This document shows positions 1-64,000 of a stretch of DNA of 64,000 bases, one piece after another. The stretch comes from an uncultured Eubacteriales bacterium (lineage in GTDB: Bacteria > Actinomycetota > Coriobacteriia > Anaerosomatales > JAAXUF01), in assembly GCA_964541375.1 (NCBI GenBank), contig CAZIPT010000002.1:445-64444 (forward strand), written 5' to 3'. The notes under the pieces were generated by a model. That model did not search any database, was not told the DNA's origin, and was given only the letters and a program-made list of their open reading frames with translations. How positions within the stretch are numbered: position 1 is the stretch's first letter; every line of letters starts with the position of its first letter. The position numbers and the translations under genes were made by a program.

Positions 1-847
1 CGACGGCATCGAGCTCCCTGCCGTCGAGGGCTTCTCGGCGGTTCCCGGGCACGGCGTCGAAGGAATGGTCGAGGGCAAGCGGGTCACGTTCGGCAACCGC
101 AAGCTCATGGCACGCGAGAACATCGACATCTCGGCGTTCGAGGAGCAGATCGCTGCTCTGGAGGACGCGGGCAAGACCGTCATGCTCGTTGGAGTCAACG
201 GCGTGAAGCTCGCCGGCATGATCGCGGTGGCCGACACGCTCAAGCCCAACTCCGCCGAGGCGGTACGCCGTCTGACCGAGATGGGCGTCAAGGTGTTCAT
301 GATCACCGGCGACAACGCACGCACCGCGCGCGCCATCGCCTCGGAAGCAGGTATCCCCGCCGAGCAGGTGCTAGCTGAGGTGCTGCCCGAGTTCAAAGCG
401 GCCGAAGTCAGCAAGCTGCAGGAGCAGGGGATGACGGTCGCGATGGTCGGCGACGGCATCAACGACACACCCGCCTTGGCGCAGGCCGACGTCGGTATCG
501 CAATGGGAGCCGGCACCGACGTCGCCATGGAGACCGGCGGCATCGTGCTCATCAAGAACGACCTGCGCGATGTCGTCACCGCCATCGAACTCTCCCGCGC
601 GACCATGGGCAAGATCCGCCAGAACTTCATCTGGGCGCTCGGCTACAACACGGTGCTCATGCCGGTTGCAGCTGTGGGCCTGCTTTCGCCGTACCCGTGG
701 GTTGCAGGCGCCGCGATGGCGTTCTCCAGCGTCTCGGTCGTTCTGAACTCGCTTCTTCTGCGGCGCTTCAAGCCCAGCTTGCGCACCGCCGACAAGACAC
801 CGCCCTCCGACACCACTCCGGTCACAGCCGAGCCCGTGGCCGCCTGA
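1..847 (+). CDS. Heavy-metal-translocating P1B-type ATPase, C-terminal part (5' end lies outside the window)
   Basis: The frame is open from the window edge. It carries the P-type hinge motif MVGDGINDTPALAQADVGIAMGAGTDVAME and two C-terminal hydrophobic helices. The metal-specificity motifs are upstream and not visible. Confidence 0.85.
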   Translation, partial: DGIELPAVEGFSAVPGHGVEGMVEGKRVTFGNRKLMARENIDISAFEEQIAALEDAGKTVMLVGVNGVKLAGMIAVADTLKPNSAEAVRRLTEMGVKVFMITGDNARTARAIASEAGIPAEQVLAEVLPEFKAAEVSKLQEQGMTVAMVGDGINDTPALAQADVGIAMGAGTDVAMETGGIVLIKNDLRDVVTAIELSRATMGKIRQNFIWALGYNTVLMPVAAVGLLSPYPWVAGAAMAFSSVSVVLNSLLLRRFKPSLRTADKTPPSDTTPVTAEPVAA

Positions 848-858
848 AAGGAACTCCC

Positions 859-1689
859 ATGAACCGAATCCTACGAATGAGCGCTCTACTCGCGGTTGCG
901 AGCGTCGTGTTGGTCTCGGCGGGCTGCATGTCGAGCAAACCGGCCGCTACCGATACCAGCAAGGTGTGGGGCTATGTCGCGGCCCCAGACAAGGCGCAGC
1001 TTGAGGTCGCGCCCGACCAGAACGGAGTCAAGGATCTCGTGGTCAAGCGTGTCCTTGCTCCGAGCGACGCGTGGGTGGTCGTGCACGCCGACATGAACGG
1101 CAAGCCGGGAATGCGCGTGGGTCTGGCGCACGTGAAGAAGGGCGAGTCCCTCAACGTAAAGGTGCCGCTCAAGGACCTCACAACACCCAAGGTCATCGTC
1201 GCGCTCCACGCTGACAAGGGCACGCCTGAGACGTTCGACTTCGACATGATGAACAAGGAGATGAGCCTCGACCGTCCGTTCTTCGTCAACGGCAATGAAC
1301 TGGCGAAGGTCGTCACGGTGCGCGACTACGGCGTCAAGTCGACCTCCGCATCGGCCTCTATTGAGGCTTCGCCGCAGCCGGGCGCGACCAACCAGCTCAT
1401 CGTATCGAGCGTGAACGCACCAACCGACGCGTGGGTCGTCGTCCACCTTGAGAAGGACGGAGGCCCCGGTCAGCGGATCGGTCTCGTGCATGTGCGCTCG
1501 GGCCAGAGCACGGATGTCGTAGTTCCGCTCGAGCCGGTCAAGTTGACGCCCAACGTCATCGTCGCGCTTCACGCCGACAAGGGCGATCAGGGGCTGTTCG
1601 AGTTCGATATGGATGACAAGATCAACAGCGTCGATCAGCCGTTCTTCGTCAACGGCAAGGAGGTCGCCATCAAGGTGGCTGTGAAGTAA
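859..1689 (+). CDS. Lipoprotein made of two tandem ~120-aa beta-rich repeats (family not assigned)
   Basis: The ATG sits 12 nt after the ATPase stop. Signal peptide with lipobox LVSAGC. Internal duplication: WVVVHADMNGKPG...VIVALHADKG..FDFD...DRPFFVNG versus WVVVHLEKDGGPG...VIVALHADKG..FEFD...DQPFFVNG. Confidence 0.7.
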   Translation: MNRILRMSALLAVASVVLVSAGCMSSKPAATDTSKVWGYVAAPDKAQLEVAPDQNGVKDLVVKRVLAPSDAWVVVHADMNGKPGMRVGLAHVKKGESLNVKVPLKDLTTPKVIVALHADKGTPETFDFDMMNKEMSLDRPFFVNGNELAKVVTVRDYGVKSTSASASIEASPQPGATNQLIVSSVNAPTDAWVVVHLEKDGGPGQRIGLVHVRSGQSTDVVVPLEPVKLTPNVIVALHADKGDQGLFEFDMDDKINSVDQPFFVNGKEVAIKVAVK

Positions 1690-1792
1690 CCTGCAGTTGT
1701 CCACAAAACACGGGATGGGCCGTCCTCGTGGGCGGCCCATTGCCTGTTCTGGCCTGCTGTCCTCAGCCTGCGACCCGGGAGGAGATTCGTTC

Positions 1793-2632
1793 GTGCGCCG
1801 CTTCTCCGGTCTCCTCCTCGCGCTGATGATCCCTCTACTGGGCATAGCCGTCGCTGGGTGCGCCTCCGCGACATCCAGCCGATCCGACCAGGGGCAGGTC
1901 TGGGGTTTCGTCTCATCGGCGAAGAATGCGCAACTCATCGTCGATGAGAACAAGTCCAGCGTGCTCGCGGTCAACCTCTCCAAAGTGGTTGCCCCTGAGG
2001 CTGCGTGGGTGTGCGTGTACGAGAACGTTGAGGGCAAGGTTGGTGACATGGTTGGGCAGACCCGCGTTGAGCGCGGTGTCACCGAGAACGTGGAGGTGCC
2101 CCTCAGACCTGGCACGTCGGACAAGGTGTTCGTGCTGATGCACGCGGATCGCGGCAAGCCCAAGGTGTTCGAGTTCGACCAGCGACGCAAAGACGACAGT
2201 CCGGACAGGCCGGTCTTTGTCGGCGGTAGCGAACTGGTTGCGGCGGTCACGCTCAGGGGATACGGGGTCAAGGCGATCCCGGGAACGGCGCAGGTCGCCG
2301 TCTACCGACAAGGCAAGATCGACACCACCGTTACCGTTGGAAAGATAGTCGCACCTGCCAATTCGTGGATTGTGGCGCAGCTGCGCCAGAACGGCCGGCC
2401 CGGCAAGGTCCTGGGGTTTGCCCCGGTTCCAGCCGGCACCCAACTGGACTATCCGCTCAACCTGACCACCGGCTCGCCGCGCCAGAACTTCTTCGTAACG
2501 CTCTTCGCCGATTCCGGAGTGGCGGGCAGATTCGAATTCGATCCGGCAGCGCCGCTTTCGAGTGCCGATCAGCCCTATTTCGTGGACGGCGCGCCGGTCT
2601 GGTCCGAGGTACCGGTCGGCAAGAAGAACTGA
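1793..2632 (+). CDS. Paralogous two-repeat lipoprotein
   Basis: GTG start with GGGAGGAG about 8 nt upstream. Lipobox IAVAGC. Same two-module architecture as 859-1689 (VFVLMHADRGKPKVFEFD...DRPVFVGG; FFVTLFADSG..FEFD...DQPYFVDG). Confidence 0.65.
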   Translation: MRRFSGLLLALMIPLLGIAVAGCASATSSRSDQGQVWGFVSSAKNAQLIVDENKSSVLAVNLSKVVAPEAAWVCVYENVEGKVGDMVGQTRVERGVTENVEVPLRPGTSDKVFVLMHADRGKPKVFEFDQRRKDDSPDRPVFVGGSELVAAVTLRGYGVKAIPGTAQVAVYRQGKIDTTVTVGKIVAPANSWIVAQLRQNGRPGKVLGFAPVPAGTQLDYPLNLTTGSPRQNFFVTLFADSGVAGRFEFDPAAPLSSADQPYFVDGAPVWSEVPVGKKN

Positions 2633-2695
2633 CCCTCACGACGCCCTGCGGTGGCTTCTCGCGAGGGACATGGCACCGAATCGATCATCGAGAGG

Positions 2696-3328
2696 ATGGC
2701 AATGCGTGTATTGGTCTTCGGTGCGGCGGGCCGCACCGGAAAGCACATCGTCGAGAGGGCGCTCGGCCATGGCCACGAGGTCACGGCCTTCCTCCACCTG
2801 CAACCTCTCGAGCTCGCGGACGAAGGCCTGCGAACCGTCTCAGGGGACGTGCGTGACTTCGAAGCGGTACTCGCCGCGGTCACCGGCAAGCACGCCGTAG
2901 CGTTCGCAATCTCGCAGGGCTCGGGGTCGGGCCACGACATCCACGAGGCCGGGATCGCCAACGTGATCCACGCGATGGCCGAGACGATGGTCTCTCGGCT
3001 TGCGGCCGTCAGTGCGGCCGGAACGTTCGCTCGGAAGGACAAGCACCTGACTCTCAAGCAGCGTACGCTCGCAGCCACGGCACTTCGCGTCGTCTATGAC
3101 GATCTCGAGGCGATGGAGACCCGAATCATGGCCTCCGACCTTGACTGGACGATCGTACGGCCGGTGGCGCTCACCAACGATCCGCCGAGCGGCCACTATC
3201 GCGTGCCGCTCGATGGTCAGGTGCCCGTCAAGAGCTCAAAGATCGCGCGCGCTGACGTCGCGTCTCTTGTGGTCAAGGCGCTGGAGACCGACACCTACTG
3301 GCGCCGCGCCGTCGTGATCGCCGAGTAG
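2696..3328 (+). CDS. NAD(P)-binding Rossmann-fold oxidoreductase (NmrA / atypical SDR-like)
   Basis: N-terminal MRVLVFGAAGRTGKHIVERAL glycine-rich dinucleotide motif. Length is about 210 aa. The start could be 2696 or 2702. Confidence 0.7.
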   Translation: MAMRVLVFGAAGRTGKHIVERALGHGHEVTAFLHLQPLELADEGLRTVSGDVRDFEAVLAAVTGKHAVAFAISQGSGSGHDIHEAGIANVIHAMAETMVSRLAAVSAAGTFARKDKHLTLKQRTLAATALRVVYDDLEAMETRIMASDLDWTIVRPVALTNDPPSGHYRVPLDGQVPVKSSKIARADVASLVVKALETDTYWRRAVVIAE

Positions 3329-3436
3329 CCCGGCAAACGCGGGCTGCCCACCGGGCCGTTCACGGTCGTTCGGACGCCGAGCACTGGGGAACAAACCCTT
3401 CGGTGAGTCTTACTTCGCCGTTGCGGAAGGAAAGGG

Positions 3437-4210
3437 ATGGACCGAACCGCACGCTCGCGACGCATGGGCCGCCCGTTCGCTGTCCTTCTGGCTATCGTGC
3501 TGGGCACACTGGTGCTGCCCACAACCGCGCTGGCCCACGTGCCGTTCATCGAGTCGGCTCAGTTGTCGGACTCGCTCGGCACGCGCGACGTGCCCTACCC
3601 GCAGGCCCAGACGCTACCGTCACCGGCGATCTCGCGAGCGATCTACGGCTATCTCGCGCCCGGCGCCAAGTTCGACGCCTACACCTTCACGGTGGAACGC
3701 GAAGTCACCACCGACGTGGCGCTCATCGTGCCCAAGCGCATGGGCCTGCAGACGTTTCGCCCCACGTTGCGCATCTATGCCGAGGGTACCGACAAGTCGG
3801 TTCTTGTCCCCGATCCGGGCGCACAGCCAAGAACGAGCTTCTATGAGCCGTTCTCGGTCGCCAGCTTCTGGGAAGGGCCATCCGTGACGGCAACGTTTGC
3901 GCCCGGCGAGCGCTACTACGTCGTAGTCGAGCCGCCCGCCACCGGACGAACCAGCGGCGCCTACGCTCTGACCTTCGGCGGTGCCGAGCAGTTCTCGGCG
4001 AGTGATTGGGCTTCTGCGGCAGCCGCGATGCCCACGATCTGGCTCGGCTCGTGGGCCGGAGGACCGGTGCGGCCGGGAATCAACGTCTGCGGTGTCGTGC
4101 TGGTTGTGCTGACAGGGGTTGCCGTCTGGCTGTGGATGCGCCGAAAGCGTCGGCGTGCGCTCCCTACGGAAGAGCCGATGGAAGCCGCGCCGCCGGATGA
4201 TCCGACCTAG
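3437..4210 (+). CDS. Exported protein with a C-terminal membrane anchor, function unknown
   Basis: GGAAGGAAAGGG lies upstream of the ATG. Signal peptide ends in TTALA/HVPF. The C-terminal hydrophobic helix is followed by RRKRRR. Confidence 0.6.
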   Translation: MDRTARSRRMGRPFAVLLAIVLGTLVLPTTALAHVPFIESAQLSDSLGTRDVPYPQAQTLPSPAISRAIYGYLAPGAKFDAYTFTVEREVTTDVALIVPKRMGLQTFRPTLRIYAEGTDKSVLVPDPGAQPRTSFYEPFSVASFWEGPSVTATFAPGERYYVVVEPPATGRTSGAYALTFGGAEQFSASDWASAAAAMPTIWLGSWAGGPVRPGINVCGVVLVVLTGVAVWLWMRRKRRRALPTEEPMEAAPPDDPT

Positions 4211-4220
4211 CGCCTGAGGG

Positions 4221-4715
4221 CTACCAGCCCATCGTACCCGGCGAACCCTTGAACGGGCCGACGACTTCGCTGGTGATCCACCCGCCATAGAAGTGGCCAG
4301 GCTGGGCCGTGACAACCTCGCCATCGACCGTGCACTGCTCCATTGCTTGCGGGTAGAACGCGACGCAGTCCTTCAGAACCTCGTAGTCGGCGTTGGGATG
4401 CGGGTAGTACCATGCGGCGTTCTTCGCCTGCTGGTCGCCGACGACCACGTCGAAATAGGAGGCGGTTCCCTTGTACTCACAGACCGTGTGGTGGGAGGTG
4501 GGTCGGAGCACCTGGCCGTCGACCTCAGCGAGCGGGATGTAGTAGACGGGCGGGTGGCTCGTCTCCATCACCTTGACCGGACGGTTGGTTGTCGCCACAA
4601 TCCGCCCGGCGAACCTCACGACTACCTTGCGATCCACCTCGACGGCTGCGGGTGGCCGAGGGTAGTCCCATGCGGACTCCTGTCCTGGTCCGGGCTCGAT
4701 CCGAGTGGGGCTCAT
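4221..4715 (-). CDS. DUF427-family protein
   Basis: 164 aa. The pattern ...VVRFAGRIVATTNRPVKVMETSHPPVYYIPLAEV...CEYKGTASYFDV...AWYYP is as I remember for DUF427. Confidence 0.6.
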   Translation of the reverse strand: MSPTRIEPGPGQESAWDYPRPPAAVEVDRKVVVRFAGRIVATTNRPVKVMETSHPPVYYIPLAEVDGQVLRPTSHHTVCEYKGTASYFDVVVGDQQAKNAAWYYPHPNADYEVLKDCVAFYPQAMEQCTVDGEVVTAQPGHFYGGWITSEVVGPFKGSPGTMGW

Positions 4716-4769
4716 GCAGTGGCCTTTCGTCGGGGTACTCTGTTCTGTCTACCCGCGATGAGCTTCCGC

Positions 4770-5723
4770 CTAGACCACGGGTTTCGCGGGTGGTTCTTCG
4801 GAGGAGTGGGGGAGGCGGTCCGCGATCTCGGAAGCGCGCTCGCGTAGCGCCGCCAGGACCGCTGAGATTCCCGGGTTGTCGCGGCTGCCTCGGCGGATGG
4901 TCGCCCAAATGGTCCTGTCCAGCTCAAGGTCTGAGATGCGCGTGACCTCGACGTTGGGATAGCTGCCGATGAGCGCAAGCGGGGGGACGAGCGCTACACC
5001 CAGCCCGGCACCTACAGCGGCCAGGATCACCTGGAAGTCCATGGAGTGAAAGTCGGTGCGAGGCTCGTAGCCTTGCCGACGGGTGGCGGCCACGACCAGG
5101 TCCAACATCGAAGTCGAGTCTCGGCCGACGATCCACTCCTCGTCGGCGAGCTGGGCAAGCATGACCGGACCGCTGCCCGCCAGTGCATGGTTCGCAGGCA
5201 GAGCAAGGTAGACCGGCTCGGTGAAGAGTTCTTCGCGCTCGATGCCGGCGTCGATGAGGTGCGGGAGCAAACCCCACTCGTACGTGACGACCACGTCGAG
5301 CTCTGCCGCCTTCAGCGCCGGAAGTGACTCCTCCGGCTCGAGGTCAACCATCGAGACACGGAGATTGGGGTGGCGGTCCCTGAGCCCCGGAAGTGCCGGG
5401 ACAAGCAGCGCGCGAGCCGCGGTGGGAAACGCCGAGACCCGAACCCGACCCACTACTCCGCGGGAGGCCGAGGCCAGATCAGCCTCGGCCCGTTCGATGT
5501 CGGCGAGGATGCGTTCCGTGTTGGCGACCAACCTGATTCCCGCGTCGGTCAGACGAACACCCCGCCCCCGACGCTCCAACAATGGGGTGCCGGCCTCCCG
5601 CTCCAGAACCGACATCTGCTGAGAGACCGCGCTGGGGGTCATGAAGAGCGACTCGGCGGCTGCGGCGATCGTGCCGCGCGCCGAGACCTCCCTGAGCATT
5701 CGGAGCCTCGTCACGTTTAACAT
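4770..5723 (-). CDS. LysR-family transcriptional regulator
   Basis: N-terminal HTH MLNVTRLRMLREVSARGTIAAAAESLFMTPSAVSQQMSVLE plus a LysR substrate-binding-type C-terminus. Start chosen at the internal Met. The ORF track extends to 5759. Confidence 0.85.
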   Translation of the reverse strand: MLNVTRLRMLREVSARGTIAAAAESLFMTPSAVSQQMSVLEREAGTPLLERRGRGVRLTDAGIRLVANTERILADIERAEADLASASRGVVGRVRVSAFPTAARALLVPALPGLRDRHPNLRVSMVDLEPEESLPALKAAELDVVVTYEWGLLPHLIDAGIEREELFTEPVYLALPANHALAGSGPVMLAQLADEEWIVGRDSTSMLDLVVAATRRQGYEPRTDFHSMDFQVILAAVGAGLGVALVPPLALIGSYPNVEVTRISDLELDRTIWATIRRGSRDNPGISAVLAALRERASEIADRLPHSSEEPPAKPVV

Positions 5724-5841
5724 GTAGCTGAGCTTACGATATGCATTAGAAACAGGCAATTGTTCTTTAGCATCAAAGGTATGAAGATAGCTCTAGAACA
5801 GACGCGGTGACCGATCCCGCCGCATGAAGGAGGCGTTTCGC

Positions 5842-5940
5842 ATGAATGACAGCTTCAGCGCAGGTAGCGTGTTCTACGGTCGCACGCTGGCCATCATGGG
5901 CGGAATCCTGGCCCTGGCGGTTGTGCTCAACCTAATCTAG
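5842..5940 (+). CDS. Candidate 32-aa hydrophobic small protein
   Basis: GAAGGAGG lies 7 nt upstream of the ATG. Product is MNDSFSAGSVFYGRTLAIMGGILALAVVLNLI. It is divergent from the LysR gene and is followed by the hairpin at 5993-6020. Not in the ORF track because it is too short. Confidence 0.35.
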   Translation: MNDSFSAGSVFYGRTLAIMGGILALAVVLNLI

Positions 5941-5992
5941 TCCCCCTTGCAGTCGCCGCCGGCCATCCCCCGGCGCGACGGCTAGAACAAAC

Positions 5993-6020
5993 GGCGCCCC
6001 ACGGACTTCCTTGGGGCGCC
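5993..6020. terminator. GC-rich hairpin between the small ORF and the convergent hydrolase gene
   Basis: GGCGCCCC-(12 nt)-GGGGCGCC, an 8-bp stem followed by TATTCATTTCC on the + strand. Confidence 0.4.
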
Positions 6021-6079
6021 TATTCATTTCCGAGGATGCCGCATGCGTTTTGGGATTGCCGTCGACGCTCGTCCGACCG

Positions 6080-7042
6080 CTAGGCGTCTCCCTGCCTGTC
6101 GGACCATCGGCCGAGCTCCGGGTAGTAGCCGCCTCCGGGCGTGGGGGCGTCCAGCGTGCCGTGCGGCGGTGGAGTCAGGCCGAGAACCGGCCAGAGTTCG
6201 TCTCGGACTCGATCCATCGCGTCGTGGTTGTCGCCGTTGGGCTCGAACACGTCGTGCGTGAAACCGAGGGACTTGCTGAGCTCGACCACCTCGGTCAACT
6301 CGGCCACCGGCTCGAGTTGCGAGGTCACGAATCGAGCCGCGACGTCGTTCCGCACAGCGATATCTGCCTCGTTCAGCACCAGAAGCACTCGGTCCAGTTT
6401 GGTCTTGCGCGCCGCATCCGTGCGTTCAACCTGCCTGCGGAAAGCGATCTGAGCCCCGATCGCCTTCATCGAGAACTTGGGCGTCGCCCAGGTTCCGGCG
6501 ACCTCCTTCTCGTGGAGCTTCGGGTTCCACCACGAGTACACGTCAGGGAGCGCGCGCATGGCGGCGTCGAAGGGGGCGTCGACCCACTCGGGCACGGACT
6601 TGGGCTGGATGAACGGGGAGACGAGACGGACCTCGGCGACCTCGTCACGCATCTTCCCCATGTATGAGGCCAACAGTCCGCCGAGCGAAAGGCCGACCAC
6701 GACAACCCTCTCGCCGAGGCCGGCTGCGGCCTCAGCGACCTCGTTGCAGAACTCCTCGAACACTTCCGGAGTCAGGTTACTGAGCTCTCGCGTCAGAGGA
6801 TCTGCGTAGCCGTGGTACGGAATCCGTGGAACCAGCACGTTGGCCCCGTCGTCGAAGAATGCCTGAGCGACCTCCCTGAACTGCGCTGGGGCGTTGGTGT
6901 AGCCGTGGATCATCACGTACGCCTGCGGGGTGGGCGTGTCGTGACTCAGAAGCTGGGTTCTGCACGCCGGGGCGATTGACTCGTCGTCCTTCTCCATGAT
7001 CTGGGCGACCCGTTCGAGGGAACCTTGCCACGTGGGAACCAT
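6080..7042 (-). CDS. Alpha/beta-hydrolase fold protein
   Basis: HGYTNAP oxyanion-type motif and the GLSLGG nucleophile elbow (GxSxG). GGAGG lies upstream of the ATG. Confidence 0.7.
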   Translation of the reverse strand: MVPTWQGSLERVAQIMEKDDESIAPACRTQLLSHDTPTPQAYVMIHGYTNAPAQFREVAQAFFDDGANVLVPRIPYHGYADPLTRELSNLTPEVFEEFCNEVAEAAAGLGERVVVVGLSLGGLLASYMGKMRDEVAEVRLVSPFIQPKSVPEWVDAPFDAAMRALPDVYSWWNPKLHEKEVAGTWATPKFSMKAIGAQIAFRRQVERTDAARKTKLDRVLLVLNEADIAVRNDVAARFVTSQLEPVAELTEVVELSKSLGFTHDVFEPNGDNHDAMDRVRDELWPVLGLTPPPHGTLDAPTPGGGYYPELGRWSDRQGDA

Positions 7043-7262
7043 GTACGTACCTCCAGGTCCGGGAGTAGCGTCCGCGAGCGGTGCACGCGGCTATGCGCCG
7101 CCCCGTTCAACAGACAACCTACCCCAAACGGGGCCCAACCGCTTCGGGTGGGGCGACGCCGCGGCCCCGGTGAAGAACAGTGACTTCTCGGCGAGGAGGC
7201 GCTACACTACGCTGGAGTGATAGAGTGCTCGAAGACACATCCACACAAAGAGGAGCCTCCTG

Positions 7263-8135
7263 ATGCTGACCATCGCCCTTCCCAAAGGCTCGCTTGAAGA
7301 GCAGACGATGCTCCTGTTCGCTCAGGCCGATCTAGAGGTCAAGAAGTCCAGCCGAGAGTACAACCCTACGATCAGCGATCCTCGCGTCGGCAAGGTCAAG
7401 ATCCTGCGTCCGCAGGAGATTCCCGTCTTTGTGCAGGACGGCGACTTCGATCTGGGGATCTCCGGCTTCGACTGGGTGACCGAGACCGGGGCCGACGTTG
7501 TCGAGGTCGCCGACATGCCGTACGCCAAGACGGGGACCGGCTTGGTCAGCATGGTGCTGGCGGTGCCCGACGACTCGACGGTGCAGTCGGCCGCCGACAT
7601 CGCGCCGGGCAGCAGAATCACGACCGAGTTCCCCAACGTGACGCGCCGCTACTTCGAGGAGCTCGGAATCCCTGTCGAGGTGTTCTTCAGCTACGGCGCC
7701 ACCGAAGCCAAGGTCCCCGACATGATGGACGCGCTCGTCGATCTCACTGAGACCGGCTCGACCCTGCGACGTAACGGTCTCAAGATCGTCGACACCGTGC
7801 TCACTTCCACCACTCGGCTACTTGCCAACAAGGCTGCGTGGGCCGATCCGCTCAAGCGTCGCGAGATCGAGGAGATCCGCACGCTGCTGCTGGGCGTCAT
7901 CGAGGCCCGCGGCCGCGTGCTCCTGTCGATGAACGTTCCCGAGAGCCGTCTCGCCGAGGTCATAGCAGCGCTGCCGGCCATGAAGCATCCGACCGTCGCC
8001 AAGCTGTACGGCTCCGACGATCTTGAGGTGACGACCGTCGCCGACAAGGCAGGCGTCAACATACTGATCCCGCAGCTGAAGGCGGCAGGCGCCGAGGACA
8101 TCCTGGAGATGCCGATCAGCAAGATCGTCCGCTAG
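7263..8135 (+). CDS. hisG: ATP phosphoribosyltransferase, long form
   Basis: MLTIALPKGSLEEQT... N-terminus and the TGSTLRRNGLK PRPP-loop motif. At 290 aa it includes the C-terminal regulatory domain. AGAGGAG lies upstream. Confidence 0.85.
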   Translation: MLTIALPKGSLEEQTMLLFAQADLEVKKSSREYNPTISDPRVGKVKILRPQEIPVFVQDGDFDLGISGFDWVTETGADVVEVADMPYAKTGTGLVSMVLAVPDDSTVQSAADIAPGSRITTEFPNVTRRYFEELGIPVEVFFSYGATEAKVPDMMDALVDLTETGSTLRRNGLKIVDTVLTSTTRLLANKAAWADPLKRREIEEIRTLLLGVIEARGRVLLSMNVPESRLAEVIAALPAMKHPTVAKLYGSDDLEVTTVADKAGVNILIPQLKAAGAEDILEMPISKIVR

Positions 8136-8192
8136 CCCCACCGAACCTGTCGGCTCGAACGAGGCGCGTCCTGTGGCACACTGGGTCGGGGA

Positions 8193-8948
8193 TTGGCGGT
8201 TCTGCCGAAAAGGGGCGACGCGACGTTGGGCCAGGAGATCTTCCGTGACGTGATGCTCCTGGTGTTCGTTGCCTTCATGTCGCTGATTGCGAACATGAGC
8301 GCGCTGGTGTGGGGGCCCAATATGGCCTACCTGCTTCAGAAGCGGAGACCGCTCGCGCGCTCGGTCGCCTACACCGTGGGGCGCGGTCTCACGCTCACGA
8401 TCGCGAGCGTCGTCATCGTCTGGACGCTGATCAGGACTGATTCGGGAGTGGACGGGCTTGCCGATCAGGTCACGGCGGTGGCGCACAAACCCCATCCCGT
8501 GATCAGCGTCCTTGTCGGACTCGGCATCGCGATCGTCGCCGCGTGGGTCTGGAAGCGCCCGCCCGGGTTCTTGGTTTCGAAGACGCCGGCGCCGGTCGAT
8601 GACTCTGCAGCGAGGATATGGCCTGCGTTCGTCATGGGCATCACGATTCTGTTCGCGAACATCCTGGAGTTCGCGTGGCAGGTCGTCGGCGTTGGCAGCG
8701 CCGTTGTCGGCTCAGGGCACAATCCGCTGGTCTACGTACCGGCGGTCATCCTCTGGACCAGCCTCGGCACCGCCGCACTTTGGGGCCCCGCAGTAGCCTT
8801 CGTGTTGGCACCACGCTGGGCTACCGAGCGGTTCGAGCGGGCGACCGCCCGCATCCCCACGTTCAAACCGTGGCAAGTCGCGCTGCCGCTGGCGCTGTTC
8901 GGACTCCTCTTCGCGGTCTTCGGTGTGTGGCGGTTCATGCGGGGATAG
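8193..8948 (+). CDS. Polytopic membrane protein (possibly GAP/Sap-like family)
   Basis: About six hydrophobic segments. The family assignment is from memory only and the start is uncertain. Confidence 0.45.
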   Translation: MAVLPKRGDATLGQEIFRDVMLLVFVAFMSLIANMSALVWGPNMAYLLQKRRPLARSVAYTVGRGLTLTIASVVIVWTLIRTDSGVDGLADQVTAVAHKPHPVISVLVGLGIAIVAAWVWKRPPGFLVSKTPAPVDDSAARIWPAFVMGITILFANILEFAWQVVGVGSAVVGSGHNPLVYVPAVILWTSLGTAALWGPAVAFVLAPRWATERFERATARIPTFKPWQVALPLALFGLLFAVFGVWRFMRG

Positions 8949-8990
8949 CCACGGGCGCCGTCGATGAGCGGACCGAGGACCGATTCCGGG

Positions 8991-10307
8991 CTAGTGGGTG
9001 CGCACTTTCGCCCCGCGAGTCAGTGTTGACTCGCTTGAGGCCCTGACGCTCGTCGAGGGATAGCCGTAGTCCACTGAGGCTACGACCCGGAAAGGCCCGC
9101 TCGGCGGCTTTCTCTTGTAGGTGTAGGAGAAGCGCCTGGTCTGACGAGGAAGGAAGAGCACGTTCTTCTTGCTCCAGCTCTTCAGCCGCCTGCCGGAGCT
9201 GTTGTAGATCGCGAAGCGCACGGTGGCCTTGGTCAGGGTGTTGCCGCTGTTGGTGACGTACTGCTTTGCGGCCACGCGGCCGCCTCTTGCCGAGACGTTC
9301 GCGAACGTCGTGGCGTCGACCGAGCGGACCGAGGTGCCATCCGGGGTCGCCGACCAGATGATGGCGGACTCGATATACGCCTCGGCGACCTCGCCCTGCG
9401 GAAAGCCTGTTGGCGTGGGGCGCGAGTAGAGGGCCGTGTTGTAGTTCTGGAGGAAGTCGGTCGCCCCGTAGTAGAACTTCACGGAGCGCCCCTTGCCAAA
9501 GCGAGTACCAAGCACGGCCGTGTAAGTTCCCGGATAGCGCTTCTTGACCGAGGAAGTCAGCAGGTTGAAGTCGGCCGCCGACTGGCGGTCCACCCCGCCG
9601 GGGATGGGAATCGACATCTCGATGTTTGCGGCGGGGTGATAGACCACGACTCCAGCAAGGTCGTCACCGAATCCGCGCGCCGAGAGAATCTCCCGAACTC
9701 CCGAAACGATGGGGCTCGCGGTGTTTGGCCGGATGGTGAAGGCAGGGGTGTAGGCTCCGTCGTTGATGAACTTGGCCTGGTACACCGCGGACAGCGGTCC
9801 CCACTCCCAATAGTTTGAGCCCATGACCCGCCACCACCACTCGTTCATGTTCTCCTTTTGACCGCGCCTCGGCGCATGCGCGGGATCGATTCGAGGCGAT
9901 GACATCGTGGCGACGAGTCCGCCACCGCCGGCGACATACCGGGCCAGGGACTCGCTGGCGGGCCTTCCCAGGGCGTACATCGAGGGCAACACGACTACGT
10001 CGAACCGCTTGAGAGCGTCGGAATTGAGCAGGTCACGATCGCCCACTATCTCTGTGACGTCATAGCCGCGTCCCTGGAGATAGTAGAGCAGCGCGGCCTC
10101 TTTGCTTCCGTGGGGGTAGCGGCTGGGTGTGCGCCGGTAGTTGAGCCAGTCGAGCGTCGTCTGCGAACGGACCACGGCCACCTTGATCGGGGGAGGGGTG
10201 AACCCCCCGGGCGTGATCGTGACCACAGCTTGTGCCGCGATCGGCCAGACAAGCATCGAAACCGCCGCGATGGCGATGCTCAGGTAGGCGCGCGTGGAAC
10301 GGAGCAT
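8991..10307 (-). CDS. Exported protein of unknown function
   Basis: N-terminal signal peptide (AIAAVSMLVWPIAAQA). GAGGGG lies upstream. The C-terminus is a beta-sandwich-like basic segment. Confidence 0.6.
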   Translation of the reverse strand: MLRSTRAYLSIAIAAVSMLVWPIAAQAVVTITPGGFTPPPIKVAVVRSQTTLDWLNYRRTPSRYPHGSKEAALLYYLQGRGYDVTEIVGDRDLLNSDALKRFDVVVLPSMYALGRPASESLARYVAGGGGLVATMSSPRIDPAHAPRRGQKENMNEWWWRVMGSNYWEWGPLSAVYQAKFINDGAYTPAFTIRPNTASPIVSGVREILSARGFGDDLAGVVVYHPAANIEMSIPIPGGVDRQSAADFNLLTSSVKKRYPGTYTAVLGTRFGKGRSVKFYYGATDFLQNYNTALYSRPTPTGFPQGEVAEAYIESAIIWSATPDGTSVRSVDATTFANVSARGGRVAAKQYVTNSGNTLTKATVRFAIYNSSGRRLKSWSKKNVLFLPRQTRRFSYTYKRKPPSGPFRVVASVDYGYPSTSVRASSESTLTRGAKVRTH

Positions 10308-10443
10308 GAGTACCCCTCTGATCGAACAGTCCTATTCCTCTGGTATCGGCAGTCTGAGCACTTCGAATGAGCGAATCGCACGAATTCGCGCTCTTCGTCT
10401 CGCGGGTTGCGGGTCCCTTGGAACAGTCGGTGTGAAGAGACGC

Positions 10444-10481
10444 AAAGAGCCCCGACCGCCTTACGCAACGGTCGGGGCTCT
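10444..10481 (-). terminator. Intrinsic terminator of the rubrerythrin gene
   Basis: A perfect 13-bp stem (AGAGCCCCGACCG / CGGTCGGGGCTCT) with a 10-nt loop, followed by TTTG on the - strand. It lies 18 nt after the stop. Confidence 0.6.
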
Positions 10482-10498
10482 CTTGGTCGGATCAGGTC

Positions 10499-11074
10499 CT
10501 AGTAGTTCTCGGCGAGGAGCTCGAAGTAGGCCTGCGGATGCTTGCACGCGGGGCACACGTCCGGTGCCTCGATGCCGTCGAACACGTAGCCGCAGTTGCG
10601 GCAGATCCACTTGTGCGGAAGCAGGCGCTTGAAGACCTTCTCGCCGTCCACGTTGGCGAGTAGACGGTTGTAGCGGTCTTCGTGGTGCACTTCGACCATC
10701 GCGATGCGGCGGTACGACTCGGCGATGTCGCTGAAGCCCTCGGCTTCGGCCTGGTCGGCGAAGGCGGGGTAGAGCTCGCTCCACTCTTCCTTCTCGCCGG
10801 CGGCTGCGGCGGCGAGGTTCTCCGACGTCGTCCCGATCTTGCCGCCGGGGTAGGTCGCCGTGATCTCGACGGGACCCCCTTCGAGGTACTTGAAAAAGAC
10901 CTTGGCGTGCTCCCGCTCGTTGTCGGCGGTCTCGGTGAAGATCGCCGAGATCTGCTCGAAACCCTCCTTCTTTGCCACGCTGGCGAAGTACGTGTAGCGG
11001 TTGCGCGCCTGCGACTCGCCGGCGAAGGACTTGAGCAGGTTCAGCTCGGTCTTGGTTCCCTTGACGCTTGCCAT
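10499..11074 (-). CDS. rbr: Rubrerythrin
   Basis: Di-iron ferritin-like motifs (GESQARNRYTYF, NEREHAKVF, EVHHEDRY) plus a C-terminal rubredoxin CRNCGY...CPACKHP. AAAGGAG lies upstream. Confidence 0.9.
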   Translation of the reverse strand: MASVKGTKTELNLLKSFAGESQARNRYTYFASVAKKEGFEQISAIFTETADNEREHAKVFFKYLEGGPVEITATYPGGKIGTTSENLAAAAAGEKEEWSELYPAFADQAEAEGFSDIAESYRRIAMVEVHHEDRYNRLLANVDGEKVFKRLLPHKWICRNCGYVFDGIEAPDVCPACKHPQAYFELLAENY

Positions 11075-11160
11075 GGAACGGCTCCTTTCGAGTTGTCTTT
11101 GTTCACTATCAGAGGGTATCCGTTCAGGGCGCTGGCGAAACCCCCTGAACTCGTCTCTTG

Positions 11161-11215
11161 ACTAGTACGAAGTTCGTAGTAGTATTTCCATGAACTAGTA
11201 CGAACTTCGCACTAG
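11161..11215. promoter_or_regulatory. Two palindromic operator-like sites in the rbr-padR divergent promoter region
   Basis: ACTAGTACGAAgTTCGTAGTAGT (11161-11183) and ACTAGTACGAAcTTCGCACTAG (11194-11215). Each has a 6-1-6 dyad TACGAA-N-TTCG(T/C)A. The dyad centres are 33 bp apart. Confidence 0.5.
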
Positions 11216-11254
11216 CGGATGCAGTACATCGGCGAACATGAAGGGGAGGTGGCC

Positions 11255-11623
11255 ATGGATCCGACGACCGACATCACGCTGAAGAAGTTCCAGAAGGAGC
11301 TCAACGGCGGCACGGTCTCGCTTGTCCTGCTGGCCATTCTGGGCCGCTCGGCCGAGCCGCTCTATGGCTATCAGATCGCGAAGAGCATCGAGGGAGCCTG
11401 GGGTGAAGGCGTCCCGGTCAAGCAGGGGACGCTCTACCCGGTCCTGCGCTCGATGGAGGAGAACGGCCTGCTCGCAAGCCGAGTGGAGCCGAGCGTTTCG
11501 GGACCTCCTCGAAAGTACTACTCGATCACCGAGCGCGGCCAGGCCGCGCTAGTGGAATGGAAGTCGGCGTGGGAGCGCACTCGCTCCTTTGTCGACGCGA
11601 CACTGGAGGGTAACGTTGTCTAA
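11255..11623 (+). CDS. PadR-family transcriptional regulator
   Basis: Winged-helix motif LLAILGRSAEPLYGYQIAKSIE...GTLYPVLRSMEENGLL...RKYYSITERG. GGGGAGG lies upstream of the chosen ATG. Confidence 0.85.
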   Translation: MDPTTDITLKKFQKELNGGTVSLVLLAILGRSAEPLYGYQIAKSIEGAWGEGVPVKQGTLYPVLRSMEENGLLASRVEPSVSGPPRKYYSITERGQAALVEWKSAWERTRSFVDATLEGNVV

Positions 11624-12563
11624 CACGGTCGAGGGATACCTCGCACAACTCAAAGCGGCGCTCGCCGGCGCCGATCCGGCGCTGGTGCAGGACGCGCTCT
11701 ACGACGCCGAGGACTACCTGCGCGCTGCTGTTGCCGAGGGCGACGGAAGCCCGGAGGCCGTGGAGGCGGCAATCGAGGCCTACGGCACACCCGAGGAGAT
11801 CGCTACCGCCTACCGCGAGAGTGAGGCGACGGTTGCCGAGGCGCTGCGCAAGCCCGCGGCCGCGGCTCCAAAGAGCAAGCTCGGTCGTTCGCCGATCGGC
11901 CGGTTCTTCGGCGTTGTCATCGACCCCTCGGCGTACGGCGCCCTGTTCTACGCGCTCCTCGCGCTCGCCACCGGCGTTGCGTACTTCACGATCGTGACGA
12001 TAGGGCTCTCGCTGACCTTCGGACTGGCGATCCTGATCATCGGCATCCCGTTCGCGCTGGTCTTCCTCGCGGTCGTGCGGGCGATCTCGCTGGCCGAGGG
12101 CCGCATGGTCGAGGGTCTGCTCGGCGTGCGCATGCCCAGAAGACCTCGGACTCTGGGCGTGCAGGGAAACCTGTGGACGCGAATCAAGTCGTGGCTTGCT
12201 GACTACCGCACGTGGACGACGATGCTGTACATGCTGCTGCAGCTGCCGCTCGGCATCATCTACTTCACGATCATGGTGACCTCGCTGTCGATTTCTGCGG
12301 CTATCGTCGCGCTGCCGATACTTCAGGTCGTGCTGAAGCAGCCGATCCTGCGTGACCTCGACTACGGCTACCTGATCCAGCCGTGGGCGATGCCGCTCGT
12401 GATGGCGCTGGGGATTCTAGGCTTCTTTGTGACGCTGTGGATCGCCAAGGGCATCGGGTACGCGCACGGGCAGTGGGCCAAGACGATGCTGGTCGGGCGT
12501 TTCGAGGGCGCGGCCGCGCAGGAGACTCCGGCCGTCGCAATCGGCGAGGAGGCGAGGGCGTGA
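11616..12563 (+). CDS. Membrane protein with an N-terminal DUF1700/HAAS-like helical region (PadR partner)
   Basis: The TTG start overlaps the padR stop, with GGAGGG 6 nt upstream. A soluble helical N-terminus is followed by at least four hydrophobic helices. Confidence 0.55.
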   Translation: MSNTVEGYLAQLKAALAGADPALVQDALYDAEDYLRAAVAEGDGSPEAVEAAIEAYGTPEEIATAYRESEATVAEALRKPAAAAPKSKLGRSPIGRFFGVVIDPSAYGALFYALLALATGVAYFTIVTIGLSLTFGLAILIIGIPFALVFLAVVRAISLAEGRMVEGLLGVRMPRRPRTLGVQGNLWTRIKSWLADYRTWTTMLYMLLQLPLGIIYFTIMVTSLSISAAIVALPILQVVLKQPILRDLDYGYLIQPWAMPLVMALGILGFFVTLWIAKGIGYAHGQWAKTMLVGRFEGAAAQETPAVAIGEEARA

Positions 12564-13342
12564 TGAGCAAGAAGACACTGGTCGCGGTTGCGGGAGTGCT
12601 GGTTGTTGGAGCCGTTGTGTTCTCGGCCGGATGCACTCGCGTTCCGCTGACGGACTCGCAGAAGGTGTTCGGCGGCGAGCCGGGCAAGAGCAGCACCGAG
12701 ACGACCTCGGCACCGCTGGGCGGGGCGGACCGCATCGACGCGACGATTCGGATGGGCGTGGGCGACCTGGCGGTCACGAGCGTGTCCAGTCGGACCGCGG
12801 GCTTCACCGGCGAGTTCAAGTACAACCCATCGAGCTGGAAGCCAGAGGTCACCTACCGGGTGAAATCGGCACAAGGAGACTCCGTCGGTGTGCTCTACGT
12901 GGGCCAGCCCGAGGCTGGCGGCCCGATGAAGTGGGGTCAGGCGGAGAACAGCTGGGACCTCGCGCTCGCAAGCGGCGTCCCCACCAACGTCTCGCTGAAG
13001 CTGGGTGCAGGGCAGGCGATGGTCGATCTGAGCGGCGTTGATGTTCGCTACCTCGAGGCCGTCACCGGGGTGGGCGAGACCAAGATCGACCTCAGCGGAC
13101 CGCGCTCCACCGACGTGTCGGGCACTATCACGACCGGCGTGGGCGAGACAACCGTGCGGCTGCCGAAGAGCGTGGGCGTGCAGATCACCGGCGGCGGCGA
13201 CGGGCTGGGCAACGTGTCGAGCAACGGGTTCAACGGCAGCGGCAACGTGAAGACCAACGATGCGTGGAGCCAGCCGGGCCCCAAGATCACGCTCAAGGTC
13301 GTGCGCGGGGTGGGCGACATCACGTTCGAGCTGGTTGAGTAG
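12563..13342 (+). CDS. Lipoprotein with a toastrack-type (DUF2154/DUF4097-like) beta-repeat domain
   Basis: The ATG overlaps the upstream stop (GTGATGA). Lipobox VFSAGC. Repeated GVGDLAV / GAGQAMVDLSG / GVGETKIDLSG / GVGETTVRL strands. Confidence 0.55.
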   Translation: MSKKTLVAVAGVLVVGAVVFSAGCTRVPLTDSQKVFGGEPGKSSTETTSAPLGGADRIDATIRMGVGDLAVTSVSSRTAGFTGEFKYNPSSWKPEVTYRVKSAQGDSVGVLYVGQPEAGGPMKWGQAENSWDLALASGVPTNVSLKLGAGQAMVDLSGVDVRYLEAVTGVGETKIDLSGPRSTDVSGTITTGVGETTVRLPKSVGVQITGGGDGLGNVSSNGFNGSGNVKTNDAWSQPGPKITLKVVRGVGDITFELVE

Positions 13343-13414
13343 CGCACTCGCTTCCGAGCCAATCTCCCGGGGTATGCACCCCTTGGCAGGGCCGCGCCCC
13401 GAGGAGAGGTCGAC

Positions 13415-14602
13415 ATGACCGGCAGAGAATCGATTCCGTCGTCGCGTACGGGTGAGGGCGACCTGGGCGCACACCTCGAGCGCCTGCGTGCCCTGACGTG
13501 CATCAAGTGGTCGCGCTATGACGACGACGTGATCCCGGCGTGGGTCGCCGACATGGACCTCGCCCCCGCGCCCGTCACCGTCGAGGCCGTCCGAGCGCTC
13601 GCCGAGTGCGGAGACTTCGGCTACAACTTTGCGGCTGCGGCGCAGCTGCCGGAGGTCTTCTCGGCGTGGGAGGAGAAGCGGCACGGCTGGCGCCCCGACC
13701 CCGAGAAGGTCCGGGTGTTCTGCGATGTCATGCAGGCGGTGGAGACCGCAGTCTGGTTGCACACCGAGCCGGGTGACGGGGTCGTTCTGTTCACGCCGGT
13801 CTACTTCCCGTTCTTTCCGGCGGTGACCTCCACCGGTCGGCGGATCATCGACTGTCCGCTCGACCCCGACGGCTGGCGCATTGACCCCGAACGGCTCGCT
13901 GCGGCGATCGACCCCACAACGCGTGTGATCCTGCTGTGCAATCCGCACAACCCGACCGGTCGGATCCTAGACGCAGAGGAGCTGGCTGCGATTGCCGAGG
14001 TGGCGGAGCGTCACGACCTGCTCGTGATCAGCGACGAGATCTGGGGCGATCTGACGCACCCGGGCGGCACGCACGTGCCTATCGCATCACTCGGCGACGA
14101 GATCGCGGCTCGAACGGTGACCATCTCGGCGGCGAGCAAGGCCTTCAACATCGCGGGACTTCACTGCGCCGTAGCGCACATCGGGCATCAGGGTATCGCC
14201 GACGAGCTGAAGGCGCTTCCCAGGCACCTGTTGGGCGCGGTTGGTTCCCCCGGCGCCGAGGCGACGTACGCGGCGTGGACGGCAGGCGAGCCGTGGCTCG
14301 AGACCGTACGCGCTCATCTCACCGCGCAGCGCGACTACCTTGCCGCGCGGCTCGCAGCTGAGCTGCCGACGGTCGGCTTCGAGGTGCCCGAAGCCACCTA
14401 CCTGGCTTGGCTGGACTTCCGTGAACTCGGTCTCGGCGACGCGCCCGAGAAGGCGATCCTCGAGCGCGGCAAGGTCGCGCTCTCGGCAGGCCTCGACTTC
14501 GGTGCCGAGGGAGCGGGATTCGCGCGGCTCAACTTTGCGACGTCGAGAGAGATCCTGGACGAGATCGTCGACCGGATCGCGATCGCGGTTCAGCCGGGGT
14601 AG
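13415..14602 (+). CDS. PLP-dependent class I/II aminotransferase fold, MalY/PatB-type C-S lyase
   Basis: CNPHNPTGR and SKAFNIAGL (PLP lysine) motifs, 395 aa. GAGGAGAGG lies upstream. Confidence 0.75.
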   Translation: MTGRESIPSSRTGEGDLGAHLERLRALTCIKWSRYDDDVIPAWVADMDLAPAPVTVEAVRALAECGDFGYNFAAAAQLPEVFSAWEEKRHGWRPDPEKVRVFCDVMQAVETAVWLHTEPGDGVVLFTPVYFPFFPAVTSTGRRIIDCPLDPDGWRIDPERLAAAIDPTTRVILLCNPHNPTGRILDAEELAAIAEVAERHDLLVISDEIWGDLTHPGGTHVPIASLGDEIAARTVTISAASKAFNIAGLHCAVAHIGHQGIADELKALPRHLLGAVGSPGAEATYAAWTAGEPWLETVRAHLTAQRDYLAARLAAELPTVGFEVPEATYLAWLDFRELGLGDAPEKAILERGKVALSAGLDFGAEGAGFARLNFATSREILDEIVDRIAIAVQPG

Positions 14603-14608
14603 AGAGCT

Positions 14609-15478
14609 CTACTCCGCCGTCTTCCACATCCCCGCGTGGTTGACGACGGAGAACTCCAGAAGGTCCCGGCTCAGCAGATCGCCGAGGTAGCCCTTCACGG
14701 TGGTGACGGCGAGCCAGTACTGGGCGGGGTTGTCCGAGAGGCCGCGCTGTTCCGAGACGGCGGCGATGCACTCCTCGGTCGTTTTCGGCTTGATGAGCAT
14801 CTCGAGGATGCTCGCCTCGATGTCCTCGATCTGCTCGAGGTGGAAGGCGATGTCCTTCTCGGCGGTTTCGCGGTCTACGAGCGTGCCGTGGCCGGGCACG
14901 AGCCAATCGAAGTCGACGGCGCGCAGGGACTTGAGCGACGTCGCGACCAGATCGGGATCGATCGCGTAGGGCAGGGGATGGCGCGCCCAGAGCGCCTCCA
15001 GGTAGAGCGCGTCACCGGTGAACAGCACCTTGTCGTCGGTCAGGAATCCGGTGTGGCCGAGCGTGTGGCCGGGCAGGCCCACCGGCTTCGCGCGCGGGTC
15101 ACGCCACTTTTCGACGAGCGCGTCGACGCGGCACGGAATCCCCTTGAAGAGCTTGCTCACCAGAATATCGCCGGGCTTGGCCCACGAAAACATCCCGCGG
15201 ATGTTGATGTCGGGGTTCTCGACCATTGCGGCGTCGTCCCGCGCGGCCACAACAGTCGCTCCGCGCTTGCGAAGGTAGGCGCCGCACGCGAAGTGGTCGG
15301 CGTGTCCGTGCGTGATCGCAAGGCGATCCGCCGAGGCGAACTCGTAGATGGACTCCTCGGGCCCGGTGTCGATCATCAGTCCGTCCACGTAGCCGGAGTT
15401 GGTCAGGCCCGGCACGTAGAGGGTGGATCCCGCGATTTGAAGGGCGCCGTCGGGGGCGCCGGGGAAACGCTTGGCCAT
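14609..15478 (-). CDS. MBL-fold metallo-hydrolase
   Basis: HGHADH zinc motif. Start chosen at MAKRFPG, which has GAGGTGA upstream. The ORF track extends to 15505. Confidence 0.8.
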   Translation of the reverse strand: MAKRFPGAPDGALQIAGSTLYVPGLTNSGYVDGLMIDTGPEESIYEFASADRLAITHGHADHFACGAYLRKRGATVVAARDDAAMVENPDINIRGMFSWAKPGDILVSKLFKGIPCRVDALVEKWRDPRAKPVGLPGHTLGHTGFLTDDKVLFTGDALYLEALWARHPLPYAIDPDLVATSLKSLRAVDFDWLVPGHGTLVDRETAEKDIAFHLEQIEDIEASILEMLIKPKTTEECIAAVSEQRGLSDNPAQYWLAVTTVKGYLGDLLSRDLLEFSVVNHAGMWKTAE

Positions 15479-15558
15479 GTGGTCACCTCGCGGAGAGTAT
15501 GACATGCGGGGAATGCGCGCGAGGCGTACCGAACGTACGAGGCTCGAGCCGGGCCGGA

Positions 15559-16287
15559 CTACACCTGCGGCTGGTGGCTGGTCCAGCGCGCTTCTCGGCG
15601 GGCGACGTGACGGCGAAGGACGGGTCGGAGGTCGTCGTCGGTGACCACGCTCCCGTGAGCCGGGTAGATGGTGGTAGCTCCGGCATCGAGCAGGACTTGC
15701 CAGCTCGCCAAGACCTCGTCGACATCGAGTGCCATGTTGGGCATCTCGGGAGGGGTCAGCCCAGGAATCCGGCGGCCCTGAACGGCGTCGCCAACAAAGG
15801 CGCTACCGTCGTCGAGAAGCAGCGATATGTCGCCGCTACTGTGACCGGTCGTGTAGACGATTCGGCCGGGAAGGCCGTATTCGTCCAGACGCGTTCCATC
15901 ATCGAGTGCGATCACCGTGCCCACTCCACGCAGGCCGATACGAGGGAGCGAATTGCGCGCGAGCAGCTCGTAGAACTTGGAGTAGGGGTTCAGCCCCGGC
16001 GAGATGAGGACGCTTCCGGTGGCTACGACTTTGGCGTGCTCGGGGTGCGTGATGATCTCGAACCCGGGCACCTCGTCGAGGATCTCGGGGAGGCCGCCGA
16101 AGTGATCGGCGTGTCCGTGGGTGACGATGGCCAGCTTGATCTCGCTCGGGTCGCGCCCGATATCGCGAATCTTGCGAAGAATCGAACGACCGTGGCCGAC
16201 CATCCCGGCGTCGACCAGATAGAGCGCCTCATCCGTCTCGATGAGGTGACTGTAGGCTGCGACGCTTTGTATGCGATGGATCTTCAT
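15559..16287 (-). CDS. MBL-fold metallo-hydrolase
   Basis: LYLVDAGM...VTHGHADHFGG motif, 242 aa. Confidence 0.8.
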   Translation of the reverse strand: MKIHRIQSVAAYSHLIETDEALYLVDAGMVGHGRSILRKIRDIGRDPSEIKLAIVTHGHADHFGGLPEILDEVPGFEIITHPEHAKVVATGSVLISPGLNPYSKFYELLARNSLPRIGLRGVGTVIALDDGTRLDEYGLPGRIVYTTGHSSGDISLLLDDGSAFVGDAVQGRRIPGLTPPEMPNMALDVDEVLASWQVLLDAGATTIYPAHGSVVTDDDLRPVLRRHVARREARWTSHQPQV

Positions 16288-16356
16288 AGCTCACTGGGAG
16301 CAACGCTTGTGCCGACAGGTCGGCAGCTTCTCGCGCCCGCCGACGGGCAGGTACGA

Positions 16357-17220
16357 CTACCCGTGCTCAGCACCTTCGCGGTCGAGCAGCACGCGTTTTC
16401 GCTCGACTCCCCATCTGTAGCCGGTCAGCGATCCATCGGCGCCGATGACACGGTGGCACGGCACGACGACGGCGGTCGGGTTCGCACCGCAGGCCGCTGC
16501 CACCGCCCGCGTGGCAGCGGGCCGGCCGATGGCCGCCGCGAGCTGCGAGTAGGTGACCGTTCGGCCGGGCGGGATCTCGCGCAGTGCCGTCCATACCTGG
16601 TGCTGGAAGACCGTGCCGCGCACGTCGAGTGGAAGACACGCGGCGGACTGCGCGTCGGGACCAGCGGGTGAGTCGATCAGCTCGACAACGGCCTCCACCC
16701 ACGCACGCGATGCCCCCTCGGCGGGAACAACTGTCGCGCGGGGGAACCGGCGAGCGACCTCATCGGCGAGGGAAACGTCGGAATCTCCGAACGCCACAAG
16801 GCACACACCGCGGTCGGTGCTTGCGACAACGAGCCGGCCGAGCGAGGTGTCCGCAAGCGTGTAGCGGATGGTCTCCCCCGGTGCTCCGCGCTTCGCATGC
16901 GCGGGCGTCATGCCGAGAAGATCGTCGGTGCGCTCGTATACCCGGCTCGCCGAGCCGTACCCGGAACCGGCGATGGCCGTGGAGACGTCGGTGCCGTCGG
17001 CGAGCTGGCAACGCAGACGGTCGGCCCGACGGGCGTCGGCGTACGCGCGCGGAGAGAGCCCGACCATCTCGACGAACGCTCGACGCAGATGAGTTGGCGA
17101 GACGTGAGCCGATCGCGCGAGCGATGCCAGTGAGGGCGCGCGGGTCCCGGAGTCGACGGCGCCGTCGATGGTTCGCACGGATCGGGCGACGGCGTCGGCG
17201 ATGGATTGAGACAGAGGCAC
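16357..17220 (-). CDS. AraC-type HTH fused to methylated-DNA-protein-cysteine methyltransferase (Ada/Ogt-like)
   Basis: AraC-type helix SLARSAHVSPTHLRRAFVEMVGLSPRAY, then an MGMT domain with the active-site PCHRVIGADG. Confidence 0.8.
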   Translation of the reverse strand: MPLSQSIADAVARSVRTIDGAVDSGTRAPSLASLARSAHVSPTHLRRAFVEMVGLSPRAYADARRADRLRCQLADGTDVSTAIAGSGYGSASRVYERTDDLLGMTPAHAKRGAPGETIRYTLADTSLGRLVVASTDRGVCLVAFGDSDVSLADEVARRFPRATVVPAEGASRAWVEAVVELIDSPAGPDAQSAACLPLDVRGTVFQHQVWTALREIPPGRTVTYSQLAAAIGRPAATRAVAAACGANPTAVVVPCHRVIGADGSLTGYRWGVERKRVLLDREGAEHG

Positions 17221-17391
17221 GGCGGGCTCCTCGGCGATAGCGGTCGGTCACTCGCAGTGTACGGTGCGCCTTTCACCGGATTCCATCCGAATCGTGTCCT
17301 TTCTCGGCACGCTCCTCGCTGTCGTGACGGGCACGGAGAACTCCGAGGGCGCAATCCCGCGGCCCGCTGTCCAAAAGGAGGTGATCCAGCA

Positions 17392-17460
17392 GTGCGAAGT
17401 AACTACATCGCTGCGCTGGTCCTGACCGTTTCCACTCACGTGGCGGCAGGCACCGCATAG
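17392..17460 (+). CDS. Candidate 22-aa small ORF behind a near-perfect Shine-Dalgarno sequence
   Basis: AAAGGAGGTGATCC ends 5 nt before the GTG. Product is (M)RSNYIAALVLTVSTHVAAGTA. Not in the ORF track as an independent ORF. Confidence 0.3.
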   Translation: MRSNYIAALVLTVSTHVAAGTA

Positions 17461-17554
17461 GACGGCGGCGTTTCGGGGCCTCACACAGCCTCGCTCGCAA
17501 ACGCTCGAAAGAGCGAATCGCAAAGAACGTCGCTGTTTCTAGAGTCAGCGATGG

Positions 17555-17583
17555 GAGACGGGCCCCGGAGACGGGGCCCTCTC
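17555..17583. terminator. GC-rich hairpin (GGGCCCC-GGAGAC-GGGGCCC, extendable by GAGA/TCTC)
   Basis: A 7-bp core stem plus a 4-bp extension with one bulge. It lies in the 516-bp gap between the ada-like gene and the BNR gene. The U-tract is weak. Confidence 0.4.
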
Positions 17584-17744
17584 TTATGTCGGCATCATCC
17601 CAGCTCAGAGCCTCGCCAACACCTCACATTAGAGAATTCACAAGCAAGGCTGGTTCATTTGTTGCTACGCTCCGCAGTGTGAGTAATCGACACGCTCGAT
17701 AAACCGGCCGAGCGGTCGTTTGAGTTTTGAAGTGAGTGATTCGC

Positions 17745-19538
17745 ATGAAGGTAGTTCGTCGCTGTGCTGCGATGGCTCTATTCGCCGCGGTGATTTTGCA
17801 GGCGGGGGTCGGGGTGGCCGTTCCCGCACAGAGTGTCCGGGGGGTTTCCTTCTCGGACGCAACACACGGCTATCTCGCGGGGGGATACTCTGGTGACGAC
17901 GGCGTTGTCGCCTACACGGCCGATGGAGGCCTGAGCTGGAGACCCACTCAGCTTCCCAATCGGTACACGTGGGCGGTGGGCGCTTCCGCTGACGGATTGT
18001 CTGCGACCGCTGTTGCCTACTCCCAGGACGTAGCGATCACAACCTCAAACGGCGGGGTCAGTTGGACGGAGGATTCGCCGGTCTTCGGCGGCGTTCCCAA
18101 CTTCGGCGGGACGACTCAGATTAACGACGTCGCGCACTTGAGCGGCGGTCCTGTCGCCGTTGGTGGGCAGCAGGGAACCGCCACCTATGGGGATGTCGGC
18201 GCGATTTCGCGCAAGAGCGCCGGGCTCTGGGCACCGACATTTCGCCCGTTCTTTCTCCCGCTCGACGGTGGCGACCTTATCGGACCTATTCCTCAGCCGA
18301 CGTACGCCTCTCTGACCTCGATTGACGCCGCCCCCGGTGGCAACGTGGCACTTGCAGTTGGAACCTACACGGCCCCTCCCACCGCGCCCTACACCAACCC
18401 GCCCACGCCAGGGCCCCTTCGTACGATCGTGTATCGCACCGTCGACGGCGGGTCGACATGGACCACCGACACGGCGACTTCCGGAGCGCCTGCTTGGTCG
18501 CCTACAGCTGTGACCGCCGCTGACGCAGACGTCGCCTATGCCACGTTCTCCGCGGGTTCGCTCGGCAGCAATTACTTTCTGCGTAGATCTGCCGCCGGCG
18601 TCTGGACAAGGTCGGATCAGTGGATTGCATCCGGCTTCCTGTCGAACTCACTGGACGCATACGACGCGGATCACCTTGTGGTGGTGGGCAACCAGGGCAA
18701 GCTGTACTACACCGCGAACGCCTCTTCCGCCACACCGACATGGATCGCGCTTGCCACAACGGGTTCGGCCAACGATCTGTATGGCGTCCAAATGACCGGC
18801 CCCGATAGCTGGATCGTGGTGGGCGGCAACGAGACCATCGTCCGGTTCACCAACGCTGGAGCAAACCAGGCAGGCTCGTATGGACTTGGCGCACCGGTTC
18901 CCGTCATCACCTCTCACGCTTCCGGTTTCTCTCTCCCGGCCGGCTCCATAAGCGGTACTGCGTGGGACGCAGGCGTTGGTGTGCTGAAGGTCGAAGTCCG
19001 GATTCAGCGGGCCCTGGACAGCAAGTTCTGGAACGGCTCGACGTGGGTTGCTGACGCGACCCAATACAACCTTGCGAGCATGCCGACCAACACAACCTGG
19101 ACCTATCCGTTCGCGTCTGGCGAGATGTCGGCGCTTACCATCACGGTTCGTGCCACTGACGGGATGGGCCTCATGGCCACTACCGCCGTCAACTCGGTCG
19201 GCGTGCCTCCGGCTGCGCAGTCGGTCACTCTAGGAACGTGGACCAGTATCGCCGGCAAGAGCAGCGCGAAGGTTCGCAGGTCCTACACCGTGTCGGGTTC
19301 CATCTCGCACGCGGCTGCTCCGGGTGTCGTATCGATCACCATGCAGCGCAAGGTCGGCAGAAGGTGGAAGAACGCCGGAACCGCTCGCGTTGGCGTGTCC
19401 AACGGATCCTACCGCTACAGCTTCAAGCCGAGGTACAAGGGCTACTGGCGCTTCGTCTCGACGTATTCGGGTGGCACCTCCGGCCTAACGACTTACACGT
19501 CGTCTAGGAGCGGCACCAAGACCATCAGAGTGAAATAG
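17745..19538 (+). CDS. Exported BNR/Asp-box repeat (sortilin/Ycf48-like) beta-propeller protein with C-terminal beta-sandwich modules
   Basis: Signal peptide MKVVRRCAAMALFAAVILQAG. Asp-box motifs are TADGGLSWR, TSNGGVSWT and TVDGGSTWT. The C-terminal module is shared with the protein at 38226-39485. Confidence 0.7.
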   Translation: MKVVRRCAAMALFAAVILQAGVGVAVPAQSVRGVSFSDATHGYLAGGYSGDDGVVAYTADGGLSWRPTQLPNRYTWAVGASADGLSATAVAYSQDVAITTSNGGVSWTEDSPVFGGVPNFGGTTQINDVAHLSGGPVAVGGQQGTATYGDVGAISRKSAGLWAPTFRPFFLPLDGGDLIGPIPQPTYASLTSIDAAPGGNVALAVGTYTAPPTAPYTNPPTPGPLRTIVYRTVDGGSTWTTDTATSGAPAWSPTAVTAADADVAYATFSAGSLGSNYFLRRSAAGVWTRSDQWIASGFLSNSLDAYDADHLVVVGNQGKLYYTANASSATPTWIALATTGSANDLYGVQMTGPDSWIVVGGNETIVRFTNAGANQAGSYGLGAPVPVITSHASGFSLPAGSISGTAWDAGVGVLKVEVRIQRALDSKFWNGSTWVADATQYNLASMPTNTTWTYPFASGEMSALTITVRATDGMGLMATTAVNSVGVPPAAQSVTLGTWTSIAGKSSAKVRRSYTVSGSISHAAAPGVVSITMQRKVGRRWKNAGTARVGVSNGSYRYSFKPRYKGYWRFVSTYSGGTSGLTTYTSSRSGTKTIRVK

Positions 19539-19620
19539 CAGGCTCAGCCCGTCAGCCTGGCTCGACGACAAGACCCCCCTTGCATCGACGGCCAGCTCCG
19601 TGGCGTGTCAGGGCGCACGT

Positions 19621-19649
19621 TTGACACCGCACGAGTGCACCCCTAGATT
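19621..19649 (+). promoter_or_regulatory. Sigma-70-like promoter candidate for the TPR-NHL operon
   Basis: TTGACA-17 nt-TAGATT, located about 70 nt upstream of the 19721 GTG start. Confidence 0.45.
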
Positions 19650-19720
19650 CGGTGGGGTTCTTGCCACCCCGCGCTGAGTACCGTTGGAACCGGCCACTTC
19701 ACAAGGAAAGGAACCGCCGC

Positions 19721-20725
19721 GTGCCGAGCTTCAGGCAGATACGACCTCTCGACGCCGTGATCGTGGTCGTTGCTGTGCTCGTGGTGTTGGTCGGTGGCTA
19801 CCTGGGGTACTCGGTGTGGGCACAGAACAAGAGGATTCGAGATGCCTCGCCTTCGACTCGCGAAATCGCATCACTGACGGCGAAACTGCGCGCGAACCCC
19901 AACAACTTCGACACGCGCATGCGTCTGGCGCAAGCCTTCGCTGTGGCGGGTCGTGATGACGAGGCCATCGGGCAGTACAAGGCGATTCTCAAAGTCAACC
20001 CGAGCTTTGTTCCGGCGCTCTCGGGCGTGGGATTTGAGTATCTCAAGCAGAAGAAGTGGAAGGAGGGGGAGGGCTACTTCCGCAAAGTCGTCTCCCTCAC
20101 CGAGAAGGACACGACCAGCGTCGGTTCGAGTCCGCTGGAAACGGCCTACTTCTACTTGGGGATCGCTCTGATGGAACAACGGAAGTACGAAGAGGCCGTC
20201 GGTTTCTTGAAGGGGGCGCTCCGGCTGCGCCGCGACTCGGCGGACGCCAGCTACGCTCTTGCTGTGAGCTATCGAGAGCTCGGAATCATGGACGGCTACG
20301 AGGAGTATCTCCTCTACACGCTGAAGTTCGACCCCAACATGGCCGAGGCCAACTACGACTACGGCATGCTGCTGCTGTCCAAGAAGGACCTGGCCTCGGC
20401 GGCAGAGTACTTCAGGCGCTCGGTCCACGCTGCGCCCGGCGTCGACAAGCCGCAGATCGAACTCGACAAGCTCGGCAACTTTGATGATCGTCTCGCTGAG
20501 GCCAAGAAGCTCAAGCCGACCGACCCCGCAAAGGCGCTGGTCGAGGCGCGGATCGCTTCTGCGCTCGATCCGCAGTCGGTCGAGGCGCTTGCGCTTGTCG
20601 GGGAGCTCTACGAGGCCACCGGCCAGCGCGACAAGGCGGCCGAGGCCTACCGAGAGGTCCTGGTGCTTGAGCCCGGCAACGCATTGGCGACTGAAGGGTT
20701 GAAGCGGGTGTCCAATGGATCCTAG
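19721..20725 (+). CDS. Membrane-anchored TPR-repeat protein
   Basis: GTG start with AAGGAAAGGAA upstream. There is one N-terminal TM helix (AVIVVVAVLVVLVGGYLGY), then several TPR-like units (AEANYDYGMLLLSKKDLASAAEYFRRSV, etc.). Confidence 0.75.
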   Translation: MPSFRQIRPLDAVIVVVAVLVVLVGGYLGYSVWAQNKRIRDASPSTREIASLTAKLRANPNNFDTRMRLAQAFAVAGRDDEAIGQYKAILKVNPSFVPALSGVGFEYLKQKKWKEGEGYFRKVVSLTEKDTTSVGSSPLETAYFYLGIALMEQRKYEEAVGFLKGALRLRRDSADASYALAVSYRELGIMDGYEEYLLYTLKFDPNMAEANYDYGMLLLSKKDLASAAEYFRRSVHAAPGVDKPQIELDKLGNFDDRLAEAKKLKPTDPAKALVEARIASALDPQSVEALALVGELYEATGQRDKAAEAYREVLVLEPGNALATEGLKRVSNGS

Positions 20726-22301
20726 TCAGATACCGGCTCCGACGGTTCCAGCCGAGGCCCCGGCCGGGTCTGGATTCGGTTCTCGCATTCCACCGTCGCA
20801 GCAGAGGGACCCCAGCAAGCTGACGGGGCCGGAGCGTCGACGGCGCATCGTGCTGCTTACGTTCCTGCTCCTCCTGTTGGCGATCCTCGCCTACGTCGCC
20901 TACTACTACAGTCAGAACAAGCGGCTTCCGTCCCTTGGGGTTGCACCCCCTGGGGCCACGGCGATCACCCCGCCTCAGTTCCTCTTCGCGTTCTCCGGCG
21001 AGGGCGCCAACACGCTCAAGCGCCCCGTCGGCGTCGCTGTCGGCCCTGACGGACGCGTCTACGTCGTCGACTTTGGCAACAAGCGCGTCAGCGTGTTCTC
21101 CAGCCAAGGGCGCTTCCTGTCCTCCTTCGACACGCTTTCCGACGGCAAGAAGCTGACTAACCCGGTTCATCTGGCAATCAAGGGCAACGAGGTTTGGGTC
21201 ACCGACCGCCGGCTGCGGAGCATCAGCATCTTCGACCTCAACGGCAAGTTCCTTCGCACGTTCGAGCCCAAGAACGAGAAGCTGACCTGGACGCCGCTCG
21301 CGCTTGGTTTTGACAACAAGGGTCAGCTTCGCGTCACAGACGTTGGTGACACCAAGAATCACCGCGTCGTCTACTTCTCGGCCGACGGCTCGCGAACAGC
21401 CATGTTTGGGAAGACCGCTCAGGTCACTCGGCCCAGCGATTCCCCGGGTGAGTTCCTGTTCCCCAACGGGGTCGCGGCCGACAAGAAGAACAACATCTAC
21501 ATCTCTGACGGTAACAACCGACGGATTCAGGTGTTCTCTCCGGAGGGCACCTTCAAGAGCTTCATCGACGCAAGCGGAATCCCTCGCGGCATCGCCATAG
21601 ATGATCGCGAGCGCCTGTACGTAGTTGACGCGTTGGCCAACGACGTACGGGTCTTTGGCGTCAAAGGCCAGACCTTGACGCAGTTCGGCTCGCGCGGGTT
21701 CGGGCCGGGTCAATTCAACTACCCGAACGACATCGCGCTTGACGCACGCGGGCGCATCTACGTCACCGACCGAGAGAACAACCAAGTCCAGGTTTGGGGC
21801 TGGCCCGTCGCCGCCCTCCCGGCCATACCGCTGCCGAGCAAGCCGCTGTACTGGCTGCTGTGCCTCTCGCCGCTTCTCCTGTTGCCGCTGCTTGTGCGCA
21901 GGCGCAAGACCCGCATCATCGTCACGCCTGACTTCGTCGACGCTCTCGCCGAGGTGCAGGAGATTGCGGCCGTGGCCGCCAAGTCCCGCCTGCGCCTGAT
22001 CGCGCCCATCGAAGACGAGCCCCTCTATCAGGGTCGTGTCGTGGAGGGCGTTGTGCTGAGCGACCTCATCAGCTTCGAGGAGCACTCTGAGTCCGACGTT
22101 CGCAGCCTCATCGAGAAGCTGCAGGTCACGGAGCGCCAGGCGATTCTGATATCCATGACCTGGAGGGCGAAGGCGCTTGCGACCCAGGATCGGGAGCTGA
22201 GATGGCTGGCGGTGCTCGCTGAAGTCCGAGCGGTGAACGTCGAAGAATTCAGGTCCGTTTATCTGGGTAGGGAAGTCAATAAGGAAAGTGCGACTTTGTA
22301 A
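20715..22301 (+). CDS. NHL-repeat beta-propeller protein flanked by two TM helices, with an unassigned ~150-aa C-terminal tail
   Basis: The ATG overlaps the TPR gene by 11 nt. NHL-type repeats include GVAVGPDGRVYVVDFGNKRVSVFS, GIAIDDRERLYVVDALANDVRVF and DIALDARGRIYVTDRENNQVQVW. TM1 is near aa 45-65 and TM2 is LYWLLCLSPLLLLPLLV. Confidence 0.75.
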   Translation: MDPSQIPAPTVPAEAPAGSGFGSRIPPSQQRDPSKLTGPERRRRIVLLTFLLLLLAILAYVAYYYSQNKRLPSLGVAPPGATAITPPQFLFAFSGEGANTLKRPVGVAVGPDGRVYVVDFGNKRVSVFSSQGRFLSSFDTLSDGKKLTNPVHLAIKGNEVWVTDRRLRSISIFDLNGKFLRTFEPKNEKLTWTPLALGFDNKGQLRVTDVGDTKNHRVVYFSADGSRTAMFGKTAQVTRPSDSPGEFLFPNGVAADKKNNIYISDGNNRRIQVFSPEGTFKSFIDASGIPRGIAIDDRERLYVVDALANDVRVFGVKGQTLTQFGSRGFGPGQFNYPNDIALDARGRIYVTDRENNQVQVWGWPVAALPAIPLPSKPLYWLLCLSPLLLLPLLVRRRKTRIIVTPDFVDALAEVQEIAAVAAKSRLRLIAPIEDEPLYQGRVVEGVVLSDLISFEEHSESDVRSLIEKLQVTERQAILISMTWRAKALATQDRELRWLAVLAEVRAVNVEEFRSVYLGREVNKESATL

Positions 22302-22421
22302 CACTTGCCGCAATCTCCCTTGAGGTGTACGGTACGGATGCGGGGTCTGCGTCTTGCAGGCCAGCTGTCAGGGTCCGGCAACCCGGCGCGAACCGCACTT
22401 GAAATCAGAAGAACAGCGCGA

Positions 22422-22519
22422 TCTCCGAGCCTCTCTGCCTACGGCGCCTCCGGCGCTAGGGCACCCAGGCCGTCGGGTTTCACCGGAAACAGTGGAGCCT
22501 CCCTTCCTTGGAAAGGAGA
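22422..22519 (+). ncRNA. Candidate Moco (molybdenum-cofactor) riboswitch aptamer
   Basis: Conserved blocks as I recall them from the Moco RNA motif and E. coli moaA leader: CUCCGAGCCUCU, GCACCCAGG and GCCUCCC-N6-UGGAAAGGAG. A P1 helix UCUCC(22422-26)/GGAGA(22515-19) is possible. It lies about 275 nt upstream of a molybdoenzyme gene. Confidence 0.6.
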
Positions 22520-22793
22520 ACGCATCCGGCCGGAACGTCCGCTCGCGGGCGATTCCTTTGCGATGCGTTGTTCTTCGGGGTAAGGAGATCGTCAAAATGT
22601 TGTGTTCTCGAACCGGACCACTGTCTGGGCCTCACTTGGCCTTGCGGTGCTTCGGTTCTTCTTTTTGGGGGCTTCCGATCGGCGATCGCAGCGTGAAGGG
22701 AGGGTCGACCTCCTAGCTGCTGGCGTTCCCATCTGCTGCACGACGGAAGCCGCGACTGATCTTCTGCTTCAACTGAGAGAGAGGGATGGAGGA

Positions 22794-25700
22794 ATGGCAA
22801 CTAAAGACACCGGGCAACCGGCCAACGGGATAAGCAGACGCGCGTTTGTGACCTCGGCGGCCGTTGCTGCAACGGCAGCCGGATGCGGGTTCGAAGTCGC
22901 GTTTGACGCCGCTAAGGCACTCGCCTACGAGAGTTCGACAGACTACAAAGTCACAAACACCACGTGTCCCTACTGCTCTGCCAGCTGCGGACAGCGTGTC
23001 GTTACTGCGCTCACCGGCGCGAACGCTGGCAAGGTCGTCGACATCTACGGTGACTTCGAGTCCCCGATGAACTCCGGCGGACTGTGCGCCAAGGGCGCGG
23101 GCTCGCTGCAGCTTGTCAACAACCCGTACCGTATCGGTGCGTGGGAGACCACGCATCCCGTCAATTCCGTGTTCGCCGCCAAGCCGGCCGCCACGACGTT
23201 CGGGGCGAGTCCGACCGGCTGGACCGGGCCGGCGTACACGGGTAGCGGCTACACCTACGGCGGCGGCGTGGCCTACTGGCGTCTCGGCGATGAACCGTGG
23301 AACCCAGTCCCGCTCGACGTCGCAATGGCTGATATCGCTGGCAAGCTCAAGACGGCCCGCGAGTACGACACCGCGCGTTGGGACGAAGCCAACGGCAAGA
23401 CCTTCAATAGCAAGAGCGTTGCGTTCTTCGGTTCGTCTCACATGAACAACGAGATGAACTACGTATACCGCAAGATCATCGCGAACTTCGGTACGAGCAA
23501 CGTCGAGCATCAGGCCCGAATTTGACACAGCTCCACGGTGGCCGGTCTGGCCGCCGCATTCGGTCGCGGTGCAATGACGAACCATTGGCAGGACATCGCC
23601 AACTCGACCCTGGTAGTTGTGTGGGGAGCCAACCCGTCTGAGAACCATCCGGCGTGCATGGCCCACATAAACCGGGCGAGGTATCCCAAGCAGTTCTTTG
23701 CGAGCAGCGACGCCAGGTCGAGCAAGCAGGCCGCCCGGATGATCGTGATCGATCCGCGGAAGAACCGCACCGCCCAGCAGGCTGATGACTACGTACGCAT
23801 CCGCCCTGGGACGGACATCGCGTTCCAGAACGGTGTGATCAAGTACATCATCGACCAGATGGAGTCTGGGACGAGCGTCTCGACGGCTGCCAAGACCGCG
23901 TTCTTCGCCTATCTCAACCAGACTGGGAACGGCACTTTCTACACGGACGGCAGCGCGTCTCTCCAGAGCAAGACCTCGGCGACCGTCGCCGGTAGCGCGA
24001 AGTACACCGACGCGCGGTTCTTGGTCAACGGCACCGACACGGACTATGTCCGCGGGTCAGTGAACACCCTTGGGGCAGTCGCCACCACGGAGACCGCGGA
24101 GAACACGATCTCGAACTTCCCCACCAAGTCCACCAACTGCCAGACCGGCAATACGGTGTACAACCGCCTCAAGGCGCACGTCGCGCCGTACACGACGGCC
24201 AAGGTAGTCGAGATATGCGAATGCGCCGACACCGATATCTCACTGGTGGGCGACGCGATCATTGCCAACAGCCGTTGCTCGAGCGTGGGCAAGGCCTTCG
24301 TGGATAAGAAGATGAAGGTCCGCTTCACACAGACGGCCGGTTTCCAGAATGGTGCGGCCACCACAGCGCAGGACGCCATACCGCTGTGGGCATCGGGCGT
24401 CACGGTCTCAAGTGTGACCAGCCTCGATGGCCTGACAAACTACTCGAATGGGACCGACTATACCTTCGCGGCAACCGGGACCATCACGCGCGTGGCGACG
24501 GGGACGATTCTCGACAAGCAGGTGTGTCTTGTCACGTACTCCGGTACCACGGACCAGGCACCGCAGGACACCTACCGTGCGACGACGATTCTCTACGCGA
24601 TGGGCATCACGCAGCACACCTGCGGCTCCCAGAACGTCAAGGGCTTCGCCAACCTGCAGGGGCTCATGGGCAACAATGGACGCGCTGGCGGTGGCATCAA
24701 TGCGCTGCGTGGCATCCACAACGTTCAGGGCTCGACCGACATGGGCCTGCTTTACGGCAACATCCCCGGTTACTCGAACAATCCGTCCGAGCAGCCGGCG
24801 GAGGTCGTGACGCTGACTGGGACTACGGCGGTTGCCCTGCAGTGGAAGAACTACGACAACACCGCGGTCACTATCACGGCCGTGCAGTCGGATGCGTCCG
24901 TGATCTACGCGGCCACCGACTACGACCTCGTAGTAAACGGTAGCGGGTACACGACGATCGCTCGGAGCGCCACGTCCACCATTGCTGACGGCGCCACCGT
25001 CTACGTGAGCTACACCCACGCGATATCGGCCACGGCAGCCGGCCCGGCAAAGGTCTACAACGCTTTTGGCCGCTACGTGAATGCGCTGTGGGGCCTGCCA
25101 GTGCACGGTACCGCCGGACGTTCTCAGATGAACCTCAGCTACGACGATGCTTACACCACTACTGGTGGCATCATGCAGCTGCAGCAGCGTGGCTTCTACA
25201 ACATGACGCTGAAGTGGTTCGGTGACTACGCGACGTACGGGACCGCCGCGCTCAGCAGCGCCAAGAGGACCGCAATCGACGCGACGTACGGGCTGTGGCC
25301 AAAGGGCAACGGCGACAACCACATCAAGATGTTCCGCAACATGGCCTCCGGCAGCGTGAAGGCCGCGGTCGTGTGGGGACAGAACCCCGCCGTCACCGAG
25401 CCCAACCAGAGCAAGATCCGCGACGGGCTACACGAGCTCGACCTTCTGGTGGTTGCCGACATGTTCGAGACGGAGACCGCCGGGTGTGGCCGCAAGGCTA
25501 CCGGCGTCACGTATCTCCTCCCGGCTGCCTCGCATGTGGAGAAGGCCGGTTCGGCGACGAACTCCGGTCGAGTCCTGCAGTGGCGCTACAAGGCGATCGA
25601 TCCGGTCGGCAACTCCAAGGACGACCTTGAGTTGCTCCTCCGCTTCGCGCGCGCACTCAACGACGCCCACTGCTTCAAGCACATCGAGACCGCCAATGGC

Positions 25701-27011
25701 TGGACCGCCGACACGGCCTACACCAAGCTCTACGCCACCCCTTACGGCTGGGACCCCAAGGCGACCATCGCCAGCGTCGGGAACTCGACCGACTTCAAGC
25801 TGGCCGGCAACCTGTCGAGTGCCGCGATCGACTTCGCGACAGTTGGCGTGACGGTCGGGGACGGCACCACCTATGCGTCGCTCGTTCCCTCCGCAGACAC
25901 CAGGGTCAACGGTGCAGAGTTCGTCGCCGAGATGATCTTCCGCGAGTGGGCGGCCGGCAATGGCAGCACGGGTGCGGGCATCTACACGACGCCCAACGGC
26001 ACGACGACTTCGGGCGGCACGCTCTGGATCTACGTCGAGGGATACGATCAGTCCGGCAAGACCGGGCGTCTCTATCCCGAGTACACTGACTGGGGAGTGT
26101 TCAACCGTTCCAAGAGCCGCGATCGCCAGGATCCGTACGGCGTGCTTGCCACCCACAAGTGGGGCTACTGCTGGCTCGTCAATCGTCGCGTGTTCTACAA
26201 CAACAACGAGATCGCCGGCGACCAGCCGGACTTCTTCATGAGTCCCGACTCGTGCACGCGCCTCTTCGCGCCCGATGTCACGCAGCCCGCATGGACTCCC
26301 ACGGGCAGCACGATCTACAACTACGCGCGTTGGTACCGGACGATCGGCGCTCCCACCAAGCACGTGCTTGCAGACAAGCCGCTCTTCAGTAACGGTTTGA
26401 AGCCGAGCGTCCACGTCGTCCCCGGACGGTTCCCGTCTCACGTGGAGCCCTACGAGACGCCGTCGCCCGCGATCGCCGATGACCCGACCAACGGGTTCGG
26501 CTACAACTCCACACTCGACACCGCCATCAATGCGGTCGGAGCCAGGAACCTCCTGTACTCGGGCTCAGCGGTCGGCACGTCGAGCACGTACCCGCTCGTT
26601 CTGACTACCGTCCGGTGTGTGGAGCACTTCCAGGGTGGCCCGATCACCCGTAACAACTGGTTCAACGTCGAGCTCGAGCCGCAGCCGTGGATCGAGATCA
26701 ACTCGGCGGACGCACGTATTGCAGGAATCAAGGACGGCAACATGGTACGAGTCGTCACTGCCCGTGTTGCCGACAATGCCGGCAACTTCGTGAGTCCGGC
26801 CAACTACGGCCAGGGGTTCATCGCACGTGTCGGCAGTGGTCTCTCCGCAGGTCAGAAGGTCGCCGCCGGCGTCGTTGCGATTCCGTGGCACTGGGGAGAG
26901 AAGGGTCTTTCGACCGGCTCCCGCGCCAACGACCTCACCATCGACGCGATGGACGCGAACACCACGATTCCAGAGTTCAAGGCCTGTCTTTGCCGCATCG
27001 AGAAGATATAG
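22794..27011 (+). CDS. Tat-exported Mo/W-bis-MGD oxidoreductase catalytic subunit, FdnG-like formate dehydrogenase, with selenocysteine encoded by the in-frame TGA at 23523-23525
   Basis: Twin-arginine signal GISRRAFVTSAAVAATAAG. N-terminal Fe-S motif CPYCSASCGQ...GGLCAKG. ORFs 22602-23525 and 23538-27011 are in the same frame and are separated only by a TGA. The junction reads EHQARI-U-HSSTVAGLAAAFGRGAMTNHW, close to E. coli FdnG NQARVUHGPTVASLAPTFGRGAMTNHW. The conserved ALRGIHNVQG Arg is present. The gene has 1405 codons. Confidence 0.85.
23523..23555 (+). promoter_or_regulatory. UGA-Sec recoding site with SECIS hairpin
   Basis: UGA CAC AGC UCC ACG GUGGCC GGUCU GGCCGCC. The stem is 7 bp (one G-U pair). 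The apical GGUC begins 19 nt after the UGA, the same loop sequence and spacing as I recall for E. coli fdhF (UGA CAC GGC CCA UCG GUU GCA GGUC UGC). Confidence 0.8.
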
Positions 27012-27024
27012 GGAGGTGTGACCG

Positions 27025-27990
27025 ATGACTGTTATGGCAATCCTGCAAGACGTCGACAAGTGCATGAGATGCAACGGGTGCGTAACGGCCTGCAAGCGTG
27101 AGTGGAACCTCAAGCTGCCGACCGATATCTCCCAAGTGATCCCGCAGAAGTCAATCGTCAACCCGCGTCAGCGCCTCGCTATCAAGAGCCTGCGGCGCGG
27201 AGACATGGGACCGCACATGAGGTTTTCGTGTTGGCACTGCCCTGATGCCCCGTGCATCAAGGAGTGTCCGCGCGGTGCGATCAAGCAAGAGGCAACCGGT
27301 GCCGTCAGTGTGAACACCGGGCTGTGCGCACCGACTCTCTGCAAGGCGGGCCCCGGCCCCAGGCCTTGTGAGATCGGCTGCCAGCAGGGTGGGTATCCCA
27401 AGGTGGGTCCTGCCTACGAGACCGGTCAGTATGCCGGTCAGGTCAAGATGAACAAGTGCACGCTCTGTACCGGTCGCGCCGGAGCCGACGGTGTCGTAGA
27501 CGCCGCCACCGCTCTGCCGACCAGGTCGACCAGAGTCCAGACTTCGGTCGATCCCGCTCCCAAGACGTACGTCTGGCCGAGTCCTTTGGTGCTCCCGAGT
27601 GGCGGAACGCTGACCGATGTCAACGTCCCTGAACTCGCCCACGAGCCGGCGTGCGTCTCGTCGTGCCCCGCGAAGGCCATGAAGTGGGACTCCAAGGCCA
27701 ACATCCTGAAGTACCTGCAGGACCCGGCCAACGGATACACCCTGGCCGGCGGCACGCAGAACTGGATCGGCAACGGCGGCGTCTACTGGGCGTCGAGGAA
27801 CACCAGGATTGTTCCGCCGAAGGCCGACCCGTTCGTCGAAGATCACCTCACGCCCATGGTGAGCAGCGTGGTTTCAGGAGGCAGCAAGCTCATGATTCCG
27901 GCTCTGCTGCTCGGCGGTTTCGCAGTGGTCTCCATGCGGCGCACCAAGGTTCAGGCCGAAGCCAACGATCTGTCAGCAAGGGAGGTGTAG
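27025..27990 (+). CDS. FdnH-like 4Fe-4S cluster subunit with a C-terminal TM anchor
   Basis: GGGAGGTG lies upstream. Ferredoxin motifs are CMRCNGCVTAC, CWHCPDAPCIKECP, CTLCTGR and CVSSCP. The C-terminal helix is LMIPALLLGGFAVVSM. Confidence 0.85.
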   Translation: MTVMAILQDVDKCMRCNGCVTACKREWNLKLPTDISQVIPQKSIVNPRQRLAIKSLRRGDMGPHMRFSCWHCPDAPCIKECPRGAIKQEATGAVSVNTGLCAPTLCKAGPGPRPCEIGCQQGGYPKVGPAYETGQYAGQVKMNKCTLCTGRAGADGVVDAATALPTRSTRVQTSVDPAPKTYVWPSPLVLPSGGTLTDVNVPELAHEPACVSSCPAKAMKWDSKANILKYLQDPANGYTLAGGTQNWIGNGGVYWASRNTRIVPPKADPFVEDHLTPMVSSVVSGGSKLMIPALLLGGFAVVSMRRTKVQAEANDLSAREV

Positions 27991-27996
27991 GACCGC

Positions 27997-29280
27997 ATGA
28001 AAGCTTCACGACTCTTCTTCGCAACTGTCCTCGTCGCCCTTGCCGCACTGGCATTGCCGACGGCCGCGTTCGCGAACTTCGCGATTCACGGCAACTATCT
28101 GAAGGACACCGATGCGTGTGCCGGTTGTCACCGCGCACACACGTCAGTCAGCACCATCGGCTGGACCGATGCCAATAACAATCAGCACTCTTCAGCTCTG
28201 CTGGTGACATCTGCAACTGAGATGTGGCAGTTCTGCTACGCCTGCCACGACGCTACGAGCCAGGGTGCCGATACCAACGTTCAGCAGGGTATCTGGGAAG
28301 GCGACTCAACCTACGGGACTCCCGGCGGTCTTCTCAACGGCGGCGGTTTCGACTCGCTCGCCGAGACGGCCACAACGTCGACGCACATGTACAAGGGCTC
28401 TTCGTGGGGCGCGTACGGCGGAGGTTACGCCGGTAACACCAAGGCGCAGAACTACGGTATAGCCGCCGACGGCAGCACGGCTGGGCAGGGCGCCAACGCG
28501 TTCATGACCGGCACCGGCAACTCCATCAAGATGGATTGCGCCAGCTGTCACGACCCGCACGGGAGCGCGAACTACCGCATCCTGAAGGCCGTCGTCAACG
28601 GCAATCCTGTCGGTGGCTATGGTCCAGGCAACGGACCGGGCGGGGCGCAGGATCCCAACCCCAACGGTTTCGTCTCTTCTGTCGAGACCGGCTGGCCTGT
28701 TAACGGCTTCCGACTCCACACGCAGTATCCCGAGTACAAGCCGAACTACACGACCCCCATGTACGCCAGAGGCTACGACATGGGAACCTTGACCACCGCC
28801 ACTGCGGGACCCACCAACGTGGACAAGGGCATGAGCGGTTGGTGCGCTGGTTGTCACAGCACGTATCTGGGACAGCTGTCCGGCGTTCCGGCTAGCTTCG
28901 CCACAACGTACAACGCTGGTGACGGCGGCGGCCTCGCAGTTCGTCACAAGCACCCGATCAACGTGCCTCTGACCAACTACGAAGGCCCGGACGCGGCCAA
29001 CATGGTCAAGGACAGCTCATCTGGCCTGCCTTTGGCTCATGGCAAGAACGAGCAGGGTAACCCAGTTACCAACGAGGACGACTGGATCGAGTGTCTGACC
29101 TGCCACCGTGCCCACGGTACGGCAGCTTCGATGAGCGGCTGGGCATCCAATGCCGGAGCCGCATCAGTCGTAGGTACTGACGGGCTTGCCTCCAACAAGT
29201 TTGTTGCGGCCGGCGCCGTTCCGTCAGCACTGCTTCGCTATGACAACCGTGGCGTCTGCGAAAGGTGCCACAACAAGTAG
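27997..29280 (+). CDS. Secreted hexahaem c-type cytochrome
   Basis: GGGAGGTG lies upstream. It has a Sec signal peptide and six CxxCH motifs (CAGCH, CYACH, CASCH, CAGCH, CLTCH, CERCH). Confidence 0.85.
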   Translation: MKASRLFFATVLVALAALALPTAAFANFAIHGNYLKDTDACAGCHRAHTSVSTIGWTDANNNQHSSALLVTSATEMWQFCYACHDATSQGADTNVQQGIWEGDSTYGTPGGLLNGGGFDSLAETATTSTHMYKGSSWGAYGGGYAGNTKAQNYGIAADGSTAGQGANAFMTGTGNSIKMDCASCHDPHGSANYRILKAVVNGNPVGGYGPGNGPGGAQDPNPNGFVSSVETGWPVNGFRLHTQYPEYKPNYTTPMYARGYDMGTLTTATAGPTNVDKGMSGWCAGCHSTYLGQLSGVPASFATTYNAGDGGGLAVRHKHPINVPLTNYEGPDAANMVKDSSSGLPLAHGKNEQGNPVTNEDDWIECLTCHRAHGTAASMSGWASNAGAASVVGTDGLASNKFVAAGAVPSALLRYDNRGVCERCHNK

Positions 29281-29312
29281 GCTCGCCAGAGCGAAGATTC
29301 TTGGTATCGTCG

Positions 29313-29342
29313 GAAGGGTCGGGGGTGAAACCCCGACCCTTC
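29313..29342 (+). terminator. Strong hairpin after the cytochrome gene (terminator or attenuator)
   Basis: GAAGGGTCGGGG-GTGAAA-CCCCGACCCTTC, a perfect 12-bp stem 33 nt after the stop. The downstream run is TCTCTCG, so the U-tract is poor. Confidence 0.6.
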
Positions 29343-29393
29343 TCTCGACGTAGGGTTGTTTCGGCAGAGATGCGATGCAACAGAAGGAGCCCG

Positions 29394-30833
29394 GTGAACG
29401 CTCGTCTCGTCACTGCAGCGGTGTTCTCGGCCGCCGTGCTGAGCACCCTCTCGTCGTTCCTCGTGACGACGGTCGCCATGGACTCGCTTCCCGACGCCGT
29501 GCTTGTGGGTGTCAGCACGGTCGTCGCGTTCCTGGTCGTCGTCACAGCGGGAGGCTGGCGGGTCGCCGAGCAGATCCGTGGCCTGGAGCGGACGACACTC
29601 GCGCTCGCACTTGTTGGAGGGGCGCTGACCTTGTGGGCGGCCCCCTTCCTCGCTCTGTCCCAGCGTGCAACAAGCGCCCCCTCGGGCGCTGACTCGCTCT
29701 TCTTCACCACGACCCTCTGGAGCGTTCTGGTGGTGTTCGGCGCGTATGTGATCCGGACCCAGCGCCCCGCTCTGACCGCTATCGCCGGCGCCGTGTGCGC
29801 GGCAGCGGGTGCCATGGGGCTGCTCGCGAGCTGGGAGTATCCGAGTTCGTTCGCACCGTTCGCGAAGTTTCCTGTCCGAGAGTCACTCATGTTGGTCGCC
29901 GGAGTCCTTTTCGCGGTCGGCATGCTGGCCCTTACTGAGGCCGCGCGAAGGATCGGTGCTCGCTACGCGGCGACGTTGGGTCTGGGCGGGGCTGCGGTGC
30001 TCGGCACGCTCGCCTGCCTGCCGAGGCTTCCTGCGGTAGTCTCGGCAGGTGTCTCGGCGTGGAGGCCCAGCATCTATCTCGGCGTGATCACGGCCGTGTT
30101 TGCGGTGAGCTTGCTGTGGACGGCCGCTCAGGTGGGAGCCGCACGTGCCTCAGCAGCGCTGCTGTTGGTTGCTCCCGCGATGACGGCGTTATCGGCGTAC
30201 GAGCAGGCCACCTCGGTCTACGGAGTGCTGCCGTTCGCCATGCGTGGGGTGTTGACGGGTTCGGCGATCGTGGTGGTCGGAGCGGCTGTCCTCTGGCTGT
30301 CTGAGCTCGACAGGAAGCCGTCTCGTGCACTCCGTGACAGGGTCACCGCAGCTGCTCTGTGGGTTGCGGTCGGGTCGTGCGCGCTTGCGGCCGTCTCACT
30401 GGTCACTCCGGCGCTCGACGCGCTGTCGGAGGGCCACATAACCGCGACCTTCCGCGCGGCGTGGGTGATGCTCGGCTACGAATCGGCCGCCGGCTGGATG
30501 CCGGTCGCGGCAGCGCTGCTGGCACTCGCGGCCGTACTCGAGGCCCGCCGCGGGCAGGAGGCGCGCGCCTGGGTCGCGGCGTCTGCGGCGGTGTTCGCCT
30601 GCGCGCTCGCGATGACGCTTCTCTCGGCGACGACGATCCACACCTGGAATAGCTGGGTCCCAGCCGAGGTCCAGCAGACATACGGCACGGAGTATGCTCG
30701 CTTGTCGGTATCGGCCATCGTCGATCCCGTGAGGGTAGGAGCGATGGCGCTCGCTGTTGTCTCGGCAGGTCTGCTCGGGCTGTCTGCCGCTCAGGACGCC
30801 AGAACCGCTCGTTCAACGGAAGCAGGTTCGTGA
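29394..30833 (+). CDS. Polytopic integral membrane protein (about 12 or more hydrophobic segments), unassigned
   Basis: GTG start with GAAGGAG 5 nt upstream (alternative ATG at 29370). The composition is Ala/Leu/Val-rich. There are only two His residues, so it is not an FdnI-type dihaem cytochrome b. Confidence 0.6.
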   Translation: MNARLVTAAVFSAAVLSTLSSFLVTTVAMDSLPDAVLVGVSTVVAFLVVVTAGGWRVAEQIRGLERTTLALALVGGALTLWAAPFLALSQRATSAPSGADSLFFTTTLWSVLVVFGAYVIRTQRPALTAIAGAVCAAAGAMGLLASWEYPSSFAPFAKFPVRESLMLVAGVLFAVGMLALTEAARRIGARYAATLGLGGAAVLGTLACLPRLPAVVSAGVSAWRPSIYLGVITAVFAVSLLWTAAQVGAARASAALLLVAPAMTALSAYEQATSVYGVLPFAMRGVLTGSAIVVVGAAVLWLSELDRKPSRALRDRVTAAALWVAVGSCALAAVSLVTPALDALSEGHITATFRAAWVMLGYESAAGWMPVAAALLALAAVLEARRGQEARAWVAASAAVFACALAMTLLSATTIHTWNSWVPAEVQQTYGTEYARLSVSAIVDPVRVGAMALAVVSAGLLGLSAAQDARTARSTEAGS

Positions 30834-31684
30834 TGAGGTCCAGTCACGCGATGAAGGTCTCGCTGGCGCTCACCTTGGTGCTGCTCACGACCTTGTCGGC
30901 GACAGGCTGTCAGCGCAAGGTCGAGGTCCAGTCCGGTACGCGCACCGTGTGCACCTCGGGAGAGGTCATTTCCGACAACGTCACGACCATCAAGGTGCCC
31001 GCGAACAAAGCTGGCGCCTACCGAGTGAACACCGTTGTGGTGACGTGCGACAAACATGCGAAGGCGCCGACGCTCTACGCGGAGGCCCAGACCGCGCTGG
31101 CTGCCGGCGACACGAAGCTCGCCGCATCCAAGCTCGCCCAGGTCCTTGCGCTCGATCCGACGTACCGCAAAGCCAAAGAGCAGGCCGCTTCGATCGCCAA
31201 GGGCGGCAAGCCAGCGCCTGACACGACGCCCGCCCCCAGTGCTCCGACCACCGTGACAACGCCGATCACGCCTCCCAAGCCTGGTGAGGATCCAGGGACC
31301 GTCGGCGCGCTGGGAAAGTGGACGCCCGACACTATCACGGGTTTTGCGGCGGGCAAGGTGCTGTCGGATGCGCTGACCGTGTCTCGCGAGTACGTCCCAA
31401 CGGGCTCCTCGCCAACCAAAGGACTGGTGATCGTAGCCGAGCAGTTCCGCACCGCTGCAGACGCGAAGCGCGGTGTAGAGCAGCAGGTCAAACGGACCCA
31501 TGGCAAGGACGCGGCGACGCTCAGTGTCAACGGGCACGACGCGTACTTTGGGACCGATGGCCGACGGTTCGCGGCGATCGGCTTCACCGACGGCGCGGTG
31601 ATGGTCGCACTCGAGCTGACCACGGACAAGTCGCCCCAGAACCTACGCTCACTCGCCGAGCAGGTCGCCAAGCAGCTGCCCTAG
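30830..31684 (+). CDS. Lipoprotein with a TPR-like helix pair, a Pro/Thr linker and an unassigned C-terminal domain
   Basis: The start (GTG 30830 or ATG 30833) overlaps the upstream TGA. Lipobox LSATGC. Confidence 0.6.
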   Translation: MMRSSHAMKVSLALTLVLLTTLSATGCQRKVEVQSGTRTVCTSGEVISDNVTTIKVPANKAGAYRVNTVVVTCDKHAKAPTLYAEAQTALAAGDTKLAASKLAQVLALDPTYRKAKEQAASIAKGGKPAPDTTPAPSAPTTVTTPITPPKPGEDPGTVGALGKWTPDTITGFAAGKVLSDALTVSREYVPTGSSPTKGLVIVAEQFRTAADAKRGVEQQVKRTHGKDAATLSVNGHDAYFGTDGRRFAAIGFTDGAVMVALELTTDKSPQNLRSLAEQVAKQLP

Positions 31685-31729
31685 GGTGCAGCGCGGCAAC
31701 CGCCTCATTCCAGCAGGGCCAGCCAGTCG

Positions 31730-32923
31730 CTAGCAGCTACCCGGTACCGAGCACGGCGCCGAGCGCTGGAACTCAGGCGTGGCTTCGAGGTGCGCGACGA
31801 GTTCGCTGCGGTCCGTCTCGGCGTGGAGCAGGCACGTGACGTCCTCGGCCATCGGATCGCCGGTGCGCTGCCAAGCCTTGGCGCGGCACCCGCGGCAGAT
31901 GCGCGAGTACTCGCACGCCTCCGGAGAGCACACTCCCTCGGACTCCTGCTGGTCGAGTTCGTAGAGCTCGCAGACCGCGTCCTGCAGAGAAGTCTCGCGG
32001 ACGTTGCCGATAGTCCAGTCCTGGGCGAACTGGCAGGGCATGATGCCGCCCTCGGAGTTTATGTTCATATGGCCCTTGCCCACCGGGCACGCCGAGATGG
32101 TCTTGAGGCGCTCGAGGCCGTTGGAGACGTCGACGCCGCGCGCGGTGAGCTGCTCGGCCACGTAGGGGATGAAGCTCGGCATCGCGCCGATGTCCCACTC
32201 CATCGTGGACTCCTCGGAGAGGATGTCGTCGATGATGAAGTCGCCCAGCTCGCGCCACTGCTCGGGCGTGATGCGGCCGTCGTCCTCGCCCTCGCTTCGG
32301 CCGGCGGTGATGAGGTCGCAGAAGTAGAGTAGGCCGACGTCAAGCTCCTTGGCCTCGGCGATGAGGTCGTAGATGTACGGCCAGGTGTCCTTGCTGATCG
32401 CGGTCTTGATGGCGACATTGACGCCCTCTTCGCGCAGCACCTTGATGGCCTCGATGACGCGGTCGCGGGTGCCGGGTACCCGGACCATCGCGTCGTGGAA
32501 ATCGGCGGGGCCGTAGAGCGAGGTGGCGATCCAGTCGATGCCTGCAGCACGCAGGCGCTTGGCGGCTGCGCGGTCCATCATCGTGCAGTTGGTCGAAACC
32601 GTGACGCGGATGTCGAGCTCGCGTGCAAGCTCGAGGATCTCCCAGAAGTTCGAGCGCATCATCGGCTCGCCTCCCGAGAGGAACAGTGCAGGCAGGCCGC
32701 GCTCGCCCATCTGGCGCACGAGGGCGATGGTCTCCTCATTGGTGAGCTCGTCGGGTCGAGTGTGGCCGTCGGCGGCCATGTAGCAGTGGTCGCAGAGGAG
32801 GTTGCAGCGGTTGGTTATGTTCCAGATGACGTCGCTGGGGCGGCCCAGCTTGTACGCCTTCACCGCGCGGTTCTCGACCGTGTCGAGCGGACCCTTGAAG
32901 AACAGTGACCGGACGTGTGCCAT
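31730..32923 (-). CDS. Radical SAM / SPASM-domain protein (AhbD/NirJ-like or other maturase)
   Basis: CNLLCDHC radical-SAM cluster motif and the SGGEP motif. The C-terminal Cys-rich SPASM region is CPVGKGHMNINSEGGIMPCQF...CSPEACEYSRICRGCRAKAW. GGAGG lies upstream of the chosen ATG. The ORF track extends to 33001. Confidence 0.8.
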   Translation of the reverse strand: MAHVRSLFFKGPLDTVENRAVKAYKLGRPSDVIWNITNRCNLLCDHCYMAADGHTRPDELTNEETIALVRQMGERGLPALFLSGGEPMMRSNFWEILELARELDIRVTVSTNCTMMDRAAAKRLRAAGIDWIATSLYGPADFHDAMVRVPGTRDRVIEAIKVLREEGVNVAIKTAISKDTWPYIYDLIAEAKELDVGLLYFCDLITAGRSEGEDDGRITPEQWRELGDFIIDDILSEESTMEWDIGAMPSFIPYVAEQLTARGVDVSNGLERLKTISACPVGKGHMNINSEGGIMPCQFAQDWTIGNVRETSLQDAVCELYELDQQESEGVCSPEACEYSRICRGCRAKAWQRTGDPMAEDVTCLLHAETDRSELVAHLEATPEFQRSAPCSVPGSC

Positions 32924-33108
32924 ACGAGTGCCTCCTACGTTCGGGCACCACCGTTTCGGCGCCCCCATGAGTGTTCGCGCACCATAGTATGCAACCCACA
33001 AGCCATGGGTGCGAGTTGTAACTATTGTTGCTGAAAGAGACTGAAGTCACTTCAGGTCGAGCTGCGACGGCACGGGCTCGGCGTGCGGGTACACTGGATG
33101 CAAAGGAG

Positions 33109-33960
33109 ATGGTCGCAATGGCGGAGGCACCACAGCTCCATTCGCTCGGCGATACTGTCGAGATCGCACCAGGCGTAGCGATGAATCGGCTCGGGCTCGG
33201 CACGTACAAGGCCAACGAGGGGCCGGACGTCGAGGGCGAGGTCGAGTCCGGGCTTTCGGTCGGCTATCGCCTCGTGGACACCGCCGCCCTGTACGGCAAC
33301 GAGGAGAGTGTCGGAATCGCTTTGCGCGCGAGCGGCATTCCGCGCGAGGAGCTGTTCGTGACCACCAAGTTGTGGAACACCGAGCAGGGGTACGACAGCA
33401 CGCTCGCAGCGTTCGATGCCAGCCTGGACGCGCTGGGCACCGGCTACGTCGACCTGTACCTGATCCACTGGGCGATGCCCGCGACCACCGCAGACACGTG
33501 GCGGGCGATGGAGGAGATCCTCGCGTCCGGTCGCACGCGCGCCATCGGGGTGTGCAACTTCCTTGCGCACCACATCGATCAGCTCATGGAATCAGCGAGC
33601 GTTCCTCCGGCCGTCAACCAGTTCGAGTTCCACACGCGTCTGCAGCAGCCGGAGCTCGTCGCTTACTGCCGGGCCAACAACATCACCATGCAGGCATGGG
33701 CGCCCATCATGCGCGGACGAGTCAACCTGATTCCGGAGCTTGTCGACATCGCTCAGCGACACCGCAAGACGCCGGCACAGGTCTCCATCCGCTGGATCCT
33801 GCAGCAGGGGATCACCACCATCCCCAAGTCGGTGCACTCCGACCGCATCGCCGAGAACGCCGCGGTCTACGACTTCGCGCTCTCCGACGCCGAGATGGCC
33901 GCCATTGCCGCGCTCGACGCCGCTGAGAGAATCGGCCCGGACCCCGACCGCTTCAGCTAG
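33109..33960 (+). CDS. Aldo/keto reductase (2,5-diketo-D-gluconate reductase-like)
   Basis: GYRLVDTAALYGNE, VDLYLIHW and IGVCNF motifs. The start is 33109 or 33118. Confidence 0.85.
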   Translation: MVAMAEAPQLHSLGDTVEIAPGVAMNRLGLGTYKANEGPDVEGEVESGLSVGYRLVDTAALYGNEESVGIALRASGIPREELFVTTKLWNTEQGYDSTLAAFDASLDALGTGYVDLYLIHWAMPATTADTWRAMEEILASGRTRAIGVCNFLAHHIDQLMESASVPPAVNQFEFHTRLQQPELVAYCRANNITMQAWAPIMRGRVNLIPELVDIAQRHRKTPAQVSIRWILQQGITTIPKSVHSDRIAENAAVYDFALSDAEMAAIAALDAAERIGPDPDRFS

Positions 33961-33983
33961 CGCGACCATCAGGAGGTAGGAGC

Positions 33984-34787
33984 ATGCGACACGGCCACAG
34001 GATCCTCGGAGCTGCGTGCATCGTCATGTTGGCGGTGCTGCTGGCTGCGGGATGCGCCAAGAAGACGCCCGTGACGGTCGCTCCTGTGGATAGCGGGACG
34101 CCGAGCGCGGCCTCGTCGACGACCCCGCCCCCATCACCACAGGTCGAACCTCCCCCCTCGGTCTCGTCGGGGCCGATCACCACGCCGGCCGCCGGTACCG
34201 ACGAGCGAACGGCGTTGATGGATGCCGCGCGCACGAAGCTGGGGACGACGTCGCAGTTCGTCGTGTACCAGCTCTTCGTGCAGGGCGATCACGCCGTCGG
34301 CGATATTGAGACCGCGTCCGGCGGAAAGAGGCAGTTCGTCGTTTTCAAGGGCGGCCCCGGGTGGGAGGCCGATTGGGTAGCGGCGTTTGGCTCGGCGGGC
34401 GCGTCCGAGGCAGGCGCGAAGGCCGGCGCACCCGGCGCCTCGAAGGAGCTTCTCGGCAAGATCGACTGGAAGTACAAGAAGCCGCCGAGCAGCACGGCGA
34501 TGCTGGCGAGCCTGTCGGCCGCGGCGAAGAAGTGGACCAAGTCGCTCATGGGCGGCGTCGGCGAGCCGTACAACGTCACGCTGGTGAAGGTCGCCAAGGA
34601 CAGCAAGGGAGTGTGGTGGGGAAGGGCGGTCGTACAGCCGTCCCCATCGGCCGGCAACTCGTACGAATCCATCGAGTTCTGGGCAAAGTACAGCGGCGGG
34701 TCGTGGAACGGCAAGGCCCAGGATCCCGAGCCGCCCGCGCCGAGCACGTACTTCCCGTCCTCGGTGATCGGGGCTCTCGGCTTGTAG
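33984..34787 (+). CDS. Lipoprotein, function unknown
   Basis: GGAGGTAGGAG lies upstream. Lipobox LLAAGC followed by a Pro/Ser-rich linker. Confidence 0.6.
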   Translation: MRHGHRILGAACIVMLAVLLAAGCAKKTPVTVAPVDSGTPSAASSTTPPPSPQVEPPPSVSSGPITTPAAGTDERTALMDAARTKLGTTSQFVVYQLFVQGDHAVGDIETASGGKRQFVVFKGGPGWEADWVAAFGSAGASEAGAKAGAPGASKELLGKIDWKYKKPPSSTAMLASLSAAAKKWTKSLMGGVGEPYNVTLVKVAKDSKGVWWGRAVVQPSPSAGNSYESIEFWAKYSGGSWNGKAQDPEPPAPSTYFPSSVIGALGL

Positions 34788-34869
34788 ACCCGATTTGACG
34801 GGCGTCAAAGACGAGGGGGTTGTCGGCGAGGATGCTGGAGCGTGTCCGCTCCCGCCCTTGGAGGAATGC

Positions 34870-35517
34870 ATGACCGACCACTCTGTCGCGGTTCCGCTTG
34901 CGGCCAGCACCGAGCCGCGGTTCTTCGACACGTACGCGCTCGTGTACGCGTTCATCCTGACGTTCCTGATGCCCGGTCTTGCGGTGATGAGCACTCTGCC
35001 GTTTCGCACCTACACGCTGGCCTACGTATCGGCGTTCGCCGGTCCGTTTGTGCTTGGGTTGCTGGCAACCTTCGTCACCGACAGCACGGATCCGTGGCGT
35101 CGCGTCGCCCTGCGCTCGGCAATCCTGATTCCCATCGTAAGCGTGACCGGCGTGACCGTCCTGTTCACCGGCTCGCTCACCGTCTTGCCGATCAGCCCGC
35201 TCCTCAAGCCCGGGAACGGTGCGGTCACCACTCCAATCGCGGTCGCGTTGCTGGCGCTGCTGGCCTCGCCCCTGGTGTATGCGCTGTACCAGCGGTTGCG
35301 AAGGCGACCCGACTGGCGCGCCGTGGCGCAGATCCTCGCGCTCCTGATCGCGCTAGGAGTTGCGGGATGGATCGGCTACATGATGCTCGGTACGCCGGGC
35401 GAACTCCGTGGCTTCGCGCGCAAGGACCTCACCATCTACGTCACCGGCGCGGTGATGTGGTACCTGCCGTCGTTTGGCATCGCCGCTGGTGCGTGGCGGG
35501 CTGTCGGCCTGGTGTAG
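34870..35517 (+). CDS. Polytopic membrane protein, function unknown
   Basis: GGAGGAATGC lies upstream of the ATG. About six hydrophobic segments. Confidence 0.55.
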   Translation: MTDHSVAVPLAASTEPRFFDTYALVYAFILTFLMPGLAVMSTLPFRTYTLAYVSAFAGPFVLGLLATFVTDSTDPWRRVALRSAILIPIVSVTGVTVLFTGSLTVLPISPLLKPGNGAVTTPIAVALLALLASPLVYALYQRLRRRPDWRAVAQILALLIALGVAGWIGYMMLGTPGELRGFARKDLTIYVTGAVMWYLPSFGIAAGAWRAVGLV

Positions 35518-35525
35518 GCAAGCGG

Positions 35526-36047
35526 CTACTTGTTACTCGGACCCACCTGAAGGGTGATGGATGAGGTGTAGCCGTCGCTGCTGTCGGAGCCGGTGACAAC
35601 GTTCACGGAAAGTGCGCCCTTGTCGGCAGCGACCATACCCCCGTCGCCGGTTGCGACCGTAGAGGTGATGGTCCAGCCGCCCTTTTCGAGCTCCGTCTTG
35701 TACCAGTCGAGCAGCTCGGTCTGGGGCACCTTGAAGCGGATGTTGATCATGTAGGACTTGCCGTTGGCCGTCTGATTGGTGATGACCGCCTTGACGGTGC
35801 CGTCGTCGCGCATAGGCACTTCGGATGGGAAGTCGGCGGGGATCTTGGTGTCACCGGACACGGTGGCCGCGGAGCCGTCCTTGCCTGTGATGGTCACCGA
35901 GTCGCCTTTGACGTCGACAGCGCCACCCGTTGCGTTCTTGATCGCGCCCTCCGTGGCTTTCTGTGCGATCAACTGGCATCCCGTTGCCGAAATGGCCAGT
36001 GCAGCAAGACAGGCGACCACTACTGCGGTCAGAACTCTGCGCTTCAT
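35526..36047 (-). CDS. Lipoprotein, function unknown
   Basis: GAGGGGAG lies upstream. Lipobox ISATGC. Confidence 0.6.
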   Translation of the reverse strand: MKRRVLTAVVVACLAALAISATGCQLIAQKATEGAIKNATGGAVDVKGDSVTITGKDGSAATVSGDTKIPADFPSEVPMRDDGTVKAVITNQTANGKSYMINIRFKVPQTELLDWYKTELEKGGWTITSTVATGDGGMVAADKGALSVNVVTGSDSSDGYTSSITLQVGPSNK

Positions 36048-36177
36048 GACGGTACTCCCCTCGACGGCGTCCCTACCTGTACTTTACGCGCTGGAGCCGA
36101 TTTCGTAACAGAGGCTCGGGAAAAGGCTCTGGCTGCGCCGCAACGAGGCGATTCTCGAATCGCAGCGCGACCCAGGG

Positions 36178-38061
36178 CTAGCGGGGCGCGAGTTGAATGT
36201 CGAGTGCGAGGTCTCCCGCAAGCGGTGCGGTTAGCAGCACGCGGTCGCCATCGATCCTGACCGGCACCGCGCTATCCGACGCGACAAGCCATGCTTTGGC
36301 TGCGCTGATACGCCAACCCGGCGGCGCCTTGACGCTGACGGCCGTGGGGATGTCCTCGAGATCGGCCTGCCTCAGAACATAGAGACGGTACTGTCCGGCG
36401 CCATCGGTTTGAGCGCCGGGCACCGCGCGCACAGCCCCGGGCACCCTGGCCGTGAGAACCTCGGTGTGGCTTTGACCGCGGGCCACGTTGAACATGCGGG
36501 TCTCGGCGGGGAATCCGAACTCCGTCATCGTCGTGGTCGTTCCGCCTCCCGGGCGCGTAGCCGGAAACTCGGTACCGGGAATGCGGTACACCCTGAGCCA
36601 GTCCCGGAAGTCGGGCGGCAGGTCCGGATGGTACGGCCCCGTGTTCGCATAGCCGAGGGTAAGCGTCGTCTCGGCGGACCGGTCAGGGCGCAGCACCACC
36701 GCATAGTCGATCGCCTTCTTCATGGCGAAGTTGACCTTGCCCGGTTTGTTCATGGCGTTGGAGATGGCGACCACGTCGGTGGTTCCCTCGGGCGGGGAGA
36801 CTCGACCCGACCAGTGAAGCGCGTCGACCGCGGCCTCCGCTCGCGGGTCTGTGAAGTACATCTGTATGTGCTTCGCATCAGCGGCCTTGCCGAGCACCTC
36901 GGCGACCTTCTTCAGCTCCTCGGGACTCGCCGACATCAAACGCTTCTCGAGTTCGTTCGCAAGTTCGATCAGCACGTTCTTGCGATCGGGCTGTCCGCCC
37001 TTGAGCACCTGAGTCAGATAGAGCAGTCGCCCCAGAAGGTTCTCAGCAGTGAAGGTCTCCTTCTGCGTCGGGGCCGTGACCGGACCGAGAACGCGGAGCA
37101 GATCAGCCATGACCACTGTGTCAATCATCACGATGCCATCGACTGGTTGCTGTCGGGCGCCACTCCAGAAACCGAGCATCGCTTCAGCGCTGGTTGGGAA
37201 GTCGATCCACCAGTTGGCGTTGCGGAAGTTGAAGTCCTTGCCCTGAAGTGCGCCAAGAGGCGGTTCGACGCGAACCGGTGGGTTCGGGAGAACGAAGACA
37301 TCCTGGTAGCTTTCGAGCTTTACTCCCGACGAGCCGACGTTGACGATACCGAAGCTCCCTGCCCATCCGCCGGTTGGGCGGAGTTCGGCACCGTCTTGAG
37401 AGATGATCAGGATTCGATGGTCTCCGTCGAGCAGGTACGCGCCCAGGTCGAGCAGCGCGAGACCCCTGCCGCCCAAGGGCCGCGTCGCCTTGCTCAACGC
37501 CGACCGGATTGACCGTACGGCGCGAGCCAACGGGGGTATCAGCCCGTCGGCCGAGAGTGTCTCGGCGCGGCTCGCAGCGGCCGAGAGCGACGTCAGCGCC
37601 TTGCCCCCGTGGGCGATTCGCGAAGAAAGGGCGGCCGTGGCCTGCCCCTTTGTGGGCGCCGAGCCGGCCGCCGGGGCCGATCCGCCCAGAACCTCGGCCA
37701 GCTCGACGCCTGCGGTCGATCCGTCGAGCCCGATGCGCGCCAAGGCTTGTGCGGCCGCGTACTGGCGCCTGGCCCACGGTATCGAGTTCGCGGCGCCCGC
37801 GAGCCATCCGGCACTGAGCGATCGGTCGAGTGAGGCGAAGCTCTCGCGAGCGTCGCGGAACTCGGCGATCGCCGCAGTCGCATCCATGGACGCGAGGCTC
37901 TTCGCACCCGCCTCGGCCTGCGCTTTCCCAGTTGCCGCCGTGGAGGTGATACCCCGCGCCCAGAGCGCGAGTGCCACCGTTGCCGCGGCGACAAGCGCAA
38001 CCAAGACGAGCACCACGACTATGCGGCGACGAGAACGATTCATGACACGAGAGTAGACCAT
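36178..38061 (-). CDS. DUF4012-family membrane-anchored protein (common in actinobacterial cell-envelope glycan loci)
   Basis: N-terminal TM helix, about 620 aa, and the central motif ISQDGAELRPTGGWAGSFGIV that I associate with DUF4012. Confidence 0.65.
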   Translation of the reverse strand: MVYSRVMNRSRRRIVVVLVLVALVAAATVALALWARGITSTAATGKAQAEAGAKSLASMDATAAIAEFRDARESFASLDRSLSAGWLAGAANSIPWARRQYAAAQALARIGLDGSTAGVELAEVLGGSAPAAGSAPTKGQATAALSSRIAHGGKALTSLSAAASRAETLSADGLIPPLARAVRSIRSALSKATRPLGGRGLALLDLGAYLLDGDHRILIISQDGAELRPTGGWAGSFGIVNVGSSGVKLESYQDVFVLPNPPVRVEPPLGALQGKDFNFRNANWWIDFPTSAEAMLGFWSGARQQPVDGIVMIDTVVMADLLRVLGPVTAPTQKETFTAENLLGRLLYLTQVLKGGQPDRKNVLIELANELEKRLMSASPEELKKVAEVLGKAADAKHIQMYFTDPRAEAAVDALHWSGRVSPPEGTTDVVAISNAMNKPGKVNFAMKKAIDYAVVLRPDRSAETTLTLGYANTGPYHPDLPPDFRDWLRVYRIPGTEFPATRPGGGTTTTMTEFGFPAETRMFNVARGQSHTEVLTARVPGAVRAVPGAQTDGAGQYRLYVLRQADLEDIPTAVSVKAPPGWRISAAKAWLVASDSAVPVRIDGDRVLLTAPLAGDLALDIQLAPR

Positions 38062-38225
38062 CGGCTGGACTCCAGCGAGAAGCTGCGCCGCTTCCTACCA
38101 GTCACAGAGAGGGGTCGGAGCCAGCCGCAGCAATGGACGTACGAGTCGGGCGATGCCCGGACAGTCCCGACATCGCCCGACTGAGCGTGGCACTTGGGTG
38201 GGGCGCGACTGCCGTCGCCCTTCGC

Positions 38226-40370
38226 CTAACGAATCCGCAGAGTCTTGGTCGCGGCCGAGCTAGCGGCGGGAACGCTTCCACCGGCGACTACGGTGCGCGC
38301 GCGGTACTTACCGGCCTTGAGACTGGTGCGCACCTTGTAGGTTGAGGAGGGATTGACCACGCGCACCCTCCGGTACACGCGCCAATGCTTCTTCGTGTAG
38401 CGCTCAACCTGCACTTCGAGGACCACTGGCGACGAGGCCACGTTCATGATCGGTGCCGCAGCAACCGACATGGCGGCAGCCGTTGAGCCGAGCTGCACCG
38501 AGCCGGATACCGTGTAGGTGTGGCTGCTCCTCTTGCCGACACGCCTGACTGCCGGCTTGGTCACGACGGTCGGGACTACCGGGGCGGCCACCACCGGTGC
38601 GGCGGCCACATTGATCGAGACAGGTGCGGCAGCCGAGTACTCGGTGCCGTTGTAGACGCGGTAGGCAAAAGAGTCGACGCCCGAGAAGTCCGCGGCCGGC
38701 GTGTACGTGAAGCTGCCGTCGGCGTTCACAGACAGGGTGCCGTGTGCGGGCTGAGTCACGACCGTGGCGGTCAGGGATCCGCCATTCGGGTCGGTGTCGT
38801 TGCCGAGAAGCCCTGGCGCCGCAGCGTTGAGCGTCGTTGCGTTGGCGACGGAGTAGGTGTCGGCCTTGGCGGTCGGCGCCGTGACGGCCACCGGTGCCTC
38901 GCGAAGTACGATCAGACCGTCCTTCGGGGGGATGGTAACCGCGGTGACAAGGCTGCCGTCGTTGACCGTCGGCGCCTGCGTCCCCTTGATCTTGCGGAAC
39001 ACGCCTTCAAGGTTCACGGTGACCGCTACGTCGGTTGAGTTGACGAGTGCCAGACCGTTCTCGTAGTCGCGGCGGTAGACGTCGGGAGAAATCGCATAGG
39101 CAGCGGCGACCGGCGATCCGAGATAGCCCTTGCCGGCGCCGGCGTTGTCGTATTCGTCGTACCAACGACCGACGATGCTGTGGGTGTTGGTGGACGCCTC
39201 ATAGGCGTAGTAGCCATTGCCCAGGAGGGCAGTGGTCAGACCCCAGCGCATCATGCGGTAGTCCGTCGCCGCGCCGTAGGTCATGACCGTCGACAGGTTC
39301 GGGGCCGAACCGATGGAGCACCAGTCGAGGTAGGATCCGCGGTTGGTCCCCCTGGGACCGATAGCTTTCCGGTGCCAATTCGCCGTTGTCATGCCGGCTT
39401 CCGGGAACGCCTCAAGAGTCGAACCGTTGACTGCGGCTAATCCCGGAGGGGCGTCGTTGGTCAGGATGATGGCGCTCTGACCCACCAGCGTGCGGACGGT
39501 CGTGAGGGAGCCTTAGATGCCAGCCCGCCACGCGGCGTCGAAGTTCGTGTAGTTGACCTCGGCGCTCGGCGTGTTGCGGTCCGCGATCGTACGGAAGCCG
39601 GCCCCGCCGCGGAAGGTATTGGCGTAGTCCGCGATGCAGACGTCGATGAGGACGCCGTCCCATTTTGCGGCCGAGTAGACGCCTGCGGTCCGACGAGCGA
39701 ACCAGTCGCGCGCACGCTCAGTGCCGGTTCCGGGGGTGGCGAACGCACCGGTCGCCCTGCCCAGCGGGCAGTTCGCGGTCATGTCGAGCGTGACGGCGTT
39801 GTTCCATGCCGAGACCCCCGGGGCGACGCGTGCGCCACTCGTGTGGGCTGCTGCCGTCGAGCCGGCAAACCCGCGCTTCACGGTGAGAGTGGTGCCCACT
39901 GCGGTCACGACGCACCGCTCGTTGTCGATGATGATGAGGTCATTCACGCGGAACTTGCTGGTGTCGACAACCGAAACCGAAGTGGCCGAAGCGGTCAGGC
40001 CGGCCGAGAGCGTTGAGCCGACTTGCGTCAGGATCCAGGAGTTTGGGATTGCGGCCAGACGCTGGGCGTCATAGGCCACCTCGTTTGTGGCCGAGTAGTC
40101 CACCTCGGCCGCGCTCGAACTCGTGAGCAGAATCACGCCGGGGTTGGCCGAGCGCAGGGAAGCGATGGCATTCGTGTCCGGCCGCAGCGGATCGCTGTTG
40201 TAGGGTGCGTAGTAGTCGAGCTTGGTGTTTTCGGTCGCGGTGGCCGAGCCCCACCAGTGCCCCAAGCGCGGATAGCCTGAGTTCTGTGCGAGGGCAGGAC
40301 TGGCTGAGATAAGCACCACGAGGATGGCCACGGCGAGCACGGTAGCGCCGAACGTCGCGCGCCGAGTCAT
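38226..40370 (-). pseudogene. Surface glycoside-hydrolase-like (GHL-type TIM barrel) protein with cadherin/Ig-like modules, interrupted by a single in-frame TAA at 39513-39515
   Basis: ORFs 39513-40457 and 38226-39485 share one frame. Read-through gives ...NFDAAWRAGI*GSLTTVRTLVGQSAIILTNDAPPG..., which is continuous within one domain. The N-terminus has a signal peptide MTRRATFGATVLAVAILVVLISASPALA. The C-terminus has the Ig-like DTDPNGGSLTATVVTQPAHGTLSVNADGSFTYTPAADFSGVDSFAYRV. Confidence 0.6.
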
Positions 40371-40894
40371 GCGGGGGAATTGCACTGAGTGGGCAAGCAG
40401 CATTTCAATCATCCTGTCGGTCTCTGAGACGCAACGAACCCGGTCCCTCTGGCGCACTTACGCCGTCAGGGCCAGGTCCGAAATCTCAGAGCCAGCAGTC
40501 CTACGGCAACCCGGCTGTCATGGGGAGTCCGTGAGGATTCCCTTTAGACCCGTGGCTTTGCGAAGCCGGCTTTCACCGGCGGTGCCTTTGTCACTAAGAG
40601 GAGAGTCGCTGCTTTTCTCTTTTCAACGCACCTATCTATTCGGCAGAAAAGGGCTCCGACTTGAGGCGCCGGCGAGGCGCGATGGTTGCCGTCTTGTGAG
40701 ATACGTCACAGAGAGACACGCTCGGCGCCGTTGTCTTTCGCAATCCGGAGCGTTTGCGCAGGTGCGCAGCGAAGGCGGCCGTTCACCACAAGCCACGGCG
40801 CGGTGAGGTGCGCTCGTAGCGCGCCTCAGGCATTGACTAGGTGCGTGACGACAAAGCATGGCTTTCGAGCTGGGGGCGAGCGGTGCCGACCTGT

Positions 40895-42121
40895 TCAGCC
40901 GAGAACTGAGCCGTACACGTCGAGGAGACGTTGCAGGTAGGCGTCGAGGCCAAGCGTTTGCGCGGTGGCCAGGGCCCCCGTGCTCAGTCGACCCTGGAGC
41001 TCGGTCGACGAGGCCAGCCTGCCCATGGCCTGCGCGAGCGCTTCATAGTCACCCGCCGTGTACAGAAGCCCGTTCTCGCCGTCCTGCACGAGTTCGGGCA
41101 GTCCTCCCATGGTCGTGGCGATCACGGGACAACCGCGACCGAACGCCTCGGTTACGGCGAGAGGGCTGTTCTCGTACTCCTCGGAAGGGACGACGACAGC
41201 GAGCGAGGCATCTCGCAACACCGCCAGTTCTGCGGGGCCTACCCGACCGTGAAACGTGACCCGGTCGGGTGCGATCTTGTCGGCCAGAGAGCGGAGTTCC
41301 CCGGACAGCGGGCCCTCGCCGGCGATGTCCACCTTGCAGTTCGGGAGCAGCGCCACGGCTTCAATTACCGCGTGGGCGCCCTTCCCGGAGTCGAGCCTCC
41401 CCGTGTAGACGAAGCGATCGTCCCGAGGTTCGCGAGCGAGCGGTATGCGCTCTTCGGGCATGAAGTTTGGCAGGTGCACGAAGTCCGAGCTATCCCATCC
41501 AAACTCGGCGAACTTCGACACGATGAACTCACTTGGCGCCACGAATCGGCTGACGCGGCGCTTGGGGTCGACCGCCTTGCAGACCTCTGCTTCGATCGTC
41601 GCAACCAGACTCGCGGCCAATGAGTCCTTCTTGCAGCGGTTGAGCGTGCACTGGAGCACGCGGTTGGGCTTGCAGCGCTCACATACCGCGCCGCGAACAG
41701 CCAATGCGGTGTTTGGGCACAGAAGTTTGAAGTCGTGAAGAGTCCAGACCACAGGGATCCCACGTCGATGCAGCTCGACCAGCACTGACACGGTCAGGTG
41801 CGAGTGGATGTTGTGCAGGTGGGCGACGTCCACAGGCCAATCCTGAACCAATTCACCTATGCGACGAGCGGCATCTCGCGAATAGATCGACCTGCGAAGA
41901 ACCTGTAGGGCGGCTGCGGCCGACTTCTGCCTGTTCAGCTCGACGAAGTCGATGTGCGGCATCCAGTAGTCCGAGTCCGGCGAGGGCTCGTTCTTGGGAT
42001 CGTCCATCCCGAAGAACTTGACGTCGTGCCCCAAAGCTTTCAGACCCGACTCAAGCGCGAGTGTGTGGACCTCAGCACCCCCACGCGCGTAGTGGTACGA
42101 GTTGACAAGTAGAACACGCAC
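40895..42121 (-). CDS. Glycosyltransferase family 4
   Basis: (V)RVLLVNSYHYARGGAEVHTLALESGLKALGHDV N-terminus. C-terminal EEYENSPLAVTEAFGRGCPVIAT (the E-x7-E region). Confidence 0.85.
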   Translation of the reverse strand: MRVLLVNSYHYARGGAEVHTLALESGLKALGHDVKFFGMDDPKNEPSPDSDYWMPHIDFVELNRQKSAAAALQVLRRSIYSRDAARRIGELVQDWPVDVAHLHNIHSHLTVSVLVELHRRGIPVVWTLHDFKLLCPNTALAVRGAVCERCKPNRVLQCTLNRCKKDSLAASLVATIEAEVCKAVDPKRRVSRFVAPSEFIVSKFAEFGWDSSDFVHLPNFMPEERIPLAREPRDDRFVYTGRLDSGKGAHAVIEAVALLPNCKVDIAGEGPLSGELRSLADKIAPDRVTFHGRVGPAELAVLRDASLAVVVPSEEYENSPLAVTEAFGRGCPVIATTMGGLPELVQDGENGLLYTAGDYEALAQAMGRLASSTELQGRLSTGALATAQTLGLDAYLQRLLDVYGSVLG

Positions 42122-42295
42122 CTGCAGGCCTCACTTCGTTGAAACCCCGGACCCCGTCGTGCGACAGTATACGCATGCAGCCCGATGTGAACCCGCCCCA
42201 CGCTCCAGAGAAGCCGTGACTTCCGGCGGGTAGTGCAGATGCAGCCGGCTCGAAAGCGGCTCGGTGGTTCCGGGCCGGAATACCCCCGCGATGCC

Positions 42296-43240
42296 ATGAA
42301 GGGGCGACAGTTGAGCGACCCCCGCCCCACCGTTGCAGCGCACTCGGGCGGTAAGTCCGCGGCCAAGGCGATCGTCTTTGCGTGCCTCCGATACTCAGGT
42401 GTCGCGTTCCTCCTCCGTCATACCGCTCAGCGACGATGGGGCACTGTGCTCGGGTACCACGATCCGGACCCGGAGACGTTTGAGCGCCATCTCGCCGTCC
42501 TGACCCGCCTGTACTCAGTCGTGCCCCTGGAGACGCTCCTCTCGGCGCGTCGCACAGGTGACCTGCGGCGTCTGCCTCGGCGTGCCCTGGCCATCACTCT
42601 CGACGACGGCTGGGCGGGCAATCGCGCGTTGCTCCCGTCGCTGGAGCGCTGGGAAGTCCGAGTAACGGTCTTCTTGTCCACGGCGATCGTCGGCACACGC
42701 AGGCACTACTGGTGGACGCATGTCACCGACAAGTCCGAGCAGGAGCGGTTCAAGGGTCTCGGCAATCAGGAGCGCCTCGCCGCTCTTGCCGGCGTCGGGT
42801 TCGCCGTTGAGACCGAGTACCCCGATCGGCAGGCGCTGTCGATCGATGAGATAGACGAACTGATGCCGTTTGCCGACTTTCAGGCGCACGCCCGAACGCA
42901 TCCCATTCTGCCGCGCTGCTCAGACGATCAGGCGAGATGGGAGATTGAGGGCTCGGCCGAGGACATCGGTACGATCACGGGTGATCGGGCGCAGGTATTC
43001 GCCTACCCCAACGGAGATTTCTCGGACAGGGACGCTGATCTCGTCAAACAAGCAGGCTACGACTGTGCCTTTTCGATCGATCCCGGATACTTCCGAGAAG
43101 GGGATGACCCCTATCGCTTGAGCCGGGTCTACATGGATGACGCCGCGGACATCAACGAGCTGGTCGTTCGAGCCAGCGGCGCCTACGGGATACTCCTCGA
43201 GTGGCTTCGTGGTCTACGCGGCTCGGACAGTCCGGCCTGA
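42296..43240 (+). CDS. Polysaccharide deacetylase (NodB-type, CE4)
   Basis: ITLDDGW and HARTHPIL motifs. The start is uncertain; the ORF track begins at 42233. Confidence 0.75.
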   Translation: MKGRQLSDPRPTVAAHSGGKSAAKAIVFACLRYSGVAFLLRHTAQRRWGTVLGYHDPDPETFERHLAVLTRLYSVVPLETLLSARRTGDLRRLPRRALAITLDDGWAGNRALLPSLERWEVRVTVFLSTAIVGTRRHYWWTHVTDKSEQERFKGLGNQERLAALAGVGFAVETEYPDRQALSIDEIDELMPFADFQAHARTHPILPRCSDDQARWEIEGSAEDIGTITGDRAQVFAYPNGDFSDRDADLVKQAGYDCAFSIDPGYFREGDDPYRLSRVYMDDAADINELVVRASGAYGILLEWLRGLRGSDSPA

Positions 43241-43491
43241 GGCAACCCCGAACGGATCTTCCGGCGTGAGTCCACGCGGCGGCGTCAACATGAATCGCTA
43301 ACCCGATTCAGGAACCGCCTGATGATGACGATAAGGGGGATGTCTGCGTCGCCGTACCGAGATTCGCAGAAATCGGGTCTGGGCTGGCTCGACTGCGTGG
43401 GGGCGGTGGCACGAGGCAGCGCGTAGTATAAGTAGTGGGGCACTGGTACAGTGCTTCTCTCAAACTGGACATACAGGGTGTTGGAGGTGCA

Positions 43492-45081
43492 GTGAAGCTT
43501 CAGAACCTTCTCGGCGTATTGCGTAAGCGAGGTGCGATCGTTGTCGTCACGGCGACAATTGTCGTGCTGGTGGCCTTCGTGATCAGCGTCGTCACCCCGC
43601 GGACGTACCAGAGTGATGCCTCGATCCTGGTAACGCAGCAGAACGTCGGTACGGTGCTGCTCGGGTCTCCCCAGACCTACCAAAGCGACCAGGCCTTGCA
43701 GCGCGACATCCAGACCCAGGTGGACGTGATGCAGTCGCCGGTCATTCTAGGCAAGGTCATCGAATCGCTCGGTCTGGACACATCCGTCAAGCGGCTCGCA
43801 GATCGCGTGAGGGTTACCTTCAACGGGGCGACAAACATCGTGACCGTCAGCGTCACTGCCTCAACGCCAGATGCCGCCGCGGCGACCGCCAACGCCATCG
43901 CATCGAGCTACGTGGACTGGTCGCGAGAGCGGCAGCGCGCGAGCATCAGGGCCGCAAGCGCTGACGTTCAGACCCGTCTTGCGGCGGCCCAGAAGAGAAT
44001 CGTCCAGATCCAAGCCGAGATATCGTCGGGAGACAAATCGGGTTCGGGTCAAGTGGAGCTCAAGGCTGCCCAGGAGACCTACGCATCGCTCGCCAACAAG
44101 CTCGAGGACCTCAATATCAACGAGCAGCTTTCGACGGGGTCCGGAAGCGTCCTGACGAGTGCGACTCCGTCCCCCGTTCCGGCGTCCCCGAAGCCCGTGC
44201 GCAACGCGGCGCTGGGACTGGCACTAGGGCTGATGCTGGGTCTGGGGATCGCGTTCGTCACGGAGGCTCTGGACAACACGATCAAGTCGACCGAAGTATG
44301 CGAGGAGATCTTTGGAGCACCGGTGTTGTGCACCATCCCGATGGAGAAGCGGTCGAAGGACGCTCCGCGGGGTATCGCGCTCATTGAGGATCCCGGTGGC
44401 AGCGCGGCTGAGGCCTACAGGATCCTAAGGAACAACCTCGGGTTCATCAACTTCGAGCACGACATCAAGACGGTGCTCGTTACCTCGGCACTCCCCGATG
44501 AGGGCAAGTCGACCGTGGCTGCGAATCTAGCCGCCGTTCTTGCGCGCACAGGGAAGAACGTCGTGCTCGTAAGCTGCGATTTCCATCGGCCGGGTTCGGC
44601 CCAGCTCTTCGATCTGAGCGGCACCTTCGGCCTGTCCGACATCCTTCGCGGCACGATCGACGCCAAGCAGGTCTTGGAGCACCCCAAGGGGCTCGATCTC
44701 AACACCCTCTGGGTCATTCCCGCCGGCAGCAAGCCCCCGAATCCCAGCGAGATTCTGGGCTCCTCGGCCATGGGTGCGCTTATCACCAGCCTTGCGGCGT
44801 CGTCGGACTGGGTCATCCTGGACTCTCCCCCGATGCTGGTGCTCGCAGACGCTGCGGCGACAGCGCGATGGGCGGATGGAGCGCTCGTTGTTGTTCGCGC
44901 AAACAAGTCGACGCGTGCATCGTCGCGCAGGATGGTCGAGCAGCTCAGGAATGTCGGCTCGCGTATCTTCGGCGAAGTCATGTGGGGGCTCAGCGAATCG
45001 GTGGCTCCCGGCGGCTACTCGAACTACGGCATGACCTCTTCTGCGCGCGCGGACGAGGCTAAGGGAACGCACGCATCCTGA
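43492..45081 (+). CDS. Chain-length determinant (Wzz) fused to a BY-kinase (CpsD/Wze-like) tyrosine autokinase
   Basis: GTG start with GGAGGTG upstream. It has an N-terminal TM helix, a coiled periplasmic-type domain and a second TM helix. Walker A is SALPDEGKSTVAANLA and Walker B is VILDSPP. Confidence 0.85.
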   Translation: MKLQNLLGVLRKRGAIVVVTATIVVLVAFVISVVTPRTYQSDASILVTQQNVGTVLLGSPQTYQSDQALQRDIQTQVDVMQSPVILGKVIESLGLDTSVKRLADRVRVTFNGATNIVTVSVTASTPDAAAATANAIASSYVDWSRERQRASIRAASADVQTRLAAAQKRIVQIQAEISSGDKSGSGQVELKAAQETYASLANKLEDLNINEQLSTGSGSVLTSATPSPVPASPKPVRNAALGLALGLMLGLGIAFVTEALDNTIKSTEVCEEIFGAPVLCTIPMEKRSKDAPRGIALIEDPGGSAAEAYRILRNNLGFINFEHDIKTVLVTSALPDEGKSTVAANLAAVLARTGKNVVLVSCDFHRPGSAQLFDLSGTFGLSDILRGTIDAKQVLEHPKGLDLNTLWVIPAGSKPPNPSEILGSSAMGALITSLAASSDWVILDSPPMLVLADAAATARWADGALVVVRANKSTRASSRRMVEQLRNVGSRIFGEVMWGLSESVAPGGYSNYGMTSSARADEAKGTHAS

Positions 45082-45154
45082 GTCCACGACGGACATTCCG
45101 GGTGGTGGATGGGAGCGCGACACTTCGGCGCGTCACGCCAGGGGGAGACGAAGA

Positions 45155-46288
45155 GTGAGCGCTAGCGACGGCCCGGTACAGGAGCGATCGGGCGAGCGTT
45201 CGTGCGCGTTCGTTTCGGGTGAGGAGCTCTTGGACTGGGCGCATACCGTCCACATCTTGGCGATGTGGGATGCGCTGACGAAATCCGGGATTGAAACGGA
45301 ACTCCTTGCCTATCCCGGAGAAGATGGGATTCCCAGCGGAGCGGAATTGCGCACGCGGTATGCGCTCAGCAACACCCCGGACATCGCTTGGCTGCCCAGA
45401 GAGAACAAGTGGATAGCCCGATTGAGGCTTGCGATTCGCTCGGCCCGCGAGGGTGGCCGCCGGAGTTTCGCCTATACGACGCGGGCGCTTCCCGCCCTCG
45501 GGGCCCTGTTGGGCGGGTCGCCCGCGGTGTTTCTCGAGTTCCACATGCCGATACAGGCCCGTCACGATCAGGTCGCGTTCGCCCTGGCTCGTCGCAGCAA
45601 GAGACTGCACATCGTCTGCATATCACGACGGCTCGCCGAGATGATCGCGGAACAGTACGGTCTAGAGGTGTCCTCGATAATCGTCGAGCACAGTGGCCAC
45701 GACCTCGCGGTCGCCAGGGACTATCGTGCCAGTTCCGCGCTCGGGCGCCGGCTTCGGGCCACGTACGTCGGCACCATCGCTCCGGGGAGGGGCGCCGAGA
45801 TGGTGATCGAGACGGCCAAACGCCACCCGGATGTCGACTTCACCCTTGCCGGCCCCGGAGAACCCCCCGGGGCTGCCGTGCCCGACAACGTCCGGCTCAT
45901 GCCGGCGGTCCCTCACTCGGAGGTGCGCGAGCTGCTCCTTCAGGCCGACGTGCTCCTGATGCCCTACACGCGCGGGGCCATGCTGGAGGACGGGTTTGTC
46001 GGTACGGCAGAGTACTGCTCTCCGCTCAAGATGGTCGAATACCTGGCGGCAGGCAGGGCCATCATCTCGTCCGATCTCCCTTCGATTGCGGAGGTCATGG
46101 TCGACGAGTCGAACTGTCTGTTGGTGGACTCTGAGTCGGCGGACGCCTGGTCCACGGCGATGGGGAGACTGAAGCGAGATCCGGAGTTGCGTGAAAGACT
46201 CGCACTCGGTGCCGCGGAGAGCGCCGAGGAGCATACCGACATCGGGCGCGTGGAGCGGATGTTCGCGAGCGTTTGGGCGTCCCAGTGA
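45155..46288 (+). CDS. Glycosyltransferase (GT-B, GT4-like)
   Basis: C-terminal region ...LLMPYTRG...SPLKMVEYLAAGRAIISSDLPSIAEVM. Confidence 0.7.
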   Translation: MSASDGPVQERSGERSCAFVSGEELLDWAHTVHILAMWDALTKSGIETELLAYPGEDGIPSGAELRTRYALSNTPDIAWLPRENKWIARLRLAIRSAREGGRRSFAYTTRALPALGALLGGSPAVFLEFHMPIQARHDQVAFALARRSKRLHIVCISRRLAEMIAEQYGLEVSSIIVEHSGHDLAVARDYRASSALGRRLRATYVGTIAPGRGAEMVIETAKRHPDVDFTLAGPGEPPGAAVPDNVRLMPAVPHSEVRELLLQADVLLMPYTRGAMLEDGFVGTAEYCSPLKMVEYLAAGRAIISSDLPSIAEVMVDESNCLLVDSESADAWSTAMGRLKRDPELRERLALGAAESAEEHTDIGRVERMFASVWASQ

Positions 46289-47820
46289 GACCGGCAGCCG
46301 AGAGAGGATTCCGCGCTGGTCTCCCGCACTGGATGGGGAACGATGGAGCGGTTTGGGCGGCTGTCGCGGTCCTGGCGCCCACGCTCGGACTCCTCGTTGC
46401 ACTGTGGCCCAAGGCATGCCTCCTGGCCTTCGTGGCTCTCGCGGTACTCACGGCGGCGGTTCTGAGCCGCGAGCTCGCACTCGGCGCCATTCTTGTGTCT
46501 GCATTCGTGATGATCGGTGTCAGCGATGCGACTTCGCTGCCCTCGCAGGCCGCGCTCTTGACGAAAGCCCTTGTCGCCTTGTTCGCTCTCACAGTTCTTC
46601 TCGACTTGGACCACGACAATCGCCTTCGTGTCCCAAGGCCGCTATTGATGCTCGCCAGCGTGCTCACGGTGTCCGCGGTCTTTGGTGCGGGGACTCGCTT
46701 CCTCGCATTCCAGGCGCTCGCAAGCTACCTCATCGCGCCGATTGCCTATGTGGCGATCATTCACTCACGTCTAACCATCGAGTCGTTGAGACGCCTCTTC
46801 ATACTTGTCGTGGGGCTTGCGCTGGTGCAGTTGCCGTTGGTGATCATCGAGTCACGGTTCACGACCAACGTGGACCGGATCGGCGGCACGTACGGCCTCT
46901 ACGGGGGCACTTCAACGCTCGCGGTCATGATGGCGATTGCGTGGACGATAGCCGTCGCGGCGCTCTTGGGCCGGCGGCGCATCTGGCTGTTGCCCATCGG
47001 TGTCGCGATCTCGGCAGTGTTGATCATCACCTCGGCGAGGGCGGGATTCTTCTTCGCTGCGATGGGGACGATCTGCGTCGGAATCACGAAGGCGATTGCC
47101 AACCCCAAGCGCGGGTTGGCCGCGCTGCCGGTCTACGTCGCTGTCGGCGTGACGGCTCTGGCAGTTCTGTTCGGCGGGTACTTGTACTTTGGCCACCTGC
47201 TACCCGGTGGGCGGACGGAGTCAGGCTACGCGATCATGCTGCTGAAGGACCCCACCGCGATACTGAACTACCTCTTCTCGGTGGGGGCAGGCGGCCAGGC
47301 GGGTCGGTTGGGCGGACTGCGCCTCGCGCTGGCCCAGAATCACTCGGTCTCGAGCCTGCTGATCGGGCAGGGGCTCGGTGTGCTGAGCCAGTCAGCGCTT
47401 CTGGGGCAGGGCTTCACCTCTTCGAGTGCCATGGGACCATCGTTTGACTGGGCGACGAGCGCGACGCGGTGGCTGTTGGAGGCCGGCTTGCTCGGCATCC
47501 TGCTGTATCTCGTTCTCATCGGGACGGCGGTCTCGAATGTCGTGACGTCATGGACCGCTCATCGCAGCGAGCTCGGTATCGCCATCGCTGCTGCCACAGT
47601 CGGATCGGCGGCCATATACACAGCGGCGGCCCTGTACGCTTCTGCATGGAATCTGGATTCAATGGCGATCGTGTGCTGGTGCCTCCTGGGAATGGTGGCC
47701 AAGTGGGGGGCTCTTCGCAACGCGTCCTTGGAAGAAGTGCCTGGGCCCTCGGAGGCCAACCGCCACCAGCAAGGCGTTCCGACCGAATCGGCAACCGGGT
47801 TGCCGAGAGCGGGCAGGTGA
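46285..47820 (+). CDS. O-antigen ligase / Wzy-like polymerase family membrane protein
   Basis: The GTG overlaps the upstream stop (GTGA). It has 10 or more TM segments with a large loop region ITSARAGFFFAAMG typical of Wzy_C-like proteins. Confidence 0.65.
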   Translation: MRPAAERGFRAGLPHWMGNDGAVWAAVAVLAPTLGLLVALWPKACLLAFVALAVLTAAVLSRELALGAILVSAFVMIGVSDATSLPSQAALLTKALVALFALTVLLDLDHDNRLRVPRPLLMLASVLTVSAVFGAGTRFLAFQALASYLIAPIAYVAIIHSRLTIESLRRLFILVVGLALVQLPLVIIESRFTTNVDRIGGTYGLYGGTSTLAVMMAIAWTIAVAALLGRRRIWLLPIGVAISAVLIITSARAGFFFAAMGTICVGITKAIANPKRGLAALPVYVAVGVTALAVLFGGYLYFGHLLPGGRTESGYAIMLLKDPTAILNYLFSVGAGGQAGRLGGLRLALAQNHSVSSLLIGQGLGVLSQSALLGQGFTSSSAMGPSFDWATSATRWLLEAGLLGILLYLVLIGTAVSNVVTSWTAHRSELGIAIAAATVGSAAIYTAAALYASAWNLDSMAIVCWCLLGMVAKWGALRNASLEEVPGPSEANRHQQGVPTESATGLPRAGR

Positions 47821-47822
47821 GC

Positions 47823-48941
47823 ATGCGGGTCGCCATAGACATCACCAGCTTCCCGGTGGGGGGACAGGAGCGCCAAGTCGCGCAGTTGGCTTTCGGGCTC
47901 GCGTCCCGCGGGCACTCAGTGCTACTCGTTATCAACAAGAGCGGGAGCGCCTTTCGCGACACCCTCGACCATCCGGGCGTCGAGGTCGTCGAGCTCGGGC
48001 GACTGTCCCGATACGACCTGCGTGTTCTGCCCGACATCGTGCGGCGTCTCAGAGCGTTTCGCCCGGATGTCGTATTGTGCGTGGGCTACAACGCGACACT
48101 CTGGGGGAGAATCGCCGCGGTCGTACTCCGGATTCCGGTGGTCACCGCGGAGCATGAGAGCACGCAGATCCGTCGCAAGCTCGACCGGGTTCTGACGAAC
48201 AGGATGCTGGCGCCGTTCACACGTGCTGTTGTTGCGTGCGCTTCGGGCCAAACGCAGTACCTGATCGCCGACGGATGCCCCGCCGACAAGATCGTGGTCA
48301 TCCAGAACGGAGTGGATTCGTCCCAGTTCAAACCACAGAGAGACCGAGGACTCGCGCTGAGGCAGGAGTGGGGTGTGCCGGAGGGCGCCGTCCTCGTGGG
48401 TATCGTTGCAACCCACCGTCCGGAGAAGCGACATGATCGGTTCATCGCACTCATTGAGACCTGTCTGGTCTCCGGTGTCGATATCTACGGAGTCATGATC
48501 GGCGACGGAGATCTTCAGGAGGACAATCAGCGGGCGGCGCTGTCGTCTTCCGCCTCGGATCATCTGATCGTTGCAGGGGACGTGTCAGATATGCCCGCGG
48601 TCTACAACGCCTGCGACGTCGTGGTTCTTGTGTCCGACAGCGTCGAGGTCTTTCCGCTGGCCTTCATCGAGGCCGAGGCCTGCGGCGTCCCCGTTGTAGG
48701 GTTCGACATCGGCGGGGTTGGCGAGACCATGAGAGATGGGGTGACCGGCTACCTCGTGACCGCGGACGACGAGGACCTGCTCGCCCGGCGCGTCGTGGAG
48801 TTGTCGACCGATCCCGCTCTGCGACGCTCAATGGGGGACGCCGGGCGCTCGTGGGTATCGGAGCACCTCACAGTCGAGGTGATGGTTTCCACCTACGAGA
48901 CGCTGCTCAAGGGAGTGGCCCGGGGCGCGTCCGCATCCTAG
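47823..48941 (+). CDS. Glycosyltransferase family 4
   Basis: MRVAIDITSFPVGGQERQVAQLAFGLASRGHSV N-terminus. C-terminal VEVFPLAFIEAEACGVPVVG. Confidence 0.85.
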   Translation: MRVAIDITSFPVGGQERQVAQLAFGLASRGHSVLLVINKSGSAFRDTLDHPGVEVVELGRLSRYDLRVLPDIVRRLRAFRPDVVLCVGYNATLWGRIAAVVLRIPVVTAEHESTQIRRKLDRVLTNRMLAPFTRAVVACASGQTQYLIADGCPADKIVVIQNGVDSSQFKPQRDRGLALRQEWGVPEGAVLVGIVATHRPEKRHDRFIALIETCLVSGVDIYGVMIGDGDLQEDNQRAALSSSASDHLIVAGDVSDMPAVYNACDVVVLVSDSVEVFPLAFIEAEACGVPVVGFDIGGVGETMRDGVTGYLVTADDEDLLARRVVELSTDPALRRSMGDAGRSWVSEHLTVEVMVSTYETLLKGVARGASAS

Positions 48942-48988
48942 GGTGCGGCGGCGGGCACGGCCCTGTAGCTCGACTCCAAGAACGTGCA

Positions 48989-50209
48989 TCACGCAGGTGC
49001 ATCCTTCTGTGCTCGCTCGATTGCAGCGACTACGCGCTCGGCGTTTGCGGCCCAGGTGTACTTGCTGGTGACGATCGAGCGGCCTTGTCCCGCACGCAAG
49101 CGGCAGCCCTCAAGGTCCTCTCGGCACCGATGAACGAGCTCGATCAGTTGCTCCGCTGTCTCGAATGCGAACACCCCGCTGTCCTCGCTCAGCAGGTCAG
49201 GAGGGATGCTCATGTCCGGGGTAAGTACGGGAATCCCGAGCGCCAGGTACTCGAAGAGCTTCTGCGCGCTGCCATGGCGATGCGCGTAAGAGAGCAGACC
49301 CAGGTCGAAGGCGGCCATGAGCTGGCTGACTTCGTCATGCTCGAGCCATCGTTCGGAGGCGTAGAACCAGCCGTCGAGAGTGTCGGCGTTCAACCGGACC
49401 TCCCGCATGACTTCCGGAAGCGCGTCTCCCGCCCCGATCAGGACGAGGAAGACATCGTTCATCCCGCGGCGCCTCGCCTCGGCAATCGCCGAGACGATCT
49501 CCGGCACCCTGCGCCAGCGTTCCATCCCTCCGGCCCACCCGACCACGAGTGCTCTCTCCGGAACACCCATTCGCGCGCGAGCCCGTGATCGTTGGGTTTC
49601 GGTCGGGGGCTGGAACAGGTCGGGGTCGACTCCGTTGGGATTCAGGAAGACGGTTCTTGCAAGCCCAGGACGCTCGGCCGTCAGCTTGTCCACCAGATAG
49701 TCCGAAACGACGCCGACCCCGTCAGCCTGGAGAAGCTGCCTGAGCTCTGCTGAACGCAGGAAGGCGCTGTCGAAGGTGCCGCGCCAGTCCTCGTCGAATG
49801 GGCTCCCGTTGTACTCAACAATGATGCGAAGACCGGGGAATGCCCGCTTCAGCCGTCCAACCATGTTTCCATTCGAGCCCAGGCGCACAACGAACGCGTC
49901 CGGACGGAAAGCTTCGATCGCCTCTACCACGGCCGCGTATGCGTCGGGACTGACGCGCGTGAACATGATGTCCGTCCGAATAGCCTCGGGAAGCTTGTCA
50001 TAGAGGGAACGGGCGAAGCCCCGCGCCGCTTTGGGGCTCGAAGTCGAAGGCTGTCCGTCGTCGGTCATCGTGAAGACGCGGGCCTCGCTCACGCGGGGGT
50101 TCCTGGTGAGTTCACGGAAGAACGCTCTCGCGTGCGTGCGCGCCCCGTTCACTTCGCTGTATGCCGTGCTGTAGTAGAGAATCTTCAACTTGGCTCCCAG
50201 GGTGCGCAC
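48989..50209 (-). CDS. Glycosyltransferase (GT-B fold)
   Basis: LKILYYSTAYSEVNGARTHARAFFREL N-terminus. C-terminal HRHGSAQKLFEYLALGIPVLT. The start is uncertain: GTG 50209 was chosen, the ORF track extends to 50530, and the extra 107 aa look non-coding. Confidence 0.6.
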   Translation of the reverse strand: MRTLGAKLKILYYSTAYSEVNGARTHARAFFRELTRNPRVSEARVFTMTDDGQPSTSSPKAARGFARSLYDKLPEAIRTDIMFTRVSPDAYAAVVEAIEAFRPDAFVVRLGSNGNMVGRLKRAFPGLRIIVEYNGSPFDEDWRGTFDSAFLRSAELRQLLQADGVGVVSDYLVDKLTAERPGLARTVFLNPNGVDPDLFQPPTETQRSRARARMGVPERALVVGWAGGMERWRRVPEIVSAIAEARRRGMNDVFLVLIGAGDALPEVMREVRLNADTLDGWFYASERWLEHDEVSQLMAAFDLGLLSYAHRHGSAQKLFEYLALGIPVLTPDMSIPPDLLSEDSGVFAFETAEQLIELVHRCREDLEGCRLRAGQGRSIVTSKYTWAANAERVVAAIERAQKDAPA

Positions 50210-50524
50210 TTCGGGTCGAAGGCGTGCGTTGCGAACTGTCCAGGCCGTTCTGTGTCGAGCTCGGTGCCAGCCAACGGCCCGAACTAGAGCCGCAACATGA
50301 CGCCTGCAGCCATCGTACAGGCGGCCCGCGGTCATCGAACAGCCCGAGGTTCTCGAGGCAGCCATGAGAGGGGTGCCGCTCGATGGCGGCCCGTGAATGG
50401 CGAGGAGAGGTCTGGCGTCGCGCTGAGCCTGCTGCACTACACTGACAATGGCCGAGTTGGCGCTTGCAGCAAAACGATCTGACCAGTAAGCGATTGAACC
50501 TGCCATCGACCGACCAGAGAGTTG

Positions 50525-52051
50525 ATGCACTTGGGCATGAGACTCGATCCAGCGCAGGCCTTTGACTCCTCGTCACGCGGGGGGAACCTGGCCACGCGCT
50601 CGGTGCGTGGGGGCATCTCGACCCTCGGGGGCCAGCTGCTGCGCACGGGGATCACGCTCGTCGGTACGGTCGTACTTGCCCGGCTGCTGACGCCGTCGGA
50701 CTACGGACTCGTTGCGATGGCCGCCGTGGTCGTTGCGTTGGCTCAGCTGGTCAAGGATGGCGGCCTGGTCACCGCAACGGTTCAGGCCAGCGACATTTCC
50801 GAGAAGCAGATCAGTTCCTTGTTCTGGGTGACTCTGGGCATCAGCACGGTGACTGGCGGAGCGGTCTTGGTTGCGGCGCCGCTCGTTGCCGCCTTCTACA
50901 AGCAGCCGGCCCTCCTGGGCGTGACCGCGGCGCTCTCGCTCACGTTCATCTTCGATGGAATCGCCCTTCAGCAGGAAGCGCTGCTGCGAAGGCACATGCT
51001 TCTCTCATCGGTCGTCGTGTCCGATGTCGTTTCTCAGGCGATGGGCGTCGCGGTGGGCATCACGGCCGCGCTACTGGGCGCCGGCTACTGGTCGCTGGTC
51101 TTTCAGACCATGACCGCGTCCCTCATTTCGAGCGTCATCGTCATCTGGTACTGCCCCTGGATACCCGGCCGATATCGGAGAGGCACAGGATCGGGGCGCA
51201 TGGTCAGGTTCGGCGGGGACATCATGGCGTTCGACATACTCACCTACTTCGGAGACAACACCGACTACCTGCTCATCGGCAAGTTCATGGGCGCTGAGCC
51301 GCTGGGACTCTACACGCGGGCGTTTAACCTGTTCGCACTTCCGATGAGGCAAGTCCGTCGGCCGATGGGGGCGGTCGCGCTCCCGGCGCTCAGTGCGCTG
51401 AGAGAGCAGCCGGAGCGTTTCGCCGCCTACTACCGTCGCTTCGTCGAGGCCTTGGCCCTGCTCAGCGTTCCCATCGCCATCTACTGCTTCATCGAGGTGG
51501 AATTCATCATCCGAGTGCTTCTCGGCGAGCAATGGATGGGGGTCGTGCCCGTCTTTCGGATCTTCGCAGTCGCGGGCCTGTTCCAGGCGGTGGCTTCGAC
51601 GCGGGGCATGATTCTCGTGGCATGTGGGTTCTCGCGTCGCTACTTGCATCTCGGAGTTGTGAGCTGCGTGGTGCGCGTCACGGGCGTGTTGATCGGACTT
51701 CCCTTTGGGATCACAGGCGTCGCCGCGTCGACGACCGCTGCGATCCTGCTCTTCCTACCGCCATCACTGCACTACTTCATGAAGGGCACGCCTGTTCGGC
51801 CAAGGGACTTCTATCGCGCGCTGGCGAGGCCGCTGCTGTTTGGGACCGCCGCGGGCCTCGTTGGCGAAGCCGCGCTGAGGCTCATGCCCGACCGGCTCAC
51901 CACACATGCCGTCGTACTCTGCCTCTTTGTGGGCGTGTATGCCGGACTGGCTTGGTCCAACCGCTCAATCCGCGAGGACGTCCGCCTCATCGCGGGCGCA
52001 TGGCACACGGGCCGGCAGGAAGAGGACGCCAGAGAAGATGACCCGGCTTAG
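50525..52051 (+). CDS. Wzx-type polysaccharide flippase (MOP superfamily)
   Basis: About 12-14 TM segments. N-terminal GGISTLGGQLLRTGITLVGTVVLARLLTPSDYGLVAMA is typical of polysaccharide biosynthesis (PST) proteins. Confidence 0.8.
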   Translation: MHLGMRLDPAQAFDSSSRGGNLATRSVRGGISTLGGQLLRTGITLVGTVVLARLLTPSDYGLVAMAAVVVALAQLVKDGGLVTATVQASDISEKQISSLFWVTLGISTVTGGAVLVAAPLVAAFYKQPALLGVTAALSLTFIFDGIALQQEALLRRHMLLSSVVVSDVVSQAMGVAVGITAALLGAGYWSLVFQTMTASLISSVIVIWYCPWIPGRYRRGTGSGRMVRFGGDIMAFDILTYFGDNTDYLLIGKFMGAEPLGLYTRAFNLFALPMRQVRRPMGAVALPALSALREQPERFAAYYRRFVEALALLSVPIAIYCFIEVEFIIRVLLGEQWMGVVPVFRIFAVAGLFQAVASTRGMILVACGFSRRYLHLGVVSCVVRVTGVLIGLPFGITGVAASTTAAILLFLPPSLHYFMKGTPVRPRDFYRALARPLLFGTAAGLVGEAALRLMPDRLTTHAVVLCLFVGVYAGLAWSNRSIREDVRLIAGAWHTGRQEEDAREDDPA

Positions 52052-52158
52052 ACGATGCGAAGAGGCGCTCCAGTTCCATGTTTGGCCTGGAAGCGGCCTT
52101 GATAGATTCCTGGGCTAGCACGAGATCAAGACGCCGAAGGCCAACCGCATGGTCAGGT

Positions 52159-53304
52159 ATGCTGGTTGGCATTGCGAACCGTCACGACTGGGGATTCCGC
52201 GTGCGCGACAAGTCGATTGATGCCCTGAGAGGTCTAGCGATTCTTCTCGTGGTCGCTGGTCATGCGACCGCCTTGGCGGCGGTCGTCTCCCACGGCGGTC
52301 CGGGTCTGGTCCCGTGGGATACCGGTCTATGGCTGCCGATCGCGACTGTCAACGGACTGCCCTACCTGTTCATCTACTCGTTTCACATGCCCCTGTTTGC
52401 GTTCGTCAGCGGCTACGTTCTCCATCCACCACGCGAGGCCGCGGTTGCGGCGCAGATCATTCGGCGGGCGCGAGCCCTGCTGGTTCCTTTCTTCGCATGG
52501 GCGCTTCTTCGACTGGTCCTCCCGTTCGGCGGAGACGGCGTTGCCTCTAACCAGGGCCTGGTCGGCTCCCTCCTCGACATCCTGCTCGGCCGCACAGGCT
52601 TGTGGTATCTCTACGCGCTCTTCATCTGCTCGGTGGTTCTGATCTGTCTGCTGAAGCTGCGAGGCATGCGCTGGCTCTTGCCTGTCTCGGCCGTGGCTGC
52701 TGCGGTCTGTGCCGCCAGTCTATGGATCCCGGACATCCTCTGGCTTGCCGAGACCCTCTGGATCTATCCGTTCGTCGTTCTCGGCTTCATGATCAGCCCG
52801 CTTAATGCCGAGTTCGTCAGTCATCGGTGGTCCCTCTTTGGAGCATGTTTGGCCGCCTATGTGGCGCTCTTCTATTTCCAGTCTCCTCTTGGCACGCTGG
52901 AACCACCCATTCGGCGTATCTCAGAGGCAGCGTTGCGCGGTACGGGATTGTCTCTCGGGTGGGTAGTCTGGCTGTTTCCGTACCTCTGCGCGACCGCAGC
53001 AGTATTGGCGCTGTATAGCCTCTACATCCGGCGAAGCGGGTGGGCGATCGACGCGCAGGCCTGGCTCGGCCGTAGAAGCCTCGGGATATACGCGATGCAC
53101 GCTTCTGTGATTCGCGTGCTCCTTAGAGTCGGCGTTACGAATGTCCTGGTTCTGATCCTCTCGGCGACCACCGTCGCGGTTCTGCTCACCCTTGTGCTTG
53201 AGCGCATACCGGGGGTAAACATGGTCTTCCTCGGCCAGAAGGGTTCTCGGCGAGAAGCACCCGACGGCCTAGACGGGCCTGTCGGTCTGTCTGGCAGCGC
53301 CTAG
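52159..53304 (+). CDS. Acyltransferase family 3 membrane O-acyltransferase
   Basis: SIDALRGLAILLVVAGH motif and about 10 TM segments. The alternative start is GTG 52201. Confidence 0.75.
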   Translation: MLVGIANRHDWGFRVRDKSIDALRGLAILLVVAGHATALAAVVSHGGPGLVPWDTGLWLPIATVNGLPYLFIYSFHMPLFAFVSGYVLHPPREAAVAAQIIRRARALLVPFFAWALLRLVLPFGGDGVASNQGLVGSLLDILLGRTGLWYLYALFICSVVLICLLKLRGMRWLLPVSAVAAAVCAASLWIPDILWLAETLWIYPFVVLGFMISPLNAEFVSHRWSLFGACLAAYVALFYFQSPLGTLEPPIRRISEAALRGTGLSLGWVVWLFPYLCATAAVLALYSLYIRRSGWAIDAQAWLGRRSLGIYAMHASVIRVLLRVGVTNVLVLILSATTVAVLLTLVLERIPGVNMVFLGQKGSRREAPDGLDGPVGLSGSA

Positions 53305-53455
53305 GCGCTGCCCCATGCTCTCCGCGTACCAGTTTCCAAGCGCTCCAGGGGACGGGTCCAGTCCAAGCGCGCTTGCCGATTTGCCGGGACGGGCACGAGC
53401 CTCATCACTCTGCGACTTCATGCCGGACCAGATCACTACACATGCGTGACACCGT

Positions 53456-54346
53456 TCAGGTCTCCGTCCCACGGCGAAGCGTTCTGTACGCCTTGGTCAG
53501 AAGCGGACTCGTCTCAACGTAGTCATCGCGGGCCTCACAGAGGTGGCGTCTCAAAGCCACTCTGGCGTTCGAGGGTCCTGGGAGCGGCGGGGGGACGTCC
53601 AGCGGCCCGATGGGGGCGGCCCTGGTTCCTGCATACTGCTCCGCGATAGTGGCCAGCGATGTCCACCTGACGTTGCCCAGATCGTTTATCCAGTCGACGA
53701 GTTCAGTTATCGCGCCGTACCCGTTCCGGAAGAGGTGGTGGTGTTCCACAACGATGATCGGACGTCCCGCGGCAACGTCTTCCACGAACTGAGATCGTTC
53801 GCTGGGGTAGCGACGCTGCAGCAGCGGAAGACCGTGATACATCCTCGTGGCCGGCAGCTGACACTCGCTGGCGGGGGGCGTCTCCCCGTCGGTCGCCTGA
53901 AGATGGCAGGAAACCGCAGCTAGAAAGCCCTGGTCCTTGAGTGCTCGCATGGCCTCGCATGAGTAGTGATCGTGCGGGAAGACCATGACGGGGTCGTAGG
54001 CCAGACCGGTCAGGCGTTTGTGTTCTTCCATTCTCCACAGGGCGGTATGCGAAAGAGCGCTGAGCTGCTGGTAGTCACTGATCGCGAACTCGTCCAGGGT
54101 GTGGTTGCATCCGTGCACGCACAGCGCGAAGTGGTCGGGGTTCTCGGCGAAGAGCCGTACGGTCTTCGGGTTGCTGCGCTTGTAGTTCCACGGGATGAAG
54201 GCGATCTCCGTGAAGAAGCGGTGGGCCTTCATCTCTTGGAGGAGTTCTTCGTAGTTGAAACAGCCGTAGTTTGGCCTGAGCATTGGGTCGTCGATGATCA
54301 GGCAGGCCAGTGTCTCGCTCGTACCGTCGGCGTCGCGCGCGGTCAC
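53456..54346 (-). CDS. Deacetylase-like protein (DUF2334 / CE4-like?), uncertain
   Basis: LIIDDP...VHGCNH...VVEHHH His/Asp-rich motifs. It overlaps the upstream LbH gene by 4 nt. The assignment is from weak recollection only. Confidence 0.4.
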   Translation of the reverse strand: MTARDADGTSETLACLIIDDPMLRPNYGCFNYEELLQEMKAHRFFTEIAFIPWNYKRSNPKTVRLFAENPDHFALCVHGCNHTLDEFAISDYQQLSALSHTALWRMEEHKRLTGLAYDPVMVFPHDHYSCEAMRALKDQGFLAAVSCHLQATDGETPPASECQLPATRMYHGLPLLQRRYPSERSQFVEDVAAGRPIIVVEHHHLFRNGYGAITELVDWINDLGNVRWTSLATIAEQYAGTRAAPIGPLDVPPPLPGPSNARVALRRHLCEARDDYVETSPLLTKAYRTLRRGTET

Positions 54347-54849
54347 AGTGGCACCAAGCCCCGCTTGAACTCATCGTACTCACCGTCGAGGGTCAGAGGC
54401 ACTGTCACCCGGGCGATGGGCTTTGCGGGAGACCCTGACACGAACGTGAAAGGCGGGACATCACGGGAAACGACTGAACCGGCGCCGACCACAGACCCCT
54501 CTCCGAGAGTCAATGTGCGCTCGTTGGCTGCGACGACGCAGTTCGGACCGATCCAAACGTTGGGCCCGATGACGATTCTTCCAGGCTTGCGAAGATGGCA
54601 GGTGATGATCGACCGCAAGACGAGCTGTGCACCGTCGTGAATCTCGACCAACTCCGGAAACTCGTTCTCAAGGTAGACCTGATCACCAATGAACACCGTA
54701 CCGTGGATTTTCACCCCTCTGAGCTTGTGCAGGAAGGGTCTGAAGCTCGTGGCTCCCGGGGCGAACTGGGCTATGATGTGGAGGAAGCGATTTGCAGCTC
54801 TCCGGGCAAGCGACTTTCGCATGCTGCTCTCAGAATCCCCCTCTTGCAT
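54343..54849 (-). CDS. Left-handed beta-helix (hexapeptide-repeat) acyltransferase, WbpD/WbbJ-like
   Basis: Hexapeptide repeats (IHGTVFIGDQVYLE, IGPNVWIGPNCVV, LGEGSVVGAGSVV). Confidence 0.8.
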   Translation of the reverse strand: MQEGDSESSMRKSLARRAANRFLHIIAQFAPGATSFRPFLHKLRGVKIHGTVFIGDQVYLENEFPELVEIHDGAQLVLRSIITCHLRKPGRIVIGPNVWIGPNCVVAANERTLTLGEGSVVGAGSVVSRDVPPFTFVSGSPAKPIARVTVPLTLDGEYDEFKRGLVPL

Positions 54850-54924
54850 CGCTTTGAGCTGCCACTAGTGTACATGACTGGTCTCGTGAGATGACCTGAC
54901 TTGAGCCCGAGAGGTTGATGGCGG

Positions 54925-56760
54925 ATGAGGGCCGGTGACCTGGACAAAGCGCTGTCAGCGAACTCACTTGTCGAGGTTCGCGAGTCGCTTCGCCCGAGGC
55001 GCGGACCCTTGGCGTTTTCCGATCTCAAGCGGCTGACGCAGCATATGCGATCCCTCGACGATCAACTCAACCCGGTCAGGGTCGCCATTGTTCGAACGTA
55101 CACGACTGAGCTACTGCGCCCCTACTGGGAGTTCGAGAGCCTGTTGAACGGTCTTGCTCTCACCTTGCACGAGGCGCCGTACGGCATGGTCGTTCAAGAG
55201 GCGATACCTGACGGCGGCATAGCCTCCTTCGAGCCCGACACGGTCTTCCTCATGCTGCAGTGGGGTGATCTTGACCCTCGGCTTGCCGGAAGCGTCAGCG
55301 AGTTCACCGATGAGGAGCGGCGTGCCATCGTGCAGTCCGCTGCCGATTCGGCGGTCAGTCTGCTGTCGGCCTACCGCCACGTCGTCAGCTGCCCGCTGGT
55401 TCTGTCCGTGTTGCCGAGTCTCCTCCCGGTCGAACTGGGGATGTGCGACGTTTCCGCACCTTTGTCGGAGCGTCTTCTCCACGGTGAGTTGCTCCGAGCC
55501 GTCGCCGTTGCGTTGCGTGAATCGGTCCCCGACGCGTACCTCGCAGATATCGACGAAGTGGTGACCGAGGTCGGCCGGGAAGACATGTTCGACCTTCGGA
55601 TGTGGCACCAGGGCAGGTTTCCCTTCACTGTCCACGGTGCCCAGGCTGTGGTGCGATCCCTCGCCCGGTACCTCGTGCTCATGACCTCAGCCAGAGTCAA
55701 ATGCGTTGTGGTGGATGCCGACAACACACTCTGGGGCGGCATCGTCGGCGAGGACGGCGTCGAAGGAATCGCGCTGGGGCCCGAGTATCCCGGCAATGTG
55801 TACGTGACTTTCCAGCGCAGACTTGCGGAACTCCGGCACCGGGGGCTCTTGCTTGGCCTGTGCAGCAAGAACAACCCTGATGACGTACGCGAAGTACTGA
55901 GTGACCACCCGAGCCAGGTTCTGCGCGAGGACGACTTCGCGGCGATCCGCGCGAACTGGGAGGACAAATCGGAGAACCTGGCCGCGATGGCTGCTGAACT
56001 CAGGCTGGGGCTGGATTCGTTCATGTTCATCGACGACAGCCCTCAGGAGTGCCTCGCCATGCGCACCCGACTGCCCGAGGTGACCACGGTCTGTCTGCCA
56101 AGCCACATCGACGATCTGCCCTTCCTCGTCGACGACCTGCCTCAGCTCCAAGTGCTGAGTCTCACCGCCGAGGACAGCGAGCGCGCTGACATGTATGTGA
56201 GCGAGCGCCATCGCCGCGAGATCGCCTCGACGGCCCGCACGGTGGAAGAGTACCTGTCGACGCTGAAGATGAAGATGTCCGTCGGCTTCGACGACCTCTC
56301 TCGAGTGCCCCGGCTCGCCCAGCTGACCCAGAAGACCAACCAATTCAATCTCACGACGAAGCGCTACTCCGAGTCAACGATGGCGCAGCTCGTCGAGGAC
56401 CCAAGCGTTCTGGTCGCCCATTTCGCGCTTTCAGACGTCTTTGGTGAGAGCGGAATCGTAGGTCTGGGCGTTGTCCGACTCTCGCCCCCCGTTGCGGAGT
56501 TCGACACCTTCCTTCTCTCGTGTCGGGTGATCGGTCGCACCGCGGAGACAGCTTTCCTCAATGAGATTCTGGCTCGCCTCTCTGATTTGGGGGTCCGGAC
56601 GGTCCACGGTGCCTATACCCCCACCCCCAAGAACGCTCTGGCCGCGAGCTTCTGGACCGATCAGGGATTCTCGGAGGACAGCCCGGGCTGCTTTGAGCTC
56701 GATCTGACGACGTGGAAGCCCTCGCCGACTCCAGCCATCGCCGTCATTGCCCCTGGCTAG
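54925..56760 (+). CDS. FkbH-like HAD-IIIC family protein
   Basis: HAD motif I VVDADNTLWGG, then LCSKN and FIDDSP. The C-terminal LLSCRVIGR motif is characteristic of FkbH-like proteins. Confidence 0.8.
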   Translation: MRAGDLDKALSANSLVEVRESLRPRRGPLAFSDLKRLTQHMRSLDDQLNPVRVAIVRTYTTELLRPYWEFESLLNGLALTLHEAPYGMVVQEAIPDGGIASFEPDTVFLMLQWGDLDPRLAGSVSEFTDEERRAIVQSAADSAVSLLSAYRHVVSCPLVLSVLPSLLPVELGMCDVSAPLSERLLHGELLRAVAVALRESVPDAYLADIDEVVTEVGREDMFDLRMWHQGRFPFTVHGAQAVVRSLARYLVLMTSARVKCVVVDADNTLWGGIVGEDGVEGIALGPEYPGNVYVTFQRRLAELRHRGLLLGLCSKNNPDDVREVLSDHPSQVLREDDFAAIRANWEDKSENLAAMAAELRLGLDSFMFIDDSPQECLAMRTRLPEVTTVCLPSHIDDLPFLVDDLPQLQVLSLTAEDSERADMYVSERHRREIASTARTVEEYLSTLKMKMSVGFDDLSRVPRLAQLTQKTNQFNLTTKRYSESTMAQLVEDPSVLVAHFALSDVFGESGIVGLGVVRLSPPVAEFDTFLLSCRVIGRTAETAFLNEILARLSDLGVRTVHGAYTPTPKNALAASFWTDQGFSEDSPGCFELDLTTWKPSPTPAIAVIAPG

Positions 56761-56869
56761 AGGTCGCGCGACAATGGATGGCCGCCGGTGGCGCGGCGAG
56801 GCACGGCCATGACCAGCCAGAAGACCGGTTTCCCTGGGCCTTTGCCTAGGCACGTTGGAAGGGACTCGC

Positions 56870-57112
56870 ATGAGTAGTAGCGATCGCGCTCGCGAACTGA
56901 TCGCGTCGACCTTTGACCTGCCGGTCGAAGAGGTGACGCTCGAAGGCACGGACTCAACCGTGCCCGGATGGGACTCGTTCGGACATGTCACCCTGATGAT
57001 GGCCTTGGAGGAGGCCGTCGGGGAGACTATCGACGCCGCCGAGATGGGCAAGCTGACTTCGGTCGCGGCAATCGCCGACTTCCTCGGGAAGAGCAGTTCT
57101 GACTCGAGGTAA
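56870..57112 (+). CDS. Acyl/peptidyl carrier protein
   Basis: 80 aa. The phosphopantetheine-attachment-type motif GWDSFGHVTLM is flanked by helices. Confidence 0.75.
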   Translation: MSSSDRARELIASTFDLPVEEVTLEGTDSTVPGWDSFGHVTLMMALEEAVGETIDAAEMGKLTSVAAIADFLGKSSSDSR

Positions 57113-57164
57113 CGGGCGACAGGCTCTAGGAGCGCACCTGAATCGCGAATCTGAGGGGGTCTCG

Positions 57165-58862
57165 TTGGGCGAGTACCGGCTAGATGTGAGACTCGAGAAT
57201 CCTGGACTGTGGACCCGGGTCGACGGGGTCGCGGCCCGCGGGCGCGCGTTCCTAGACGGTCGTCTGCTGGATGCACACGCAATCGCCGAGCTGTTCAGTG
57301 GCCAAGGAAGCGCGGACCAGGTGATTGACCTCGCACGAAGTCTCACCGGCCACTACGCGGTACTGAGCGACGCCGAGGCTCTTCCCTACGCGATCGTGGA
57401 CTCAGCGCGGAGTTTCCCGCTCTTCTTCAACGAGACACCATCGGCGCTTGTCGTCTCGGACACCCCCTATGCCACACTTCAGGCCGGTGAATCGGCCGCC
57501 CCGCGGGAAGACTCCTTGGTCGACTTCGCCTACTGCGGCTACGTGTCGGGAGCCCGGACGCTCGTCGGTGAAGTCAAGCAGGTGCCGGCCGGGACGATCC
57601 TCCTTGTTGGCGGGGGGGAGAACCGCGCGCGTGGTGCGAAGCTGGTACCGTTCGACGTGTTCGTCCCGTCTATCGAGGGAGATCCGGGCAAGAGCGACTC
57701 GGAGCTTCACGCGCTCATGCGCGAATCGATGTCCGCGGCCGTGGATCGTCTCATCACGATCGCCGGTGGAAGAACCATCGCACTGGCGTTGAGCGGCGGC
57801 TACGACAGCAGGCTGCTCGCGATGCTGCTCAAGGAGAAGGGCTACGACGCAGTCCTCTGCTTCTGCTATGGCAAGGACGGGAACTCCGAGTCCGTGATCA
57901 GTCGGCCCGTCGCCGAGGAGCTGGGGTTCCCTTGGGAGTTCATCCGCTTCGACGAGTCGACTTGGGCGTCCTGGGTTCGTTCGAGTGAGTGGCAAGAGTA
58001 TGTGCAGATGGCGCACCTGGGGGTCTCGCTGCCGCTCGTACAGGCGTGGGGCGGCGTCCTGGGGCTTCGGTCCGCCGGAGTGCTGCCTGACGACGCGGTG
58101 TTCGTACCGGGCATGCTGGGCGGGGGATGTCTCGCAGGCAAGTACTCGCGCCGCGACCTGCTCGACCACGCACCCGGAGACCGTCTGCGTGCGGCCCACG
58201 CCATCGTCAACGACCTCTACAACCTCTGGTGGGATGAGCCTGCGCGCTCGTTGCACCTCGAGTCGGCTCCGATGCGGATTGCAGACGATCTTGCGGTGCC
58301 GGGGTTGGGGGAGTGGGAGGCCGACTGCTCGGCGTATGAGTACTGGCGCTTCAGCCAGTACAACCTGGGGTTCCTCGCCAACGATTCTCGTGTGTACGAG
58401 TACTGGGGATATGACTGGTGGATGCCGTTCGCGGACAAGGCTCACGTCTCGATCTGGCAGCACGTGCCCTATGCGAGGCGTATCGGCATGGGTCTCTACG
58501 CTGACTTCGTCACCGACTACATGCCTGACGCACTCGGAGTCCGCGACGACAGCGTGTTGCGGCTCAAGCGAGGCAGCGGCTCGGCGGACCTCATCGAGGC
58601 GAAGACCATCGCGAGCGTGCTGAGACGGTTTGCCAGGAATCTCGACCGGGGCGGCCACGCGCGTGCGATCCGAGACCGGCTCCGCGGGCCGCAGGCCAAG
58701 CTGGACAATGCGTACTACTCTCATCCGCTGGGGTGGTGGGGTGTTGTCGACAAGTCTCAGTTCGATCGCCAATTCACGGGAGCCGAGAGTATCTACTCTT
58801 TCATGACTCAACAGATGCTTGCCGACCGATACGGGTGGTCGAGGGAGAGGGTCGCCGAGTGA
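57165..58862 (+). CDS. Asparagine-synthetase-B-like PP-loop ATP pyrophosphatase lacking the N-terminal catalytic Cys
   Basis: TTG start. PP-loop is IALALSGGYDSRLLAML. The N-terminus (M)GEYRLDV... lacks the MCG nucleophile. Confidence 0.75.
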   Translation: MGEYRLDVRLENPGLWTRVDGVAARGRAFLDGRLLDAHAIAELFSGQGSADQVIDLARSLTGHYAVLSDAEALPYAIVDSARSFPLFFNETPSALVVSDTPYATLQAGESAAPREDSLVDFAYCGYVSGARTLVGEVKQVPAGTILLVGGGENRARGAKLVPFDVFVPSIEGDPGKSDSELHALMRESMSAAVDRLITIAGGRTIALALSGGYDSRLLAMLLKEKGYDAVLCFCYGKDGNSESVISRPVAEELGFPWEFIRFDESTWASWVRSSEWQEYVQMAHLGVSLPLVQAWGGVLGLRSAGVLPDDAVFVPGMLGGGCLAGKYSRRDLLDHAPGDRLRAAHAIVNDLYNLWWDEPARSLHLESAPMRIADDLAVPGLGEWEADCSAYEYWRFSQYNLGFLANDSRVYEYWGYDWWMPFADKAHVSIWQHVPYARRIGMGLYADFVTDYMPDALGVRDDSVLRLKRGSGSADLIEAKTIASVLRRFARNLDRGGHARAIRDRLRGPQAKLDNAYYSHPLGWWGVVDKSQFDRQFTGAESIYSFMTQQMLADRYGWSRERVAE

Positions 58863-58939
58863 TCCGAACGGTCGCGGCGGCCGCCTCGCGTTCGACAAGA
58901 GGGCATCGTGGTGGATCGAACACCTTTGAGGAGCGCTAA

Positions 58940-60049
58940 GTGCGTATCGTGCATATCGGCAGCAAAGGTATCCCGTCGACAGGCGGCACTGAACGCGTCG
59001 TCGAGGCCATCGCCGTGCGGCATGCGCGCGCCCAAGATGTCACCGTGTACGGCAGGGCGGACGTATGTTCCACGGGGACGCATCGCAACGTCAGGGTGAT
59101 TGCGTTCCGAGTGCCTCGCAACAAGTTCCTTGGACCTATCTGGCTTGTATTGGCCTCGACACTGCACGCACTGTTCACCCAGAAAGCCAGTCTTGCGCAC
59201 GTCCACGGCGCCGAGAACGCCTTTGTCCTGCCGTTGCTGAAGACTCGCTTCCCCGTCGTCACCACCAACCACGGGCCGGCCTACGCGCGAGCGAAGTGGG
59301 GTCGGCTCGCGAGCGCACTCATCCGGTCGACCGAGCGCGGCTCGGTTGTGCGAGCAGACGCCGCCACAGCCGTTGCCGAGCGCGATGCCCTTGAGCTCTC
59401 GGAACGCTACGGGGTAGAGGTGCTGAGCATCCCCAACGGGGTCGATGAGGACACTCGTCCCGACGACGCCGCGGCCCAGAAGATGCTCGCCGAACTCGGG
59501 CTTGAGCGCGGCCGGTTCGCGATGTTTGCAGCTGCGCGCGTCGACCCCACGAAGGGCTGCCTCGACCTGTTGGGTGCGTGGAGGATTCTGGGCTGCCCGA
59601 TGCCGCTTCTGGTGGTCGGCGATCTGTGGCACGCGCCGGGCCACGAGGCTGAGCTGCGCGAAGCCGCCGACGGGATGGCCGTGCATTTCGTCCCACGGAT
59701 CGGGGACAAGGCGCTTGTCTTTGGATTGGTCGCAGCCGCGGATGTCTTCGTCTTTCCTTCCACGGTCGAGGCGATGTCGATGATGCTCCTGGAGGCGACA
59801 GCTCTGAGTGTTCCCGTACTGGCGAGCGATATTCCGGAGAACACGGACGTTCTGCCCGACAGAGAGTGGTTCTTCACCTCGGGCGACGCGTCGGATCTGG
59901 CTCGGGCATATGCGGCCCTGAAGCTCGAGCCAGACGACGCGGTGCGCGCGCGTTGTGAAAGCCGAGCGAGCTACGTTCGAAGCCGCTACTCCTGGGATCG
60001 CATCGCTGATGAATACCAGGTCGTATACGATTGTGTAGCGCGTGCGTAA
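58940..60049 (+). CDS. Glycosyltransferase family 4
   Basis: GTG start with GAGGAG upstream. N-terminus is (V)RIVHIGSKGIPSTGGTERVVEAIA. C-terminus is VEAMSMMLLEATALSVPVLASD. Confidence 0.8.
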   Translation: MRIVHIGSKGIPSTGGTERVVEAIAVRHARAQDVTVYGRADVCSTGTHRNVRVIAFRVPRNKFLGPIWLVLASTLHALFTQKASLAHVHGAENAFVLPLLKTRFPVVTTNHGPAYARAKWGRLASALIRSTERGSVVRADAATAVAERDALELSERYGVEVLSIPNGVDEDTRPDDAAAQKMLAELGLERGRFAMFAAARVDPTKGCLDLLGAWRILGCPMPLLVVGDLWHAPGHEAELREAADGMAVHFVPRIGDKALVFGLVAAADVFVFPSTVEAMSMMLLEATALSVPVLASDIPENTDVLPDREWFFTSGDASDLARAYAALKLEPDDAVRARCESRASYVRSRYSWDRIADEYQVVYDCVARA

Positions 60050-60159
60050 GGGCGCCAACACATCGCGTTGGCACAGACACGTCGGGGAGGGCGCAAGCGG
60101 AGACGATGCCGTTTCCGGGTCGCGCGTCGTCACTCCGACGAAGGACAAGGGCGGGAACC

Positions 60160-61266
60160 GTGCACGTTTCATTCGTTGACCTGAAGGCGCAGGCTGAGTC
60201 GCTCGGCGGGACTTACGCCTCGTTACTGGACTCCATCGTCGGCCGCGCTGCCTATACCATGGGCCCGGAGCTCGCAGCGTTCGAGCGCGAGTTCGCGAGC
60301 TACTGCTCTTGCGAGCACGCTATCGGCGTCAGCAGTGGCACCGACGCGCTCAAGCTCGCGTACCTCGCAGCCGGGGTCGGCCCTGGCGACGAGGTCGTCG
60401 TGCCGGTCAACACCTTCATCGCCACTGCCGAGGCGGTCTCTCACGTGGGGGCGAAGCCGGTCTTCGTCGACTGCCTCGCCGAGACCGCGAACATCGACCC
60501 AGGACTCGTGGAGGCGGCGCTGACCGATCGCACACGGGCGATAGTCCCCGTTCACCTGTACGGTCAGCCGGCCGACATGGACCCGATTCGCGAGATCGCG
60601 AACCGACGCGGGATACCGGTGATCGAGGATGCCTGCCAGGCGCACGGCGCCGAGTACCGGGGCGGGCGGGCGGGGAGCCTGGGAGCGGCCGCAGCGTTCA
60701 GCTTCTATCCCGGCAAGAACCTGGGGGCTTTGGGCGACGGTGGAGCTGTCGTGACCAACGATGCCGACCTGGCCGAGAAGATTCGACTCCTTCGAAACCA
60801 CGGACAGCAAGACAAGTACACGCACAGCGTCGTTGGCTACTGCGACCGCCTCCACAACCTACAGGCGGCGTTCCTCTCGGCGAAGCTGCCACACATGGAG
60901 GGCTGGAACGACGCCCGCCGAGAGACCGCCGCTCGCTACGATGCGTTGCTCGCAGAGGTTCCGGGTGTCGGTCGGCTCTCCACGATCGCCGGCGTTTCGC
61001 ACGTGCACCATCTGTACGTCGTGTTGGTCGATGACCGCGACCGGGTTCGTGACGCGCTCGCGGAGGCCGGTATCGAGACGGGCGTCCACTATCCGGTCCC
61101 GCTCCACTTGACCCCGGCGTACCGCTCGTTGGGGTACGGGCCCGGCGACTTCCCAGTGGCTGAGGCGCTCGCAAGACGCGCGCTGTCCCTTCCGATGCAT
61201 CCCCATCTCTCAGGGGAACAGACCAACTACGTGGTCAAACAGCTCGAAGCGGCGCTCGAGCGGTAG
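60160..61266 (+). CDS. DegT/DnrJ/EryC1/StrS-family PLP sugar aminotransferase (WbpE-like)
   Basis: VSFVDLKAQ..., GVSSGTDAL, VIEDACQAHGA and SFYPGKNLGALGDGG (PLP Lys) motifs. The start is assumed to be GTG 60160. Confidence 0.85.
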   Translation: MHVSFVDLKAQAESLGGTYASLLDSIVGRAAYTMGPELAAFEREFASYCSCEHAIGVSSGTDALKLAYLAAGVGPGDEVVVPVNTFIATAEAVSHVGAKPVFVDCLAETANIDPGLVEAALTDRTRAIVPVHLYGQPADMDPIREIANRRGIPVIEDACQAHGAEYRGGRAGSLGAAAAFSFYPGKNLGALGDGGAVVTNDADLAEKIRLLRNHGQQDKYTHSVVGYCDRLHNLQAAFLSAKLPHMEGWNDARRETAARYDALLAEVPGVGRLSTIAGVSHVHHLYVVLVDDRDRVRDALAEAGIETGVHYPVPLHLTPAYRSLGYGPGDFPVAEALARRALSLPMHPHLSGEQTNYVVKQLEAALER

Positions 61267-61509
61267 CCCGCAACCAGCCTCCAAGACTCCACTGTAGTTG
61301 CGGGGGCCTCCTGCCGATACAAACATTGTGAGCGCCGACACAGGATGCTCGCGAGCGATGTGAGTTGGCGGGGCCATTCTCCCGTCAAATGCGCATCGGT
61401 CGCGTTAACCAGCCTGAGCTGTCTGCGCACTGAGATTGACTGGTTTCACAGGTATACTGTCTCCTCGCACTCTGTCTTCAGGACTAGCGCAGAGTGCGCC
61501 CGGGCCTTG

Positions 61510-63027
61510 ATGACGGGCTCGGGGGAACACGAGGGAGGGCGTGGCGGAGCCTTGGTCGACGCGACTCTGAGAGCTGGGACCAGCGGTCGCCGTATGGCGA
61601 GGGTTTCGGCGCGCACCAGACTCGGATGGGCCAGCGTGGGGTCCGACGTCCTTGCACTGTTCGGAGCCTATCTGTTTGCCGGCGCGGTACGCTCCCTGGT
61701 GCCATCGGCTGCGAGCCTGTCTGCGGTCCCCTTCCAGCTCGACTGGTCGATTGCGATATTCGCGGTCGTCGTGGTGGCCGTCTTCTATGTCTCGGGGCTC
61801 TACGAGCCTGAGGCCTACGTGTCGCGTCCTCTGCATCTGTGGATCCTGTTGAAGGCGTCGTTCATCGCGTTCATGGTGTCTGCGCTGACGGCCTACCTGG
61901 TCCGCTCCGCCACCTTCGATGGATCACGGATCGTCCTGCTGCTCACATTCGCCGTGTTCGTGGTGGCCGCGGCCGCGCTTCGCTTCGGCGCTCTTGATGG
62001 TGTGTGCGGCGCCTGGCTTCGTCAGCGCCGGCCCGTGTCACTGCTTGTTGGTGATTCGGAGATCGCACGCAAGCTGGCCGAGCATCTCGGCGATCTTCGC
62101 GGGTTTGATCGCATGGTGCGAGTGGATGCTGCCACGACAGACTTGGGCGACGAGGCTCTCGGTGCCGCACTTGAAGGTTCGTGGCCCAGGGACGCCGAGG
62201 TAGCCTCGGTCTTCATCGATGCCACAAGCCTGCCGCCGCGGGACGTCTACAGGACTGCAGCCGCGTCTCACTCATTGGGCGCCGAGGTGTATCTGGTCTC
62301 GGGGCTGTTCAAGGCGGTCCAGGGCAACGGGCTTCTTAGTAAGTTGTTTGACGTGCCGGTGGTGCGTCTGCACCGGAGCATGGAGTCCGCGAAGCCGTAT
62401 CCGCTGAAGCGAACGCTCGACGTCGTCGGTTCCGCACTTCTGCTCCTCGTTTTCTCGCCCGTCATCCTCGTGCTGGGGATCTTGATTCGCCTGACCTCGC
62501 CCGGGCCCGTCTTCTACAAGCAGACTCGCATAGGCCGTAACGGCGTCCCGTTCGAGTTCCTCAAGCTACGCTCGATGGTCATGGACGGTGACCAGTGCAT
62601 CCATTCGGAGTACGTGCGCGCCTTCATGAACGGAACCGCCGAGGCGGTCGCCATAGGCGGGGGCAACGACGCGATATTCAAGATGGTCGACGATCCCAGA
62701 ATCACGCCCGTCGGTAGGTTCGTACGCAAGTACTCTCTCGATGAGCTGCCGCAGTTCTGGAACGTCTTTCGCGGCGATATGAGCCTCGTCGGCCCGCGAC
62801 CGCCGCTGCCCTACGAGGTGAACGAGTACGATGAGTGGGATTCGCTGCGCCTGGTGGTGCCTTCGGGAATCACCGGCCTGTGGCAGGTCGAAGGGCGCAG
62901 CCGCGTGTCGTTTGACGAGATGATCCTTCAGGATCTGGTCTACGCTCAGAACATGCGGCTGCTGGTGGACATCGAGCTGTGCCTGAAGACACTGCCTGCC
63001 ACGCTGCTGGGCGGCGGAGGGGGCTAG
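61510..63027 (+). CDS. Polyprenyl-phosphate sugar-phosphate transferase (WbaP/EpsB-type bacterial sugar transferase)
   Basis: Four N-terminal TM segments. The C-terminal domain reads KRTLDVVGSALLLLVFSPVILVLGILIRLTSPGPVFYKQTRIGRNGVPFEFLKLRSM...DELPQFWNVFRGDMSLVGPRP. The start is uncertain (61510 or 61594). Confidence 0.8.
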   Translation: MTGSGEHEGGRGGALVDATLRAGTSGRRMARVSARTRLGWASVGSDVLALFGAYLFAGAVRSLVPSAASLSAVPFQLDWSIAIFAVVVVAVFYVSGLYEPEAYVSRPLHLWILLKASFIAFMVSALTAYLVRSATFDGSRIVLLLTFAVFVVAAAALRFGALDGVCGAWLRQRRPVSLLVGDSEIARKLAEHLGDLRGFDRMVRVDAATTDLGDEALGAALEGSWPRDAEVASVFIDATSLPPRDVYRTAAASHSLGAEVYLVSGLFKAVQGNGLLSKLFDVPVVRLHRSMESAKPYPLKRTLDVVGSALLLLVFSPVILVLGILIRLTSPGPVFYKQTRIGRNGVPFEFLKLRSMVMDGDQCIHSEYVRAFMNGTAEAVAIGGGNDAIFKMVDDPRITPVGRFVRKYSLDELPQFWNVFRGDMSLVGPRPPLPYEVNEYDEWDSLRLVVPSGITGLWQVEGRSRVSFDEMILQDLVYAQNMRLLVDIELCLKTLPATLLGGGGG

Positions 63028-63069
63028 ATCCGCGCGGGGGCCATGGCCCTTGGGCGACGAGGGGGATGC

Positions 63070-64000
63070 ATGCCGAGGATCACAATCGGGCTGATCGGGT
63101 ACGGCTACTGGGGCCCGAACCTACTGCGCAACTATATGGAGCAGGAGTCGGCCAACCCCAAGTGGGTCTGCGATATTAGCGCGGAGCGACTTGAGACGGC
63201 CGCCGCCCGGTATCCATCCGTGCGCACCACGACTTCTGTCGAAGAAGTCATCGGCGACCCCGAGGTCGACGCTGTTCTGATCGCGACTCCGATCTCGACG
63301 CATCATTCGCTGGCGATGCAGGCCCCCGCCGCGGGCAAGCCCGTTTTCGTCGAAAAGCCGCCTTCCACGAGCGTTGCAGAGTGTGACGAGATGTGCGCCG
63401 CCGCGGACGCCGCCGGTCTCGTTCTCATGGTCGGCCATACCTTCGTGTACAGCCCGCCTGTGCGCTCCGTGAAGCAGATACTCGACTCCGGGGAGCTGGG
63501 AGACGTCTACTTCATCACGTGCTCGCGTGTGAACCTCGGCCTGCATCAGAAGGATGTCAGTGTCGTCTGGGATCTGGCTCCCCATGACCTCTCGATTCTG
63601 GAGTACTGGCTCGGCGAGGAGCCTGTTTCGGTTCAGGCGATGGGCCGGAGCTGCATCAACAACGGTATCCCGGATGTCGCGTTCCTCAACGTGCGCTATG
63701 CGACCGGGATCATCGCGGAGCTGCAGGTCTCTTGGCTCTCCCCGGTGAAGCTGCGCCGAACCATCATCGTCGGCAGCAAGAAGATGCTTATGTACGACGA
63801 CACGGAGAGCGTCGAGAAGGTGAAGATCTTCGACCAGGGCGTGGACTACAAGGATCCCGAGACCTTCGGAGAATTCCAGCTTTCGTATCGGACGGGGGAC
63901 ATTCACGCTCCCCGGATAGAGAACAAGGAGCCTCTGAGGGTGGAGGCGGGGCATTTCCTCGAGTGTGTGGCGAGCGGTCTTCGGCCCATGACGGACGGCT
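63070..64000 (+). CDS. Gfo/Idh/MocA-family NAD-dependent sugar oxidoreductase (WbpB-like), 3' end outside the window
   Basis: My own translation gives MPRITIGLIGYGYWGPNLLRNY...AVLIATPISTHHSLAMQAPAAGKPVFVEKP...MVGHTFVYSP. The frame is open to the window end, which is why the ORF track lacks it. The track's 63121-63954 minus ORF is its shadow. Confidence 0.8.
   Translation, partial: MPRITIGLIGYGYWGPNLLRNYMEQESANPKWVCDISAERLETAAARYPSVRTTTSVEEVIGDPEVDAVLIATPISTHHSLAMQAPAAGKPVFVEKPPSTSVAECDEMCAAADAAGLVLMVGHTFVYSPPVRSVKQILDSGELGDVYFITCSRVNLGLHQKDVSVVWDLAPHDLSILEYWLGEEPVSVQAMGRSCINNGIPDVAFLNVRYATGIIAELQVSWLSPVKLRRTIIVGSKKMLMYDDTESVEKVKIFDQGVDYKDPETFGEFQLSYRTGDIHAPRIENKEPLRVEAGHFLECVASGLRPMTDG

What the first reader, a model, noticed from the sequence alone, without database searches (positions are those of the whole stretch)
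22422..22519. Candidate Moco riboswitch in the leader of the selenocysteine molybdoenzyme operon
The ~490-nt non-coding leader contains, in order, CUCCGAGCCUCU, GCACCCAGG and GCCUCCC-UUCCU-UGGAAAGGAG. These match the conserved blocks I recall for the Moco RNA motif: the E. coli moaA leader has CUCUAGCCUCUGCACCUGGG ... GCCUCCCGUAUCUGGAAAGGUG. A closing helix UCUCC/GGAGA can form. The element is only ~100 nt long, shorter than the E. coli aptamer. Regulski et al. noted that short representatives lacking one stem are associated with tungsten-cofactor genes, so the enzyme could be W- rather than Mo-dependent (inference). Here the motif controls a cofactor-using enzyme rather than biosynthesis, a context where switch polarity is not settled.
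Basis: partly seen in the sequence, partly recalled or inferred. Interest (0 to 1): 0.65.

Follow-up and report, generated by a model that had tools for sequence, protein, structure and literature searches.

The report
Tungsten/molybdenum-cofactor riboswitch before formate dehydrogenase operon
The flagged stretch is a genuine member of the known molybdenum/tungsten-cofactor riboswitch family, of the short form linked to tungsten, sitting in front of a selenocysteine formate-dehydrogenase-like operon of an uncultured Coriobacteriia bacterium; it is a sound but largely ordinary annotation, with an unusually elaborate leader around it.

Summary
Confirmed. Rfam RF01055 (Moco RNA motif) matches window 22411-22535 (+) at 65.1 bits against a gathering score of 36 (E 2e-13).

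The same P3-less aptamer sits about 250-280 nt upstream of the orthologous gene in 64 of 73 related Coriobacteriia/Actinomycetota loci. Most of the rest are cut off upstream. P1, P2 and P4 show compensatory changes.

The gene downstream is a Tat-exported, selenocysteine, formate-dehydrogenase-like Mo/W-bisPGD enzyme. It is followed by an FeS subunit, a multihaem cytochrome and two unknown proteins.

- a hairpin with a CCGGCA loop;
- the aptamer;
- hairpin H1;
- a near-invariant GGGGUAAGG(G)AG block that is antisense to the aptamer's 5' core;
- a strong intrinsic terminator;
- a conserved ~130-nt domain before the start codon.

Polarity cannot be read from this leader: I found no RNA antiterminator. 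Two orthologous leaders (L055, L066) build their terminator out of the aptamer's 3' half, which is an ON design. I therefore favour activation by the cofactor (about 0.6).

W versus Mo is undecided. The case for W is suggestive only.

Verdict: new member of a known kind.

The parts
22371..22384 (+). Hairpin H0 (GGGU / hexaloop CCGGCA / ACCC), upstream of the aptamer
   Evidence: A hairpin carrying a CCGGYA motif lies 31-56 nt upstream of P1 in 40 of 66 leaders, against about 0.15 expected per region. The stems differ in sequence but still pair.
22411..22535 (+). Moco/Wco-class riboswitch aptamer (Rfam RF01055 match), P3 absent
   Evidence: 65.1 bits against a gathering score of 36, E 2.2e-13, full model 1-135 with the P3 columns deleted. 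It scores 94.4 bits with my clade model R1.
22421..22426 (+). P1 5' strand AUCUCC; pairs with 22515-22520
   Evidence: Rfam alignment. P1 is 96% paired across 33 leaders, and 3 of its 6 pairs show changes on both sides.
22429..22470 (+). P2 (GCCUCUCUGCC ... GGCACCCAGGC) with an internal CCUA.../...UAGGG receptor-like loop and apical hairpin 22443-22457
   Evidence: Rfam alignment. 6 of 11 P2 pairs have double changes. CCUA is invariant.
22475..22500 (+). P4 with GAAA tetraloop (22486-22489)
   Evidence: Rfam alignment. 6 of 11 pairs have double changes, and the GAAA loop is all but invariant: one of 33 leaders has GUAAA.
22501..22520 (+). P5 mini-hairpin CC...GG, the AAA junction and the P1 3' strand GGAGAA (22515-22520)
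   Evidence: GCCUCCC and GGAAAGG are invariant in 33 leaders.
22519..22576 (+). Hairpin H1. Its pyrimidine 3' base (GUUCUUC, 22570-22576) can pair with the P1 3' strand when P1 is open
   Evidence: H1 arms co-evolve (cognate against non-cognate duplex energy, p = 4e-8). The 3' base against the P1 3' strand gives p = 4e-4. In 33 of 66 relatives the H1 loop carries CCGGCAA. In the window the motif is CCGGCCGG inside the stem.
22577..22593 (+). Anti-aptamer block D: GGGGU-AA-GGAGAUCGUC, antisense to 22417-22433 (GCGAUCUCC-GA-GCCUC)
   Evidence: GGGUA[AG]G is present in 60 of 66 leaders, 27-71 nt after the aptamer, with variant forms in L020, L043 and L060. It pairs with the P1 5' strand in the window's MFE fold. 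The flanks co-evolve with the 5' flank of P1 (p = 3e-6).
22597..22716 (+). Possible 39-codon upstream ORF (AUG 9 nt after GGAG), running through the terminator. Doubtful
   Evidence: It is present in the window. A start codon in the right place occurs in only about two thirds of leaders, whole clades have none, and the frame and peptide are not conserved.
22610..22666 (+). Intrinsic terminator T: stem 22610-22631 / 22638-22658, loop 22632-22637, U-tract UUCUUUUU 22659-22666
   Evidence: A ~20-bp stem followed by a U-rich tail was found in all 33 leaders examined. The arms co-evolve (p = 1e-10) with compensatory variants such as GACCGG/CCGGUC, GACCAG/CUGGUC and GGAUCGG/CCGAUUC. It was not picked up by the simple scan because the stem is long.
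22667..22793 (+). Conserved post-terminator domain: GGCUUCCG 22670-22677 pairs with CGGAAGCC 22744-22751; SD-like GAAGGGAGGG at 22695-22704; ribosome-binding region AGAGGGA...GGAGG at 22780-22792
   Evidence: The length is conserved at 121-153 nt. The blocks GCUCCCG, GGAAGGAGG and GGGAGC are conserved. The first and third covary (window CUUCCG/CGGAAG, L047 CCCUC/GAGGG). In the folds the U-tract and pyrimidine region often pairs with the ribosome-binding region.
22794..27011 (+). Catalytic subunit: Tat signal (SRRAFV), Fe4S4 domain, Sec (TGA 23523-23525), formate-dehydrogenase-like Mo/W-bisPGD enzyme; 1405 codons with large insertions
   Evidence: The Sec-His and ALRGIHNVQGSTDMG motifs are present.
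23536..23556 (+). SECIS-like hairpin CGGUGGCC-GGUCU-GGCCGCCG, starting 13 nt after the UGA
   Evidence: TGA and a GGUY motif in the expected place after it are present in all 62 orthologues found; the hairpin sequence itself was printed for five of them.
27025..31684 (+). Rest of the operon: HybA-like 4Fe-4S subunit (27025-27990), multihaem cytochrome c (27997-29280), and two proteins with no family match (29265-30833, 30830-31684)
   Evidence: The same gene order is seen in L075 and L076.

Best explanation
Window 22411-22535 is the ligand-binding domain of a Moco-family riboswitch of the P3-less subtype that Regulski et al. (2008) proposed senses the tungsten form of the cofactor (Tuco/Wco). 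It lies in the 5' leader of an operon for a Tat-exported, selenocysteine, formate-dehydrogenase-like enzyme with its FeS and multihaem partners, in an uncultured Coriobacteriia-type actinobacterium.

Shown: family membership, the helices, conservation upstream of orthologues, and a downstream near-invariant block (22577-22593) complementary to the aptamer's 5' core (the P1 5' strand plus the base of P2).

Inferred mechanism: without cofactor, this anti-aptamer strand captures the P1/P2 5' strands, while the freed P1 3' strand pairs with the pyrimidine base of hairpin H1. With cofactor, the aptamer is locked and the block is released.

Output (inferred, least certain): cofactor binding turns the operon ON, so the apoenzyme is made only when its cofactor is available. 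This would work either by relieving termination at the strong terminator (22610-22666) through a step I could not identify, or by freeing the ribosome-binding region through a relay of pyrimidine and purine boxes in the post-terminator domain.
For: Identity:
- RF01055 scores 65.1 bits against 36.
- Across 33 leaders 85% of cells are paired, 17 pairs have double changes, 0 of 500 shuffles reach the observed values, and slid controls give 34-47% paired.
- The aptamer is found in 64 of 73 related loci, always on the gene's strand and, where I measured it, some 190-290 nt (mostly 240-280) upstream of the start codon.

Context: Sec-FDH-like enzyme.

Anti-aptamer:
- The block is in 60 of 66 leaders.
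- It pairs with the P1 5' strand in unconstrained folds of the window and about a third of its relatives (12 of the other 32 leaders folded).
- Cognate duplexes are stronger than non-cognate ones: -13.3 against -10.2 kcal/mol; p = 3e-6.
- The block is more exposed when P1 is forced: 0.41 against 0.29 unpaired, p = 9e-4.

ON polarity:
- In L055 and L066, which carry the orthologous operon, the terminator's 5' arm is the aptamer's own 3' half (CCGGCGCCUCCC pairing with GGGAGGUGUCGG, then a run of U). Aptamer and terminator are therefore mutually exclusive.
- Forcing P1 slightly lowers the cost of blocking T: 18.4 against 19.7 kcal/mol, p = 0.002.
- Forcing P1 slightly opens the ribosome-binding region: 0.54 against 0.49 unpaired, p = 0.06.

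W form:
- P3 is absent.
- Regulski's correlation (PMC2408646).
- The closest solved structures are 1H0H and 6SDR, which I recall as W/Sec enzymes.
Against: - No segment co-evolves with either terminator arm apart from the other arm.
- T remains about 18-20 kcal/mol favourable in both states. At the level of nested RNA structure the terminator therefore looks unconditional, and the link from aptamer to output is missing.
- The polarity argument rests on two divergent relatives with a different platform and on small thermodynamic trends. In the window itself the accessibility of the ribosome-binding region does not change (0.40 against 0.44).
- No ligand binding can be shown here.
- No W- or Mo-specific gene was found among the window ORFs I scanned.
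- The margin of W-FDH over Mo-FDH structures is only 241 against 232 bits.
Confidence: 0.6

Rival explanations
1. Same riboswitch, opposite polarity. Cofactor binding represses the operon (OFF switch), as in E. coli moaA. One rationale would be that the tungsten form shuts down an enzyme that uses the other metal.
For: The only experimentally characterised member (E. coli moaA) is an OFF switch, and Regulski et al. raise repression by Tuco for some enzyme genes (PMC2408646). A terminator follows the aptamer. In a few unconstrained folds the terminator's 5' arm pairs with aptamer segments freed when P1 is open (L053, L005, L044).
Against: No conserved or co-evolving antiterminator involves the P1 3' strand or any aptamer segment. 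T is, if anything, harder to block in the ligand-free state. The L055/L066 variants of the same operon have an ON design. Repressing a cofactor-dependent enzyme by its own cofactor makes little physiological sense.
Confidence: 0.27
2. The aptamer senses the molybdenum form (Moco), or does not discriminate between the metals, and the enzyme is Mo-dependent. On this view absence of P3 is only a lineage trait.
For: Selectivity of P3-less RNAs has never been shown biochemically. The correlation in Regulski et al. is genomic and has exceptions. E. coli Mo-FdnG (1KQF) is nearly as close as the W enzymes (232 against 241 bits). No tungstate transporter was found among the window ORFs I scanned.
Against: All 64 orthologous leaders are P3-less. 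P3-less RNAs correlate with tungsten use. The top structural relatives are W/Sec FDHs.
Confidence: 0.35
3. The released GGGGUAAGGAG block acts as a ribosome-binding site. When the aptamer is ligand-bound, a ribosome loads there and translates the short ORF 22597-22716. By covering the terminator's 5' arm it prevents termination (riboswitch-controlled leader-peptide attenuation).
For: UAAGGAG followed 9 nt later by AUG, with an ORF spanning the terminator, is present in the window. A start codon 16-25 nt after the start of the block occurs in about 66% of leaders, against roughly 38% expected (my own estimate from the listing). It would supply the missing link to T.
Against: Whole clades have no AUG/GUG/UUG there, or have ORFs of 1-6 codons. 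The frame relative to the terminator differs, and the peptide is not conserved. The block's invariance is already explained by complementarity to the invariant aptamer core.
Confidence: 0.15
4. Chance resemblance or a decayed relic with no regulatory role.
For: None beyond the absence of an identified antiterminator.
Against: E = 2e-13. The element is conserved with compensatory changes in 64 loci whose proteins are only 35-73% identical.
Confidence: 0.02

Closest known systems
Moco RNA motif, P3-lacking subtype (Rfam RF01055; 'Tuco'/'Wco' riboswitch of Regulski et al. 2008 and the Breaker-lab tandem-riboswitch review of 2022)
   Same: Full-length covariance-model match. P1, P2, P4 and P5 are present, with a GAAA tetraloop and a receptor-like P2 bulge. 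The invariant CCGAGCC, GCCUCCC and GGAAAGG are present. P3 is absent. It lies upstream of a cofactor-using enzyme rather than a biosynthesis operon, as reported for Wco representatives.
   Different: Nothing in the aptamer. The surrounding leader may be lineage-specific: I found no description of the flanking CCGGCA-loop hairpins, the anti-aptamer block complementary to the 5' (not 3') side of the aptamer, the separate long terminator, or the 130-nt post-terminator domain in the papers I read.
E. coli moaA Moco riboswitch (P3-containing, translational OFF switch)
   Same: Same family and the same conserved core. The P1 3' strand is a GGAG-type purine run.
   Different: E. coli has P3, controls biosynthesis genes, hides the ribosome-binding site inside P1, and does not respond to tungstate (PMC2408646). 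Here the start codon is about 275 nt downstream of P1, and a terminator intervenes.
pbuE (ydhL) adenine riboswitch: transcriptional ON switch in which the terminator uses part of the aptamer (from my own knowledge; cited as ref. 9 in PMC9481103)
   Same: The L055/L066 leaders of the orthologous operon use this logic: the terminator's 5' arm is the aptamer's 3' half.
   Different: A different aptamer class. In the window's own leader the terminator does not overlap the aptamer.
Periplasmic W/Sec formate dehydrogenases of Desulfovibrio (PDB 1H0H, 6SDR) and E. coli FdnGHI (1KQF)
   Same: Tat signal, Fe4S4 domain, Sec-His and the RG(x)HNVQG arginine motif, and an FeS partner subunit.
   Different: The window's subunit has 1405 codons and carries large insertions that most relatives lack. 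It scores far below the NCBIfam cut-offs for FdnG (355 against 814 bits). It is partnered with a multihaem cytochrome and two unknown proteins.

Membership tests
Moco RNA motif (Rfam RF01055) | Covariance-model score at or above the curated gathering score | tested here: met
   65.1 bits against 36; E 2.2e-13; model positions 1-135.
Moco RNA motif (Rfam RF01055) | Helices P1, P2, P4 and P5 maintained by compensatory changes | tested here: met
   Across 33 orthologous leaders 85.4% of cells are paired, 17 of 34 pairs have changes on both sides, 0 of 500 shuffles reach the observed values, and slid controls give 34-47% paired. P5 (2 bp) never varies, so it is uninformative.
Moco RNA motif (Rfam RF01055) | GNRA tetraloop on P4 and a receptor-like bulge in P2 | tested here: met
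   GAAA at 22486-22489 (the loop's G is GU in one of 33 leaders, otherwise unchanged). CCUA is invariant, with ...UAGGG/...AUGG opposite. Docking itself is not testable here.
Moco RNA motif (Rfam RF01055) | Conserved unpaired core nucleotides (CCGAGCC, GCCUCCC, GGAAAGG) | tested here: met
   Invariant in all 33 aligned leaders.
Moco RNA motif (Rfam RF01055) | Located in the 5' leader of a gene for Mo/W cofactor synthesis, transport or use | tested here: met
   Same strand, with P1 ending 273 nt before the start of a Molybdopterin/Molybdop_Fe4S4/Molydop_binding protein. The same holds in 64 related loci.
Moco RNA motif (Rfam RF01055) | Cofactor-dependent control of expression, or ligand binding | not testable with these tools
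   Needs reporter, termination or probing assays. The ligand is unstable and was not shown to bind directly even in the founding paper.
P3-lacking ('Tuco/Wco') subtype | Absence of the P3 stem | tested here: met
   The P3 columns are deleted in the Rfam alignment. All 64 strong orthologous hits fit a P3-less model end to end at 118-135 nt.
P3-lacking ('Tuco/Wco') subtype | Host carries tungsten-specific genes (tupA/B, wtpA), or the regulated enzyme uses W | tested here: inconclusive
   No such gene was found among about 40 ORFs of the 64-kb window. The rest of the genome is not available. The nearest solved structures are W/Sec FDHs, but by a small margin.
Transcriptional riboswitch with intrinsic terminator | Terminator hairpin followed by a U-tract, downstream of the aptamer | tested here: met
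   22610-22666. Present with co-evolving arms in all 33 leaders examined.
Transcriptional riboswitch with intrinsic terminator | A mutually exclusive antiterminator that links aptamer state to terminator formation | tested here: not met
   No segment co-evolves with either terminator arm. T is favoured by 18-20 kcal/mol in both states. The feature is met only in the variant leaders L055 and L066. Pseudoknots and protein or ribosome factors were not testable.
Selenocysteine formate dehydrogenase (FdnG/FdhA type) | In-frame UGA at the catalytic position with a SECIS hairpin; Sec-His and the catalytic Arg motif | tested here: met
   ARI-U-HS and ALRGIHNVQGSTDMG. A hairpin with a GGUCU loop starts 13 nt after the UGA. 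TGA is conserved in 62 of 62 orthologues. Scores are below the NCBIfam equivalog cut-offs, so the substrate is inferred, not shown.

The most novel reading that the evidence does not exclude
The roughly 430-nt leader is a composite regulatory RNA of a kind I did not find described in the papers I read. A tungsten-cofactor aptamer acts as an ON switch through an anti-aptamer strand directed at its 5' side. Terminator bypass then depends on the two flanking hairpins with the self-complementary CCGGCA loop, through kissing or pseudoknot contacts with the CCGG base of the terminator, or through a protein that binds them. That would be a non-nested antitermination mechanism invisible to standard folding.
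Probability: 0.15. Interest if true: 0.65.

Novelty: new member of a known kind. Interest (0 to 1): 0.4.

Why it matters
This is a clean, deeply conserved example of the P3-less Moco-family riboswitch placed before a cofactor-using enzyme, not a biosynthesis operon. About 65 natural sequence variants are now in hand, including two with an unambiguous ON-type platform.

That makes two open questions experimentally approachable:
- whether riboswitches of this family activate apoenzyme synthesis when cofactor is available;
- whether loss of P3 really switches selectivity from the Mo to the W form.

It also marks this enzyme family of uncultured Coriobacteriia, with its multihaem partners, as probably tungsten- and selenium-dependent. 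That bears on their cultivation and on formate-linked extracellular electron transfer.

As an annotation it is ordinary: any Rfam scan finds it.

Tried and rejected
1. Leader peptide after the SD-like block. A start codon is missing in whole clades, the ORFs differ in frame and length, and no peptide is conserved. I kept this only as a minor rival.

2. RNA antiterminator.
- I folded each leader truncated before the terminator's 3' arm, with and without P1 forced. The partners of the 5' arm are inconsistent.
- A cognate-versus-non-cognate duplex test on 44 segment pairs found co-evolution only for T5:T3, the H1 arms, the P1 5' flank with the anti-aptamer flank, and the H1 base with the P1 3' strand.
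- The cost of blocking T is nearly the same in both states.

The pairing of GCUCCC with GGGAGC rests on inspection only.

4. Kissing of the CCGGCA loops, either with each other or with the CCGG base of the terminator. Only 17 of 66 leaders have both loops. Leaders whose terminator lacks CCGG still have the loop (L029, L054). There is no covariation either way, so this is not supported and not excluded.

5. Search for W/Mo transport, cofactor or selenium genes in the window: none in about 40 ORFs.

6. Metagenome scan with GGAAAGGRG-N25-55-GGGTARGG, meant to find the same platform in front of other gene types. That scan is spent.

7. Literature on polarity for enzyme-associated Moco/Wco RNAs: nothing explicit in PMC2408646, PMC1950547 or PMC9481103.

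Full report
**Observation.**
- CUCCGAGCCUCU at 22423-22434;
- GCACCCAGG at 22461-22469;
- GCCUCCC-UUCCU-UGGAAAGGAG at 22497-22518.

A scan of the whole window against Rfam 15 at gathering thresholds returns two matches. One is RF01055 (Molybdenum/Tungsten riboswitch aptamer, Moco RNA motif) at 22411-22535 on the + strand. It scores 65.1 bits against a gathering score of 36, E = 2.2e-13, and covers model positions 1-135. The alignment shows P1 (AUCUCC 22421-22426 with GGAGAA 22515-22520), P2 with its internal loop, P4 capped by GAAA, the two-pair P5 and the AAA junction. The columns of P3 are deleted.

**Context.**
- The upstream ORF, an NHL-repeat protein, ends at 22301. The next gene starts at 22794, so the intergenic leader is 492 nt.
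- That gene has a twin-arginine signal (SRRAFV), a Molybdop_Fe4S4 domain, and an in-frame TGA at 23523-23525 within ARI-U-HSSTVAGL. It then has Molybdopterin and Molydop_binding domains and the ALRGIHNVQGSTDMG motif.
- The best NCBIfam matches are formate dehydrogenase alpha subunits, but far below the equivalog cut-offs.
- A hairpin, CGGUGGCC-GGUCU-GGCCGCCG, starts 13 nt after the UGA. All 62 orthologues I could parse have the TGA and a GGUY motif in the expected place after it; the hairpin sequence itself was printed for five of them. From my own knowledge, the GGUCU loop matches the E. coli fdhF SECIS.
- Downstream are a HybA-like FeS protein, a multihaem cytochrome c, and two proteins with no family match.
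- Homologues are almost all from Coriobacteriia, Anaerosomatales or Actinomycetota MAGs.
- The order cytochromes - TPR - NHL - [leader] - alpha - FeS - cytochrome - unknown - unknown recurs in L075 and L076.
- The closest solved structures are 1H0H and the 6SDR group, followed by E. coli FdnG at 241, 237 and 232 bits. I recall 1H0H and 6SDR as the W/Sec enzymes of Desulfovibrio gigas and D. vulgaris.

**Conservation.** A genome scan with a profile of the catalytic subunit gave 73 related loci.
- A strict regular expression found the motif at the same relative place in 31 of them.
- A covariance model built from 33 leaders (R1) then found it in 64 loci at 77-112 bits, always on the gene's strand.
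- Two weaker hits, L055 and L066, also pass the Rfam threshold.
- Most of the loci without a hit are truncated too close to the gene. L034 has room but no hit.
- L020 carries two paralogous operons, each with its own aptamer.
- On the 33-sequence alignment, 85% of cells are standard pairs and 17 of 34 pairs have changes on both sides. No shuffle out of 500 reaches the observed values, and structures slid by 1-3 columns give only 34-47% paired.

**Literature.**
- Regulski et al. 2008 (PMC2408646) report 58 of 176 representatives without P3.
- They find a near-perfect correlation of P3-less RNAs with organisms and genes of tungsten-cofactor metabolism.
- The E. coli P3-containing RNA does not respond to tungstate.
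- Both RBS-sequestering and terminator platforms exist.
- A 2022 review lists 'Wco' riboswitches upstream of genes unrelated to cofactor synthesis (PMC9481103).
- None of these papers settles polarity for enzyme genes.

**Anatomy of the leader.** Aligning 26 leaders and then parsing all 66 shows much more than the aptamer. In order:

1. In 45 of 66 relatives there is a palindrome, TGTAAC-N4(5)-GTTAC(A/G), 56-102 nt upstream of P1. These account for 45 of its 52 occurrences in 1.08 Mb. The window keeps only one half-site, at 22290-22296.
2. A hairpin, H0, usually has the hexaloop CCGGCA (window 22371-22384). It is present in 40 of 66.
3. The aptamer.
4. Hairpin H1 (22519-22576). In 33 of 66 leaders its loop carries the same CCGGCAA motif.
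5. A near-invariant block, GGGGUAAGG(G)AG (window 22577-22593). It is present in 60 of 66, with variants in three more.
6. A long intrinsic terminator (22610-22658, followed by UUCUUUUU). It was found in all 33 leaders examined, with compensatory variants.
7. A domain of 121-153 nt with conserved blocks GCUCCCG, GGAAGGAGG and GGGAGC. In the window these are GGCUUCCG 22670-22677, GAAGGGAGGG 22695-22704 and CGGAAGCC 22744-22751.
8. The ribosome-binding region and AUG.

**The invariant block is an anti-aptamer.**
- In the unconstrained fold of the window, GGGGU-AA-GGAGAUCGU pairs with GCGAUCUCC-GA-GCCUC, which is the 5' flank, the P1 5' strand and the base of P2. At the same time the freed P1 3' strand pairs with the pyrimidine 3' base of H1.
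- The block's invariance thus follows from that of the aptamer core.
- The variable flanks co-evolve. Cognate duplexes average -13.3 against -10.2 kcal/mol for non-cognate pairs. The paired test gives p = 3e-6. A fixed-register count shows excess pairing at the first three flank positions.
- The H1 base against the P1 3' strand also co-evolves (p = 4e-4).
- This defines a four-strand exchange. In the bound state P1 forms and the block is free. In the free state the P1 5' strand pairs with the block, and the P1 3' strand pairs with the H1 base.

**What the free block does is not resolved.**
- No segment co-evolves with either terminator arm except the other arm.
- Partners of the terminator's 5' arm in truncated folds are inconsistent.
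- Blocking the terminator costs 18.4 kcal/mol with P1 forced and 19.7 kcal/mol without (p = 0.002). The terminator is therefore strongly favoured in both states.
- A leader ORF behind the SD-like block exists in the window (22597-22716) but is not conserved.
- With the full leader, forcing P1 opens the block (0.41 against 0.29 unpaired, p = 9e-4). It opens the ribosome-binding region only marginally (0.54 against 0.49, p = 0.06), and in the window itself the value does not rise (0.40 against 0.44).
- Folds of the post-terminator domain often pair the U-tract and pyrimidine region with the ribosome-binding region. A relay of pyrimidine and purine boxes from the block to the start codon is therefore conceivable but untested.

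**Polarity.** The most informative evidence is a natural variant. In L055 and L066 the orthologous operon carries a GCAA-tetraloop version of the aptamer. There the terminator's 5' arm is the aptamer's own 3' half: CCGGCGCCUCCC pairs with GGGAGGUGUCGG, which is followed by AUUUUUU. This stem encloses the helix between the H1 base and the P1 3' strand. Aptamer and terminator are mutually exclusive, so ligand binding must allow read-through. Three things together lead me to favour ON at about 0.6, OFF at about 0.27, with the rest unresolved:
- this variant;
- the small trends;
- the logic of making an apoenzyme only when its cofactor exists.

**W versus Mo.**
- For W: absence of P3 in all orthologous leaders, the published correlation, and the slightly closer W/Sec structures.
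- Against a firm call: no tup, wtp, mod or moa gene among about 40 scanned ORFs of the window, no access to the rest of the genome, and no biochemical proof anywhere that P3-less RNAs select W.

**Dead ends.**
- RNAalifold on the post-terminator region returned nothing.
None of the 80 loci read back carried the aptamer.

**Verdict.** This is a new member of a known riboswitch class, which any Rfam scan would annotate. It sits in a conserved and unusually elaborate leader whose output logic is still open. Interest is moderate.

Noticed in passing
window 40502-40596 (-): A c-di-GMP-I riboswitch (RF01051, 71.7 bits against a gathering score of 35). It lies upstream of an unknown 314-aa gene (39513-40457, -) and a tandem-95-repeat, adhesin-like gene (38226-39485, -), next to an exopolysaccharide cluster of glycosyltransferases, a Wzc-type kinase, a flippase and a priming transferase.
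   Followed up: partly
L002-L074, 56-102 nt upstream of P1; window half-site 22290-22296: A perfect palindrome, TGTAAC-N4(5)-GTTAC(A/G), occurs in 45 of 66 orthologous leaders. These are 45 of its 52 occurrences in 1.08 Mb. It is presumably the operator of a transcription factor; from memory, the TTGT-N10-ACAA layout recalls Rex-type operators. The window has only one half-site, overlapping the stop codon of the NHL gene.
   Followed up: partly
window 22371-22384 (H0); H1 loops in relatives, e.g. L046, L019, L038: Two hairpins flank the aptamer and carry the same self-complementary loop motif, CCGGCA(A). It is upstream in 40 of 66, downstream in 33 of 66, and on both sides in 17. The stems covary. 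The function is unknown; a kissing contact, a protein site, or a contact with the CCGG base of the terminator are all possible.
   Followed up: partly
window 22667-22793: A conserved structured domain of about 130 nt lies between the terminator and the start codon. It has an SD-like GGAAGGAGG box with no ORF behind it, and a long-range pairing of GCUCCC with GGGAGC that covaries (window CUUCCG/CGGAAG). No Rfam family matches it at gathering thresholds.
   Followed up: partly
window 22794-27011: The catalytic subunit has 1405 codons. Most homologues (about 900-1050 aa for the post-Sec part) align over only about 56% of the query in the best local alignment. The window's clade therefore carries several hundred residues of Thr/Ser/Gly-rich insertions of unknown role.
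   Followed up: no
window 29265-30833 and 30830-31684: Two operon genes (522 and 284 aa) match no Pfam or NCBIfam family. Genes of similar size sit in the same position in L075 and L076.
   Followed up: no
window 17736-22301; L075, L076: A TPR protein and an NHL-repeat beta-propeller protein, preceded by multihaem cytochromes in relatives, sit directly upstream of the leader in several loci. In L076 a second TPR-NHL pair precedes a NiFeSe hydrogenase. This suggests a recurrent module attached to exported redox complexes.
   Followed up: no
L020 2542-2669 and 9688-9814: One MAG contig carries two paralogous copies of the operon about 7 kb apart, each with its own P3-less aptamer. The first copy has a variant anti-aptamer block, GGGGUGCAGGGGGAC.
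   Followed up: partly
L055 6089-6260, L066 6090-6262: Divergent leaders of the orthologous operon. The aptamer has a GCAA tetraloop and a long insertion in place of the P2 receptor. The terminator is built from the aptamer's 3' half, which is an ON-switch design.
   Followed up: yes
window 31730-33001 (-): A radical SAM/SPASM protein, most similar to AhbD/NirJ-type haem-modifying enzymes, lies convergent to the end of the operon.
   Followed up: no

Follow-up and report, generated by a model that had tools for sequence, protein, structure and literature searches.

The window, the 64,000-nucleotide stretch of DNA analysed here, contains on its forward strand a reading frame at 22794-27011 that we interpret, with high confidence, as a single gene, fdhA, which encodes a formate dehydrogenase (FDH) catalytic subunit whose active-site metal ligand is a selenocysteine (Sec) specified by the UGA codon at 23523-23525. 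FDH is the commonest bacterial selenoprotein, and an FDH of this kind with its SECIS element inside the coding region is textbook material. The mechanism is already well known, but the gene is mis-annotated throughout a whole group of uncultured Actinobacteria.

The gene comprises 1405 codons and its predicted product is a Tat-exported Mo/W-bisPGD formate-dehydrogenase catalytic subunit. A GGAGG lies immediately upstream of the ATG at 22794, and the frame is continuous to 27011 with a single internal TGA at 23523-23525. An earlier note on this DNA had described one ORF (22602-23525) ending at this TGA and a second (23538-27011) continuing in the same frame, and had proposed that the two form one selenoprotein gene of the FDH type. 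Both ORFs lie where it placed them, and the joint reading is supported by homology that remains collinear across the TGA. The continuous product has a twin-arginine motif (SRRAFV), a [4Fe-4S] cysteine motif, Sec244-His245 and Arg639, together with the Pfam domains Molybdop_Fe4S4 (PF04879), Molybdopterin (PF00384) and Molydop_binding (PF01568); PF10518 is on record for a homologue, P0012. As had been predicted, gene callers do not recover this product: the database protein for the contig (P0001) begins MTNHW, and the same kind of N-terminal truncation, with a start at MTNHW or its equivalent, affects about 113 of the 120 best homologues.

That callers treat the TGA as a stop, both in the window and in most relatives, is what would be expected if it were a true stop, leaving either two polypeptides that make up a split enzyme, a pseudogene or a sequencing error. 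We consider this very improbable. For comparison we used 68 related loci with 69 orthologous sites, from GTDB species-representative Coriobacteriia/Actinomycetota genomes of different species. The codon was TGA at all 70 positions (the window plus the 69 sites in 68 loci), with no TAA, TAG or sense codon at any of them, and the recurrence of an identical TGA in independent assemblies argues against both error and termination. The 12-45 nt that separate the TGA from candidate restarts are also conserved at the amino-acid level, with His at 70/70 positions followed by Ser, Ser, Thr and Val, a conservation that extends through TCG/AGC serine switches. Furthermore, no Shine-Dalgarno sequence precedes the GTG at 23538 or the ATG at 23571, a split at this point would remove the active-site metal ligand, and a pseudogene would not give the synonymous-site constraint and compensatory base pairs that are described below.

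When the junction was compared with known enzymes, it aligned with the Sec-His active site of FDHs, as the earlier note had it. The UGA, residue 244 of the product, falls at the FDH Sec/Cys position adjoining the catalytic histidine and matches Sec192 of D. vulgaris FdhA. It is also residue 196 of E. coli FdnG, which we take to be the Sec of that protein, provided that the FDH-N match keeps its ungapped offset. Alternation of Sec and Cys among orthologues, a check that had been proposed earlier, was seen here, with 69 TGA sites set against Cys in rare full-length relatives (P0012 and P0016); Cys replaces Sec in P0119 and P0120 as well. In the DNA for P0012 the codon is TGC (read in L075), and the hairpin that follows is degraded, with an MFE of -17.0, whereas the 69 Sec loci range from -30.7 to -19.9. 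From this sequence comparison, we infer that Sec is inserted at UGA 23523-23525.

A further possibility is that a standard amino acid is inserted at the UGA, either because the code is reassigned (UGA = Trp) or through read-through that is independent of a SECIS. UGA-to-Trp reassignment is known within the class Coriobacteriia, in one Eggerthellaceae clade, but the genomes of that clade have 31-40% GC and use mostly UAA (PMC13462651), whereas the DNA here is 64% GC and TGA terminates 8 of the 31 Pfam-supported ORFs in the window, from which it follows that the code is standard. In addition, homologues show Sec or Cys at the aligned position, never Trp, and plain read-through leaves unexplained a conserved hairpin whose loop, with its SelB-type GGUC, lies at the canonical distance. 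Decoding as a standard amino acid is therefore scarcely credible, and Sec insertion is the reading that we retain. Neither selA, selB or selD nor a tRNA-Sec was found in the 64-kb window (Pfam on ~50 ORFs; ARAGORN) or in 74 related loci (also scanned with ARAGORN); tRNA-Sec and selB are, according to the literature, carried by most Eggerthellaceae, which belong to the same class.

The bacterial SECIS is assigned to 23528-23568 (+) on the basis of its fold, covariation and a match to Rfam SECIS_3. Counting the U of UGA as nt 1, its upper hairpin (23536-23556) has an 8-bp stem running from C14-G34 to C21-G27 and a GGUCU loop at nt 22-26 (23544-23548 in the window). The lower helix, which pairs nt 6-12 with nt 40-46, is weaker than the upper one and, in the window, also weaker than the family consensus. 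The 7-bp hairpin that had been described downstream of the UGA is thus present, one further C-G pair bringing it to 8 bp, and its apical GGUC does lie 19 nt past the UGA, at nt 19-22 after that codon. By the published bSECIS criteria (an apical loop 3-9 nt long with a G among its first two positions, 4-16 bp in the upper stem, UGA-loop distance of 16-37 nt and MFE <= -7.5 kcal/mol; PMC13188914), the element qualifies on every count, with its 5-nt GGUCU loop, 8-bp stem, 18-nt spacing and MFE of -21.8.

Folding energy alone does not distinguish this hairpin from its surroundings, a point that sits well with a true stop: in DNA of 64% GC its dG of -21.8 corresponds to z = -0.9, and 33 of 200 shuffled sequences fold equally well. 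Because folding energy is by itself uninformative in GC-rich coding DNA, we relied on comparative tests. Across the related loci the upper helix is 97% paired, with compensatory changes. This is clearest for pair 18-30, which is GC in 30 cases, CG in four and UA in one, so that all changes at nt 18 are matched at nt 30, although both are synonymous third positions. The covariation score of the SECIS was 0.082, as compared with 0.032 in shuffles, and was reached by 0/500 of them. Codon entropy is close to zero over the hairpin (Ala is GCC in 69/69 and Gly is GGT in 70/70), against 1.1-1.7 bits for invariant Gly and Ala residues elsewhere in fdhA. The RNA arm GGCCGC is kept even in a second subgroup whose peptide reads GRT in place of AAA.

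The note had called this SECIS fdhF-like, and the comparison separates two parts of that description. The loop letters and position stand, since GGUCUG occupies the same nt 22-27 in E. coli fdhF (the fdhF query gave a 100% match to fdhF in 5419 E. coli genomes). The covariance models, however, place the element closer to the FdnG type. The match to Rfam SECIS_3 (RF01989, FdnG type) scored 61.2 bits (E 2e-14) over 23520-23578 and the full model (1-59), just below the gathering threshold of 63, while SECIS_2 (RF01988, fdhF type) gave 17.3 bits (E 0.47) against a gathering threshold of 70. Relatives scored 46.5, 46.5 and 36.3 bits with SECIS_3, and one (L038) had no match to it at E <= 0.001. The hairpin is evidently related to SECIS_3, and would work in the manner of one, but lies outside the curated boundary of that family.

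By sequence, the PDB structures closest to the protein belong to the Sec-containing W-FDH of D. vulgaris (E 8e-96) and to E. coli FDH-N (E 2.5e-83). The active-site motif is collinear with Sec-FDHs across the TGA and the catalytic arginine (ALRG) is retained: U244-H245 and R639 (in GGGINALRG), which are invariant in 41 relatives, have U192-H193 and R441 as their aligned counterparts in D. vulgaris FdhA. Sec, His and Arg make up the catalytic triad of FDHs. An AlphaFold2 (AF2) model of the C-terminal 1145 residues had FDH-N (1kqf) as its top Foldseek match (E 2e-31), and the best 24 matches were all FDHs, with Nap ranked after them. Nevertheless, the NCBIfam equivalog model for FDH-N alpha (TIGR01553) was missed, at 458 bits against a cut-off of 814, as was the actinobacterial FDH model NF041513 (393 against 1400 bits). 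FdhA is thus, by these sequence scores, a divergent branch of the FdnG superfamily and not an FdnG equivalog. Because the protein scores below the FDH-N alpha equivalog cut-off, we treat formate as its presumed substrate, and its active-site motifs suggest formate dehydrogenase activity. As a separate observation, two window-specific insertions in FdhA share a weak similarity (E 6e-4 across 32 aa) but are not claimed as repeats, and PF27730, an insertion domain, is recorded on some fdhA homologues.

The gene is embedded in a conserved cluster, all of it on the forward strand. The fdhA leader holds a Moco/Tuco riboswitch aptamer (RF01055; 22411-22535) that scored 65.1 bits (cut-off 36), and such a riboswitch lay upstream of fdhA in 10/10 related loci tested. 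Its alignment shows that the P3 stem is deleted. P3-less forms of this riboswitch correlate with tungsten-cofactor metabolism (PMC2408646), so the riboswitch type hints that the metal here may be W. Further upstream are genes for a membrane-anchored TPR protein (19652-20725; Pfam TPR, TM segments), found upstream of fdhA in 60/74 loci, and a membrane-anchored NHL beta-propeller protein (20715-22301; Pfam NHL, TM segments), directly upstream of fdhA in 69/74. This synteny suggests that both are functionally linked to fdhA.

Downstream, the gene at 27025-27990 encodes an fdhB-like ferredoxin subunit (Pfam Fer4_7, Fer4_11) that has four clusters and is anchored in the membrane at its C-terminus. 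The protein has 16 Cys and a hydrophobic C-terminal segment, NCBIfam models for HybA, DmsB and FDH-beta match it weakly, and its gene follows fdhA in 69/74 loci. Next is a secreted hexahaem c-type cytochrome (27997-29280) with six CxxCH motifs and a signal peptide (Pfam Paired_CXXCH_1, Cytochrome_C7), which is present in 70/74 loci and had no PDB relative by sequence search. The gene at 29394-30833, present in 65/74 loci, encodes a polytopic membrane protein that had no Pfam or PDB sequence match. We had considered this 12-TM protein as an NrfD/PsrC-like quinone subunit, a candidate that was rejected when structure prediction (AF2 pLDDT 89, pTM 0.90) and Foldseek pointed to a DMT-transporter fold, with matches to YddG (5i20), LicB (7paf, TMt 0.79) and nucleotide-sugar transporters. 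As the sole polytopic membrane protein of the cluster has this fold, the cluster contains no FdnI-type dihaem cytochrome b and no NrfD-type quinone-reducing subunit. The last conserved gene (30830-31684; 55/74 loci) encodes a predicted lipoprotein with a signal peptide and a Cys lipobox.

These partners bear on whether the enzyme acts on formate at all. An FDH-fold selenoprotein could instead have some substrate besides formate/CO2, as would a cytochrome-wired oxidoreductase in metal or sulfur respiration. The sub-threshold NCBIfam scores, the ~400 extra residues in variable insertions and the unusual partners, which include a hexahaem cytochrome and a DMT-fold protein but lack a subunit that reduces quinone, would all fit such a role, and the authors who described Anaerosomatales were themselves undecided between FDH and Phs/Psr-like functions for similar complexes (PMC9686372). 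Cultured Anaerosomatales relatives, on the other hand, grow on formate, which they oxidise (PMC9686372). Moreover, the Sec active-site stretch and the GGGINALRG...NVQGSTD segment are near-identical to those of D. vulgaris FdhA, and the FDH catalytic triad and the ranking of structural matches given above point the same way. We therefore regard another substrate as unlikely, albeit less so than a true stop or a standard amino acid at the UGA, and keep formate dehydrogenase as the preferred assignment.

Under the established bacterial pathway, SelB-GTP-Sec-tRNA(Sec) would bind the mRNA hairpin 13 nt past the UGA as the ribosome nears, and would place Sec in the A site against competition from RF2, allowing translation of the remaining 1161 codons. 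The twin-arginine FdhA would then be exported folded, probably along with the product of the adjacent gene, the membrane-anchored FeS subunit with four clusters. Sec244, His245 and Arg639 would form the site for formate/CO2, and the hexahaem cytochrome c encoded nearby may receive electrons by way of the FeS clusters. We found no earlier description in the literature of the seven-gene module as a whole (TPR, NHL, Sec-FdhA, FeS, hexahaem cytochrome, DMT and lipoprotein). As a tentative proposal, which we hold with well under even confidence, this could be a Coriobacteriia-specific module in which an FDH at the cell surface, strictly dependent on Sec, is wired to c-type cytochromes, not to a quinone-reducing subunit. 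In monoderm Actinobacteria of the subsurface it might couple formate oxidation to extracellular acceptors or, running in reverse, reduce CO2 with electrons from cathodes or minerals, with the beta-domain insertions of FdhA serving surface attachment or the docking of partners.

What is truncated or split in public annotation is probably the main FDH of many uncultured Coriobacteriia and OPB41-like Actinobacteria. Annotation fails because the Rfam SECIS_3 threshold (narrowly) and the NCBIfam FDH thresholds miss the clade, and these are the cut-offs to re-tune. Since it is the catalytic subunit that is affected, formate metabolism and the need for selenium are under-called in reconstructions of organisms from subsurface, peat, groundwater and bioelectrochemical settings. 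The cytochrome-linked cluster would also be a sensible choice for studies of extracellular electron transfer in Gram-positive bacteria and of microbial CO2-to-formate electrosynthesis.

Compared with known systems, the SECIS shares with that of E. coli fdhF (RF01988) the V-A-G-L codons on which it lies and a GGUC at nt 22-25, counted from the U of UGA. It differs in that U17, bulged in fdhF, lies in a U-G pair, and in its loop, which has 5 nt closed by C-G where fdhF has 4 nt closed by A-U. Like the E. coli FdnG SECIS (RF01989), it comes straight after the UGA and covers the same codons, but its loop is GGUCU in place of AGUCU. At the protein level, FdhA resembles FdnG (1kqf) in its Tat signal, its Fe4S4 domain, the Sec-His pair at its active site and an FeS partner that is anchored through the C-terminus, whereas FdhA is ~400 aa longer, with lineage-variable beta-rich insertions. 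In place of the FdnI-type dihaem cytochrome b of the FdnGHI complex, the cluster here has a hexahaem cytochrome c and a DMT-fold protein. Desulfovibrio FDHs pass electrons to c-type cytochromes (FdhABC3), and a similar hand-over is what we propose here. D. vulgaris FdhAB (6sdr, 8cm4) is likewise periplasmic and Tat-exported, and the hint of tungsten from the P3-less riboswitch fits this likeness; it differs in residing in a Gram-negative periplasm and not in a monoderm actinobacterium, in being free of the insertions and in its gene neighbourhood. A further parallel is a locus of Coriobacteriaceae sp. EMTCatB1 (L060), which has the same seven-gene order, the TGA and the SECIS. The published EMTCatB1 genes 1c0408, 1c0407 and 1c0406 (PMC7943316; tags assigned to L060 by gene order) and Parvivirga hydrogeniphila MCL4079382-3 (PMC9686372) are probable orthologues. 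Both papers discuss the enzyme, though neither mentions selenocysteine. The FDH and multihaem cytochrome genes of EMTCatB1 were highly transcribed on a methane-producing biocathode, with the probable fdhA orthologue in the top 10% of the strain's transcripts (PMC7943316), while the P. hydrogeniphila protein was called a 'Mo formate dehydrogenase' (PMC9686372), its paired accessions, MCL4079382-3, fitting a gene split at the TGA.

The TGA at 23523-23525 closes the ORF at 22602-23525, and the ORF that comes next, at 23538-27011, lies in the same frame, with translation continuous through the stop, as the earlier note had described. The likely start of the joined gene, fdhA, is the ATG at 22794, which has GGAGG immediately 5' and begins a protein whose N-terminus (MATKDTGQPANGISRRAFV...) is a twin-arginine signal; fdhA then spans 22794-27011 and comprises 1405 codons, with the TGA as codon 244. 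This is a single gene of the formate dehydrogenase (FDH) family. Its UGA is conserved, as is the covarying hairpin that follows at the canonical distance, and the TGA very probably encodes Sec.

The fused product carries the Pfam domains Molybdop_Fe4S4, Molybdopterin and Molydop_binding. Its top solved relative by sequence is the Sec-containing tungsten FDH of D. vulgaris (E 8e-96), and the solved relatives also include the D. gigas W-FDH (E 9e-88) and E. coli FDH-N (E 2.5e-83). The proposed match between the TGA junction and the Sec-His active site of FDHs holds, since the alignment to solved, Sec-containing FDHs is collinear over the TGA position, with both the active-site stretch and the catalytic Arg retained. 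When the C-terminal 1145 aa were modelled with AF2 (pLDDT 77, pTM 0.83), the best Foldseek match was E. coli FDH-N (1kqf, E 2e-31), followed by 22 chains of D. vulgaris or D. gigas W-FDH and by Shewanella FdhA, with Nap ranking below. FdhA scores under both NCBIfam equivalog cut-offs (TIGR01553, 458 vs 814 bits; NF041513, 393 vs 1400); rather than an FdnG equivalog, it represents a divergent branch among FDH catalytic subunits. Two all-beta insertions of ~80 aa each sit in surface loops, at window ~24276-24590 (fused residues ~495-600) and ~24786-25090 (~665-765), and share only weak similarity (E 6e-4). The flanked loop segments measure 107 and 103 residues, against family medians of 28 and 23, and no segment at these two sites is longer among 67 relatives; in other relatives, different FdhA loops hold insertions that reach 338-381 aa.

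A protein search returned 359 homologues at E <= 1e-20, and start sites were checked in the best 120. About 113 of these begin at MTNHW... or an equivalent restart made by gene callers 3' of the TGA, among them P0001, the database protein for the window's own contig, which bears out the expectation that automatic callers split or truncate the gene. Scanning one genome for each GTDB species yielded 74 loci, almost all from MAGs labelled Coriobacteriia or Actinomycetota and including Coriobacteriaceae sp. EMTCatB1 and one Anaerosomatales MAG. In the 68 loci that contain the region, as in the window, the codon is TGA (69/69 sites), and never TAA, TAG or sense. In contrast, rare full-length relatives have Cys there: the homologues P0012 and P0016 read EHQARICHSTTV, P0119 and P0120 also carry Cys, and the DNA of P0012 (locus L075) has TGC, so that relatives do show the Sec/Cys alternation that the earlier note had suggested looking for. 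At the codon 5' of the UGA (window 23520-23522), 57 of 69 relatives have the rare Ile codon ATA, and the window has ATT. The His codon that follows is CAC in 70/70, and the base after the UGA is therefore always C. This conserved codon context may adjust how recoding competes with termination.

TGA also ends 8 of the 31 Pfam-supported ORFs of the window (TAG 21, TAA 2), and UGA is thus an ordinary stop in this organism. Decoding of UGA as Trp, which does occur in a clade of the Eggerthellaceae (PMC13462651), was rejected, because that clade is low-GC and uses mostly UAA stops (PMC13462651), unlike the window, and because Trp was never aligned at the TGA position. For Sec insertion, the 64-kb window holds no tRNA, Pfam scans of ~50 window ORFs gave no SelA, SelB or SelD, and no tRNA-Sec was detected in the 74 related loci. 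The source organism presumably has the Sec machinery, a view supported by the reported occurrence of tRNA-Sec and selB in most Eggerthellaceae, a family of the same class (PMC13462651).

Folding of the 53 nt that begin with the TGA gives a hairpin whose 8-bp stem runs from C14-G34 to C21-G27 (nt 1 being the U of UGA) and whose loop, nt 22-26, is GGUCU. The hairpin described earlier was thus right in structure, if one pair short, and its folding energy alone is unremarkable: at 64% GC, a dG of -21.8 kcal/mol (z = -0.9) is equalled by 33 of 200 shuffles, and the significance of the element must rest on comparison. In the AGLAAA subgroup (35 distinct sequences), the upper helix is 97% paired; pairing in the lower one (nt 6-12 with 40-46) reaches 83%, with U-A/A-U exchanges. 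Pair 18-30 is G-C in 30, C-G in 4 and U-A in 1. Each partner is the third, synonymous base of its codon (Val GTN, Ala GCN), and so no change is left uncompensated. The covariation score (0.082 vs 0.032 in shuffles) was reached by 0/500 shuffles, and slid registers gave <= 0.036. Synonymous variation is near-absent in the hairpin (Ala GCC 69/69, Gly GGT 70/70), against 1.1-1.7 bits of codon entropy at invariant Gly/Ala codons elsewhere in fdhA. In a second subgroup (L032-L074, alignment A5; window 23544-23560), the peptide changes from L-AAA to L-GRT and the GGCCGC 3' arm is kept, its frame shifted by 1 nt (CTG GCC GCC GCA to CTT GGC CGC ACA). The RNA is here more conserved than the protein, and selection on RNA takes precedence over the protein sequence at the 3' SECIS arm. 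In the Cys variant (L075) the hairpin is lost (GGT to GGG), and its MFE of -17.0 falls short of the -19.9 to -30.7 seen throughout the 69 Sec loci.

The window element lies within all the published bSECIS limits: 3-9 nt for the loop, with a G among its first two nucleotides, 4-16 bp for the stem, 16-37 nt for the spacing and an MFE <= -7.5 (PMC13188914). The likeness to fdhF that had been claimed stands for loop and spacing, as E. coli fdhF has GGUCUG at the same position, nt 22-27 (the fdhF SECIS sequence compared here matched fdhF at 100% in 5419 E. coli genomes). The whole element is, however, nearer to the FdnG type: Rfam SECIS_3, whose consensus translates V-U-HGPTVASLAPTFGRGAMT, spans 23520-23578 end to end (61.2 bits, E 2e-14), whereas the fdhF-type SECIS_2 fits poorly (17.3 bits). 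The default Rfam scan missed the element because 61.2 bits is just below the gathering score of 63; relatives score 36-47 bits.

A Moco-type riboswitch (RF01055, 22411-22535, plus strand, 65 bits) precedes fdhA, as in 10/10 related loci tested, and a short hairpin with a T-rich tail (22536-22551) lies directly 3' of it. The window copy is without the P3 stem, a form that correlates with tungsten-cofactor metabolism (PMC2408646; Regulski et al. 2008) and that, together with the W-FDH relatives, gives a hint that the metal is W. Downstream of fdhA lie genes for a C-terminally anchored ferredoxin with four clusters (27025-27990), a hexahaem cytochrome c that is secreted (27997-29280), a polytopic membrane protein with ~12 TM segments and without a Pfam family (29394-30833, plus strand), and a lipoprotein (30830-31684); membrane-anchored TPR and NHL-propeller proteins (Pfam) are encoded upstream. 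A quinone-reducing subunit was expected at 29394-30833, but the AF2 model there (pLDDT 89) has the DMT-transporter fold of YddG, LicB and nucleotide-sugar transporters, with an extra C-terminal beta-hairpin and helices, and not an NrfD or cytochrome-b fold. The DMT-fold gene adjoins the cytochrome gene in 65/74 loci, and the seven-gene order (TPR, NHL, fdhA, FeS, cytochrome, DMT, lipoprotein) recurs in 55-70 of 74.

By flanks, the closest relative is L063 (74-83% identity in TPR, NHL, FeS, cytochrome, DMT and lipoprotein), a locus with frameshifts typical of long-read assemblies. Its FdhA is just 35-50% identical to that of the window, which is closest to the FdhA of L002 (60-62%), a locus with more distant flanks. 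This mismatch suggests that the catalytic subunit, or paralogues, have been swapped; L019 holds two fdhA copies within one locus. A convergent radical SAM/SPASM protein (31730-33001, minus strand), right after the cluster, is 93% identical in L063, is not conserved in other loci and could be a maturase.

Formate dehydrogenase (1c0408, 1c0407) and a multihaem cytochrome (1c0406) of EMTCatB1, probable orthologues of the window genes, were in the top 10% of transcripts in a methane-producing biocathode (PMC7943316). Formate supports growth of cultured Anaerosomatales, for which a 'Mo formate dehydrogenase' was cited under two consecutive accessions (PMC9686372), as expected for a split gene call; neither paper mentions selenocysteine.

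Elsewhere in the window, a c-di-GMP-I riboswitch (40502-40596, minus strand, 71.7 bits) heads minus-strand genes for a Pfam-less ORF, a Big_9/cadherin-like protein and a DUF4012 protein, which adjoin a large exopolysaccharide cluster (region 36178-63027) with glycosyltransferases, a Wzz/tyrosine-kinase-like protein, a flippase, an acyltransferase, a DegT aminotransferase and Bac_transf. Two tandem plus-strand genes at 697-2632 have two DUF7282 domains each. Many long ORFs opposite real genes are GC-rich artefacts, such as 20511-22313 (minus) opposite the NHL gene.

By analogy with the established bacterial pathway, SelB-GTP-Sec-tRNA(Sec) would bind the hairpin and, competing with RF2, insert Sec at codon 244. 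Folded, cofactor-loaded FdhA would then be exported by Tat together with its FeS partner, Sec244, His245 and Arg639 would catalyse formate/CO2 interconversion, and the hexahaem cytochrome would receive the electrons by way of four FeS clusters. One may speculate that the DMT-fold protein transports formate, and any roles of the TPR, NHL and lipoprotein genes in the module are likewise speculative. Points of note are the mis-annotation across a whole clade, the narrow failure of both curated models to capture it, the conservation of a cytochrome-linked gene cluster with a tungsten-type riboswitch, and the lineage-variable, beta-rich FdhA insertions. Among bacterial selenoproteins, Sec-containing FDHs with a coding-region SECIS are the archetypal case, and the use of Sec by Coriobacteriia is already known. 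The window FdhA is ~400 aa longer than the E. coli and Desulfovibrio FDHs; its EHQARI-Sec-HS(S/P)TV stretch is almost identical to that of D. vulgaris FdhA, whose catalytic R441, in GGG(I/V)NALRG..NVQGSTD, is retained as R639.

Follow-up and report, generated by a model that had tools for sequence, protein, structure and literature searches.

How does an exported formate dehydrogenase pass on its electrons when the gene for its cytochrome b is missing and a multihaem cytochrome c gene stands in its place? The question is raised by a locus of an uncultured Eubacteriales bacterium (JAAXUF01; assembly GCA_964541375.1, contig CAZIPT010000002.1, positions 445–64,444, forward strand), a stretch of 64,000 nt referred to here as the window. 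The reading favoured below, which is considered fairly likely, is that of an extracytoplasmic, membrane-tethered selenocysteine formate dehydrogenase, probably containing tungsten, whose dedicated partner is not a quinone-reducing cytochrome b but a hexahaem cytochrome c of the OmcS family.

The genes are all on the forward strand, in the order TPR protein, NHL propeller, riboswitch, FdhA, FdhB, OmcS-like cytochrome, DMT-like protein and anchored protein (Table 1). A preliminary description had singled out FdhA, FdhB and the cytochrome, and each feature it gave for them was found in place: their order and positions, gaps of 13 nt (fdhA–fdhB) and 6 nt (fdhB–cytochrome), and the Shine-Dalgarno sequence GGGAGGTG upstream of both downstream starts. 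The 6-nt gap, the common Shine-Dalgarno sequence and RNA-seq of orthologues (PMC7943316) are consistent with co-expression. The conserved unit is larger, however, taking in the TPR and NHL genes upstream and the genes for the DMT-like and anchored proteins downstream.

Table 1. Features of the formate dehydrogenase module and their positions in the window
Feature	Coordinates	Strand	Basis or remarks
Membrane-anchored TPR protein, first gene of the module	19652..20725	+	one N-terminal TM helix, TPR repeats outside
NHL-repeat beta-propeller protein	20715..22301	+	two flanking TM helices, C-terminal cytoplasmic tail of ~130 aa
Moco/Tuco riboswitch aptamer, P3-less variant	22411..22535	+	Rfam RF01055
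Terminator-like hairpin with T-rich tail, candidate expression platform	22536..22561	+	pattern match; putative function
fdhA, Tat-exported Sec Mo/W-bisPGD formate dehydrogenase catalytic subunit, 1405 aa	22794..27011	+	Pfam, NCBIfam and PDB matches
UGA Sec codon (23523-23525) and SECIS-like hairpin (23536-23556), apical loop GGUCU	23523..23556	+	conserved in orthologues
fdhB, four-[4Fe-4S] subunit with C-terminal membrane anchor, without its own signal peptide	27025..27990	+	Pfam, PDB
OmcS-family hexahaem c-type cytochrome, 427 aa	27997..29280	+	six CxxCH, Sec signal peptide AFA/N
13-bp GC-rich hairpin just past the cytochrome stop codon	29312..29343	+	terminator or mRNA stabiliser, without U tract
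Polytopic membrane protein, DMT-superfamily transporter fold with extra helices and a small beta domain	29394..30833	+	
Membrane-anchored extracytoplasmic protein, last gene of the module	30830..31684	+	lipoprotein-like signal LSATGC

The cluster contains neither a cytochrome b gene, including the FdnI type whose absence had been noted before, nor an NrfD gene, and no conventional quinone-linked partner; this holds for the window and for those orthologous loci with gene tables that were inspected. The cytochrome gene is the sole CxxCH-bearing ORF of at least 80 aa within the 64-kb window which, unlike most orthologous loci, therefore holds no second cytochrome c gene by this measure. Just beyond it, the 106-nt segment containing the 13-bp hairpin (29275-29380) has an MFE of -47.7 kcal/mol (z = -3.66). 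This hairpin may detach the two downstream genes from the operon. All 12 FDH-type and both hydrogenase-type loci inspected have an equivalent strong hairpin 3' of their OmcS-like gene.

The partner cytochrome was known from the preliminary description by its Sec signal peptide and six haem motifs, both of which are present; counting gives exactly six CxxCH, plus eight further invariant histidines. A point beyond that first reading is its homology to OmcS. When its family profile was compared with the PDB, Geobacter OmcS (6EF8) was the sole match at E < 0.01 (E 3.9e-9, nearly full length), in a library that may not include OcwA chains, and hhalign gave a probability of 98.6% (E 9e-16). No significant match of the family profile to a c3 in the PDB was obtained. 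The two proteins have in common the motifs CxxCHxxH, CHDPHG, GMSxWCxxCH and CLxCHRAH. As AF2 modelled the cytochrome too poorly for use (pLDDT 44), the relationship rests on sequence and profile evidence, by which the protein is an OmcS-family homologue of low identity; for a related protein an identity of 28% to OmcS has been reported (PMC7399161). As in Geobacter sulfurreducens, the six CxxCH are collinear, the length is similar and an NHL beta-propeller gene is adjacent. In the OmcS filament (6EF8), the second histidine of CxxCHxxH is the inter-subunit ligand His16. In contrast to Geobacter, the gene shares an operon with a formate dehydrogenase—or, in sister loci, with a hydrogenase—and the actinobacterial host lacks an outer membrane.

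FdhB fits the earlier description of an FdnH-like four-cluster subunit with a C-terminal helix. It has 16 cysteines, as in 56 of 60 locus rows (17 in the other 4), and matches Fer4_7 and Fer4_11 in Pfam and, weakly, formate dehydrogenase beta subunits in the PDB, FdnH (1KQF_B) among them. Its hydrophobic C-terminal segment, followed by RR, lies within a conserved PTLVxGGLxAxxARR; its hydropathy is 1.58 in the window, and 1.6 or higher in 51 of the 60 rows.

FdhA carries the twin-arginine motif SRRAFV, and a Tat motif is present in all 58 FdhA sequences matched in loci. Its Pfam domains are Fe4S4, Molybdopterin and Molydop_binding. The best PDB matches, all formate dehydrogenases, are the D. 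vulgaris W/Sec FdhA (1e-94 to 1e-96), D. gigas FDH (9e-88) and FdnG (2.5e-83), with NapA at only 7e-32; FdhA thus groups with formate dehydrogenases, in line with its description as FDH-N-like in the preliminary description. Both EHQARI-U-HSxTV and GGGINALRG match D. vulgaris FdhA. On these active-site motifs and its closest solved relatives, FdhA is taken to be a true formate dehydrogenase. A cysteine within AAGC after the Tat h-region is lipobox-like in this clade, suggesting that FdhA here may also be lipid-anchored.

Of the 'Sec/Mo enzyme' of the preliminary description, selenocysteine stands, while the metal is probably tungsten rather than molybdenum, as both the closest solved relatives and the riboswitch point to a tungsten enzyme. 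The riboswitch noted earlier upstream of fdhA matches RF01055 at 65.1 bits (gathering threshold 36, E 2.2e-13) with the P3 hairpin columns deleted, and tungsten cofactor use correlates with P3-less variants of the aptamer (PMC2408646). The aptamer lies at the equivalent position in all six FDH-type loci tested, and is absent from one hydrogenase-type locus. Directly after it, a consensus scan finds CGTCCGCTCGCGGGCG and then ATTCCTTTGC.

The module recurs. The whole unit from TPR to anchored protein is found in 58 of 79 actinobacterial loci, and the recurrence of this order in 58 independent loci, at protein identities of 40-80%, together with the conserved TGA and hairpin, indicates an arrangement far beyond chance. 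Besides the 58 FDH-type loci there are 11 in which a [NiFe] hydrogenase replaces FdhAB, two in which hydrogenase, OmcS-like and FDH genes occur within one cluster (L071 and L073), and enzyme-free loci holding TPR, NHL and OmcS-like genes; the hydrogenase and formate dehydrogenase modules stand in tandem in many genomes. Each enzyme module has its own paralogous cytochrome, with 37-40% identity between paralogues. Judged from these gene orders, the window holds one form of a combinatorial actinobacterial system, in which TPR and NHL genes are followed by nothing, a formate dehydrogenase, a [NiFe] hydrogenase or both, and by an OmcS-like gene. Loci examined in detail also carry a 12-haem cytochrome.

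The TPR and NHL genes accompany the cytochrome whatever the enzyme: upstream of the OmcS-like gene a TPR homologue occurs in loci of the FDH, hydrogenase and enzyme-free types alike, and the NHL gene co-occurs with the OmcS-like gene in every locus type. The TPR protein (TM helix at residues 33-51) matches many Pfam TPR families and, below threshold, TPR_CcmH_CycH, the TPR domain of cytochrome c biogenesis (33 bits against a cut-off of 42). The NHL protein (TM helices at residues 45-63 and 376-394) matches Pfam NHL (3.3e-35) and the 6-bladed beta-propeller DUF5128. In Geobacter the NHL protein GSU2505 adjoins omcS and has been implicated in the assembly or expression of OmcS (PMC9070056). The likeliest role of both membrane proteins is in the maturation, assembly or anchoring of the OmcS-like cytochrome. 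The omcS companion (osc) genes of Geobacter include PPIase and channel-like genes (PMC13194489); these are not seen here, where the TPR and anchored proteins are found instead. The anchored protein, whose start overlaps the DMT-like stop by 4 nt, has no significant Pfam match and one TPR-like helix pair; hydrogenase-type modules also end in a homologue (31% over 212 aa, E 5e-17). The DMT-like protein has two histidines and no match in Pfam or NCBIfam. Its AF2 model (pLDDT 91.5, pTM 0.92) gave exclusively DMT-type top matches in a Foldseek search of the PDB: 5I20 (E 1.8e-5), the CMP-sialic acid transporter, PfCRT, LicB and SLC35B1. The fold is not that of a cytochrome b or NrfD protein.

Set against known systems, the enzyme shares with E. 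coli FDH-N (FdnGHI, 1KQF) a Tat-exported, outward-facing Sec/Mo-bisPGD alpha subunit and a beta subunit that has four clusters and a single TM helix at its C terminus. It lacks the dihaem cytochrome b FdnI, and hence a built-in menaquinone site or redox loop; its third subunit is a hexahaem cytochrome c, either soluble or on the wall side, and its alpha subunit is ~400 aa longer. In the Desulfovibrio FdhAB and FdhABC3 enzymes a c-type multihaem protein likewise replaces cytochrome b as electron acceptor. The W/Sec FdhAB (6SDR and others) provides the closest solved catalytic subunit (E ~1e-95, identical EHQARIUHS), but those enzymes are soluble, in a diderm periplasm and paired with a tetrahaem c3, whereas the window has a membrane-anchored FdhB, a monoderm-type actinobacterial host and an OmcS-family hexahaem cytochrome. 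Qrc and alternative complex III also combine a large CISM-type subunit, a four-cluster protein and a membrane-side multihaem cytochrome, which is hexahaem in QrcA; their molybdopterin-like subunit carries no cofactor and their NrfD-type quinone subunit is obligatory. The catalytic subunit in the window, in contrast, is intact (Sec, Arg, Fe4S4 motif), no NrfD-like protein is encoded, and the NCBIfam QrcB and QrcC models score only marginally. Thermincola potens OcwA and Carboxydothermus ferrireducens Smh/Omh have in common with it a monoderm host and multihaem cytochromes proposed to span the wall, and have been invoked as a model for orthologous clusters (PMC9686372, PMC7943316). Unlike the window, these chains start from quinol oxidation, with no catalytic dehydrogenase in the cytochrome operon.

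The closest counterparts are in Parvivirga hydrogeniphila Es71-Z0120 and Coriobacteriaceae sp. EMTCatB1, where the order TPR-NHL-FdhA(U)-FdhB-OmcS-like-DMT-like-anchored protein is the same but large multihaem cytochromes adjoin the module. In the Parvivirga cluster (MCL4079376-90) the cytochrome MCL4079381 adjoins the dehydrogenase MCL4079382-3; the EMTCatB1 proteins (locus L053, 1c0406-0408) have ~40-47% identity to those of the window, and the two cytochromes fall in one 90%-identity cluster. P. hydrogeniphila is an obligate Fe(III) reducer that grows on H2 or formate (PMC9686372). An anode-enriched Coriobacteriales genome has been reported to carry an OmcS homologue (PMC7399161). The preliminary description could not map the arrangement onto any characterised system. 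The module had indeed not been analysed, yet the cluster had already been noticed: orthologues are named in passing as a molybdopterin oxidoreductase or formate dehydrogenase beside multihaem cytochromes, with the OmcS homology, accessory genes and hydrogenase sister modules absent from both descriptions (PMC9686372, PMC7943316).

In the proposed mechanism, the aptamer would gate expression of fdhA, fdhB and the omcS-like gene. FdhA would be loaded with its cofactor in the cytoplasm and exported by Tat, carrying along FdhB, which would be tail-anchored by its C-terminal helix as in E. coli FdnGH; the cytochrome would be exported by Sec and receive its six haems outside the membrane. Formate would be oxidised at the Sec-W/Mo site, from which electrons would be relayed by the FdhA cluster and then by the four clusters of FdhB to the OmcS-like haems, although the association of FdhB with the cytochrome is one that we infer from gene order only. 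From there an extracytoplasmic multihaem network may lead to Fe(III) minerals, electrodes or partner cells, and the chain may be reversible, external electrons reducing CO2 to formate. The recurring module suggests a direct coupling between formate (or CO2) and electron transfer outside the cell. Such a link to extracellular electron transfer, proposed in the preliminary description, is well supported by context; the support is circumstantial, coming from the OmcS homology, a homologue of a 20-haem cytochrome that precedes the TPR gene in over 40 related loci, and an Fe(III)-reducing formate user among the hosts.

A purely extracellular route conserves no energy, because an outside donor and an outside acceptor move no charge across the membrane; some electrons must therefore enter the quinone pool or cytoplasm via components encoded elsewhere. 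The lack of proton-motive force from an all-outside path favours a second reading, possible though less probable, in which the OmcS-like protein is a monomeric, c3-like carrier between FdhAB or the sister hydrogenase and membrane multihaem or quinone-reactive complexes. Extracellular transfer would then be secondary or absent, and energy would come from a redox loop or transmembrane electron transfer, as in Desulfovibrio, where FdhAB and hydrogenase feed Qrc, Tmc and Hmc through TpI-c3. A separate paralogous cytochrome for each enzyme module fits a specific partner better than a generic wire, and among solved structures FdhA is closest to the soluble periplasmic enzyme of D. vulgaris, whose partner is cytochrome c3. 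Putative quinol-oxidising multihaem cytochromes have also been described in the Parvivirga cluster (PMC9686372). The same cluster, however, holds large multihaem cytochromes and a protein with cell-wall-binding domains; the conserved module encodes no quinone-reactive subunit, its cytochrome is homologous to OmcS and not to c3, and of the known hosts the one in culture obligately respires Fe(III), and the other dominates a cathode.

Comparably tentative is the suggestion that the enzyme reduces CO2 to formate outside the membrane for assimilation, with electrons from H2 (via the sister hydrogenase and OmcS-like protein), a cathode, Fe(0) or a partner cell, and with the DMT-like permease bringing formate in for the reductive glycine pathway. 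The loci that join hydrogenase, OmcS-like and FDH genes, and the tandem modules, are in keeping with it. So is the indication of tungsten from the aptamer and solved relatives, W-FDHs being good CO2 reductases. The DMT-like gene is specific to the formate module (55 of 58 FDH-type vs 0 of 11 hydrogenase-type loci), and its product may move formate or a related anion, but its assignment as a transporter comes from its fold, and we know of no DMT protein that carries formate. Geobacter OmcS has midpoint potentials far above that of the CO2/formate couple, so the haem potentials may be too high, and CO2 reduction through OmcS-like haems would need lower potentials in this cytochrome family. The OmcS potentials are reported in PMC10954620. 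MCL4079382-3 has been assigned the reduction of CO2 with which the reductive glycine pathway begins (PMC9686372), and transcripts of EMTCatB1 1c0406-0408 rank within the top 10% at a working (closed-circuit) biocathode, with fdhB (1c0407) transcribed more than at open circuit (PMC7943316). Nevertheless P. hydrogeniphila also grows by formate oxidation (PMC9686372), and its dehydrogenase must run oxidatively at least part of the time.

It is very unlikely that FdhA is a different kind of Sec/Mo-bisPGD enzyme, for instance one that reduces an oxyanion or a sulfur compound with the multihaem cytochrome as electron donor. Its best NCBIfam model, FDH-N alpha (TIGR01553), does score only 458 bits against a trusted cut-off of 814, and insertions without assigned function total ~400 aa relative to D. 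vulgaris FdhA (residues 113-166, 355-594, 672-844 and 956-1117); the low score arises because these insertions break the match into five stretches. The U-His pair and Arg motif are intact, with flanks nearly identical to those of D. vulgaris FdhA. All best-matching families are formate dehydrogenases, nitrate reductases scoring ~200 bits lower, and in one locus (L005) FdhD and Moco genes follow the cluster.

That the in-frame TGA, within EHQARI-U-HS, is a genuine stop and fdhA split or dead has a negligible chance: gene callers split fdhA there in every related contig, but the TGA is kept in 37 of 37 distinct fdhA sequences, within an invariant active-site motif, with ~1100 more in-frame codons of high GC3 and, beginning 13 nt past it, a SECIS-type hairpin in 35 of the 37. 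The hairpin loop is GGUCU, which resembles the loop of the E. coli fdhF SECIS, in 27 of these and GUCU in 8.

By its sequence, the cytochrome encoded downstream of fdhA and fdhB, the genes for the catalytic and four-cluster subunits of the module, is a member of the OmcS family. A family profile built from 29 members was run with hmmsearch against every PDB sequence, and the single significant match (E < 0.01) was Geobacter sulfurreducens OmcS (6EF8, E 3.9e-9; ~4e-5 when rescaled to 1.84 billion proteins), in an alignment spanning OmcS residues 8–360. Comparison of the family with OmcS by hhalign gave a probability of 98.6% and an E-value of 9e-16. The six haem motifs are collinear between OmcS and the OmcS-like cytochrome (427 aa), and the two have several extended motifs in common: CxxCHxxH (haem 1), CHDPHG (haem 3), GMSxWCxxCH (haem 4) and CLxCHRAH (haem 5). 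An AlphaFold2 monomer model of the cytochrome was too poor for fold comparison (pLDDT 44), so the link to OmcS rests on the profile searches. All members compared (29/29) keep H48, which corresponds to His16 of OmcS, and the haem-5 motif CLTCHRAH, and both align with OmcS. In the OmcS filament, His16, the second histidine of the first motif, ligates haem 5 of the adjacent subunit. The invariance of H48 and the haem-5 motif is compatible with polymerisation, intra- and inter-subunit ligation being indistinguishable from conservation. The family comprises 1140 representatives at 50% clustering (E ≤ 1e-3). An OmcS homologue with all six motifs has been reported from an anode-enriched Coriobacteriales genome, where the link to formate dehydrogenase (FDH) was not made (PMC7399161).

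The layout given in the preliminary description, namely a Tat-type FdhA, a four-cluster FdhB and a six-CxxCH cytochrome with intergenic gaps of 13 nt (fdhA–fdhB) and 6 nt (fdhB–cytochrome), a common Shine–Dalgarno sequence, GGGAGGTG, ahead of both downstream starts and a riboswitch in the leader, was borne out in every element. So was the grouping of FdhA with formate dehydrogenases, which make up all of its top PDB matches; its Sec-His and Arg motifs are intact.

Features of the module and its surroundings in the window, and of related reference loci (L-numbers)
Feature	Position	Strand	Remarks
Secreted protein gene	17736-19538	+	600 aa; just upstream of TPR gene
TPR protein gene	19652-20725	+	
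NHL protein gene	20715-22301	+	
Moco/Tuco riboswitch aptamer RF01055	22411-22535		65.1 bits; Rfam gathering threshold 36
fdhA–fdhB–cytochrome	22794-29280	+	three close-packed genes
fdhA	22794-27011	+	SRRAFV twin-arginine start; 1405 codons, in-frame TGA read through
Tat signal of FdhA	22794-22900		residues 15-32
Sec codon TGA	23523-23525	+	in frame within EHQARI-U-HSSTV
Three insertions of FdhA	23850-26140		Thr/Ser/Gly/Ala-rich; residues 355-594, 672-844, 956-1117
fdhB	27025-27990	+	16 Cys; C-terminal hydrophobic stretch, then RR
Cytochrome gene (OmcS-like)	27997-29280	+	cleavable-looking signal peptide AFA|N; exactly six CxxCH
GC-rich hairpin	29312-29343		after OmcS-like stop codon
DMT-like membrane protein gene	29394-30833	+	480 aa; two His
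Anchored protein gene	30830-31684	+	
Radical SAM/SPASM protein gene	31730-33001	-	convergent, directly after module
DUF4012 protein gene	38061-36178		
Secreted-protein ORFs	40457-39513, 39485-38226		
c-di-GMP-I riboswitch RF01051	40502-40596	-	71.7 bits
Post-cytochrome hairpin, other loci	L001, L003, L005, L009, L012, L013, L022, L031, L035, L045, L053, L060, L070, L076		
Hydrogenase-type loci	L070:6405-9980, L076:6400-9933, L062, L063, L072, L074, L078-L081, L083		
Joint hydrogenase/FDH loci	L073:4087-19729, L071		TPR, NHL, hydrogenase small + large, OmcS-like, FdhA, FdhB
Enzyme-free loci	L052:4585-8500, L058:7267-11100, L066:1719-5633		
BNR/sortilin-like protein, Parvivirga cluster	L085:14825-18496		

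The catalytic subunit is a predicted formate dehydrogenase. Pfam domains PF04879 (Fe4S4), PF00384 (molybdopterin) and PF01568 (MGD-binding) are all over cut-off in FdhA, and the [4Fe-4S] cysteine motif CPYCSASCG...C is legible in its translation. Among PDB sequences, the top matches are to the D. vulgaris W/Sec FdhAB (E 1e-94 to 8e-96), after which come the D. gigas W-FDH (9e-88) and FdnG of E. coli (2.5e-83); no nitrate reductase does better than 7e-32. D. vulgaris FdhA has EHQARI(U)HS and GGGVNALRG, which align residue for residue with the surroundings of the Sec-His pair (EHQARI-U-HS) and with the motif of the active-site Arg (GGGINALRG) in the protein of the window; EHQARI-U-HS is invariant across 58 matched orthologous sequences. 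The best NCBIfam models, FDH-N alpha TIGR01553 and actinobacterial FDH NF041513, score 458 and 393 bits, under their equivalog cut-offs of 814 and 1400 bits, because four insertions relative to D. vulgaris FdhA (residues 113–166, 355–594, 672–844 and 956–1117; ~400 aa in total) split the match into five stretches. FdhA is therefore filed as FDH-like by its active site and not as an FdnG equivalog. In one related genome, the cluster is followed by an FdhD gene and Moco biosynthesis genes.

A Pfam scan of the FdhA insertions gave nothing significant; they contain a weak internal repeat, NGxxYT..I.R.AT.TI.D..V.V.Y (E 4e-4 in a single comparison). Their length varies widely, orthologues extending for 926–1383 residues past the Sec codon when loci cut by a contig end or frameshift are left out. 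The insertions may be surface or wall-contact domains. The TGA codon is present in 37/37 distinct orthologous fdhA sequences, and in 35 of these 37 a hairpin whose loop is GGUCU or GUCU starts 13 nt past it. This hairpin resembles the SECIS element of E. coli fdhF. Its z-score against shuffles (-0.05) is uninformative in GC-rich sequence, and the evidence for a SECIS-like hairpin is its conservation across loci. Judged by its UGA codon and SECIS-like hairpin, fdhA appears to be a bacterial selenoprotein gene. The window does not contain selABCD, and no tRNA genes, thus no tRNA-Sec, were found within it.

The Moco-type aptamer in the leader is followed directly on its 3' side by a terminator-like hairpin. 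It is kept in all six FDH-type leaders tested (loci with FdhAB genes beside the OmcS-like gene) and was not found in the one hydrogenase-type locus tested, in which [NiFe] hydrogenase genes take that place. The aptamer of the window has no P3 hairpin; P3-less Moco/Tuco aptamers show a near-perfect correlation with tungsten cofactor use (PMC2408646). Because this P3-less form coincides with tungsten enzymes as the nearest solved relatives of FdhA by PDB sequence comparison, the data suggest that FdhA uses W rather than Mo.

In the clade of the window, the Tat signal of FdhA ends in a conserved, lipobox-like cysteine (AAGC, VVGC, AASC), and FdhA may there be a Tat-exported lipoprotein; more distant orthologues have AxA cleavage sites and no lipobox-like cysteine. 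FdhB has the 16 cysteines of a four-cluster beta subunit, a conserved C-terminal tail anchor and a weak match to FdnH, and in its tail-anchored, four-cluster form it is like FdnH of E. coli FdnGHI. E. coli FdnGHI also has a dihaem cytochrome b with a quinone site, whereas the cluster of the window is without one. The absence of an FdnI-type partner, previously read from the gene order, was thereby upheld: no gene for a dihaem cytochrome b gamma subunit is present in the cluster or in any orthologous locus for which a gene table was read, and the next membrane protein has two histidines and a predicted fold of the DMT type.

This 480-aa protein has no Pfam or NCBIfam match, EamA and other DMT families included. 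Its AlphaFold2 model, built from 40 homologues, is of high quality (pLDDT 91.5, pTM 0.92), and in a Foldseek search against the PDB the top 27 matches were all DMT-type transporters, with target-normalised TM-scores of 0.55–0.76; they include 5I20, the CMP-sialic acid transporter, PfCRT, LicB, SLC35B1, Vrg4 and the triose-phosphate translocator. The predicted structure contains the ten-TM DMT core, to which four extra helices and a beta domain are added. As no sequence family is matched, the protein is a DMT relative at the level of fold only. Two other identities were discarded: a hidden NrfD/PsrC-type subunit, since the model matches DMT transporters alone, and a cytochrome b type protein, by the same model. 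NrfD has no Pfam match in the cluster.

The module was placed among related loci by a scan of one genome per species, which returned 78 loci, every one from Actinomycetota (MAGs or isolates), mostly Coriobacteriia including Anaerosomatales, with some Thermoleophilia. With the separately fetched L003, and duplicate loci removed, 79 loci were classified by comparison with the proteins of the window; the closest is L029, from an uncultured Coriobacteriia MAG. FdhB is encoded directly upstream of the OmcS-like gene in 58 of the 79. The full order of these FDH-type loci is TPR protein, NHL beta-propeller, FdhA(U), FdhB, OmcS-like cytochrome, DMT-like protein and anchored protein; TPR and NHL genes are both upstream in 44 of the 58, where the contig allows, and 55 have the DMT-like gene downstream. 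At 11 of the 79 loci, the small and large subunits of a [NiFe] hydrogenase replace FdhAB (Pfam, tblastn). Here a soluble protein of ~450 aa, which has no Pfam match, occupies the DMT-like position, and a homologue of the anchored protein is again the last gene. Hydrogenase, OmcS-like and FDH genes occur in one cluster at a further two loci (2/79), in one of which, L073, DMT-like and anchored proteins are added; this suggests that one cytochrome can serve both enzymes. In several genomes FDH and hydrogenase modules stand in tandem. Three loci, from Thermoleophilia MAGs, consist of TPR, NHL and OmcS-like genes with no enzyme genes between, a possible ancestral core of the system, and the remaining five are other or too short for classification.

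The TPR protein matches the TPR domain of the apocytochrome chaperone CcmH/CycH at a score below threshold. In Geobacter, the NHL protein GSU2505 adjoins omcS and its need in OmcS assembly or expression has been suggested (PMC9070056). A very stable GC-rich hairpin of 12–16 bp, without a U tract, lies 3' of the OmcS-like stop codon in all loci inspected, and its stem sequence shows partial conservation (GGAAGGGCCGGGG...). The hairpin probably serves as a terminator or mRNA stabiliser that sets the ratio of fdhAB-cytochrome to downstream gene expression.

Two organisms with this module have been studied physiologically. The OmcS-like proteins of EMTCatB1 (GAV31709.1, locus L053) and Parvivirga hydrogeniphila Es71-Z0120 (MCL4079381.1) fall into one 90%-identity cluster, and the Parvivirga contig carries the same module, with more multihaem cytochromes, another NHL protein and a BNR/cell-wall-binding protein at its flanks. 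P. hydrogeniphila is an obligate Fe(III) respirer that grows on H2 or formate; MCL4079382-3 is its formate dehydrogenase, and the cluster MCL4079376-90 has been put forward as what chiefly determines its Fe(III) reduction (PMC9686372). In a methane-producing biocathode, EMTCatB1 genes 1c0408 and 1c0407 and the multihaem gene 1c0406 were among the top 10% of transcripts, the 1c0407 transcript being higher under closed circuit (PMC7943316). The OmcS relationship, the accessory genes and the hydrogenase counterpart went unrecognised in both studies (PMC9686372, PMC7943316).

By analogy with E. coli FdnGH, FdhAB would leave the cell by the Tat route, with FdhB held by its tail anchor. Electrons would then step from FdhB to the OmcS-like cytochrome, and from there through a multihaem network to extracellular acceptors, or in the reverse direction. 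The TPR and NHL proteins would act as cytochrome assembly or anchoring factors, and the DMT-like protein might move something related to formate. A stronger form of this direct wiring, which we judge rather unlikely, holds that the OmcS-like protein forms a haem wire across the actinobacterial wall, docked on FdhB or hydrogenase, for quinone-free and reversible formate/CO2 and H2/H+ coupling. The protein would polymerise as Geobacter OmcS does, its membrane-proximal end resting on tail-anchored FdhB or, in sister modules, on the [NiFe] hydrogenase small subunit; such enzyme-ended wires would bypass the quinone pool and reach minerals, electrodes or partner cells. TPR and NHL proteins would supply the assembly and anchoring machinery, the NHL part being common with Geobacter, and where both modules are present an extracytoplasmic hydrogen:CO2 oxidoreductase would result.

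If formate oxidation and electron disposal are both outside, no charge crosses the membrane, and part of the flux must therefore re-enter via the quinone pool or the cytoplasm; the proteins for this return are not encoded at the locus of the window. The same lack of charge movement favours a c3-like hub, in which the OmcS-like cytochrome would be a carrier, and this alternative is retained. Also kept under consideration is a CO2 reductase coupled to formate assimilation, in favour of which are the DMT-like permease specific to FDH-type loci, the combination of hydrogenase, OmcS-like and FDH genes in some clusters and the likely tungsten dependence of the enzyme. A complex resembling Qrc or alternative complex III is excluded, as these have an NrfD-type quinone-interacting subunit that is missing from the module.

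The individual parts are of known kinds: an FDH, an OmcS-family cytochrome, a Moco/Tuco riboswitch and a DMT fold. The novelty is their combination, in which a catalytic FDH or, interchangeably, a hydrogenase has an OmcS-type hexahaem cytochrome as its operon-encoded partner, in a conserved TPR/NHL frame and in monoderm-type Actinomycetota. No paper that connects OmcS homologues with operons for FDH or hydrogenase was found in the searchable literature, and to our knowledge the OmcS–FDH combination is undescribed, the cluster having been mentioned only in passing. A catalytic FDH, or an uptake hydrogenase in the sister loci, shares an operon with a homologue of the most familiar cytochrome ‘nanowire’ subunit, which touches on open problems: how monoderms move electrons between their metabolism and solids, and how formate and H2 arise at biocathodes and corroding iron. 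The hosts are widespread, mostly uncultured subsurface Actinomycetota; since one member, P. hydrogeniphila, is cultured, the idea is directly testable. Were FDH indeed wired directly through the OmcS-like cytochrome, OmcS-type proteins, which in Geobacter act as terminal wires, would gain a further role as redox subunits dedicated to donor enzymes, the uptake of electrons by EMTCatB1, which dominates a cathode, would have a molecular explanation, and the conserved TPR and NHL accessories would become cytochrome-assembly candidates in diderms and monoderms. The module is of high interest for work on biocathodes, on actinobacteria of the subsurface and on extracellular electron transfer.

Directly upstream of the TPR gene, more than 40 of the orthologous loci encode a protein homologous to a 20-haem cytochrome. 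The OmcS-like gene is the only CxxCH-bearing ORF of at least 80 aa in the 64-kb window, which holds no further cytochrome c gene, the 20-haem homologue included, so partners of the OmcS-like protein must lie elsewhere in the genome. Pfam searches of the 20 flanking ORFs of the window found no genes for cytochrome c maturation, selenium, Moco or menaquinone. The radical SAM/SPASM protein encoded after the module best matches haem b synthase AhbD and NirJ-like proteins (1e-52, under cut-off), which hints at a sirohaem-dependent haem pathway; its gene is not conserved beside the module at other loci. Upstream, the secreted 600-aa protein, which has no Pfam match, combines DGGxSW repeats of the BNR/Asp-box-like type with an Ig-like region at its C-terminus, and the Parvivirga cluster encodes a BNR/sortilin-like protein with cell-wall-binding domains. 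Further downstream, a c-di-GMP-I riboswitch precedes two secreted-protein ORFs and a DUF4012 protein gene and adjoins glycosyltransferase, polysaccharide deacetylase and Wzz/tyrosine-kinase genes; this region is probably an envelope or matrix locus under c-di-GMP control.
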